From a virus (taxonomy: Duplodnaviria > Caudoviricetes), in the IMG/VR virus record IMGVR_UViG_3300032216_001721, positions 1 to 38,927 of that record: 38,927 nt of DNA. One strand, written 5' to 3'. Under the pieces are notes generated by a model. That model had not been told where the DNA came from. It saw nothing but the letters and a program-made list of their open reading frames with translations, and did no database searches. The position numbers were made by a program, and so were the translations under genes. Within the stretch, counting starts at the first letter, position 1; each line of letters begins with the position of its first letter. This document shows, in pieces, positions 1 to 38,927 of the stretch.

Positions 1-680
1 CCTAATAATGGAATTGCATTTCTTTTAATTGTGATTGCATCAAATACACCCTCACAAAGTATAATCGGTTCATTCCAATTTACTTGAGAGTCAAAACATA
101 TTACATTTTTACTGATTGGAGGATTTTTGTATTTCATTTTGTTCTCTGGATAATATGAACGAGAAACAAAGTAATTTAATGTGCCATCGGAATTGTATGA
201 TGGTATAATTACTCTTTGTCCATACAATCCTTCTTTACAATATCCTATGTTATATTTGATTATATCTTTAATACCTATTCCTCTTTGAGTTAGGTAATGT
301 ATTGCGTGTTTATATTCTGGATTAAACCCTTTAGGAACCTCACTAAGACTGATAAATTCTTTTGGTAGGGAAATGAACACCTTTGTATCGGCATCCTCTA
401 AAAGTGGGTTATAATTGCTATCTCCGTATATCTCTCTAATAATAGAAATAGTCTTTCTATCAACATCTAACTTTTTTAATAATGAAGTCAATTTCTTACC
501 ACCACTATTGCAAGTCCAACAATGCCATTTTTGGGTTTCCGTATTAACTTGGAGTTTTTGTTTGTGATGATTACAGAAAGGACAGTAAAATGCTAACTCA
601 TTTCCTTTCAGATTGAGATAACTACCTAAAATACCAGTAAGGGTAGATACGACTATATTCTTATCATTTTGCTTCAACAC
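1..680 (-). CDS. dnaG: DNA primase (Zn finger + TOPRIM), 3' end beyond the window
   Basis: Translated by hand; not in the ORF track. GTG at 680 gives MLKQNDKNIVVSTLTGILGSYLNLKGNELAFYCPFCNHHKQKLQVN...WHCWTC (Zn ribbon), then YLTQRGI, RVIIPSY, KYKNP and ILCEGVFDA (TOPRIM). The frame stays open to position 1. Confidence 0.9.
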   Translation of the reverse strand, partial: MLKQNDKNIVVSTLTGILGSYLNLKGNELAFYCPFCNHHKQKLQVNTETQKWHCWTCNSGGKKLTSLLKKLDVDRKTISIIREIYGDSNYNPLLEDADTKVFISLPKEFISLSEVPKGFNPEYKHAIHYLTQRGIGIKDIIKYNIGYCKEGLYGQRVIIPSYNSDGTLNYFVSRSYYPENKMKYKNPPISKNVICFDSQVNWNEPIILCEGVFDAITIKRNAIPLL

Positions 681-686
681 GACTTA

Positions 687-716
687 AATATACGACAAAT
701 ATTTGATATTTCCAAA
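687..716 (-). promoter_or_regulatory. Bacteroidota sigma70-type promoter (-33 TTTG / -7 TAnnTTTG-like)
   Basis: Minus strand TTTG-gaaatatcaaatatttgtc-GTATATT(ta), just upstream of the primase. Same 19-nt spacing as five other copies. Confidence 0.75.
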
Positions 717-720
717 TATT

Positions 721-1146
721 TTAAGGTATATTTTCCTCTAAAAACCACTCATTTGGGATGAGTTTGTCTGCATATTTATATCCATTCTTTTCACACCAAT
801 CACCATAAGTTGTTTTAGAATTTTTGCTAATTTTGTTCTTTGAATTGGAGAATACGAACCTAATGTCCATATGTGGATTATGTTCTTTAACCAATAGATG
901 TTTTTTTCTATCGGCTGCTACAAATCTACCCTTTGTCTCTACTCTTATACCATTTGGTAATTTAAAGTCAGGACTATAATTGTGATTTGATGCAGGAATT
1001 ATGTATGGAACTTTTTCAGTTTCATACTCTACTTTAATTCCTTGTGATTCTATTTGTTGAGAAATGGTTTCTTCTAAACCAGATTTAAATCCATATTTTT
1101 TAGCAACCCATTTGGGGTTGTTCTTTTTTGTAACTTTTTTAGTCAT
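721..1146 (-). CDS. T7 endonuclease I-like Holliday junction resolvase
   Basis: GFKSGLE, YSPDFKLPNGIRVETKGRF (PD-(D/E)xK), DRKKHLL, DIRFVF and KTTYGDWCEKNG match T7 gp3-family motifs. Confidence 0.9.
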   Translation of the reverse strand: MTKKVTKKNNPKWVAKKYGFKSGLEETISQQIESQGIKVEYETEKVPYIIPASNHNYSPDFKLPNGIRVETKGRFVAADRKKHLLVKEHNPHMDIRFVFSNSKNKISKNSKTTYGDWCEKNGYKYADKLIPNEWFLEENIP

Positions 1147-1154
1147 TAATTGTT

Positions 1155-1367
1155 TTATTTTTTCAACATCATATCAGAATATTTTGCACTATTTAATGCA
1201 CCAGTTCTTCCAACTTTTAATTTTTCTGCAGTTAAAACTTTTTCATCTGCATCTTTTTTATCATCAATACTGAATGGAGTTATTGCGGCTTGACCTGCAG
1301 TAAAACTAATTTTATCTACACCTAATGCTGATTGGTTTGCTTTGTATAATTCTTCGATTGTTGCCAT
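1155..1367 (-). CDS. Hypothetical protein (70 aa), probably late
   Basis: Fills the gap on the coding strand and is preceded by the ATATTTATA motif. Confidence 0.7.
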   Translation of the reverse strand: MATIEELYKANQSALGVDKISFTAGQAAITPFSIDDKKDADEKVLTAEKLKVGRTGALNSAKYSDMMLKK

Positions 1368-1384
1368 TGTTATTTGTTTTTGTA

Positions 1385-1393
1385 TATAAATAT
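1385..1393 (-). promoter_or_regulatory. Putative late promoter ATATTTATA
   Basis: Recurrent intergenic motif a short distance upstream of start codons. Confidence 0.6.
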
Positions 1394-1397
1394 AAGA

Positions 1398-2558
1398 TTA
1401 TGTATCAAATCGTACAATAAAGTTTACAGGAATATCATGCTCTGATTTAATTGGTTGTGGAAGTTTTGCTACTGCTACCAATTGACAATCATCATCATAT
1501 AATCCAATCGTTGTAATCATAGGAGTTAAGAATGAACCTGTGGTATCTACTGAACCACTTGCATATCCATGCTCAAATCCACCTTTTTGATTACCATAAG
1601 AACCTGAATATCTATAATCTAATGTACTACCATTTGAAAGTTCTGTTTTTTGGCGAATATAATTTACACCAGGATTTGTAACAATTTTTGATGTTCTATT
1701 ATTTGAATCAATATGAGTTTCAGTTGTTCTACCTACGTTTACAACTGCAGTTGGGTTTGTTGAAACATTAAATTCATCTTGATTTACAATTAACAAGTAT
1801 TCGTTTTCATAAATTGTTTTTGTAGATTTGTATGATAAATTCCAATTTGATTTTAATATTAAATCTAAATTTCTTGTAAACACTATTAAACCTTGATTAT
1901 AAAATACATTACCCAATGATAAACTTGGTAAAAATGAAGAACCATTTACATAAATTTTACCAGATTGTATATCAATAGAAACAATATTTGCAGTTTGTAA
2001 TACTCCGTTAATTTTCATTTCAATTAAACTATTTTCAACATCTACAAACCAGGGTTCATCCGAAATATCAATTGCTGCAGTAAAAGATTTCCCCGCAGCC
2101 GTAAAATAAAACAAACCAGTTGATAAATCCAGTGCTGTAAAATTAATTTCACTTAATCCCGTTTGACTAATTACATTACCATTATTATCATCAATATATG
2201 GGCCGGTGGAATCTAATAAATAAACTGAACCTTTTTTAATACCTTCTCCTACATATATTTGTGGGATTGACATTACCTTTGCCGCACCATTTAAATATCT
2301 TTCTTTTGAATTAACATCCGTATTATATACATTTGTTTTATTACCTGTTCTTGTAAATGGATTATCCTCTTGTCCATTATAAAACTGAGCTTTTAGTTGT
2401 CCGTATATAGAATTTTTTGGATATTGGCCAGATAACGTAGTTGAAGTTTCATCGGCATCTAATAAAGTAATTTCATTAGAATTTTGATTAAAATTCCACT
2501 CTTTATATGCCTTAAACGGCCTAATACTAATATCTGACTTTGGTATTCTTTTTAACAT
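1398..2558 (-). CDS. Virion structural protein with tail-collar-like C-terminus; paralog of 2632-3873
   Basis: C-terminal ITTIGLYDDDCQLVAVAKLPQPI resembles P2 gpH/DUF3751-type collar motifs. Shares GxxFYxxG and FNxSxNP motifs with its neighbour. Confidence 0.6.
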   Translation of the reverse strand: MLKRIPKSDISIRPFKAYKEWNFNQNSNEITLLDADETSTTLSGQYPKNSIYGQLKAQFYNGQEDNPFTRTGNKTNVYNTDVNSKERYLNGAAKVMSIPQIYVGEGIKKGSVYLLDSTGPYIDDNNGNVISQTGLSEINFTALDLSTGLFYFTAAGKSFTAAIDISDEPWFVDVENSLIEMKINGVLQTANIVSIDIQSGKIYVNGSSFLPSLSLGNVFYNQGLIVFTRNLDLILKSNWNLSYKSTKTIYENEYLLIVNQDEFNVSTNPTAVVNVGRTTETHIDSNNRTSKIVTNPGVNYIRQKTELSNGSTLDYRYSGSYGNQKGGFEHGYASGSVDTTGSFLTPMITTIGLYDDDCQLVAVAKLPQPIKSEHDIPVNFIVRFDT

Positions 2559-2564
2559 ATCGTA

Positions 2565-2573
2565 TATAAATAT
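2565..2573 (-). promoter_or_regulatory. Putative late promoter ATATTTATA
   Basis: Lies 6 nt upstream of the ATG at 2558, just after a terminator. Confidence 0.6.
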
Positions 2574-2576
2574 CTT

Positions 2577-2616
2577 AAAACTAAAAACCCACCAAATTAA
2601 GGTGGGTTATAGTTTT
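2577..2616 (-). terminator. Intrinsic terminator
   Basis: Stem AACCCACC/GGTGGGTT (2586-2608), 7-nt loop, T-rich tail on the minus strand. Confidence 0.8.
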
Positions 2617-2631
2617 TATTTTATTCTCCGA

Positions 2632-3873
2632 TTAGAAGTCTAATTTTACTTTAATTGCAATCTCCTTATCAAATGATTTTTCAATTGGTTTAGAAGTTTT
2701 TGCAACTGCTAATAATTCATTTGCGTCATTGTATAATCCAACACTTGTAATGTAAACATGTGGGTCTTTTTCAAATAATGTTTGAGTAAATTTACCTACT
2801 GAACCTGTTACAAATGATGGGTTGTTTGAAAAGTTAAATTCTCTATTGTTTGCTCTTACAAAGTAATGAGATGTAGAAACGTTTTCAGTTCTTCTTGCAG
2901 TAAATCCATCATCACTATTCGGTGTATTACCACCTTTGTTTAATGCATTTAATAATTTAACAGAACCAGTTAGGTTATGATAAACTCCCGATTGTGAAGA
3001 TGATGCGGGTGCCAATTCTACTCCAAGTGATGCAGATAATGCATTTGGATTTAAAAGAATAATTCCCATATCTGGATAAAATAATCCCCAACCTTGTCCG
3101 TTTGATGCAGTAGCTGAATTGATTGATGCACTTAAAGATGTTCCAATATTCAATGAACCACTAACTAAGTTGTAAACTCTACCTGCAGTTGTTACTGTTT
3201 CTCCTGTTCCACCACTATCATCTATTAATGTTACAATTTTTGTACCACCACCATTTGAACCAGACAATGTTAATGAAATATTTCCTGGGTCTAATCTTTC
3301 TTTGTATCTAGCTCTATTAATATTAATTGCGTAAAAATTATTTAAATTATTACCTAAATAATCTTGGAATACATTTACTCCTGGGTCTAATAATACATTA
3401 GCCATTTGATAGTAAATAGCAGTAGATGAAAGTAATGAACTTTGGTCTTGTCCTAATGTTGGAGAACCATATCCATTGTAATCACCATATGCAATTGAAA
3501 ATTGAACCTCTGCTGATGTAGATGTTGTTGGTGCATTATAAACATTTAAATAATATTTTCCAGTTGTATCTGCTAATTGTGCAGATGCTGTATAAAATGA
3601 ATATAAAGAACCTGTATCTCCACTCCATATTCCAGAAGTTACAATTTGTGTTCTGTTAGTTACTTTATCAATTGTTCCAAATTTTTTATAAATACCATTT
3701 GAAACGGTAGTCATATCGGAACTGATTTGTTCTCCAGTTCCTAAAAATTGGTTAACAATTCTAACTAATTCGTTAGTATCTACGGGAGTTCCTGCGGTGT
3801 TTGCTGCACCTGCTAAGTATTGTGATAAATTACTTGCTAAAAGGGTTCCTCTGTTATCTTTAATTAATGCCAT
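2632..3873 (-). CDS. Virion structural protein with tail-collar-like C-terminus
   Basis: C-terminal YITSVGLYNDANELLAVAKTSKPI; Ser/Thr/Gly-rich; located in the structural module. Confidence 0.6.
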   Translation of the reverse strand: MALIKDNRGTLLASNLSQYLAGAANTAGTPVDTNELVRIVNQFLGTGEQISSDMTTVSNGIYKKFGTIDKVTNRTQIVTSGIWSGDTGSLYSFYTASAQLADTTGKYYLNVYNAPTTSTSAEVQFSIAYGDYNGYGSPTLGQDQSSLLSSTAIYYQMANVLLDPGVNVFQDYLGNNLNNFYAININRARYKERLDPGNISLTLSGSNGGGTKIVTLIDDSGGTGETVTTAGRVYNLVSGSLNIGTSLSASINSATASNGQGWGLFYPDMGIILLNPNALSASLGVELAPASSSQSGVYHNLTGSVKLLNALNKGGNTPNSDDGFTARRTENVSTSHYFVRANNREFNFSNNPSFVTGSVGKFTQTLFEKDPHVYITSVGLYNDANELLAVAKTSKPIEKSFDKEIAIKVKLDF

Positions 3874-3882
3874 AATATTTTA

Positions 3883-4506
3883 TTATTGAACGTAAGTTAC
3901 GGTTACTGGAATTGTTTGTGAACCACCGGTTTCATTACCATAAACAGTTATTGTTGTTTTGATAGTTGAAGTTAATGATGGGTTTGGAATAAATTTAAAT
4001 GTCAAACCTTTAGCAATTGCTGCAGTTGCAGAAACATCGGCCCCTATAAACATAGGTACTGAACCTACATCAGATGTTACTCCTTCACCAATGATGTCAC
4101 CTGCAGATTTGTTAGATAATACAATCGTATATCCCATACTTCTATTTCCTGCTGGAGATGTAGTTGGAGACAACGCAACCTCACCACTTTTTTGATTAAC
4201 CGAAATATTAGGAACACCAAATTCAACAACAGGAATTCTAGTTGTATTTTTTGGCAAAGTTACTAACTTATATTTCATTACTTGAGTCTCATCAGGATTA
4301 GCTTCTAAAACTGGCATGCTTTTAATTGCTGCATCGTAATAAGCTGAACCCAATGGATGTGCGGGTTCATATAAATTGTAATCAATCTCATCATCTGCTA
4401 ATGCAAATTGAGTAATGTTTAATCCCTGACCAGCTGCTAATTTTTCTCTACCTTTTTTGGTAAGAATAGCATCTACTGTTAATTCTGCGTTACTTAAATA
4501 TCCCAT
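3883..4506 (-). CDS. Virion structural protein with tail-fibre-collar-like N-terminus
   Basis: N-terminal AILTKKGREKLAAGQGLNITQFALADD resembles the start of P2 gpH/DUF3751-type proteins. Confidence 0.6.
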   Translation of the reverse strand: MGYLSNAELTVDAILTKKGREKLAAGQGLNITQFALADDEIDYNLYEPAHPLGSAYYDAAIKSMPVLEANPDETQVMKYKLVTLPKNTTRIPVVEFGVPNISVNQKSGEVALSPTTSPAGNRSMGYTIVLSNKSAGDIIGEGVTSDVGSVPMFIGADVSATAAIAKGLTFKFIPNPSLTSTIKTTITVYGNETGGSQTIPVTVTYVQ

Positions 4507-4527
4507 AGTATTGTATTAATCTTTTGA

Positions 4528-4536
4528 TATAAATAT
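4528..4536 (-). promoter_or_regulatory. Putative late promoter ATATTTATA
   Basis: Intergenic, upstream of the ATG at 4506. Confidence 0.6.
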
Positions 4537-4555
4537 TATAATTTTAAAATTCCGT

Positions 4556-7500
4556 TTATTCTACTTGCAAAATTGGTTCAGATGTACTTCTACCTGTTTT
4601 GTTTACAACTAATGTGTTTGGATTAGATACAAACGTTTCAATTGGTGAAGCTCCATCTAATGTAGTTGCTGCAGTATTTTTTGAACCCTTGTAATATGAA
4701 TTTATTAAACCAGTTGTTAAATCCGACACATTTCTATAATGCGTTGGTAAATAACCATCAACCGCTTGTACTGAAATAATATTACCACCAACTGTAGGTA
4801 TTGTTGAACCACTAAATGGTTGTATATTTAATGTAGTTTCGGTATAAGTTGAAGATGTTACATAATAACCACCTCTAGGGTCACCTTGTCCATTTGTTAC
4901 AATTAATGGTGCTACTACATCTCTTTTTTTCTTTTCAGTTACCAAATTAACTCTAATTCTTTCTTTAACTACCTTATTATCCGTATTAAAATAAGTTCTA
5001 ATTGCGGAACCACTTGTTGCATATATACTATATCCTATATCTTCATATGTAGTTTGACCAACTGTTTGAGTACCATTATTTATTTCTAATTCAGATTGTA
5101 TTGTTGGATTACCTACACCAGCATTTGTATCAACTTCATATTGATAATTTTCAGCAGTAGTATTTTGAACCGAAGCTGTAAATATTTCTGCAAGATATTG
5201 ATAGTTTGTTGCAACTATATTATTAACCGATGCAGTAAATATTTCACCATAATATTGTTCATTTTCACCAAAAACATTTTCTGATAAATTTGCATTTACA
5301 ATACTTTCATATTGTTCATTATTTCCTGATAAAATTGTAGTATCTCCATAATGAATTTCTGTTTCTTTTTGATATTCATCTCCGGTTGGTTTCTTTTGTG
5401 CAACTTTACTTCTTTCTAAAATATGTGGTTCAATTAATAAACCAGTAGTTGCTTTAACTCTAGCCGGTAACATTTTCTTAATATCTTCAAACATAGATTT
5501 CTCATATAGTTTGATTAAATTAATGTATTCGTAAATATTTCTATTATCAAATCGTTTAAAATAATAATTTCTTAAAGAATCCAATGTTGAATAAGTTGGT
5601 TTGTAATCATCGGATGGGTCACCTATGTAATTATCTAAATTAATTCCACCAAATGATTTTGCAATATCAATATTCAATTCTTTTGTAGGAGAAAAGAATA
5701 ATCCAACTCTATTTGAATCAGTTGGTGATTGGTCAAATGATTTTTTAGTTACTCTACTTTTTATAGATAAATCAATACCACCACTTACATCGTTACCATT
5801 AAAATCTGTTTGTGATTCAAATCTAACTTTATTTGTTGAATATCTTGTAGAACCCATATCAGGAATTTCTAATACAACGCTTCTATCCACTGCTTCAAAT
5901 TGATATGGATAAGATGGTGCAGATGTAAATCCACTTGCAGTTGCAAATAATAATGCGTAAGGGTTTTCAGAATATAAAGGTGATGTAGTACCACTTTCAT
6001 AATGAGTTCTTGTTAAACTACCACTAAAATAAACATTAGTATCTACATTTAATAATTTATCATATGTTGATACATCTTTTGGATATTCAAAATCTAATCT
6101 AAAATATAAATCGGAAGTAGATGAATAAATACTATTACCATTAATCATTTCGGGAAAAGAAACGTGTTCGTAAAATCTATCCGTATCTAATACTTCCGAC
6201 CATAAACGAAACTCATCTACACTACCATTATAATTTCCACCTAAATATAAAGTAGAACCATTGTTCCAACTACTTGAAGCAGATGATGTTATTGATTGTT
6301 CAAATATTGTTTTTTCTTTATTTGATTGTCTTACATCTAATTTTAATCCAGTTGAACCACTACTTACCGATAAACCAAAAAATCTATTATTGAATATTGG
6401 TAATAATGATGAGGATATACAATTTGAACCCGCATAATTAAATACTATATTTCCATATGAAGATGATGTAGCAGATGCGGTTATTTCTACATTCCAATTA
6501 CTACCTGATAATATTCTAAAATTTGATTGAGTTGATGGTTTTAAAAATAATTCAATGGTATTTGGTTTTCTACTTTTATTAGTATTTCTCCATTCCATTT
6601 CAATCTTAGAATCACTTACCATTTTTAACGCAGTAGTTACATTATCATAAACCAATTTACTTTTAGATGTATCCGATACCTCCGGGCCCCCAAATTCAAA
6701 AATAGAAAGGTTAGATGATGGTATACCATAACAACTTAATAATGCATATACACCACGTCTACTACCTTTGTGTTTTAGCAAATATGGTAAGTTATTTACA
6801 ATTCTTCTCCAAACTTCGTATGTTCTTTGTTTTGCGGGATTTGATTCTTTTACATTTCCATTGACATCCTCACCGAATACATAATTCCATAAATGTTCGT
6901 CAGCTGCAAGATTCTTTGCATCCCAATTAAAAGATTTTAAAACATCAAATAATAATTTATCAGATATTCCATCTTTTGCTTTATATCCTAAACCTCTACT
7001 TTTTTCAATAGCTTTAGTATGATAATAAATGTTATCAAAATGTTGACCTATCATTGCAAAAAATAACAAATAACTATCATTCTCAGTATTATTTAAAATA
7101 TATTGTGGAATGTTGTTTTGAATATTATTTGTATTTTCCGAATCAAATTCTTCTGCTAATGTTATTATATTTTTAGACCAATTATTTACAATTGCACTAT
7201 TTGATTGCATTCTAACACTACCCGTATACGGCCATGTCAAAGAAGCTGCAGTATTTGTAGTATATGAAGAAGTTGCATATAAAAAATTTTCAAATCCATC
7301 AAAAGATTGTATAATTTGACTCTTCTTTATATTATTTCTTTCAATTTGTTTTAAAGACTCAGGCGAAGTTGAAAATGAATTATAAGTAGTTGCTTGTGAT
7401 GTAGATATTGCTGATTCGTATGCTTCTATTAATTTTACTTTATATTGAAAATTCAAAACCCTTTCAGTTGCTGAACTAAAGTGTACAAAATTATCCCATA

Positions 7501-9361
7501 AATAAGTTGAACCACTAACATAATCTATATTTAATTCACTTGTACTAAATAAAGAAGAACTTAAATATGTACTAACCAAATTTGAAGAACTTGATATAGA
7601 ACTATTTAATATTAAATTATCTAATGATTCATAATTTGTAGATTGCCCCGTAACATAATCAACATCAATATTAAAATTGGGCCCTTTTATTGGAGGACAT
7701 TCTAATACACCCGTTTCATTTAATATAACAGTTTCTATTAATGGATTACTCATTAATTTTGTAATCCAGAAAGTTGAATTTTTTTGTATATTTGCCTGTA
7801 AAGGTGTATATAATTTTAATATTAAAGAACCAACTTCATCTTCAGGTTTAACATATTCATTACCTAATGTATCAATAGATTTTTTAGATAAAGTCCAATT
7901 ATCTTCTTCCCATGATGAAACTATTATTTGCTCATCATTACCAAAATTTATAAGATGTGTTAAATGTTTACTTTCTTTTTCCGGTTCAGAAAATCCCATA
8001 TTAGAAACAAATGCATCAAATATAGATTTTTTAATAATACTTTCATCAATTTGAAAAGCGGGATAAGTTATTGAAGTTGTTACATCATAATCATTTCCTG
8101 TTAAACTGGTTTCACCACCATTATTAATAGGCCTAAATGATAATGTAATATTTGTACTACCCGCCCAATTTGGATATGTATCTCTTAATGTTTTAAGATT
8201 AATTGTTATACTACCATTTGGTGGCTGTGATTGAAAAAGTCCAACTTTACTTTTATCTTTTAATTGTAAATAAACATCTACCGAAGTTGCTGCAAATGTT
8301 GAATATTTTATAGTATAATCTACATTTAAATCAGAATAAGCTGGAATGTCTATTGTATCGGTATAATCAATTTCTGTAACGGATGGAAAATCGTTTACTG
8401 CTATGAAATTTATAGTAATTTCTGTTTTATCACCCGTTCCGTATAAATTACTATATGGTACTATTATAATTTTTTTATTACCATATATTCCGTTAAAATT
8501 ATTTAAAAAAGATAATGTACAATTATTTTTAGTAGCATCTACTCTAATAAATTTTGATTCGGATAAATAGAAATCAATATAATCACAATCTTGCTGTATA
8601 AAACTAACATTGATGATAGTATCTTTATCTGAATCTTTAATTTGTTTACTATAATTTGTTGTATTTAAAGTTATAGTTGGTTTTGGTGAACTAATTATTT
8701 TTTCAACAATTACTGCAACCGCAATTCCACCTGTTAATAATTCTTTTGCAGGGATTCCAATAAAATTATCACCTACACTCCATTTACTATAATCTGTTTG
8801 ACTTTTTTCTGCATTTAATTTATTAGTATAATATATTTTTGTTATATTATAATTTGATGGTAATGTATTTTTTAAATAAATGTTTAAAATTCCATTTACT
8901 AATGCTGATTTATTTGATTTTAAACCATCCGTATTTTCTGAAGATAATTTTAAATTACCCGATGTAATTAGTCCATTTGAAATTAATTCATAATCAATAT
9001 TTACAAAATCACTTATTTCATTTTGTAAATTTGAACTAATTGATAATTCATAATTAATAATCGGGTCTGGTATAACATCAATATTTGGAGTAGGATTTTC
9101 AGGAGTTGGTTTTATTACATCTACCACAGGTGCTTCTAATCCAGGTGTATAAATGACATCATTGATTGGTGGATTAATTGGTGCACTATAATATGTTCCA
9201 CCACCGCCACCAGAGGCTGCACCACCGCCACCACCTAAATAAGCACTATTGTCATTATACCAGCCAAAATCATTTTGTTGTTCATTTGTTTGTGGCCCTA
9301 TTGGCCCGTCAATATCAGATGCTGCGGGTACTTTATATTGTCTATTATATTTTATTGACAT
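4556..9361 (-). CDS. Large baseplate/tail protein (1601 aa) with a P2 gpI-like wedge segment and a LamG-like domain
   Basis: LPYLLKHKGSRRGVYALLSCYG is gpI-like; LYLGGNYNGSVDEFRLWSEVL is LamG/concanavalin-like. Also 19-aa repeats near the C-terminus and a Gly/Pro-rich N-terminus. Confidence 0.65.
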   Translation of the reverse strand: MSIKYNRQYKVPAASDIDGPIGPQTNEQQNDFGWYNDNSAYLGGGGGAASGGGGGTYYSAPINPPINDVIYTPGLEAPVVDVIKPTPENPTPNIDVIPDPIINYELSISSNLQNEISDFVNIDYELISNGLITSGNLKLSSENTDGLKSNKSALVNGILNIYLKNTLPSNYNITKIYYTNKLNAEKSQTDYSKWSVGDNFIGIPAKELLTGGIAVAVIVEKIISSPKPTITLNTTNYSKQIKDSDKDTIINVSFIQQDCDYIDFYLSESKFIRVDATKNNCTLSFLNNFNGIYGNKKIIIVPYSNLYGTGDKTEITINFIAVNDFPSVTEIDYTDTIDIPAYSDLNVDYTIKYSTFAATSVDVYLQLKDKSKVGLFQSQPPNGSITINLKTLRDTYPNWAGSTNITLSFRPINNGGETSLTGNDYDVTTSITYPAFQIDESIIKKSIFDAFVSNMGFSEPEKESKHLTHLINFGNDEQIIVSSWEEDNWTLSKKSIDTLGNEYVKPEDEVGSLILKLYTPLQANIQKNSTFWITKLMSNPLIETVILNETGVLECPPIKGPNFNIDVDYVTGQSTNYESLDNLILNSSISSSSNLVSTYLSSSLFSTSELNIDYVSGSTYLWDNFVHFSSATERVLNFQYKVKLIEAYESAISTSQATTYNSFSTSPESLKQIERNNIKKSQIIQSFDGFENFLYATSSYTTNTAASLTWPYTGSVRMQSNSAIVNNWSKNIITLAEEFDSENTNNIQNNIPQYILNNTENDSYLLFFAMIGQHFDNIYYHTKAIEKSRGLGYKAKDGISDKLLFDVLKSFNWDAKNLAADEHLWNYVFGEDVNGNVKESNPAKQRTYEVWRRIVNNLPYLLKHKGSRRGVYALLSCYGIPSSNLSIFEFGGPEVSDTSKSKLVYDNVTTALKMVSDSKIEMEWRNTNKSRKPNTIELFLKPSTQSNFRILSGSNWNVEITASATSSSYGNIVFNYAGSNCISSSLLPIFNNRFFGLSVSSGSTGLKLDVRQSNKEKTIFEQSITSSASSSWNNGSTLYLGGNYNGSVDEFRLWSEVLDTDRFYEHVSFPEMINGNSIYSSTSDLYFRLDFEYPKDVSTYDKLLNVDTNVYFSGSLTRTHYESGTTSPLYSENPYALLFATASGFTSAPSYPYQFEAVDRSVVLEIPDMGSTRYSTNKVRFESQTDFNGNDVSGGIDLSIKSRVTKKSFDQSPTDSNRVGLFFSPTKELNIDIAKSFGGINLDNYIGDPSDDYKPTYSTLDSLRNYYFKRFDNRNIYEYINLIKLYEKSMFEDIKKMLPARVKATTGLLIEPHILERSKVAQKKPTGDEYQKETEIHYGDTTILSGNNEQYESIVNANLSENVFGENEQYYGEIFTASVNNIVATNYQYLAEIFTASVQNTTAENYQYEVDTNAGVGNPTIQSELEINNGTQTVGQTTYEDIGYSIYATSGSAIRTYFNTDNKVVKERIRVNLVTEKKKRDVVAPLIVTNGQGDPRGGYYVTSSTYTETTLNIQPFSGSTIPTVGGNIISVQAVDGYLPTHYRNVSDLTTGLINSYYKGSKNTAATTLDGASPIETFVSNPNTLVVNKTGRSTSEPILQVE
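5130..5378 (-). repeat. Degenerate 19-aa tandem repeat (4+ units) in the 1601-aa protein
   Basis: EYQKETEIHYGDTTILSGN / NEQYESIVNANLSENVFGE / NEQYYGEIFTASVNNIVAT / NYQYLAEIFTASVQNTTAE / NYQYEV. Confidence 0.75.
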
Positions 9362-9372
9362 CTATTCTTTTT

Positions 9373-9381
9373 TATAAATAT
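9373..9381 (-). promoter_or_regulatory. Putative late promoter ATATTTATA
   Basis: Sits in the 21-bp gap before the ATG at 9361. Confidence 0.6.
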
Positions 9382-9382
9382 T

Positions 9383-10708
9383 TTATTTCTGATATTCTTG
9401 TAATGATTGTGTATCAAATAATCCTCCCATTTCTCTACCACCACCATTCATCATACCTCCTCCACCACCTCCGGTATATCCACCACCGCCATCATTGTTT
9501 GGAGGACTTGGAGGAATATATCCACAAGTTAAAGAATTTGTTTCAATTAATTCGTCATATGTACCACCATTACCATCTGCATATTTACCATATTGGTCAT
9601 ATCCACTACAATATGTTTCAATTAATGTACCTTTTTTTGTATAAGATGGTGCCGGTATAGGGTCAATTGGATTGGGAATTACAACATCATTAAATATATT
9701 TGTAGTACCATCTGGAGAATACACATTTCTTTTTGTTTGAGTAAATGTATTAAATGAATCTAAATTATTTTGAATTTGTTTTTGCAATTCAGTAATTGAA
9801 AATTCTTTAGGTAAAACTTTTAAATTTAATTCTCTTCTTTTTAAAGATTGTAAATTATAATCAACACATCCATTTAAAATATTTTGTATTTCAGATAATA
9901 ATAAATTAAAATCATAAACTTCACAATCATCAAATCTTTCTTCGGATTTTTTTCCAAACAAAGAATTTGATATATCATAATATTTGTTGTTTAAATAATA
10001 ATCAACAGAAAGCTTAAAATCACTTGCTATTTTATCTCTTACAATATTAAAATTACTTAATCCAAAATCTTTTTTAGCAATACTAAAAAAATCTTTACCA
10101 TATTTTGTTTCTAAATTTGAATTGATTTTATCTAAAAATGAATTATCAAACGAATTTAATGAATTTAATATACTATCTCTATAATATTTAAAATCTTTAT
10201 GTAATCCTTTTAAATTTGTAAGTTGATTTTTTGTTTTTTTATTTATATCTTCAAATTTTGTTTTTAAAGGAAGAATTCTAATTTCTTGTCTTGATGGTGA
10301 AATTTCTTCAATCCAAACTCTCTCCAATTCATTTTCTGAACCGACTTTGTATCTTACAAAATTTATATTAACTTTAAGAATACCATTTGTAAATCCTAAA
10401 TCTTTTAATAATTTTTCAATATCAATTACTAATTCTTTTTGACCCACTTTATTCGTAACTTGATTCATATAATTTTTAATGTCATCCGTTTTTATATATG
10501 CGACATTATTTCCTGATTGTTGTGGAAGTAAATTGTTATTAATATCATATACCGATACTTCCATAACATCATATTTACAATCACCAAAATCAGTAGTATC
10601 TATTTCGGATTTTGAAACAATAAATAAATCATCCGCTTGAAGATATTGTCCTTCATTTTCGGTTTTATTATTTATACCATCAATATTTGTATATTTTTTA
10701 ATAGACAT
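9383..10708 (-). CDS. Hypothetical structural protein (441 aa) with Gly-rich tail
   Basis: Long ORF in the baseplate module; IEEISPSRQEIRI motif; small Cys module then poly-Gly at the C-terminus. Confidence 0.55.
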   Translation of the reverse strand: MSIKKYTNIDGINNKTENEGQYLQADDLFIVSKSEIDTTDFGDCKYDVMEVSVYDINNNLLPQQSGNNVAYIKTDDIKNYMNQVTNKVGQKELVIDIEKLLKDLGFTNGILKVNINFVRYKVGSENELERVWIEEISPSRQEIRILPLKTKFEDINKKTKNQLTNLKGLHKDFKYYRDSILNSLNSFDNSFLDKINSNLETKYGKDFFSIAKKDFGLSNFNIVRDKIASDFKLSVDYYLNNKYYDISNSLFGKKSEERFDDCEVYDFNLLLSEIQNILNGCVDYNLQSLKRRELNLKVLPKEFSITELQKQIQNNLDSFNTFTQTKRNVYSPDGTTNIFNDVVIPNPIDPIPAPSYTKKGTLIETYCSGYDQYGKYADGNGGTYDELIETNSLTCGYIPPSPPNNDGGGGYTGGGGGGMMNGGGREMGGLFDTQSLQEYQK

Positions 10709-10719
10709 AAATTAAAATA

Positions 10720-11865
10720 TTAGAATGAATCAGGATGTGTTTTAGTAAATCCTGTTTCATATGTTTTATCTTTAGAAGTTCCATCTGATTTTTTAACTTC
10801 TATTTTCATAGTTCCACCTTTATAATCGGCCGTACCTGACCAACCAATCCAATTTTTATGACTACTTACACCACCTCTACCACCTGCTGGCCCTTCATTT
10901 ATAGTAAGTTTAATTTGTTTTTGTTCCGAAGCTGCCAACGTAAATGTAGTTTGTTCTGCACCTAAAATTGCCATATTTTGTATTGGTGTAAATGTGATAT
11001 TAATTGTAAGTGGATTTTTATCATTATTTGTAAAATCAATATAATCACCATTAACAAATTTTTGACCTCCGGATGCTCTTATTTTGGCCCAAACTGGAGG
11101 CTTAGCAGCTTCTACTTTTTCTTTTATTTTTACAATACAAACTTCATTAATCACATCTGCACCCGCTGCCATTGCTTGTGCTTGTGTACCTTGTTGAATT
11201 GCTTGTTGTTGTTGAACGGCACCTAATTGAGATTGTAAACCCTCTATTATTGAATTTAAAGAATCAATTTGTTTTATTAATGCTTTAATTTGTGCTTGAA
11301 AACCTGTATTTTGTGATTGTAAAGATGCTCTTAAAATACTTTCATCAACTGACTTTTGTAATGATGTTGATATTTGTCCAGTAAAATCACTAATTGTATT
11401 TGTTAATGTATTTATTTGATTTACTAAAGCATCATTTGTTTGTTCAATACTTAATCTATTATTAGTTTCCGTTTGAACTTGTGATTGTAAAGTTGTTATT
11501 TGTGAATTTAAATCCGAAACCGTTGCAGATAGTTTTTTTATTTGGTTTGTTAAATCCGCAACTATACCAACTTGTTCTTCATATAATGGTTTTGGTACTA
11601 AATTTAAATTTTGAGTTGTTATATTTGGTTTTAATTCTTTTACATTTATATCAATTGCTTTTACTAATTCTTCGTTATCATATTTTGGTTTTGTTAAACC
11701 TTTAAATAATAAAGTAGAAGCAACATCTGTATCATCAACAATTGTAACTCCATATTCATTTTTAGCAATAGCAGCGGAACCTGAGATTTTTAAAATATCA
11801 TCAAGTCTTTGTGATTTCACATCAGCTAATTTTTGACTTATTGTTTCTAACGATGTTAATGGCAT
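10720..11865 (-). CDS. Coiled-coil structural protein with a beta-rich C-terminal domain
   Basis: Long Gln/Leu heptad region (about aa 95-230) followed by a beta-rich region. Confidence 0.55.
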   Translation of the reverse strand: MPLTSLETISQKLADVKSQRLDDILKISGSAAIAKNEYGVTIVDDTDVASTLLFKGLTKPKYDNEELVKAIDINVKELKPNITTQNLNLVPKPLYEEQVGIVADLTNQIKKLSATVSDLNSQITTLQSQVQTETNNRLSIEQTNDALVNQINTLTNTISDFTGQISTSLQKSVDESILRASLQSQNTGFQAQIKALIKQIDSLNSIIEGLQSQLGAVQQQQAIQQGTQAQAMAAGADVINEVCIVKIKEKVEAAKPPVWAKIRASGGQKFVNGDYIDFTNNDKNPLTINITFTPIQNMAILGAEQTTFTLAASEQKQIKLTINEGPAGGRGGVSSHKNWIGWSGTADYKGGTMKIEVKKSDGTSKDKTYETGFTKTHPDSF

Positions 11866-11866
11866 T

Positions 11867-12973
11867 TTAAACTATTTCAAATATTGATTTATTATCTATT
11901 ATGGTTACTGACCCATCCGCATCTACAATTTTTAATTTTAATTTATACTCTCTACCAAATGGTAATGTATTTAAATTTAATTTAAAATAATTTGATGTTG
12001 AATCACAACTTATTTTAGTATAGTTTCCAAATGGAAATATAATTTCTCCGGTAACATAATCTTCTAATTGATAATATGATGTTGTTGGTAAATATTTATT
12101 TTGGTCGTATGCAAACGTTGTTCCAAATGATTTTATTGGAAAAGTATCTCTACCTTTAATTCTGATTGTAACTATTCCATTTTGTGGATACTCCGTTTTA
12201 AGATTAGTTAAAACAACTTTATATCCATCTTCTGCAGAACCAGTTACAGGTGTTAAACTACCAGTATTAATTATACTATCACTATATGATAATTCTAATT
12301 TAGGTTCGTATATTGTTGATGTTTCTTTTGAAAAAAATTTAAGAATACCATAGTCTAATCCGTCATTTTCTGCATCCAATGTATGATGTAATACAAATCC
12401 ATTATTTGGAATTGAACCACTTAACCACATTTTTACAATACTAGTAACATCTATTCTTACATCATCAGGCTCATAATTAAATGATTGTGATGCAGTAGAA
12501 CCCGTATACCAAAATCCACCACCACCATTAGATATTGAACCCGTTTGGTTTAATAATGAACCCTGTGTTTGGTTTGGATAATCCGAATATTGTAATACTC
12601 CTGGAATATTAGTCCATTTATTAATTCCATCTTTATAATACCAACTAATACCATTAGATGTTATATTATCAAATTTAGTACCAGTACCCATAGACCAACT
12701 ACCATATGCAGGATTTGCTTGAATAGTGTATTGTAAAGGTATTTCTGAAGAGTTTGCTGATTTTAAATTTAAATGTGCGTACCAACTTCCTGTTATTTGT
12801 GCCACAAATGTTGATATAGAACCTGTTTCAAATTTAATAAAAGTTCTTGCTATATCTTTGCTAGAACCATAATAAAGTTTACCTATTTCTAATATCTCAT
12901 CTAATCCTGTATTTTGTTCAGGTTGTTGTAGATATACACTTGCGTCATATGATGATGTATAAAATATATGCAT
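11867..12973 (-). CDS. DNRLRE/CBM96-like virion protein
   Basis: DASVY...NTG...LEIG...RTFIKF...NNGFVL...FFSKE...PKLE pattern typical of DNRLRE-type domains. Confidence 0.55.
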   Translation of the reverse strand: MHIFYTSSYDASVYLQQPEQNTGLDEILEIGKLYYGSSKDIARTFIKFETGSISTFVAQITGSWYAHLNLKSANSSEIPLQYTIQANPAYGSWSMGTGTKFDNITSNGISWYYKDGINKWTNIPGVLQYSDYPNQTQGSLLNQTGSISNGGGGFWYTGSTASQSFNYEPDDVRIDVTSIVKMWLSGSIPNNGFVLHHTLDAENDGLDYGILKFFSKETSTIYEPKLELSYSDSIINTGSLTPVTGSAEDGYKVVLTNLKTEYPQNGIVTIRIKGRDTFPIKSFGTTFAYDQNKYLPTTSYYQLEDYVTGEIIFPFGNYTKISCDSTSNYFKLNLNTLPFGREYKLKLKIVDADGSVTIIDNKSIFEIV

Positions 12974-14967
12974 TATAATGCCCTCCCTTTAATGTCTTTG
13001 TTTGGATATTTAATTTCAAAGATACAAGGGTCTAAGGAAGGGTAGACAATCTTTCCTTTTGTTGCTTGTTCTATATTGTATCTATTTTTAGAATAATTGC
13101 CATCACCACCACATAGATTTGAAATTTTAACCGATGGTACACTCATCACACCCTCTACATTTGCTAAAATTAATTCTATTTCAGAAATATTGATTGGCTT
13201 ATTAAATGTCCAATTATCTATATTAAAATAGTTTTGTAATTCAGTAAGACAATTTGTAACAATTTCTCTTTTGTTATAATTTGAATAACATATTATTTCA
13301 AAATCAACTCCAATATTTACAACAAACCCATTCATAATATTTACTGCGTCTGTCATCATTCTATATTCACCTAAATAAGTTTTAAGATTTTCTTTTATTG
13401 CACTATTTAAGTTAGTCAAATTTTTATTTGAATCAAATCCTAAAACATACATATTAATTGCAAATGGATTGTTTATTTCATTTGTTGCAGTTTTCTTTTG
13501 AGTCAAATATTTAACTAATTCTTTTTGAATGTTTTGTTTTGTACTACCCTTTAAACTATCTACTAAATTTGTAAATTCTGCAATGTTTTGTGGATTTGCT
13601 AATATTGATGAAGGTGAATTATTATCTATTTCCCCATCAGGACTAACATATACTTTTGCAACACTACCATATCTTTCTGGCATTGATAAAGCTCTTACAA
13701 TATAATCTTGTCTAGTCACTGCTCTATTTTGAGAACCAAATGTTGCTAATGCATTTTGTCTAATTTCTTCAATTGATTCACTACCTCTACCACCTGATGC
13801 TGGTTCTAAATTTTCAACCGCAACTGATGTTTTGTATGTTTGGTATGTTGCAAGATTTTGTATTGCTAATAAATCTTCATCATATTCTATTCTTCGTATA
13901 CTTGTTAAATCACCTGTATTTATATTTGATTCGACTCCACCACCAACTAAATATTTAATTGTTATTTGTCCATTAGGTGCAACTCCAAATGTATTTGTTT
14001 GTAAAAAATTAGACGGGTCAATGCTTTGATTTAATCTTTGAATTGAATTTGCTAATCCCAAACCAACATTTTTTGTATTAGGTAGTATCGTTTCATCGGG
14101 CATTGAACTATTACCACTACCGAATTGAATATCTATTGTATTATCTGTATTTGTTTTTACTGAAAATCTATGTGGTACTTTTTGTACTTCTAAAATATAA
14201 GGTACGTCACCGACAGATGTTGCCGTATCACCATTTGCTTGTGTATTTGGTTGTTCTACAAAAATACTTTCTTGTGCTAAATATGGAACCTCATAATATT
14301 TGTTTTGTTGACCATCGGTTATTGAAACTATTTGTATAATATTTGTATCGGATAATGTTACAGATGGATAATCGGTTGAAGATACGTTTATATTAGTTTC
14401 TAACTGCTGTGCAGATATTGCTTGTACTTTTTTTGTAATTAAATATTGATTTGGTAAACCTTGATTATCTCTACTATATACATCAACTTCTCTGCTTCCT
14501 GATAAGGAAAAATCTACCACATCAGTAGTTCTAAATATAATATTTGAATTTGAATTTGAATTAACTTCCATTCCTTCTTTTATTCTTAAACAATAAGAAT
14601 AATCGGGTTGATTTCCAATATTAGGTACTAACTGATAAACAGTTAACGTTGTTACTGCCGGCGTTGTTACTTTTGGTTTATATCCCATAGCCTGTGCCAA
14701 CGCAACTACATTCTTTCTTTCACTAGCGTATGCTAATAAAGATTCTTTTAATTGACTATCTTGATAAAAAGAAAGTACATCACCTATATAAGATGCCATT
14801 TCAATGAAAACCATACCAGGAGATGATTCATTGAAGTCTGCGTATGTATTTGGAAAATATGTTTTAGAATAGTCAATTAAGTTTTGTCTTAAAGTATCAA
14901 AATCTTTACCAACATAATTTATATTCTTAGCATTTCCAAATGTTTTTTTATTACTATTAATTGCCAT
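12973..14967 (-). CDS. Baseplate wedge protein (T4 gp6 / baseplate J-like)
   Basis: DFDTLRQNL, YIGDVLSFY, GYKP, IQFGSG, GGRGSESIEEIR and QNRAVTRQDY are gp6-family hallmarks. Confidence 0.9.
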   Translation of the reverse strand: MAINSNKKTFGNAKNINYVGKDFDTLRQNLIDYSKTYFPNTYADFNESSPGMVFIEMASYIGDVLSFYQDSQLKESLLAYASERKNVVALAQAMGYKPKVTTPAVTTLTVYQLVPNIGNQPDYSYCLRIKEGMEVNSNSNSNIIFRTTDVVDFSLSGSREVDVYSRDNQGLPNQYLITKKVQAISAQQLETNINVSSTDYPSVTLSDTNIIQIVSITDGQQNKYYEVPYLAQESIFVEQPNTQANGDTATSVGDVPYILEVQKVPHRFSVKTNTDNTIDIQFGSGNSSMPDETILPNTKNVGLGLANSIQRLNQSIDPSNFLQTNTFGVAPNGQITIKYLVGGGVESNINTGDLTSIRRIEYDEDLLAIQNLATYQTYKTSVAVENLEPASGGRGSESIEEIRQNALATFGSQNRAVTRQDYIVRALSMPERYGSVAKVYVSPDGEIDNNSPSSILANPQNIAEFTNLVDSLKGSTKQNIQKELVKYLTQKKTATNEINNPFAINMYVLGFDSNKNLTNLNSAIKENLKTYLGEYRMMTDAVNIMNGFVVNIGVDFEIICYSNYNKREIVTNCLTELQNYFNIDNWTFNKPINISEIELILANVEGVMSVPSVKISNLCGGDGNYSKNRYNIEQATKGKIVYPSLDPCIFEIKYPNKDIKGRAL

Positions 14968-14975
14968 TTACTTTA

Positions 14976-15413
14976 TTAATTATTTATATTTACTTTTACC
15001 GATTCTTTTAAATTTGGGTTTGATGTTAATGCAAACGAAATTTCTATACCAATTCTATTATTATCTTTATTTTGGTCATTATAGTCAATAATTATTTCAT
15101 TAACTGTTAAATATGGTAACCAATTAGAAACGGCTGATACTATACTTGTTTCAACTTTATTATCAATGTCACCATCTACAATCGGTTCAAATAATACTTT
15201 CCATATATCACATCCAAATTCAGGTTGAGAAACTCTTTCACCTTTTCTTGTCATTAATAAATTTATAATATTATCTTTTGCTTGAGTTAGTGTTGTATAA
15301 TTAACTGCAAAAATACCACCTTGATTAGAAGATTTGTTTATACCAATTCCTAATACTTTGTAATCATTTTCTTTTAAATCAGTTACATTAATTTTACCTA
15401 ACTCTATTGCCAT
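14976..15413 (-). CDS. Baseplate wedge subunit, gp25/GPW-like
   Basis: NLLMTRKGERVSQPEFGCDI..LFEP and WLPY motifs; adjacent to the gp6-like gene. Confidence 0.9.
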   Translation of the reverse strand: MAIELGKINVTDLKENDYKVLGIGINKSSNQGGIFAVNYTTLTQAKDNIINLLMTRKGERVSQPEFGCDIWKVLFEPIVDGDIDNKVETSIVSAVSNWLPYLTVNEIIIDYNDQNKDNNRIGIEISFALTSNPNLKESVKVNINN

Positions 15414-15919
15414 TATTTAAATCTTTTTACTAATTCAGTATAATCTCTTGATAATGCTTTAATTACAGCATCTGCCCCAGCGTTATCGGTAGTTGGTAAT
15501 GCCTGTTGAGGAACATTTACATTTGCATAATCAAGTGTTTCCCAATCTTCTTCCATAGTTCTTTGTGGTTGTATTGCATCTAAAATACTTCCACCACCAC
15601 CTATATCTCCCATAGAACCCTCTGCTCTTTCCTTTGCAGTAAATGGTTGAGTCATATTCAAAATTTCATTTATCATTGGGTCTTTTGAATATTCTTTTTG
15701 TTGTTGTGGTGCATGTTTTGCAAACACATTTGATTTTTTAACTGGTACCACATTTTGTGACACCTCTGTCAATTCTGCTAATGATGGTGTTTTTTTCTTT
15801 TGTGAGTTTAATGTAACTGCACCAGATTTAATCATCTTAGCGATTTCTTCCTTAACTTGTTGTTTTACTTCGTTTTTAACAACTTCTTTAATTAAAGTTA
15901 GTAAAATGTCTGATTTCAT
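15413..15919 (-). CDS. Hypothetical protein (168 aa)
   Basis: TAATG-coupled to the gp25-like gene; ATATTTATT upstream. Confidence 0.7.
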   Translation of the reverse strand: MKSDILLTLIKEVVKNEVKQQVKEEIAKMIKSGAVTLNSQKKKTPSLAELTEVSQNVVPVKKSNVFAKHAPQQQKEYSKDPMINEILNMTQPFTAKERAEGSMGDIGGGGSILDAIQPQRTMEEDWETLDYANVNVPQQALPTTDNAGADAVIKALSRDYTELVKRFK

Positions 15920-15942
15920 AATAATTCTCTGTATGTTTTAGT

Positions 15943-15951
15943 AATAAATAT
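15943..15951 (-). promoter_or_regulatory. Putative late promoter variant ATATTTATT
   Basis: Intergenic, upstream of 15919. Confidence 0.5.
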
Positions 15952-15964
15952 TTGATTTAATAAT

Positions 15965-17194
15965 TTATCCAATAACATTATATCCAGTCCAATTTATTAA
16001 TGCAGGTGCAGGTGGTGCTGGTGGTGGATATTGTGCCAACACCATCATTGTACCACTAACTCCCATTAAATGAAATTTAGCTAGATTGACGAATGGATTT
16101 AAAAATATATTGGTTGGTATAGTAAATAATAAAGTTGGTGGTATAAACCATATGTTTGGAATTTTTGGTATTAAACCCTTTATCATATCGTATGCCATTG
16201 CTTCTAATTGTTCTTTAGTTGGTGTTTTTTCTTTTATCATTGCCTTCAATTCTTTTTTAGTTGGAATGTGTGGTATAGATATACCAGGCAATGCAATGTC
16301 CGGAACCAAACCTGCAATTGTATCTTTTACGAATTTTTTAATTTCTTCTTTAGTTGGTTTTTTAGGAAGATGGTTTGCTGCATCTACTGCTGTTTGTATA
16401 GCTGCGTATATTGGTGTAAGTATTACATCTTCAATTGGTTTAATAATTGTTTCTTCTAGTTGTTTAATGGCCTCTTCAATTAATTTCTTTTTAGCTTCTT
16501 CTATAATTTTCTTTTTCTTTGGTAATTCTGGAAATGGAAATTTAATAGCTTTTTTAATTTGAGAACCTATTGATGGTAACTTCTTTTTTATTTCTTGATA
16601 ATTAAGTACAACTTTTTTACCTGCAATTATTATTGGATGGTTTTTGATTTTAGAATCTACTTTTTCTTTTTTTAATATTTTTAATACAGTTTCATATACA
16701 TTTATCTCACCTATACCCTCAATTAATATTGTTACTGATTTTAAATCATCAACTAATTGTTTTGCTGCTTCTTTTAATGCTTTATTAATTGCAGCAGAAG
16801 CTATCAATTTCATCGGCTCCGGCCCGATATTCATAATTGTTCCAGGTGCAGGTGGTGTACTTTGCCATCCACCTGGTTTAAGTAATGGATTCGGTAATGG
16901 TGCCATTTCTGCTCCTAACCAATATACATCAAATGCGGATGGATATATTTCATCTAATATATTAAAATTTTCTTCACCACTTTCTTTTCCTTTTTTAAAA
17001 GCATCAGTTATAACTTTTGCCATACCTGTTACATTTCCATTTAAAACAGGTACACCATAAATCATATCTCCACCTCTTTTTATACAATAGTCATATTCTT
17101 TTGCTATAAAAAATGCAATACCTTCTGGGTCATTTGTATATTGAAATGTAGACAAAGCCGTTAATACATTTATTTCGTATATAATCCAAGACAT
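15965..17194 (-). CDS. Pro-rich baseplate-region protein with PTK(E/K) repeats
   Basis: Coupled to the spike-like gene; three PTKxxI/L units; ends YPPPAPPAPALINWTGY. Confidence 0.55.
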   Translation of the reverse strand: MSWIIYEINVLTALSTFQYTNDPEGIAFFIAKEYDYCIKRGGDMIYGVPVLNGNVTGMAKVITDAFKKGKESGEENFNILDEIYPSAFDVYWLGAEMAPLPNPLLKPGGWQSTPPAPGTIMNIGPEPMKLIASAAINKALKEAAKQLVDDLKSVTILIEGIGEINVYETVLKILKKEKVDSKIKNHPIIIAGKKVVLNYQEIKKKLPSIGSQIKKAIKFPFPELPKKKKIIEEAKKKLIEEAIKQLEETIIKPIEDVILTPIYAAIQTAVDAANHLPKKPTKEEIKKFVKDTIAGLVPDIALPGISIPHIPTKKELKAMIKEKTPTKEQLEAMAYDMIKGLIPKIPNIWFIPPTLLFTIPTNIFLNPFVNLAKFHLMGVSGTMMVLAQYPPPAPPAPALINWTGYNVIG

Positions 17195-18423
17195 TATTTA
17201 CTTACAAAGTTTTTAGAAGATAGTAAAGTATTTAATTTTCCTTTTATAGCTTTAAATGCAGCTGCGTTGGTTGGCCCTAATTGTGTAGGCCCGCAAGGAG
17301 TTCCATACATTTGCTGAGTTATTTCGTCAATTAAATCTCCTAATATTTTTACCAATTCTCCACCTAATACTAATTTTTGTAAATCAGCACCCGCTTCACC
17401 AGCACCTGTATTTTTACCTAAATAAATGTTTCCATTTTCTGAATTTAAAAATATTTGATTTGCACCCTTAGAATGCATTGTTATATTATTGTTAGAATGA
17501 ATATAAATTTCCTTTTCAGAATCTATTGAATATCTACCATCAGTAATTACACCTGTATTACCTTTACCAAATATAATAAACTCACTAGCTTTTGCAGATA
17601 GAATAACTCTATCTGAATTTACAAATAATTGGTCTCCTGTTAAATCTTTTGAATTAGGATAATCTTTAAAACCTATTTTTTCTTTTTTAATAACTTCTAC
17701 AAATGGTATTTTTACTTTACCTGATGTTAAATAAACAGACGTTCCATCTTTATTAATATCTTCATCTACTAATTCACCAATCTTTTTTGCATCCAATTCT
17801 GGATTTTGTTTATTACGAATAAAAATAGATGGAGATGATGTTTTATCATCTTCTGTTAAAAAGAATTCTGAAAATCTTATTGTGTTACCAACTCTACCAC
17901 TTAATATAGTATCTCCTTTTTTTGGATTTAAAAATTTAATTTTTTCATTTATTTTATAATCCGTTTTTTCAGAAGTTTGTTTTGCTTTTTCTGTATTTGG
18001 AGTACCTGTATTTTTTACTTCTTTATAACTTTCACTTTTTGTAGTATTGGTTGAACTTTCAACACTTCTATCTTTACTTTTTTCTGACGTTTTATAATCT
18101 TCTCTATAATTTGGATATTGTGTAACAGTATATGGTAACCAAAAACATTCGTTTTCATTTTTAATAATTAAAACAGTTTCACCTTCTATTGGAAATGTTA
18201 TATTATTTTTATCAAATGGAAATGCATAGTTTTCTAATTTTATAGGAGTATCTCTTGCAAATTCTATCGCGCCTAAAAATCTAGTATCGTTTTCTATAAA
18301 ATTTTTATTATCATTATAGAATTTTGTATAATCATCAATTACACTTCCAGACATAGGAAACTTAGGCCATTTGTCATCGTATTTAATATAAACTTTTTTG
18401 ACTGTTGCTAAAAATGATTCCAT
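17194..18423 (-). CDS. Baseplate spike/hub protein (gp5/gpV/VgrG-like)
   Basis: N-terminal FPIEGETVLI (OB-fold-like), GDTILSGRVGNTIRF, beta-helix-like repeats, C-terminal LVLGGEL...GTPCGPT. Confidence 0.65.
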   Translation of the reverse strand: MESFLATVKKVYIKYDDKWPKFPMSGSVIDDYTKFYNDNKNFIENDTRFLGAIEFARDTPIKLENYAFPFDKNNITFPIEGETVLIIKNENECFWLPYTVTQYPNYREDYKTSEKSKDRSVESSTNTTKSESYKEVKNTGTPNTEKAKQTSEKTDYKINEKIKFLNPKKGDTILSGRVGNTIRFSEFFLTEDDKTSSPSIFIRNKQNPELDAKKIGELVDEDINKDGTSVYLTSGKVKIPFVEVIKKEKIGFKDYPNSKDLTGDQLFVNSDRVILSAKASEFIIFGKGNTGVITDGRYSIDSEKEIYIHSNNNITMHSKGANQIFLNSENGNIYLGKNTGAGEAGADLQKLVLGGELVKILGDLIDEITQQMYGTPCGPTQLGPTNAAAFKAIKGKLNTLLSSKNFVSK

Positions 18424-18827
18424 TATAATTTAGTATTTATTTCTTCAATTTCAATTTGAATATCTGTCATTTTTTCTTTTACTTTTTCTTCTACTGCGGA
18501 AATAGTATCTTCCATATCTTGCATCAATTGTGCTTTTTCGGTTTCACTTAACCACCCATCTTCTCCAATACCCTTTGCTTCTGCAGATGCCAATCTTTGT
18601 GCAATGTTTGCAAGTTTAATTAAATGGTCATCATTTTTAACCGACACCTCAATTAAATCTTTTATAATAGGAGCAATTACAGTTGCTTCACCTACATTAC
18701 GAATAAGTTTTCTTAACGATTCAATTAACTCAGAAATGTTTTTCTTTTTGTTTTGTTGATTTTCGTATATGTCTTTAAATAATGATGATAAATTTTTACC
18801 ATCAAATAATTGAAATTCTGTTGCCAT
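18423..18827 (-). CDS. Hypothetical helical protein (134 aa)
   Basis: ORF coupled (TAATG) to the spike-like gene. Confidence 0.7.
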   Translation of the reverse strand: MATEFQLFDGKNLSSLFKDIYENQQNKKKNISELIESLRKLIRNVGEATVIAPIIKDLIEVSVKNDDHLIKLANIAQRLASAEAKGIGEDGWLSETEKAQLMQDMEDTISAVEEKVKEKMTDIQIEIEEINTKL

Positions 18828-18850
18828 TTTGTATCTTTATGTACTAATAA

Positions 18851-20548
18851 TTATTTACTTATTAAAAACTTACCCAAAACTAAATAATCCATATCACAAT
18901 TATGAAATGTCCAAATTGCTTTTTCTGGGTCATTTGTCATTGTATGGTCTTTTAAGTTGAATGAGGTATTCAATAGAATAGGGGTTCCTGTTAGTTTTTC
19001 AAACTCCTTTAATAAGTCATAGTAAAGTGGGTTATCTTCTCTTTTAAGTGTCTGTATCCTTGCAGAATTGTCAACATGGGTTACTGATGGAATGTTTACT
19101 TCACTTTTAACTTTGACAACCTGATTCATATATGGTACATCTTCATCGGATATAAAATATTTTTTATAATCTTCAATTGTAACCGTTGGAGCAAATGGTC
19201 TAAACATTTCTCTTTTTTTGACAACCTTATTAATTCTATCTCTAACATCAAGTAAATGAGGATTTGCTAATATAGAACGATTGCCCAACGCTCTTGCACC
19301 AAATTCAGTTCTACCTTGAAACCAACCCACAATATTACCTTCTTCAATTAATTTTGCAACTTTTTTGCATAACATTTCATTGTTATCAAATAGTACAACT
19401 TGTTTTCTATGGTTTTGTAATATAATTTTAAGTAATTCAGGATTACTCCACTTCTCACCTAAATACGGAGATTGGTTATCACCACCTTTTACTTTTGGAT
19501 TACCCATACCAATATGATATTGATACAAACATGCACCAATTGCAGAACCACTATCTGAAGGTGCAAATGGAATCCAAACATTCTTAATTGATGTGGATGT
19601 TTTAATTTTACCATTAGCAGTACCATTATATGCACAACCTCCACCTAATACTAAATTATCACAATTCCAAATATTTGTAATTCTATTGATAATAAAATAT
19701 AATGCACTCTCATACCATCTTTGTAATGAAGCAGCTAAATCTTTGTGGTGTTGTTCAATTGGTTCATCTTTAAATCTTGGCGGAAATCCAATTAAATCAA
19801 TAAGTTGTTGGTTAAACATATCATTGTCTGATGTTTCCCATGTAAAGTAAGACATGTCCATCTTTACAATGTCAAAATCATCACCTACATTGGATATTTT
19901 ATCAAATACATTATTATATTTTTGTCTATCACCATAAGGTGCTAATCCCATCACTTTGTATTCACCTTCGTTTGGTTTAAATCCTAAATAAGCAGTAAAT
20001 GCTGAATAAACTAAACCCAATGAGTGCGGAAATTGTAATGTTTGTATTGTATGGAAGCCGGTCTCATCACACATTGCAGAGTATACAGTATTAAATTCAC
20101 CTACTCCATCAATTGATAAACCTATTGCTTTATCAAATGGTGATGTATAATATGAAAATGCTAAATGTGAACAATGATGTGGTGTATATGTAATAATACC
20201 ATTATATCCAATTGATTCTAATATTTGTTTTAAATTCCCTTCATTTTCTTTCCAACTTTTTAAAAACTTTTTCCATTTTGTGGGGTATCTAAAACCATAC
20301 CATTTACCAATTGTTTTTTTAACTCTATCAAATTTTAAATCTGGGTTTTCATACCAACAAACCATATCAATTTTATCAATTGTTATTTTTGTGTATTCTA
20401 AACACCATTGAATTGCTTTAAACGGAAAAGAGCTATCATGCTTTTCGCCGGATAGTTTCTCTTCTTCAATTGCACATATAACTTTACCATCTATAACCAA
20501 TGTTGCTGCAGAATCATGGTAAAATGCTGATAGACCTAATTGTATCAT
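18851..20548 (-). CDS. Carbamoyltransferase (NodU/CmcH/TobZ family)
   Basis: HDSAA, AIEEEK, HHCSH, IDGVGE, EYKVMGLAPYG, GWFQGRTEFGARALGNRSILA, REMFRPFAP, HVDNSARIQT, LLNTSFN. Confidence 0.95.
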   Translation of the reverse strand: MIQLGLSAFYHDSAATLVIDGKVICAIEEEKLSGEKHDSSFPFKAIQWCLEYTKITIDKIDMVCWYENPDLKFDRVKKTIGKWYGFRYPTKWKKFLKSWKENEGNLKQILESIGYNGIITYTPHHCSHLAFSYYTSPFDKAIGLSIDGVGEFNTVYSAMCDETGFHTIQTLQFPHSLGLVYSAFTAYLGFKPNEGEYKVMGLAPYGDRQKYNNVFDKISNVGDDFDIVKMDMSYFTWETSDNDMFNQQLIDLIGFPPRFKDEPIEQHHKDLAASLQRWYESALYFIINRITNIWNCDNLVLGGGCAYNGTANGKIKTSTSIKNVWIPFAPSDSGSAIGACLYQYHIGMGNPKVKGGDNQSPYLGEKWSNPELLKIILQNHRKQVVLFDNNEMLCKKVAKLIEEGNIVGWFQGRTEFGARALGNRSILANPHLLDVRDRINKVVKKREMFRPFAPTVTIEDYKKYFISDEDVPYMNQVVKVKSEVNIPSVTHVDNSARIQTLKREDNPLYYDLLKEFEKLTGTPILLNTSFNLKDHTMTNDPEKAIWTFHNCDMDYLVLGKFLISK

Positions 20549-20550
20549 AT

Positions 20551-21249
20551 TTAAATTTTTATATCACCCACCCTATCAAATTCATTGTACAACGCCATTT
20601 GTTTTTCTTTCATTTTATTAACAACTTTAGTTATATAATGTGTAGGATGGCCTGTCATTTCTCTAATAAGTAGATATAGTGATTTTTTATTAAAATTTTC
20701 TATATAATTTGCTCTTCTAAATAATTCCAATACCGAATCTGCAATTTGCATATCTCTTTTCTTTGGAAAATGATTTTCTAAATGTTTATCCCAATATTCT
20801 AACATTCTAATATTAAATGTTCTATGTTCATCGTTTCTTTCTTCTTCTCTAAAATTATTTTCAGTATCAAACGAATCAGGAAGGCCGGACATTACATCTG
20901 TATCTTTATATCTTTTATAATTTGCATTGTTATTTAAAATAAGATAGTTTCTTGCAACAATTGTAAAATAACTAAATGCTTTACCTTTACCGACTTTATA
21001 CATATGAATTTTTTCAATCATAAATGCAACAACCTCTGCCATTACATCTTTTGGGTCATCATCAAAATAAGTAAATTTCCATTTATTATAAACTATTTCT
21101 GCAAGTTTTTCAAATGCAGTTGCAATTCTTTCTCTATATAATTTATCTTTAATATATTGGTCATTGGTTAAATTGTACTCAATGATTGCATCTTCAGTAT
21201 CTTTTGGAAAATATTGTCTGTTTGGGCCTCTTTTTTTTCTAACTGGCAT
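20551..21249 (-). CDS. Phage sigma factor, T4 gp55 (late sigma)-like
   Basis: KAFSYFTIVARNYLI resembles the gp55 region-2 pattern F[AS]YFT. Start set to MPVRKK (21249) to minimise overlap; the ORF track extends to 21273. Confidence 0.7.
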   Translation of the reverse strand: MPVRKKRGPNRQYFPKDTEDAIIEYNLTNDQYIKDKLYRERIATAFEKLAEIVYNKWKFTYFDDDPKDVMAEVVAFMIEKIHMYKVGKGKAFSYFTIVARNYLILNNNANYKRYKDTDVMSGLPDSFDTENNFREEERNDEHRTFNIRMLEYWDKHLENHFPKKRDMQIADSVLELFRRANYIENFNKKSLYLLIREMTGHPTHYITKVVNKMKEKQMALYNEFDRVGDIKI

Positions 21250-21505
21250 TTTGTATTGATTTGAATTTTTCAATAGTTTCTTTAATTTGATAAAATATAG
21301 AACCTACTTCATCATCCTTCTCAAACATTTGACGACTATCAATTAGTCTTAATGCTTCCAGTAATGCTTCGTTTCTTTCAATTTCCGTTTGAATATAATA
21401 TTCATTTTCTTCAATTATATCTTCATATTTTTCCAACTTTTTTAATAAATTAAAAATTGAATATGACATTGTTATAATTAATATTATTAGTAGTGTGTAT
21501 AACAT
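21239..21505 (-). CDS. Small membrane-anchored coiled-coil protein
   Basis: Hydrophobic N-terminus; C-terminal FEKDDEVGSIF. Confidence 0.65.
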   Translation of the reverse strand: MLYTLLIILIITMSYSIFNLLKKLEKYEDIIEENEYYIQTEIERNEALLEALRLIDSRQMFEKDDEVGSIFYQIKETIEKFKSIQNAS

Positions 21506-21508
21506 ATA

Positions 21509-22156
21509 TTAAACTATTTCGTATCCTTGTAAAAAATATTTGTTTGCATTTTTGAATTTAACTTCAACTAATTCACCTTCTTTTGATTTCATTACAATTT
21601 TTTCATTTCTTCCAAAATCTACTTTTTTTACAATTTGTGTATTGTAAACTCTATCTTTAATTGTAATACCATCTAAGTGGTCAATCTCATGTTGAACTAT
21701 AACCGTCATCATGGTTTCTTTTGAAACGGATTCATTTGCTTTATCACCTTCTGGATTAATTTCAAATGTTAATTCACCTAAATTATCCGTATCAATTATA
21801 ACTTTAGAAGCTCTAATTGTTCTAATTGGCTTTGTAAGTGTAGATGGTATTGAAAGGCATCCTTCCATAAAAAGAAATCCATCTTTAGACCTATCTTTAA
21901 TAAAAGGATTCAATAAAAATAATTCAGTAGTATTTTCACCTTCTCCAAATTTAATTAAACATGCTCTCTTTTTAATTCCTAATTGTGTAGCTGAAATACC
22001 TATACCTGGATATTTTTCTAGTCCTTCTTCCAATTGTTTTCTTAACTCATCTGCTTCTTGTTGAGTTATTTCTGTTTTTAATATAGGAGTTTTTAGATAC
22101 TCCGTAAATTCTTTTGTTCTTAATCCATTAGAACCTTTGTCAACTATTAATTTCAT
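21509..22156 (-). CDS. def: Peptide deformylase
   Basis: All three PDF motifs present: GIGISATQLG, EGCLS and QHEIDHLDG. About 40-aa C-terminal extension. Confidence 0.95.
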   Translation of the reverse strand: MKLIVDKGSNGLRTKEFTEYLKTPILKTEITQQEADELRKQLEEGLEKYPGIGISATQLGIKKRACLIKFGEGENTTELFLLNPFIKDRSKDGFLFMEGCLSIPSTLTKPIRTIRASKVIIDTDNLGELTFEINPEGDKANESVSKETMMTVIVQHEIDHLDGITIKDRVYNTQIVKKVDFGRNEKIVMKSKEGELVEVKFKNANKYFLQGYEIV

Positions 22157-22159
22157 ATT

Positions 22160-22369
22160 TTATTTTTTTAATCCGTACTTAATCCATTTATACCAAACTC
22201 TTTCATGTAGATAATACTGAATAGGTTTGTATATCAATTCTGCTACCCCAAATGCTGCTCCTACTTTAATTGAACCACTTATCAACCACATTAATAAAAA
22301 CCCAACTAAGGTACTTATAATGCGATATGAGATAGTTTTTGCAATATGTCTCTTTCTTTCTACTTGCAT
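22160..22369 (-). CDS. DUF2061-like small membrane protein
   Basis: RHIAKTISYRIIST...YYLHERVW pattern. Confidence 0.8.
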   Translation of the reverse strand: MQVERKRHIAKTISYRIISTLVGFLLMWLISGSIKVGAAFGVAELIYKPIQYYLHERVWYKWIKYGLKK

Positions 22370-22746
22370 TATTTATCCATTCTATAAATTACCTTATCAC
22401 CATTTGAGTCAATATATTTATTTCTAATTGCAGTCCCACTAATTTTTTCGATTTCTTTTGGTGGTTCGTGATAGATAACCTCATATCCCACTCCTCTACC
22501 ATAATTTACACTTTCAATATCTGGAATAATTGATAATAAAACTTTATCAAAATTATTTGTAAAAAATGGTTCGTTTGATAATTCTTTTAAAACTTCTTGT
22601 GCTGATTTTGGGTTATTTTCATCTTGTGGAACATCTCTAATTGCTACCCAACAATTCTTTCCTTTTTCTAATTGTTGATTTATTAACCATTCATGTCCTT
22701 TGTGCCACGTTTGCCATCTTCCAATGAATAATGCATATTTTTTCAT
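22369..22746 (-). CDS. Cytidylyltransferase-like (HxGH) nucleotidyltransferase
   Basis: FIGRWQTWHKGH and ISGTAIR motifs. Start moved to MKKYALF (22746) because the track's TTG start lies inside the promoter. Confidence 0.8.
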   Translation of the reverse strand: MKKYALFIGRWQTWHKGHEWLINQQLEKGKNCWVAIRDVPQDENNPKSAQEVLKELSNEPFFTNNFDKVLLSIIPDIESVNYGRGVGYEVIYHEPPKEIEKISGTAIRNKYIDSNGDKVIYRMDK

Positions 22747-22767
22747 ACTAATTTGTTTATTATTTAC

Positions 22768-22797
22768 AATATACAAAATATATTCTAAATTACCAAA
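22768..22797 (-). promoter_or_regulatory. Bacteroidota sigma70-type promoter
   Basis: TTTG-gtaatttagaatatatttt-GTATATT(gt). Confidence 0.75.
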
Positions 22798-22803
22798 TTT
22801 TTA

Positions 22804-23880
22804 TTAAACTTTTGTATTTTTATATTGCATCCAGTATTTTATTGCATCCTGGTCTTTTATCCATTGATTTTTATCACTCCAATCAAACTCTGGATGTTCA
22901 TAATATTTTGATATATACTCTGTACTTGCTATATCTATGGGTTTTTGTTCCTGTGGTAAGTTTTCACCATCACGTCCGTAGATTTCATAAAAATTTTTTA
23001 CTACATCACTGGTTTTATTATTATCTCCGTAAATTTCATAATTTTTTTCCATCAAGTCATCTAACTCTCCTGCATCGTATTTAAAATTATCATATAAACC
23101 CAATTTTTGGTCATATTCTACCATTTCACCCAAAAGTCTTCTTTGTTTTTGTTTTTTAGTTTCAATTAATCCGTTAAATGCAATAATAAGTGCTACGGCT
23201 AATGGGTCAAATACTATTACAATCAAAAATATGAAGAATTTTACTACTTTTTTTAATTCTACACCAAAAACTTCTGCAACAAATCTAAATCCACCCACTT
23301 CTTTCTCCAAATCTAAGTTTTTTATCTTAATTTTGTTAATTTCATCATTATTTTTAGCATTTTGGTCTTGCAAATCACTAATTTTTTTATTAATTTGTGA
23401 ACTTTGCTTATCTTTACTATCAATTGAGCGTAAAAGTCGGTTATTTACTTTACCTTTGTCTAAAATTGTTGATTGAGTTGACGATAATTGTCCTAATTGT
23501 GTATTTAATTGACTAATTTGAGCTGTATTTTGGTCTATTTTTGTAGTATAAACTGTAATTTCTCTATCTACCTGTTGTAATTTAAGGTTTTGTTGTTGAA
23601 ATGCATTAGAAAGATATCCAAATATACCTGCAGATGTAATTATCATTAATAATCCTACTGCTGACACCAAATACCACTTATTAAACCCTTTAATCTCATC
23701 CCATTTTTGTTTTAAATAAGTTGCTGCTACTAATTTTGCAAATTCTAATGAGCCCGCCATTACCATCACAGATACTGCCGCACCACTAAATAGTACCCCT
23801 AACCCTGTTACGGAGAAAAAAGCTGCACATCCGGCGATAATTAGTGCAGAAAATCCGACTAACCATTTAAGCCAATTCAT
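22804..23880 (-). CDS. Membrane protein with a long coiled coil
   Basis: Three N-terminal hydrophobic segments, a Gln/Lys coiled coil, then another hydrophobic segment (IVIVFDPLAVALIIA). Confidence 0.7.
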   Translation of the reverse strand: MNWLKWLVGFSALIIAGCAAFFSVTGLGVLFSGAAVSVMVMAGSLEFAKLVAATYLKQKWDEIKGFNKWYLVSAVGLLMIITSAGIFGYLSNAFQQQNLKLQQVDREITVYTTKIDQNTAQISQLNTQLGQLSSTQSTILDKGKVNNRLLRSIDSKDKQSSQINKKISDLQDQNAKNNDEINKIKIKNLDLEKEVGGFRFVAEVFGVELKKVVKFFIFLIVIVFDPLAVALIIAFNGLIETKKQKQRRLLGEMVEYDQKLGLYDNFKYDAGELDDLMEKNYEIYGDNNKTSDVVKNFYEIYGRDGENLPQEQKPIDIASTEYISKYYEHPEFDWSDKNQWIKDQDAIKYWMQYKNTKV

Positions 23881-23881
23881 C

Positions 23882-24058
23882 TTATCTATTGATTCTATTT
23901 AGTTCTGCAATACGCTCTACTATTTTTCTAGCGTCTTCTAATGTTATGTTTGCTTCTGATGGTGATATTTGATTTGCACCATTAACTGCGTTTTGTAAAA
24001 TCCTTAACTTACCGTCTAAAGATTCCAATAACATTTCTATTTTTTCGTTGTATATCAT
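23882..24058 (-). CDS. Hypothetical protein (58 aa), not in the ORF track
   Basis: MIYNEKIEMLLESLDGKLRILQNAVNGANQISPSEANITLEDARKIVERIAELNRINR fills the gap exactly; ATATTTATA 3 nt upstream. Confidence 0.75.
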   Translation of the reverse strand: MIYNEKIEMLLESLDGKLRILQNAVNGANQISPSEANITLEDARKIVERIAELNRINR

Positions 24059-24061
24059 GTT

Positions 24062-24070
24062 TATAAATAT
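24062..24070 (-). promoter_or_regulatory. Putative late promoter ATATTTATA
   Basis: Between the terminator and the ATG at 24058. Confidence 0.55.
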
Positions 24071-24079
24071 TTAATAAAT

Positions 24080-24114
24080 AAAAAAAAGGTAGAAGTGACT
24101 AAACTCCTACCTTT
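24080..24114 (-). terminator. Intrinsic terminator after hsp20
   Basis: Minus strand AAAGGTAGGAGT-ttagtc-ACTTCTACCTTT followed by a T run. Confidence 0.85.
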
Positions 24115-24116
24115 GT

Positions 24117-24146
24117 AATATACGAAAAATAACTGAATTAACCAAC
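24117..24146 (-). promoter_or_regulatory. Bacteroidota sigma70-type promoter (GTTG variant)
   Basis: GTTG-gttaattcagttatttttc-GTATATT(ac); overlaps the hsp20 stop. Confidence 0.6.
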
Positions 24147-24542
24147 TTTAGGGGTTAATTTTTTTGGTTTGGACTCTTCTTTTCTTTCGATGGTAATTAA
24201 TAGAATACCATTCTTAATTTCAGCTTTTGCTTTTCTACCATCGAAGTTTTTACCTACTTGTACTCTTTCTTCAATGTCCGAAATCAATTGATTAAAAGGA
24301 TTTTCTTTATCCTCTTGTGTCTTTTTTGCATTAATTTCAATTTTGTCCTCAAAGCAATTAATCTCAATATCATCTGGATTGTGTCCTAATACCGATAGTG
24401 CCATTGTTGCAGAATCTTCTTTTAAATCTACTGCAAATTTGTTTGGAACATAAGTTGTTGTTTTACGACTTGTTACCCAATTTTGGCTATAATCGTGTTG
24501 AAACCAATCGTTTAGTAAACTGTCTAATTCATTAATAATCAT
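24138..24542 (-). CDS. Small heat shock protein (Hsp20/alpha-crystallin)
   Basis: LSVLGHNPDDIEI and KAEIKNGILLITIERKEESKPKKL motifs; 134 aa. Confidence 0.85.
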   Translation of the reverse strand: MIINELDSLLNDWFQHDYSQNWVTSRKTTTYVPNKFAVDLKEDSATMALSVLGHNPDDIEINCFEDKIEINAKKTQEDKENPFNQLISDIEERVQVGKNFDGRKAKAEIKNGILLITIERKEESKPKKLTPKVG

Positions 24543-24579
24543 AATATAAATGTTTTTTTGTTAATAATACTCTATATAG

Positions 24580-24595
24580 TTCAAATACTATACCA
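24580..24595 (-). promoter_or_regulatory. Putative sigma54-type (-24/-12) promoter of hsp20
   Basis: Minus strand TGGTATAGTATTTGAA versus consensus TGGCACGNNNNTTGCW, with exact GG-to-TTG spacing. Confidence 0.5.
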
Positions 24596-24662
24596 TCCCT
24601 AATTTTGTTACAAAGTTATGACAAAACTACCTTAACTTTATTACAAATAGGAAATTGTGTCA

Positions 24663-25310
24663 TTAAATTATGTTATCTTGTCTTTCAATGATTGTAGACA
24701 TATGGTCTGCCCAATGCATAATAAATTGTAACTTATAAACTAATTGTTTCTTTAAGTCGTGACCTGCTAAATACTTTTGATTATCTTCGTCATACATACC
24801 ATCGGTAAGTTTGATTGCAAAATACTCTTTCTCATTATACTGAATACCATAATGGTTCAATGTAAAGAAAGTTCTATCAGTTAAAGTCATATATGGGATA
24901 TTCTCATTACGAACAAATAAAGTTCCGTATTTCTTTTGAGACCATTCTTCTTGATTGGGTAAATAATGTAATTCACCCTTAACACCCAATTTTCCTAAAT
25001 CGTGATGTAGACAACTAAATATTAATTCCTCTTCGGTGAAGTCTATCTCCCCACCTTGCGTTACGAACAGTTCTCTCATTTTGAGAGCATTCTTACATAC
25101 ATTAAAGATGTGGTCTATATACCCACCTATATATGCGTTATGATAGTGTTTTGAGCCAGATGCGGCTGATAGTGTAAGGTTAATTCCTAATTCTTCTTCG
25201 GAATACATACGGAGTAATTTACTCAATCTTTCCCCTGCAAAGTATTTTTTAATAATTCCGATAAATCTATCGTAGTTTGCTTTTAATTCTTGTTCTGTCT
25301 TTTGTTTCAT
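24663..25310 (-). CDS. HD-domain phosphohydrolase
   Basis: HNAYIGGYIDH...LHHDLGK...WADH. Confidence 0.85.
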   Translation of the reverse strand: MKQKTEQELKANYDRFIGIIKKYFAGERLSKLLRMYSEEELGINLTLSAASGSKHYHNAYIGGYIDHIFNVCKNALKMRELFVTQGGEIDFTEEELIFSCLHHDLGKLGVKGELHYLPNQEEWSQKKYGTLFVRNENIPYMTLTDRTFFTLNHYGIQYNEKEYFAIKLTDGMYDEDNQKYLAGHDLKKQLVYKLQFIMHWADHMSTIIERQDNII

Positions 25311-25340
25311 AATTTAGAGTTTAATTGTTTATAATACTCT

Positions 25341-25370
25341 AATATACAAAAAATAATTTAATTTTCCAAA
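25341..25370 (-). promoter_or_regulatory. Bacteroidota sigma70-type promoter
   Basis: TTTG-gaaaattaaattatttttt-GTATATT(ag). Confidence 0.75.
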
Positions 25371-25371
25371 T

Positions 25372-26217
25372 TTATATTATATTAGTTTTTCTCTCTATCA
25401 TATATTTTTTTATATCATATATTGGTTCTTGTGTATTTGCATATTTATTATATAAATTCATATCATATAATTTTAAAAAATCTTTGTATATACCATGTTG
25501 TACCTGTGTAGTGTGATGTAATAAATCTCTTGCTTGCAAAGAACCATCATCTCTACCATGCCATCCAGCATCTCCTTCAATTAAATAATAATTTACACCA
25601 ATTGCATTTGCCAACGCTTTTATAGCGGATGTATAACTAATCCAATTAAATTCCATTTGCTCATCCGTTAATAATGATTCGGGCATTAAACTACCAAATT
25701 TTGACCACCAATTTTGATTATAATCTGCTATGATGTAATATTGTGGTCTTCCATTTTCTATAAATTCATAACGGGGATACATTGGTGCAAAATGAAAAAT
25801 ATTTTTAATTTTAAGTTCTTTGTAATATGCCAATAACAATCTAAAATGAGTTGCTACACCTGTACCACCTATTCCTAAATTCCAAAATTTTCCACCAATA
25901 ACATTATTTAATTTATAACTCCACGTATTTTCCAAATGATGTCCAATACCGAATGTGTGTGAACAACCTAAAAAAACATTACCCTCATCTTCCGAATTAA
26001 AATCATCAGGCGTTCTAAATCCTTCATTATTTAATTTATATTCTATTGGATTTTGTACATAATACTGAACACTAAAATTATCGGAATTATGTTTTAATAT
26101 ATCTTTCCATACCGTCTCAGAATCCGTTTCCATAAATTTATATGAATTGTTTGGCATAAAACCATAATCATCTAAATCGTTTCTATGTTTTAATGTTTTA
26201 TCCGTTAGGTATTTCAT
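25372..26217 (-). CDS. SGNH/GDSL-like hydrolase or acyltransferase
   Basis: NNEGFR, VFLGCSHTFG (block I, GCS variant), NLGIGGTG (block II), RDLLH (DxxH). Confidence 0.65.
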   Translation of the reverse strand: MKYLTDKTLKHRNDLDDYGFMPNNSYKFMETDSETVWKDILKHNSDNFSVQYYVQNPIEYKLNNEGFRTPDDFNSEDEGNVFLGCSHTFGIGHHLENTWSYKLNNVIGGKFWNLGIGGTGVATHFRLLLAYYKELKIKNIFHFAPMYPRYEFIENGRPQYYIIADYNQNWWSKFGSLMPESLLTDEQMEFNWISYTSAIKALANAIGVNYYLIEGDAGWHGRDDGSLQARDLLHHTTQVQHGIYKDFLKLYDMNLYNKYANTQEPIYDIKKYMIERKTNII

Positions 26218-26867
26218 TATATTATATTATTTTTCATATTATAAAAATCTTTCAATCTAAATTCATTTTCATCTGGATAATTTGATAAAATATTTTTAAT
26301 TAAATTTGTATTAATTAATAATTCATAAATATATTTAAAATAAATACTATTTGGTTTTTCATTTTTAGGGCCTTGTATTTGATGTACAATTCCTCTATTA
26401 TCTATAACCATAACAATATGAGTATAATTAAAATTATCTTTATTTTCTCTTAATTCTAAAGAATAATGATTAATTGGTATTCTACCACAATTATCCAATC
26501 TTACAATCATTTCTGCAGAATATAAATTTGAATTTTTTATCCAATAAAAACCATTTTTACAATCTAATATTATTTCATTAGTTTCTATATAATTTTGATT
26601 ATTATAATTTTGTTTATAGTTTAAAAACCATTCTTCCCATAGTATTTCAAACTCACTAATTGTGTAATTATTTATAATATTATAATTTGAATTTTCAACA
26701 TTATCTATGTAATTAATAATTTTATAAATATATTCTTTAATACTTGCATCTGAACGATTTCTTATATTTGGTATTTCTTTTTCTAATTTTTGCAATAAAA
26801 TTTCTCCATAGTGTTTACCTATTAAAGAAATTGTTAAATGTAATTGTTTTACTCTAGAAGAACTCAT
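26217..26867 (-). CDS. Hypothetical protein, PcfJ-like C-terminal region
   Basis: LDNCG...LELRE...HQIQGPKNEKP resembles PcfJ-like motifs. Confidence 0.4.
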   Translation of the reverse strand: MSSSRVKQLHLTISLIGKHYGEILLQKLEKEIPNIRNRSDASIKEYIYKIINYIDNVENSNYNIINNYTISEFEILWEEWFLNYKQNYNNQNYIETNEIILDCKNGFYWIKNSNLYSAEMIVRLDNCGRIPINHYSLELRENKDNFNYTHIVMVIDNRGIVHQIQGPKNEKPNSIYFKYIYELLINTNLIKNILSNYPDENEFRLKDFYNMKNNII

Positions 26868-27268
26868 TATATAATTGTTTTATTACCATCATATATAAAT
26901 TGTGTAAATAATTCTTCATTACATTTTATATCACATAATGCTTCTCCTGTTTGTGCATTTATGTTACCAATTCCATAATTATTATAATTCATAAAACAAT
27001 AAGGAATTGCAAATATAAAATAACAACCATTTCTTAATCTAATTTCATTTTTGTTAGAAAACATATCAATTAAATATAATTGTTGTAATATAGATAATTG
27101 TTTAAATTCTTCATTTGTTATTTTATATATTCCCGTTTCACCCAACCATTGTTGAAATACAAATTCACCTTTTTTTATATCTTTAATTGCAAACACACCA
27201 ACACCATGTGTAGAACTTGGTTTTATTCTTGTTACAACGTAATTTTTAATATATTCAAATGGAGACAT
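26867..27268 (-). CDS. SET-domain protein (methyltransferase-like, altered motifs)
   Basis: IKPSSTHGVGVFAIKDIKKGE, FMNY (canonical NH), ALCDIKCNEELFTQF (canonical ELxxDY). Confidence 0.8.
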   Translation of the reverse strand: MSPFEYIKNYVVTRIKPSSTHGVGVFAIKDIKKGEFVFQQWLGETGIYKITNEEFKQLSILQQLYLIDMFSNKNEIRLRNGCYFIFAIPYCFMNYNNYGIGNINAQTGEALCDIKCNEELFTQFIYDGNKTII

Positions 27269-27735
27269 TATAATAGTTTATTAAAATTTAAATCACCTTT
27301 TTCAAAAAATCCCACTAACGCATATCTTTGACCTGATATTACTTTATTAATTCCATGTGGGTTGTGTCCTTCAAAAAAATATATAGCTCCTTGTTTTTTT
27401 GGAATATTGTAATTAGAATTTAAAACATATAATTCACCACCTATATAATCATCGTTTAAACAAACACCTACATTAAAATATTCACTAACATCAATATGTG
27501 TCTCAAACTCACTACCCTCTTTAACACTTTGTAAGAACAGCATATTTAGTTCTTTGTTTATTTTAACAATACCTTTAACATATTTAAATATCTTCTCAAA
27601 TATCCATTCTGTGTCACTATTGCGATGAATATACCACACATAATACTCTGATTTAGAATAATACGGATTTGATAGTATACCTTCTTCTATTTTTGTAAAT
27701 TCTAATATTTTTTCACATTCTTCTTTTGTAAACAT
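27268..27735 (-). CDS. 2OG-Fe(II) oxygenase (prolyl-hydroxylase/PKHD-like)
   Basis: HID...YIGGEL...HGINKVISGQRYALV. Confidence 0.85.
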   Translation of the reverse strand: MFTKEECEKILEFTKIEEGILSNPYYSKSEYYVWYIHRNSDTEWIFEKIFKYVKGIVKINKELNMLFLQSVKEGSEFETHIDVSEYFNVGVCLNDDYIGGELYVLNSNYNIPKKQGAIYFFEGHNPHGINKVISGQRYALVGFFEKGDLNFNKLL

Positions 27736-27783
27736 TATAATAATTTATTAGGTTCCTAATAATTTAAAATTAAAATCTTCCAT
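27735..27783 (-). pseudogene. Possible collapsed gene remnant
   Basis: ATG-initiated MEDFNFKLLGT* in one frame and EPNKLL*, overlapping the next ATG, in another. Confidence 0.35.
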
Positions 27784-27785
27784 AA

Positions 27786-28472
27786 CTATATTATTGTTTT
27801 TATAAGTTTACGTCCTCTACTACCAAAGTGGGCTATTTTAGAATATAAATTTCTAATATCATCTTTTGCAAGTTCAATTGAAATATCTGATTTAATTAAA
27901 CTAATATAAATAATCAATCCTTCCATTGCGCCCAATAAACCGTATGCTAATTTTTGATAAGGACGAGTTTGTAAATCAATTTCTTCCCAATTTTTTAAGA
28001 ATAAATCTTTTGTTTCGTTTGTAGTTTTTAATATAAATAAACCTTCATGTATTAAAAATAAAGGTGTTTCTATCATTGGTGTAAGAATATCTAAATACTC
28101 TTTCATATAATCTAAAGAACCATATACATCTTTTAATTTATCCATATCAACAACTTCATCTGCATAAATGGTATTGTTATTTAAATTATCAATAACAGAA
28201 AAATCTATACCATTTCTAATAAAAATATCAGTATCTAAAAATAAAATAGTATTAACTTCTTTTAACGCTTCTTCAATTACAATTCTTTTTAAATTGAAAT
28301 TAAATTCATCTTCAATTTTAATTATTTTATAAACACCATCCGTAATATCATATGGATTATCCGTTCCTACAAATATTTTAAACTCTTTATTTATTTCCAA
28401 TAAAGATTCTGCAACGATATTAAATTCTTCAATATGTTCTTCACCATGTGCTAAAAAACAAATACCAAACAT
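27786..28472 (-). CDS. GT-A fold glycosyltransferase-like protein
   Basis: FNFNLKR...ILFLDTDIFI (DxD), IHEGLF, C-terminal HF. Confidence 0.6.
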   Translation of the reverse strand: MFGICFLAHGEEHIEEFNIVAESLLEINKEFKIFVGTDNPYDITDGVYKIIKIEDEFNFNLKRIVIEEALKEVNTILFLDTDIFIRNGIDFSVIDNLNNNTIYADEVVDMDKLKDVYGSLDYMKEYLDILTPMIETPLFLIHEGLFILKTTNETKDLFLKNWEEIDLQTRPYQKLAYGLLGAMEGLIIYISLIKSDISIELAKDDIRNLYSKIAHFGSRGRKLIKTII

Positions 28473-29017
28473 TATATTAATTCTTTTTTATAAATAGATT
28501 TTACATCTTTAAATTCAATTGCAATAATTAAAGAAATTCTTTCACCACTCTCAATTATTTCAACTTCATGTGGTGTATTTGGAGTAATTATTAAAAAATT
28601 ACCAATTTCTTTTGACATTTTTATTCCTTTGTTTTCTATGTGTGAAATAAAACTACCACCTGTATAATTTAATTCATGTGTAAGTTGGCCAACACATACA
28701 CAAAATCTATTAGTATCAAACGGGTCAACATCTACATGCTTTTTTATAAAATTACCTTTATTATATTTATAAACTTCAACTTCCAATTCATCTAACAATA
28801 ATTCATATCCAATACTATTAAATGCATTTTTTATTTTCTGCATCATAGAATTATCTTTTTCTATTTTAGCATATGATACCAAACTATTTCGTTTTTTAAT
28901 ATTATAACCTTTTTCATTTATGCCGGCCTTATAATATGATTGAACAAAATCCGTATGATTGTTTTTTAAATACAAACATTCATTTTCATCAAAAATAACT
29001 TTTTCAAATAATATCAT
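28472..29017 (-). CDS. 2OG-Fe(II) oxygenase
   Basis: YNKGNFIKKHVD...YTGGSF...PHEVEIIESGERISL. Confidence 0.85.
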   Translation of the reverse strand: MILFEKVIFDENECLYLKNNHTDFVQSYYKAGINEKGYNIKKRNSLVSYAKIEKDNSMMQKIKNAFNSIGYELLLDELEVEVYKYNKGNFIKKHVDVDPFDTNRFCVCVGQLTHELNYTGGSFISHIENKGIKMSKEIGNFLIITPNTPHEVEIIESGERISLIIAIEFKDVKSIYKKELI

Positions 29018-29814
29018 TATAATAATGTTTTATTTTTTATAATTAATGGAACTTTTGGGTTTTTATATTTCTCACCACCTGTATAATGTATATAGTAGTC
29101 TCCTTTTATATTTGTTTCTTTTTGTAAATTGGTAGTTGAAATTCCTAATTGATTTGCTAATATTGTTAAATAATATTGTGAACAGGTAGCAGTTGCATGA
29201 TATGTGGTAGTTCCAATTCCAATTAAAACTTCATTTCTTTCAAAGTTTTCCAAATTATCCATAACCAATGTTGTAGTAAATTTAGAAATATTATTTTTTA
29301 CAAACTTATTTGCAATTTCCCAATTCTTAATATACAATTCTTTAAATTCAGTATTATTAATATAAAGTATTCCGCAATTAAACACATCTACTTTTTTAGT
29401 AGACCAATAATCTATTTCATTACCAATATCAATTGTATCTAATAATTTTATAATTCTATTATATGTACCCCAAGCATTTGTTTCAGGACTATCATATACC
29501 AAATCTGATGTAAATTCTGGTAATCTTTTGTGTAAAATTAAATCCCCATCAATTAGACAGAATGTATCAGTTCTTGATTTTAAAACTTCTATTTTCATCC
29601 AATCAAACAATGGGGAATCGGAATTAGTTAATACAATAACTTCATCTGCTATTTTAATAAAATAATTTTTACAATCAATATTTGTGTATATAATTGTATA
29701 ATATCCTAATTCTTTTGCTTTTTTAATTGATTCTAAATAGTAATTTATTAGTATGAATTGCCAATCTTTTTTATGTTTTAATTGCATAGAATCAAATGTC
29801 CATACTAATTTCAT
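29017..29814 (-). CDS. GT-A-like nucleotide-sugar transferase (DUF6734-like)
   Basis: IYT, FCLIDGDLIL (DxD), FNCGILY, YIHYTG..KY. Confidence 0.55.
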   Translation of the reverse strand: MKLVWTFDSMQLKHKKDWQFILINYYLESIKKAKELGYYTIIYTNIDCKNYFIKIADEVIVLTNSDSPLFDWMKIEVLKSRTDTFCLIDGDLILHKRLPEFTSDLVYDSPETNAWGTYNRIIKLLDTIDIGNEIDYWSTKKVDVFNCGILYINNTEFKELYIKNWEIANKFVKNNISKFTTTLVMDNLENFERNEVLIGIGTTTYHATATCSQYYLTILANQLGISTTNLQKETNIKGDYYIHYTGGEKYKNPKVPLIIKNKTLL

Positions 29815-29829
29815 AACCTTTATTTAATA

Positions 29830-29970
29830 TTAAGAATGTGCATCTTTTAATAATGTAAAAATCTTATTAATAGTAGTTACTACTTTTGTTTTTTTAGTAT
29901 TATTAAGGAGTGTTATTGTTCTATTTTTAGCATCTGCTGCTGCAATTGATTTGTATACTTGTGTTGCCAT
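29830..29970 (-). CDS. 46-aa basic Thr/Lys-rich peptide, not in the ORF track
   Basis: MATQVYKSIAAADAKNRTITLLNNTKKTKVVTTINKIFTLLKDAHS; starts 1 nt after the stop of the 608-aa gene and fills the gap. Confidence 0.75.
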   Translation of the reverse strand: MATQVYKSIAAADAKNRTITLLNNTKKTKVVTTINKIFTLLKDAHS

Positions 29971-29971
29971 T

Positions 29972-31798
29972 TTATTTATTTAAATAGGGTAATAAATGTT
30001 TTTCTTGTCTTGCGAATTCTATGTTTAATAATGGATTATCTCCTAATCCAGAACAAATGTGACCATCTATAATATAGTTATGTTCACTTTCATATACTTT
30101 ATCACCATCTATTTCTAGATTGTATAAAGTTTTATAATAAGATTGATAATGTTCTGCATCTTGTAAGTTTTCTGCATATTTCCATTTACCATCAATAAAT
30201 AATGGATGTTTAGAATCTGCAATCAAACCACCTTTTTTAACCATATTAACAATACCATCAACTAAATGTGGTAAAGTATCGGTTACTATTCCTTTAACAT
30301 ATTCACCTTTATTATAAGATTTAACTACATCACCTTTTTGAATATCTGCAATTCTTTTTTGAGAACCATCAAACATTTCAACTAAACAATTTTCATCAAA
30401 ACAAACACCAAAAATTACATTGTGTGAAATTAATCTTAATACTTTATTTTGGCCTATTAAAAAGGTATCAGTATCTTCCATATTTGGAGAATATAAAGTT
30501 GTAGGGTTTTCTAATATTTCAAATTGAATATCTGTTATTTTAACTTTATTTCCTTCCGAATCCCATACATAATCGTCTGTATCCAAATCAAATCCTTTTT
30601 TATATGCAATTTGATTTTTTTCAGTATCATATATTAATAATCTATTTGCTCCACCCATTTCTATTACATCACCATCTTCAAATGTTAATTTTACAACATC
30701 GTTTGCATATGTATCAAATGGAAAAAGATAAACACAAACAGAACTTGTTGTTTCTGAACCGGATGGTAAAGTATCACCCGTTAAATACCAAGCACTCAAA
30801 CCATCCTCATCATCGGTATTAGGTTGCCCTGCTACATAAAACGAAGGATATAAACTACCCGTTTGCATTGTTGAAATTGGAATTTGATTACCGTCAATAT
30901 CCCATATTAATTCATCTGCTAATAAACCATGTTTTGTATTATTGATTGTGTTTGTTGCAAATTCGTAATAATGTTTTATATCTATTTTGTTATTAATTTG
31001 AGTATCATCTATTGTAATTGAAGATGGTAATTCAAATAAAGCATTAAGTTCATATGATGCAACGTTAATTACATCTAAATTAGAACCATAAACAACATTA
31101 TATGTTCTTATTGAAGACATTTTGTTTGTTGTTTGATAACCGTTGTTATGTGTGTATTGTTCTATAAGAACCGATGATGAAACAATATTTGTAAATTCAG
31201 TATATCTTTCTTCGATTGTTTCTGTTGATTTTCCTAATTTATAAAACTCTAATGGTTTATCATTGAATGTAATTGGTTTAGCTACTAAATCAGGAACATT
31301 AGAAATATTTGTAGTTCTTTCTAAAGTATCATAATTACCATAAACAGAAGATGAATGATAGAAATTTATAATAGATGTTGTATCACCAGCATCTGCAAAC
31401 ATTTTTAATAAATTCAAATTGTTTTTAGCATATTCTGAATCCAAAATTGCGGTTTCATCGTATGCCATTCTTAATATAAAAATATTTGAACTATCTTCTG
31501 GAGATGTTGGAAATATAGAATCACCATTTACTAATGTTTTAGTAATGTTTATAGATGGATTTAATGCTACAACCGAAGCAGATAAATGTTCAAATATATT
31601 TGATTGAATTGATGGTTTATAAACTATATGCAATTCACTAATAGAATTATCATTCAATAAAGTATTTAAATCCGTCCAATCAAATATACCATCTAAATTA
31701 AGTGTACTTGCGTAACCTGTATCTGTGTTTATTTCCAATAATTTTGGATTATCGTTACTATCCGTTACAAAATCCGCTGAGAAAAATGTTGCTTTCAT
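29972..31798 (-). CDS. Circularly permuted ATP-grasp-like domain + Hint + VIFGV + Hint fusion protein
   Basis: aa 1-290: SADF...LLEINT precedes PDLVAKP, LIEQY and SIRTY. Hint 1, aa 291-460: GLLADELIWDIDG...LISHN. Hint 2 from aa 466: CFDENCLVEMFDGSQKRIADIQKGDVV...KHPLF...YNLEI...HNYIIDG. Confidence 0.75.
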   Translation of the reverse strand: MKATFFSADFVTDSNDNPKLLEINTDTGYASTLNLDGIFDWTDLNTLLNDNSISELHIVYKPSIQSNIFEHLSASVVALNPSINITKTLVNGDSIFPTSPEDSSNIFILRMAYDETAILDSEYAKNNLNLLKMFADAGDTTSIINFYHSSSVYGNYDTLERTTNISNVPDLVAKPITFNDKPLEFYKLGKSTETIEERYTEFTNIVSSSVLIEQYTHNNGYQTTNKMSSIRTYNVVYGSNLDVINVASYELNALFELPSSITIDDTQINNKIDIKHYYEFATNTINNTKHGLLADELIWDIDGNQIPISTMQTGSLYPSFYVAGQPNTDDEDGLSAWYLTGDTLPSGSETTSSVCVYLFPFDTYANDVVKLTFEDGDVIEMGGANRLLIYDTEKNQIAYKKGFDLDTDDYVWDSEGNKVKITDIQFEILENPTTLYSPNMEDTDTFLIGQNKVLRLISHNVIFGVCFDENCLVEMFDGSQKRIADIQKGDVVKSYNKGEYVKGIVTDTLPHLVDGIVNMVKKGGLIADSKHPLFIDGKWKYAENLQDAEHYQSYYKTLYNLEIDGDKVYESEHNYIIDGHICSGLGDNPLLNIEFARQEKHLLPYLNK

Positions 31799-31818
31799 AT
31801 TATGTTTATGTAATTTAC

Positions 31819-31827
31819 TATAAATAT
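31819..31827 (-). promoter_or_regulatory. Putative late promoter ATATTTATA heading the twin-Hint operon
   Basis: Lies in the 31-bp gap upstream of 31798. Confidence 0.6.
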
Positions 31828-31829
31828 CA

Positions 31830-32381
31830 TTAAATTATAGATTTGTTCTTTTCTATATAATCCGAATCCAAAATAAAAATAAAAGCATATCTAATACCAT
31901 CCGTTATAGTTCTTACTTCATGTGCTAATTCGGAATTATAAAATAAAGCAGTCCCAACTTTTTTTGGTATTATATGTTCAATATCATTTTCATCCCAAAC
32001 AACTAATTCACCACCATCATAATCATCTGAAAGTTGAATGCCAAAATTATATTTTCTATAAAATGTGTTATTTAATACTTTATCTTTATGTCTAATAAAA
32101 AAATCACCTTTGGAATATTGATGTACAAATTGTGGTGATTCCATTCTATCTATTATTAATTTTTCTTTATTAATTTCTTCACCAGTTTCTTCTTTCAACC
32201 ATTGAAACAATTTATCATATACCCAACGATTGTTTTCGTTCTTATATAGAAAATGCCATCCATTATATTTTTTAGCAGATATATCCCAAATCACATCATC
32301 TTTATCTTGATTTGATTTAGCCTGTTGAATTATTAATTCACATTCTTCTTTTGTAAATAATTTTTTATGTTTTAATATCAT
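31830..32381 (-). CDS. 2OG-Fe(II) oxygenase
   Basis: YSKGDFFIRHKD...YDGGEL...HEVRTITDGIRYA. Confidence 0.9.
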   Translation of the reverse strand: MILKHKKLFTKEECELIIQQAKSNQDKDDVIWDISAKKYNGWHFLYKNENNRWVYDKLFQWLKEETGEEINKEKLIIDRMESPQFVHQYSKGDFFIRHKDKVLNNTFYRKYNFGIQLSDDYDGGELVVWDENDIEHIIPKKVGTALFYNSELAHEVRTITDGIRYAFIFILDSDYIEKNKSII

Positions 32382-32614
32382 AATCCTTCTACTTTATCCC
32401 ATTTATGTAAGTCACAGGTTCCCATCTTATCTGTAAATATCTTTTTACCAATTGGACAACCACATTCTTTACATTTAAATTTAAATACTACGGATTCAAT
32501 CATAGATGGACATTTTTTACAAATCTCTAATCTTTTTTGTGCAAGTAAAGATTGTTCTTGCGTAGGTTTACTAGCAATCCACCAAGCTTTAACAATATCT
32601 TTTATACTATCCAT
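32378..32614 (-). CDS. Small Cys-rich metal-binding protein (DUF6171-like)
   Basis: RLEICKKCP...CKECGCPI..K...CDLHKW. Start moved to the ATG at 32614 because the TTG at 32623 is part of the promoter. Confidence 0.7.
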   Translation of the reverse strand: MDSIKDIVKAWWIASKPTQEQSLLAQKRLEICKKCPSMIESVVFKFKCKECGCPIGKKIFTDKMGTCDLHKWDKVEGL

Positions 32615-32622
32615 AATCAACA

Positions 32623-32652
32623 AATATACAATAAATATTTTGTATTACCAAA
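32623..32652 (-). promoter_or_regulatory. Bacteroidota sigma70-type promoter
   Basis: TTTG-gtaatacaaaatatttatt-GTATATT, continuing TG to give a perfect TAnnTTTG -7 box. Confidence 0.8.
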
Positions 32653-32673
32653 TAAAAGGGGCAGTGGTTGGGA

Positions 32674-32719
32674 AAAGTCGTTTTTTTAAGAAAATTTTTA
32701 GGTATCCCCTATTGATAGT
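32674..32719. repeat. Intergenic direct repeat, copy 1 (46 bp)
   Basis: aaagtcgtttttttaagaaaatttttaggtatcccctattgatagt; differs from copy 2 by 2 substitutions and 1 indel. Confidence 0.9.
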
Positions 32720-32722
32720 TGA

Positions 32723-33337
32723 TTACAATAATTTTATTTCTATAAGTTCTTTATTTATTAAATAATCATAAAATTTATTGGCTTCTTCAATTTGTGTCAT
32801 TAGATTTTCCCAATGTTCCGGATAGTTTGTTTTAATAAATAACATAATTTCATCCTTTGTACACCAGTTTGGATAAAAATGAAAATCATAATCCTTTGAA
32901 TCATACTTTGGTAACTTTTTAATATTAAGTTTTTGTAAATATAATGATAAATCTTTTAATTCTATTATGTTTATTTTATTTTTATTTCGTCTCCATAACC
33001 AATATAATGTTTCATATAAGTCGTGTTGCCAATGTCCATTTAACTCATCAATTTTTTCATATCTACAAAACCCATTTATCACAGACTCTAAATCAACAGG
33101 TATATCTTTATTTCTTTCCGTATCATTATATTCGGTTAATATAGCAGTATGTAGTGCAGATGTTAGATGCTCCAATGGAGGCCTGACCACAATATCCGTA
33201 ATATTTGGTAAAAATAATTTTCTTTTAAATTCAGTTATATCAAATCCAACTCCGGTATGATTGAATACCGTATCTAAATACCTTGTACCACATTTTAGAG
33301 GTGTGAGTAATGTATTGTTATAAATTTTTAAATGCAT
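32723..33337 (-). CDS. Sulfotransferase-like protein (divergent)
   Basis: TPLKCGTRYL (5'-PSB-like), VVRPPLEHLTSA (3'-PB-like RxPxxxxxS), downstream HW. Confidence 0.5.
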   Translation of the reverse strand: MHLKIYNNTLLTPLKCGTRYLDTVFNHTGVGFDITEFKRKLFLPNITDIVVRPPLEHLTSALHTAILTEYNDTERNKDIPVDLESVINGFCRYEKIDELNGHWQHDLYETLYWLWRRNKNKINIIELKDLSLYLQKLNIKKLPKYDSKDYDFHFYPNWCTKDEIMLFIKTNYPEHWENLMTQIEEANKFYDYLINKELIEIKLL

Positions 33338-33347
33338 GGATATGTGT

Positions 33348-33503
33348 TTATTTGTTATTTCTATACCATTTTTTCCTATCTATATACCAAAACGGAAACT
33401 TACACACCCAATAGATAGTTAGTCCACAGGCAGCAAGGAAAAGCAGTGGAGAAAGGATTATAATAGTAAATATATCCGATAGTTTTTTAATGAGAGATAC
33501 CAT
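33348..33503 (-). CDS. Small membrane protein (51 aa), not in the ORF track
   Basis: MVSLIKKLSDIFTIIILSPLLFLAACGLTIYWVCKFPFWYIDRKKWYRNNK fills the gap; hydrophobic core and basic tail. Confidence 0.65.
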   Translation of the reverse strand: MVSLIKKLSDIFTIIILSPLLFLAACGLTIYWVCKFPFWYIDRKKWYRNNK

Positions 33504-33759
33504 TTCTAAAAATTGATGTGTAAATACCTACAAGTCCAACTATCATCCAAAATATGTTTAGAATAAGATAAGCTTTGTTACTTCTTTCCCAAGATGCGTA
33601 TGTTAAAATGATAGCATCAATGGTATTCCATATCCACATTGTAAGGAAAGGAGTTTCAGGGCCCATAATAGAAAGAGTACCAAATGCCATAACTCGCATT
33701 ACTACTCCAATTAATTCTAATAACTTAACAGTTTTTTCAGTTAATAACTTTAATTTCAT
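33487..33759 (-). CDS. Small three-helix membrane protein
   Basis: Three hydrophobic segments; LILNIFWMIVGLVGIY end; ATGA overlap with the radical SAM stop. Confidence 0.7.
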   Translation of the reverse strand: MKLKLLTEKTVKLLELIGVVMRVMAFGTLSIMGPETPFLTMWIWNTIDAIILTYASWERSNKAYLILNIFWMIVGLVGIYTSIFRNGISH

Positions 33760-35531
33760 ACTAAATCAGGATATAATTTGAAAAATTCTTCATCTTTTAT
33801 TCTTCGTCTTTCTAATTCTTCTTCTTTTTGTTTTATTAATAACTCTTCTTCTTTTTCTTTTTTCTTTGCAACTAATTCATCTTTCAATTCTAAATATAAA
33901 CCTCTATTATAGATAGAATATGGTATTCCAATTTCTTTAAACAATTCTTCTGCTTTTTCTAATCTATCTAATCTATCTAATGGAGTATTCCATTTAGTTG
34001 AAAAGTTTACACCATTAATATATTCAATCCATTCTTTTTCTGTATCTCTCCAACGGATTAAAAGTGGTTGGTGAATCAAGAACGCCGAACAAGTTAAGAT
34101 TTCTGCCATACAATCATTGAACTCTGATATAAAGTTTAATGTTTTTTGAAAGTCATCTTCACCTTCATTTAAATAACCAATAATGATTTGCATTGCAAAT
34201 TGCATTGGATATTCATTTTCTTTATTAATTTGTCTTACATTTTCAAATATTTCTCTCACACCTTTTGTATCGGTATATTTCTTCATATGTCTAAGAACAG
34301 GCTCGGATGCAGATTCAAAACCTGTAATCATTTTCATTAAACCTGCTTTACGATACAATCTCATAGTATCTAAATCTCTCATTGGAGCTTGTAGTCTCAT
34401 ATTGCCACCAAATGTAATTTTTAATTCTTTTTCAATAAGAGTCTCACAAAATTGTTTTAACCACTTTGGATTACCATTAATAATAGAATCGTGACAAAAG
34501 AAATTTGTTTGTCCTTTATTAACCCAATGTTCTATTTCCTCAATTACATTATCAATTGTACGATAACGAAACTCAGGTATAAAATCAGGTACTGAACAAA
34601 AAGAACATCTATAAGGACATCCTCTACTCATTACCAAAGGTACATTATATTGGTATGTAGATTTATAATAGTAGTTATCTTCTAATGCGGAATAGTCAGG
34701 AAAGGGTAGGGAGTCCATATCAATATTAGGTCTTGTCTTATTATGGATGAATACTCCATTACAATTCCAAACCAAACCTTTTATATTCATTAAAGAGGAT
34801 TCACTCCAATCGGACTTAAGTATTTCAATAATTGTCATTTCACCATCACCTCTACTAAACGCATCAATGAAAGTATATTCTTTTGTTTTGTATTGTGTGT
34901 TGGGCAATTTACCAAAGTCAAGAACTTCTATACCATTACCACCAATTAGTATTTTAATGTGAGGGTACTTTTCTTTTATTAATTTTGCAATAGCAAGTGT
35001 TGCATCTATATTACCATCTATAATACTAAACCCTAAGAATGCAGGATTTGCTTTTTCAATATATCTACCAACAAAACCATATGCAATATCGAATATCTCT
35101 TTATAGTTGTATAGTATTTCAAATTCACCTTGACGCGAGTAAGTATTAAAGTAATTAAAAAATTCACTTTGTTTATCAGGTGGATTTAAAAAGAAATAAT
35201 CTATAACAGGGTCTATGATAGCAACTTTTAAATCTGGATGAAACTTATCTACATACGTCTTTAATCCTACTATACCTGAATAGTAACCTGATTCATTAAT
35301 ATTAGGAACTTGCATTAAAAGACAATCTTGTTCTTCAATATCTTCAAAATGGAATTTATGTTCTACTTTGATTTTAGAATGACGAACTCTTTCCGTTTGA
35401 CGCATGTATTGTAATAGGTCGACTTTAACATCTACTATTTCTTTACCACTTTTAAATTGGTCTTTAATCCTTTTTTCGGTTTTGGTAATTTGTTCTTCTG
35501 GATTTATTATGTTATCTAATGTCATCGGCAT
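33756..35531 (-). CDS. B12-binding radical SAM enzyme
   Basis: SRGCPYRCSFC (CxxxCxxC); cobalamin-binding region (GFS...AKLIKEKYPHIKILIGG...GDGE), LPFPDY, GFESAS. Confidence 0.92.
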   Translation of the reverse strand: MPMTLDNIINPEEQITKTEKRIKDQFKSGKEIVDVKVDLLQYMRQTERVRHSKIKVEHKFHFEDIEEQDCLLMQVPNINESGYYSGIVGLKTYVDKFHPDLKVAIIDPVIDYFFLNPPDKQSEFFNYFNTYSRQGEFEILYNYKEIFDIAYGFVGRYIEKANPAFLGFSIIDGNIDATLAIAKLIKEKYPHIKILIGGNGIEVLDFGKLPNTQYKTKEYTFIDAFSRGDGEMTIIEILKSDWSESSLMNIKGLVWNCNGVFIHNKTRPNIDMDSLPFPDYSALEDNYYYKSTYQYNVPLVMSRGCPYRCSFCSVPDFIPEFRYRTIDNVIEEIEHWVNKGQTNFFCHDSIINGNPKWLKQFCETLIEKELKITFGGNMRLQAPMRDLDTMRLYRKAGLMKMITGFESASEPVLRHMKKYTDTKGVREIFENVRQINKENEYPMQFAMQIIIGYLNEGEDDFQKTLNFISEFNDCMAEILTCSAFLIHQPLLIRWRDTEKEWIEYINGVNFSTKWNTPLDRLDRLEKAEELFKEIGIPYSIYNRGLYLELKDELVAKKKEKEEELLIKQKEEELERRRIKDEEFFKLYPDLV

Positions 35532-35545
35532 AATCTTAATATAGT

Positions 35546-35575
35546 AATATACGAATAATTATAAAGATTACCAAA
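35546..35575 (-). promoter_or_regulatory. Bacteroidota sigma70-type promoter
   Basis: TTTG-gtaatctttataattattc-GTATATT(ac). Confidence 0.75.
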
Positions 35576-35600
35576 AATAATTTGGTGGGGGGTTGGGGGC

Positions 35601-35647
35601 AAAGTCGTTTTTTTAAGAAATTTTTTAGGATATCTCCTATTGATAGT
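35601..35647. repeat. Intergenic direct repeat, copy 2 (47 bp)
   Basis: aaagtcgtttttttaagaaattttttaggatatctcctattgatagt. Confidence 0.9.
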
Positions 35648-35675
35648 GCAACTTTTAACTTTTTTAGAGTATATA

Positions 35676-36614
35676 CTATTTGCCATTTTTAGAAGCAAAT
35701 AAGTAACGAGTTCTATCTGCTCTTTTTGGAAGAATAGGTGGTGTTGGACTTACGGAACTTGATAAACTTGCACTACCAGATAAAGCAAGTAATGTTCCGG
35801 TTTGTTGTGGAGTTTGTTTATAGTCAACAATAGTAGAATACTTAAATACAACAGGTACTCTTTCTTCGGGAGGATTAGTTAGAGCTTGTAGGGATAGAGA
35901 TACACTACTTATTTTATCGGGTGGAGTAGAATTAAAGAATACATCTTTAATCATATTAAAATCTTTTCTTAGTTGTTGTAACCTTGTATTGGTTTCGGAC
36001 AAAAAGGTTTGTAATTTAGTCTTATCTAATGTACCATCCTTTTGTGCAGTTTCTATCTTAAGTGCATCTATTGAGTATACACCTTTATCATCTCCTAATT
36101 CTAATTGCCATATAGAGAATGTATCTAATGGTCTATCTATGTCCTGATTAAGAGTGTAGTTAATTTGGTCAATTAAACCTTTGGGTACTCCGTCTAACAT
36201 TTCTCCTTCGAAAATATAATCAACTGAATTTACTCCTGCTGATTTGTTTCTCACATCTCTATCGGCTGCTAATTGTGCAAATCTATCTGTATCTATTGAA
36301 ATGATAGGAATAGTTTTACCTATGTTCACTCCCTTACCCTTTACCATAACTATACCATTTGATTTAGCATCGTAGTGAGGATTGGTCGAATTTGTTATCT
36401 CATCTAATGTTCTCTTAGAAATCAAATAGTGTTCGCCTGCTTTAATAATAATGCCATCACCATTTAAATAAGGTTTTAAGGTAAAAGGTAAAGGTGTTGG
36501 TATAAACGTTAATGGAGTGACGCCTTTATTGGGTGAGTCTCCATTTGCCGATATAACCCAATTACTTCCTACTTTAGAATATCTGTCCGGATTTTGTGAT
36601 ATAGTTTTCATCAT
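35676..36614 (-). CDS. Hypothetical protein (312 aa)
   Basis: Long ORF on the coding strand; no recognised motif. Confidence 0.7.
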   Translation of the reverse strand: MMKTISQNPDRYSKVGSNWVISANGDSPNKGVTPLTFIPTPLPFTLKPYLNGDGIIIKAGEHYLISKRTLDEITNSTNPHYDAKSNGIVMVKGKGVNIGKTIPIISIDTDRFAQLAADRDVRNKSAGVNSVDYIFEGEMLDGVPKGLIDQINYTLNQDIDRPLDTFSIWQLELGDDKGVYSIDALKIETAQKDGTLDKTKLQTFLSETNTRLQQLRKDFNMIKDVFFNSTPPDKISSVSLSLQALTNPPEERVPVVFKYSTIVDYKQTPQQTGTLLALSGSASLSSSVSPTPPILPKRADRTRYLFASKNGK

Positions 36615-36900
36615 TTGTTATTTCATTAAATGCCCTTATGTAAATAGTTACTTCTTTTAATCTTCTATCTCTTTTTTGTTTTATCTTATATATTTCTCTT
36701 TGTAGTTCTTGGTAAAGTCCTATTTCAATTGCGTCACATACAATTGCATTGATTTCTAAGTCTGGCTCTATCTTTTTAAATGATTCTACCCCTTCTTCTA
36801 CTATTTGTTGTTTCTTATTCTTATAACCAATTATGTGTGCCACTCCAACCGATGTACCAAAGTTGTCTGCTGCTTCTACAAATATTGATTCTTTTATCAT
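36574..36900 (-). CDS. Hypothetical protein (108 aa)
   Basis: Tiles with its neighbours; 41-nt overlap with the downstream gene. Confidence 0.65.
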   Translation of the reverse strand: MIKESIFVEAADNFGTSVGVAHIIGYKNKKQQIVEEGVESFKKIEPDLEINAIVCDAIEIGLYQELQREIYKIKQKRDRRLKEVTIYIRAFNEITNDENYITKSGQIF

Positions 36901-36901
36901 T

Positions 36902-37120
36902 TTAGTATGAATTTTTATTGTTCTTAATAGGAACTACAATTTTAGTTTTCATTGCACCTGGTAGATTAGACCTTTGATTGATATTACCTACTGGCATCCA
37001 TCCCTGATTTCCACAACGAGTCAAAAAGTCTTCATCACTTTCGCCAGGTTCTTTTGCACAATGTCCTTCCATTACTTTAACTAATAATTCTTTAAGTCGT
37101 ATTTGTCTATCTTTTTTCAT
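36902..37120 (-). CDS. Hypothetical protein (72 aa)
   Basis: IRLKELL N-terminal motif; EPGESDEDFLTRC segment. Confidence 0.65.
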   Translation of the reverse strand: MKKDRQIRLKELLVKVMEGHCAKEPGESDEDFLTRCGNQGWMPVGNINQRSNLPGAMKTKIVVPIKNNKNSY

Positions 37121-37124
37121 AATA

Positions 37125-37499
37125 TTATTTTTCTTTCACTTCTAATGTCCTACTTACTTTCATCAATTCATCTTTAAATCTACATTTGTCCATATTCATT
37201 AAAGAAGCTTGACTTACTTTTTTTAAGTAGCTAGGATGAAGGAATACTTGCTTTGGAAAATTACCTACAATTTTGTCTGTTGCTGGGTAATACTTTATAC
37301 CATTCATTATGTTTGATACTGAATAAGAAAGAGTGTATTGATTTGTTTTTAAATTTCTTTCTAAGATTCTAAATATCTCTTTTTGCTTCTTAATATCTTT
37401 TAATCCACCTTTACTATCCGAAAATACCAAACCAATCATAATGGGTTCAGGTAGTTTATTCGGGCCATGTTCAGGTAATAATTTAGTCAATCTTATCAT
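37125..37499 (-). CDS. Hypothetical protein starting MIRLTKLLPE
   Basis: Start moved to the ATG at 37499, just downstream of ATATTTATT (37503-37511). Confidence 0.65.
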   Translation of the reverse strand: MIRLTKLLPEHGPNKLPEPIMIGLVFSDSKGGLKDIKKQKEIFRILERNLKTNQYTLSYSVSNIMNGIKYYPATDKIVGNFPKQVFLHPSYLKKVSQASLMNMDKCRFKDELMKVSRTLEVKEK

Positions 37500-37502
37500 A
37501 TC

Positions 37503-37511
37503 AATAAATAT
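37503..37511 (-). promoter_or_regulatory. Putative late promoter variant ATATTTATT
   Basis: 3 nt upstream of the ATG at 37499. Confidence 0.5.
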
Positions 37512-37691
37512 CCTTAATAAAAATAAAAACACCTAATCAGTCAAAGTATGTGTCAACACTTATGTCAAAATAACTCGTATAGGTAAAAAAATTGACCCCG
37601 GTATTCGCACGTATCCGACCCGATTTTCTGCAACTCGTTTTTCTTCAGCTACATGAAACTCGGTGTCTCTCATTCTCATGCATGCGCAAGC

Positions 37692-37726
37692 ACAAAGAAA
37701 CCGATAGCTCTACCACCTGCTATCGG
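37692..37726 (-). terminator. Probable intrinsic terminator within a larger structure
   Basis: Minus strand CCGATAGC-aggtggtaga-GCTATCGG followed by TTTCTTTGT. Confidence 0.6.
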
Positions 37727-37790
37727 CTCATCCCTTTCGGGAGCTCTTTGTAATTAAAATAAAAACCTATGAAAAAAAGAAAACACTTTT

Positions 37791-38003
37791 CTACTTTTGT
37801 TTATCAGCTACCCACTTAGGATAGTTACTATATTGTTGCATTAACTCACTTGCTCTATAATCTTTCACTTCTACTCTACTACCTATTTTATATTCTTTCA
37901 ACCATGCAATATATTTTTTATCAGACATTAACTTTTCTCTTTCTCTCTCTATACTATTATACTTCTCTATGTCTATACTATCTATTATACTATTACTATT
38001 CAT
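37791..38003 (-). CDS. Hypothetical protein (70 aa)
   Basis: ATG ORF on the coding strand. Confidence 0.6.
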   Translation of the reverse strand: MNSNSIIDSIDIEKYNSIEREREKLMSDKKYIAWLKEYKIGSRVEVKDYRASELMQQYSNYPKWVADKQK

Positions 38004-38048
38004 ACTTGTATTAATTTAACTGAATTTATTTTTATTAAGATTGTCCGA

Positions 38049-38279
38049 TTATGCTTTTGCTTTAGCAGGATGCACTTCAAAGATTTGTTTTAAGTATTCA
38101 TTTTCATTCTCTATGTCCTGCTCTGTTATATTGTTGTATCGCTCTAACAACTCTATTGCGGACCTGATTTCATCTAACTGCTTTGATGCTGCCCACTTAG
38201 GTTTGCCATCTTGCAATGATTTAATCTTCTTCATTAATACTACTTCGTCTTGTTTAAGTTTGTGTATTGCGTACTCCAT
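38049..38279 (-). CDS. Hypothetical coiled-coil protein
   Basis: Likely start MEYAIHKL (38279); the ORF track extends to a TTG at 38306. Confidence 0.6.
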   Translation of the reverse strand: MEYAIHKLKQDEVVLMKKIKSLQDGKPKWAASKQLDEIRSAIELLERYNNITEQDIENENEYLKQIFEVHPAKAKA

Positions 38280-38671
38280 TTTGATTTTTTTTTTATATGT
38301 GCCCAACAGGGTTTTAAATATTTGTCTTCGTTTCTTCTTGCTTGCCTCTCATACGGGTTTCGACTATATGAGCCAGGGTAAGCATCGTATTTTGTTAATA
38401 TAGGTTGTAGTTGATGTGTCCATTCGTGTATGCAAGTTCCTATCAACTCTCTCACGTCATAGCAATTGTTATAATAAACAAATATTTCATTATCGGTTGC
38501 ATCATACTGACCGCAATCACTATCGTATCCTTTCACTACTGACCAAATGGGTTGATACTTTTTTCTTTTGTTAATACCCATATGTTGCCGGCACCAGCGC
38601 AATGCCATATTTGCTATTGCTATGGTAGGTGCACGACCTAAACTTTCAACCTTTGTGTTTAAGTAAATCAT
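38240..38671 (-). CDS. Zincin-like metallopeptidase (HExxH)
   Basis: CGQY...IFVY...TCIHEWTHQLQ...NPYERQAR. Confidence 0.75.
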   Translation of the reverse strand: MIYLNTKVESLGRAPTIAIANMALRWCRQHMGINKRKKYQPIWSVVKGYDSDCGQYDATDNEIFVYYNNCYDVRELIGTCIHEWTHQLQPILTKYDAYPGSYSRNPYERQARRNEDKYLKPCWAHIKKKSKWSTQYTNLNKTK

Positions 38672-38688
38672 TCTATTGTTTTCGTTAT

Positions 38689-38718
38689 AAAAAAAGTGGC
38701 TCTATTGGGGAGCCACTT
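38689..38718 (-). terminator. Intrinsic terminator downstream of the tRNA
   Basis: 9-bp stem AAGTGGCTC/GAGCCACTT with a T run on the minus strand. Confidence 0.85.
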
Positions 38719-38799
38719 CTATTGATATCAAAGCTTTGTTTGTAAAGTAAATCGGAGAATAACCATTTGTAAAGTAACCAATATGCTTTTGATATATAG

Positions 38800-38899
38800 A
38801 GCGGTGAGCTAGATTTGAACTAACCCATCCTACCTGGTATGGTAGGTGTGCAACCCATGGGCTTTTACGTCCGTGTGGTAACCATTACACTTTCACCGC
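38800..38899 (-). tRNA. Atypical tRNA-Gly-like gene (28-nt D-loop insertion, 8-nt anticodon loop CAUACCAG)
   Basis: Acceptor GCGGTGA/TCACCGC with U73; D stem GTGT/GCAC; anticodon stem CCTAC/GTAGG; 4-nt variable loop; T arm GTTAG-TTCAAAT-CTAGC. CCA is not encoded. Confidence 0.75.
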
Positions 38900-38927
38900 T
38901 ACATTGATGCGAGGAATCTTTACAACC

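Follow-up and report, generated by a model that had tools for sequence, protein, structure and literature searches.

A tailed-phage precursor joining a predicted ATP-grasp ligase, two Hint domains and a short variable peptide: a possible peptide-tagging system

Variable encoded peptides that are carried or acted on by an enzyme, with tailoring enzymes nearby, are known from the borosins (enzyme-fused RiPP precursors) and the graspetides (ATP-grasp RiPPs), and the core of a graspetide follows a leader and supplies Ser/Thr/Lys as donors and Asp/Glu as acceptors. The fold and the permuted order of the ligase considered here are common to YgiC and YjfC (7uk8, 7uk6), glutathionylspermidine synthetase (2io8) and the glutathione and homoglutathione synthetases (1m0w, 2hgs, 3kal); the Asp...Glu-x-Asn metal motif near the N-terminus of permuted ATP-grasp ligases is conserved in the phage ligase too. 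E. coli YgiC and YjfC are peptidyl-polyamine synthetases according to PMC12568646, which cites the primary paper.

As stated in the cited passages, BILs mostly cleave rather than splice (PMC4031507, PMC7664689), and in type A BILs splicing proceeds through attack by an amine, with no nucleophile needed at +1 (PMC4031507). The BUBL1 locus, akin to the phage family in this respect, has cargo beside BILs that is transferred to lysines, and its BIL2 makes lysine isopeptides (PMC8616854, in the parts cited). VWA-Vint proteins (PMC2362128; 8r2c) and the Hedgehog Hint have in common with the second Hint of the phage protein the Cys1 and block-B His combined with a different C-terminal region; eukaryotic Vints conserve mainly N-terminal Hint motifs, as put in section 12 of PMC2362128. 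Engineered TWIN or expressed-protein-ligation constructs place a C-cleaving Hint, a peptide and an N-cleaving Hint in one chain, as does the phage protein, and intein-based TWIN cyclisation uses an N-terminal Cys on the target (cited passage of PMC7765530). A search of open-licence PubMed Central and bioRxiv full text gave no description of an ATP-grasp-Hint-peptide fusion, and Pfam, NCBIfam and PHROGs hold no whole-protein family for the precursor.

Layout of the precursor and its ligase domain

The window (the whole stretch of 38,927 nucleotides that was analysed) has 28% G+C, carries nearly all of its genes on one strand and includes baseplate, gp25, endonuclease and primase genes, and is for these reasons regarded as a piece of a large tailed phage. 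Promoter-like sites are fewer than expected (23 vs 33.5 in shuffles), and a terminator was not found. The protein of interest, P0001, has the following parts:

29972..31798, minus strand: ligase-Hint 1-peptide-Vint precursor gene, P0001, 608 aa (open reading frame and relatives)
30929..31798, minus strand: aa 1-290, circularly permuted ATP-grasp amide-ligase fold (structure models, conserved residues)
30419..30928, minus strand: aa 291-460, Hint 1 (model match, profile comparison)
30404..30418, minus strand: aa 461-465, VIFGV, without Lys, the lineage's short form of the family's hypervariable tail
29975..30403, minus strand: aa 466-608, Vint-type Hint, exchangeable C-terminal module (Pfam, alignments)

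The four-part order of ATP-grasp-like ligase, Hint 1, VIFGV and Hint 2 had been proposed from the letters of the DNA alone, and it is borne out by sequence and models. The residues named in that sequence-only reading were all placed correctly: Gly291, GGANR at 382-386, His459-Asn460, VIFGV at 461-465, Cys466, DSKHP at 528-532 and no terminal Asn.

Modelled alone, the ligase domain reaches a pLDDT of 95.7. Structure comparison aligns 205-238 of its residues with circularly permuted ATP-grasp ligases at Z 9-10 and rmsd 4-5 Å (Foldseek E 4.5e-6), and the best 25 structural matches are nearly all of this kind (top Z 10.1, rmsd 5.1 Å, 238 aligned); with non-permuted, standard ATP-grasps the alignment to the model begins only at residue ~50. 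Residues 1-285 of the model correspond to YgiC 94-378, and the start of the ligase falls on residue 119 of human glutathione synthetase; therefore the phage domain is without the N-terminal segment (~93-120 residues) of these enzymes. Across the glutathione-type and permuted matches, the counterpart of its first residue is chain residue 94-147 or 310. Sequence profiles give less: the ligase profile found only weak thioredoxin-like matches (E 0.07 or worse) among the sequences of solved structures, and aa 2-37 of the relative P0336 match the RimK profile at 230-266 (E 1e-3). A feature-based cluster search (atlas) returned unnamed and ATP-grasp clusters at 0.86-0.90, to be taken as a lead only. 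The ATP-grasp assignment of aa 1-287 is based on the models.

Among 479 parsed relatives (see below) Glu22, Asn24 and Asp120 are invariant (479/479, in all four family groups, Vint forms included), and Asp9 (478/479), Arg110 (478/479), Arg231 (475/479) and Lys174 (470/479) are kept nearly throughout. We take Asp9...Glu22-x-Asn24 and Lys174 to have metal and ATP roles. Two residues before the first Asp, where the glutathione-type ligases have an Arg, the phage protein has Ser7 (Ser or Gly family-wide); this Arg, whose position follows from structural alignment offsets, is presumably catalytic. Membership in the glutathione/glutathionylspermidine synthetase clade is ruled out, as there is neither an Arg-x-Asp motif nor the N-terminal segment of ~100 residues.

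The two Hint domains and their family

A search for relatives of P0001 found 775 proteins, and among the 120 listed 119 show His-Asn, a linker of 0 to 7 residues and Cys. Searches with the ligase domain, one of which gave 228 cluster representatives, together with viral loci yielded 512 distinct full-length proteins, of which 479 were parsed, 12 layouts being corrected by hand. Excluded were 14 proteins in which the range searched contained no His-Asn (in 12 it lies at a shifted position, and 2 stop short of it), 12 whose last Hint is unclear or cut, 6 fragments and 1 near-duplicate. All counts come from related sequences and overstate independent events.

After Hint 1 the parsed proteins continue with a stop codon (195), one BIL (157), two BILs (59), a BIL and then a Vint (35), an S74-like chaperone (19), three BILs (8) or a Vint alone (6), so that the last module is a stop in 195, an intact BIL in 224, a Vint in 41 and an S74 chaperone in 19; at least 2 S74 forms (P0373, P0374), each with a Lys just before the chaperone, are counted under stop. 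The layout counts show what does not change across the family, namely the ligase, Hint 1 with its His-Asn, and a peptide; the direct Hint 1-peptide-Vint layout of the window is found in 6/479. For conservation the proteins were grouped as short BIL (211), Vint (41), short stop (43) and Cys-rich (184). Distant members (about 25-35% identity) have long tails rich in Cys, Trp, Tyr and Gly, often with six cysteines.

Members of the family are found almost exclusively on viral contigs. No match to the ligase, the Vint or P0336 was found among 50,697 GenBank phage records of cultured phages, and 2 of 57 candidates in a genome collection matched, on MAG contigs of 2.8 and 6.8 kb, the second weakly; one of these loci, L081, has neighbours of phage type and is probably a binned phage piece. 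A search aimed at tail-only forms returned mostly loci already in the set.

That aa 291-460 adopt a Hint fold is upheld by the model and by profile comparison, Pfam giving no match to Hint 1. The AlphaFold model of residues 288-457 superposes on the C. thermocellum BIL 2lwy with Z 19.2 and rmsd 1.4 Å over 137 aligned residues; this type A BIL and BIL2 of the Tetrahymena BUBL1 locus (6y75/6tmm) are the best structural matches, and Gly291 superposes on intein residue 1 in many of the matches. In hhalign the Hint 1 profile matches the family's own intact BILs (95.6%, E 1e-8) as far as the terminal His-Asn. As previously read, Hint 1 is without Cys1 (Gly291) and without the block-B Thr and His (GGANR), its terminal His-Asn being kept. 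A further loss concerns the block-F His, in whose place stands Asp444, and Cys1 and both catalytic His are absent. The block-F His assists Asn cyclisation (PMC7765530, in the passage cited).

At the end of Hint 1 His459 is found in 474/479, Glu441 in 445/479 and Asp444 in 451/479 proteins, although distant members are only ~25% identical overall; Asn460 is present in 479/479, partly because the parse required Asn. Gly291 is kept in 279/295 short-tail proteins, the position being unalignable in the Cys-rich group. The conservation of His-Asn, Glu441 and Asp444 argues that selection keeps an altered C-terminal site, and Hint 1 likely cuts only at its own C-terminal Asn. Model and sequence disagree on the register of this end: the model puts residue ~456, four residues off, and not Asn460 on the terminal-Asn position. 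As the final strand of the model has a pLDDT of only 60-64 and the preceding loop varies in length, Asn460 is taken as the terminal Asn, which the sequence evidence favours.

Hint 1 does not fall into the known intein classes. Gly291 and the missing block-B Thr-x-x-His rule out a class 1 intein or type A BIL, though the terminal His-Asn is present; a class 2 intein (Cys at +1, intact block B) is ruled out by Val461 at +1 and the absence of block B, which is absent as well in the 41/265 relatives that have Cys at +1. Class 3 inteins are defined by a conserved Cys at F:4 and a Trp-Cys-Thr motif (cited passages of PMC4031507 and PMC7664689), and this class is ruled out by Ser437 at F:4 (Thr, Glu or Ser in relatives).

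Hint 2, described earlier as a half-disabled Hint domain, is a Vint and not a decayed intein: it matches Pfam PF14623 with 53.5 bits against a cut-off of 27, and the structure 8r2c at E 2.5e-5. Its catalytic residues are Cys466 and His531 and its end motif is SGLGDN; it is predicted to form the N-terminal thioester only. Cys1 and the block-B His are invariant in 7/7 aligned Vint copies and in 29 aligned BIL copies of the family, and in the latter Thr and His-Asn are invariant too. The ending SGLGDN without terminal Asn is found in 7/7 aligned Vint copies, so the missing Asn is a trait of the Vint and does not mirror the losses of Hint 1. The reciprocal pattern of loss had been attributed to selection. 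This does not agree with the form of Hint 1, which is the same family-wide, including the 195/479 proteins that have no second Hint; co-selection of the two Hints is rejected in view of the layout counts, the BIL/Vint switching and the Vints on unrelated proteins.

The last module has been exchanged repeatedly. On a tree of ligase plus Hint 1 for 36 rows, the well-supported branches require BIL and Vint to have replaced each other in last place no fewer than 10 times; the rows were hand-picked to include sister pairs, for which reason the shuffle control is uninformative. The sisters of the window clade (support 100/99) are P0007 and P0008, with three linker residues, an intact BIL and Lys; the Vint of the relative P0006 is identical to that of the window in 106/143 positions, its ligase in only 157/290. 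Of 18 loci, 3 or 4 (L248, L249, L250 and perhaps L251) also have a Vint of the window type at the end of an unrelated phage protein. By these alignments the second Hint is an optional, exchangeable module.

The same observations, namely one to three extra Hints that come and go, the switches in the tree, the close Vint of P0006 and the Vints on unrelated proteins, agree with a reading in which the peptide of this short-tailed lineage is vestigial, the BIL and Vint modules are mobile passengers whose self-removal makes them tolerable, and ligase, partner and island (see below) act on some other substrate such as a virion or host surface. We regard it as improbable. Its main support is the island, whose enzymes far outnumber the reactive side chains of VIFGV; it does not account for the His-Asn and the terminal Lys that persist in short forms without a second Hint (38/38 with Lys), nor for the loss of Lys, which tracks the Vint and is not random.

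Peptide tail, partner protein and neighbouring island

The tails are hypervariable, from one residue to long six-cysteine peptides, and 25/479 proteins would yield just one or two residues. VIFGV had been taken for a special product. VIFGV or AIFGV occurs in only 4/479 proteins, and 41/265 Hint-followed proteins have no linker at all. TWIN-type cyclisation, which needs an N-terminal Cys, does not fit either, as 0/366 distinct predicted peptides start with Cys. Of the two-intein device, then, the selection on both junction motifs stands, and the reciprocally co-selected pair, the special role of VIFGV and TWIN cyclisation do not. Since both junction motifs are under selection, release of the peptide between the two Hints is plausible.

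The original proposal, in which the half-active Hints cut out VIFGV bearing a free amine at one end and a thioester at the other, giving a cyclic pentapeptide or a free signal, is in our opinion very unlikely. The junction residues fit it, and the peptide is kept 5/5 in P0003 and P0004 and 4/5 in P0005, whose ligases are 62-90% identical. Against this stand the rarity of the direct layout (6/479) and of the peptide (4/479), the sister clade with its three residues, intact BIL and Lys, the lack of an N-terminal Cys in all 366 peptides, and the ligase, which would be left jobless despite an intact active site. Ring closure is also disfavoured in an all-L pentapeptide that has no Pro and has Val at either end, and the cyclic pentapeptide is the least likely outcome.

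The most constant feature of the tails is a Lys near the end. Compared with 1000 within-peptide shuffles, internal BILs being assumed spliced out, Lys among the last three residues proved more frequent than in any shuffle for stop-ended (163/188 distinct peptides; shuffle mean 41.5, max 57), S74-ended (17/19; mean 3.7, max 8) and BIL-ended peptides (130/139; mean 69.5, max 86), the last figure being possibly in part a habit of BIL ends (His-Asn-Lys); in Vint-ended peptides it is at chance level (3/23; mean 4.5). Short tails hold a Lys in 38/38 stop-ended and 6/23 Vint-ended cases. Lys stands at +1 after the BIL in 210/224 BIL forms, and the 14 with another residue at the last +1 all have Lys further down the tail. 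Because the terminal Lys is near universal except where a Vint is last, the Vint may supply an amine handle; on the simplest reading of these counts it would replace the coded terminal lysine, either by adding an amine to the tail or by bypassing the need for one.

A terminal amine of this kind suits yet another reading, to which we give a low probability: Hint 1 does not cut and serves as a tether, and the tail end (Lys or a Vint-made amide) is a carrier arm for a small molecule loaded by the ligase. Its model is the LysW-type carrier pathways, and the tagged enzymes would work on the loaded small molecule. The loss of Cys1, block-B His and block-F His from Hint 1, tails as short as a single Lys and the register doubt in the Hint 1 model all agree with it; His-Asn, Glu441 and Asp444, kept family-wide, would be needless for a passive tether, and the long six-cysteine tails resemble products.

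A gene that the sequence-only reading did not mention begins directly behind the precursor gene:

29830..29970, minus strand: 46-aa partner protein, 1 nt after the precursor stop codon (open reading frame, complex model)

An open reading frame of 30-65 aa directly after the precursor gene is found in 132/133 distinct genes with enough flank. The partner profile scores at least 15 bits in 73/75 short-tail partners and in 6/58 Cys-rich ones, and all 58 of the latter have the same His-containing end. A profile search gave nothing meaningful for the partner among solved structures, and no family in Pfam, NCBIfam or PHROG. The predicted complex of ligase, ATP and partner scores 0.95 (best control 0.03), with the runs agreeing in at least 87% of contacts and a partner pLDDT of at least 73; the mark applied to this score was reached by 116/157 solved and 2/215 mismatched pairs, counts which are only roughly valid here. 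The partner is thus predicted to bind the ligase, docking a helix on the ligase sheet, and we infer that it may stand in for part of the missing N-terminal ligase segment, in which case the complex score may partly reflect likeness to solved folds.

The precursor and partner genes lie in an island whose neighbours share a C-terminal tag, also absent from the sequence-only reading, which is carried by 10 of them:

24663..33337, minus strand: island around the precursor gene (shared C-terminal tag on neighbours)
27268-27735, minus strand: 2OG-Fe(II) oxygenase match, in island
28472-29017, minus strand: 2OG-Fe(II) oxygenase match, in island
31830-32381, minus strand: 2OG-Fe(II) oxygenase match, in island
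26867-27268, minus strand: SET, in island
29017-29814, minus strand: DUF6734, in island
27786-28472, minus strand: weak GT8, in island
32378-32623, minus strand: small Cys-rich open reading frame, untagged, in island
33756..35531, minus strand: B12-binding radical SAM enzyme, untagged, just upstream of the island; only a candidate for the system

The tag, two Leu/Ile at the C-terminus, is found in 10/12 island open reading frames (at least 60 aa) and in 0/32 outside. Across 160 loci, 71-100% of the proteins in the main oxygenase, sulfotransferase-like, halogenase and radical SAM clusters carry it, compared with 0-3% in several of the clusters that flank the island. A tryptophan halogenase, at a distance of up to 5 kb upstream or 4.5 kb downstream, accompanies 22/26 fully flanked Cys-rich loci and 0/45 short-tail loci, the window included; this association is confounded with clade, and 0/4 short Trp-containing tails have a halogenase. 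VIFGV has hardly any groups on which the ten tagged neighbours could act, and the island is out of proportion to the peptide.

Proposed mechanism and comparison with known systems

The reading we prefer, giving it roughly even chances, is that of a single-use precursor in which the ligase conjugates the tail via its C-terminus and Hint 1 then cuts the tail free. The 46-aa partner would dock on the ligase, completing or activating it. The last module would set the C-terminus of the tail: a stop codon, S74 cleavage or BIL splicing would leave a Lys-ended tail, and in P0001 Cys466 of the Vint would give a thioester at Val465, to be captured by water or by an amine, the candidates being free lysine, a polyamine and a lysine of a protein. 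With the tail still tethered, the ligase would couple its end to an acceptor via an amide bond, the tethered tail of long-tailed relatives would be modified by the tagged enzymes, and the conjugate would be set free by cyclisation of Asn460. A linear peptide tag or conjugate is expected, and not free cyclic VIFGV; this is close to one of the options named earlier, transfer of a tag to a protein or to a lipid, and the role suggested here, decoration of a phage or host protein, is a guess. Single steps have precedents in the amine attack on a BIL thioester (PMC4031507), the lysine isopeptides made by BIL2 (PMC8616854) and the peptidyl-polyamine synthesis of YgiC and YjfC (PMC12568646). Among the points that weigh against the single-use precursor are Hint 1 without its block-F His and with a model strand off by four, the yield of one or two residues in 25/479 proteins, a poor product for a 600-aa precursor, the scarcity of modifiable groups in VIFGV, the Ser or Gly in place of the presumably catalytic Arg of the ligase, and the tendency of BILs to cleave rather than splice.

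In its most far-reaching form, which we put forward very tentatively and consider unlikely as a whole, the proposal is an undescribed phage peptide-tagging pathway where one protein is enzyme, protease and substrate: the Vint of P0001 would take over the chemical part that a coded terminal lysine plays in relatives, capping the tail with a lysine-like amine or joining it to a target lysine, the partner-completed ligase would couple the tail, and a rebuilt Glu/Asp/His/Asn site in a domain of intein fold would release the conjugate. If true, Vint domains would gain a defined class of substrates, and the two Hints would be a natural pair for release and activation. If the tail is released as a conjugate, large uncultured phages produce modified peptides or protein tags in a way for which no counterpart has been described, composed of a fused ligase, a built-in Hint protease, a separately encoded helper peptide and tag-marked tailoring enzymes. 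P0001 is the smallest test case for whether a Hint without Cys1 and both catalytic His can cut at Asn and for which nucleophile the Vint captures. A module for short-peptide release and thioester formation, if it works in cells, would be useful for protein ligation.

In contrast to YgiC and the glutathione synthetases, the phage ligase, 7-13% identical to them, is without the first ~93-120 residues, is fused to a Hint and a peptide and has a separate 46-aa partner. BUBL membership is ruled out by the absence of a ubiquitin-like domain and, in P0001, of an intact BIL; the phage cargo is a short variable peptide in place of ubiquitin, thioester formation is beyond the first Hint, and a predicted ATP-dependent ligase is fused in front. 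The required N-terminal Cys of TWIN constructs is absent in P0001 and in 366/366 peptides, and the TWIN-like layout is a minority state of the family. Unlike VWA-Vint proteins, the phage protein is viral and without VWA or Vwaint, and its Vint is preceded by a pentapeptide and a second Hint; membership is ruled out by N-terminal parts of ATP-grasp and Hint fold. A variable encoded core with linked tailoring enzymes, as in RiPPs in general, suits the Cys-rich relatives, with clade as a confounder, and is a weak likeness for VIFGV. Borosins and graspetides differ in that the phage system would employ a built-in Hint for release and not a separate protease, has a permuted ligase and is viral; its peptide is without a leader, and VIFGV has no residues for graspetide cross-links, neither Ser/Thr/Lys donors nor Asp/Glu acceptors, which rules out graspetide membership. 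We therefore rate the family as lying outside the inteins, BUBL, the VWA-Vint proteins, the graspetides and the glutathione-synthetase clade, yet as working like parts of each.

Neighbourhood of the ligase gene

The gene of P0001 (the studied protein, composed of a predicted ATP-grasp ligase, Hint 1, VIFGV and Vint) lies in an island of genes, most of whose products share a C-terminal tag. The relevant features of the window are as follows.

24663–33337, minus strand: tagged neighbours of the ligase gene, 10 proteins with a C-terminus of Lys/Asn-x-Leu/Ile-Leu/Ile type
32378–32623, minus strand: small Cys-rich ORF, two genes upstream of the ligase gene
18851–22776, minus strand: carbamoyltransferase, peptide deformylase, DUF2061 and nucleotidyltransferase-like gene, untagged
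33756–35531, minus strand: B12-binding radical SAM enzyme, with methyltransferase-family matches below those families' cut-offs

A similar ending (Lys plus a hydrophobic residue) is found in many tail peptides of the family. The small ORF gives a weak DUF6171 match along with phrog_13558; its relatives are located near the ligase gene, often immediately before it, in all 26 fully flanked Cys-rich loci. The four untagged genes at 18851–22776 recur near the island across many loci, and an adenylylsulfate kinase, also untagged, is present there in other loci.

Hint 1 insertion

Candidates for tag binding are the ligase, the Hint 1 insert, a scaffold and a protease. The insert is conserved in the short-tail groups, where it retains Gly-x-Pro, Asp-Asp, Trp and Pro-x-Gly-Ser, and it could form a binding site.

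30720–30830, minus strand: insertion between blocks A and B of Hint 1 (about residues 324–353)

Terminal modules and variant architectures

A second type of Asn-less terminal Hint, with an end motif unlike that of Vint, occurs in P0271, P0277, P0281, P0307 and locus L254; in contrast to the Vint forms, Lys is retained directly before Cys1. Other relatives (L143, L145, L148 at 6001–7713, P0304, P0294 and P0296) carry an insertion of ~100–200 residues before or within the ligase–Hint 1 region. In L161, L197, L205, L219, P0347, P0359 and P0379 an intact BIL is placed within the Cys-rich tail, with the cysteines on one side and the Lys-bearing end on the other, making these members good natural test cases for nucleophile-free splicing.

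The Vint domain also caps unrelated phage proteins in L248, L249 (match at 3501–3914) and L250 (453–848), two of them of ~1077 residues and one of ~290, which marks it as a C-terminal module that moves between phage proteins.
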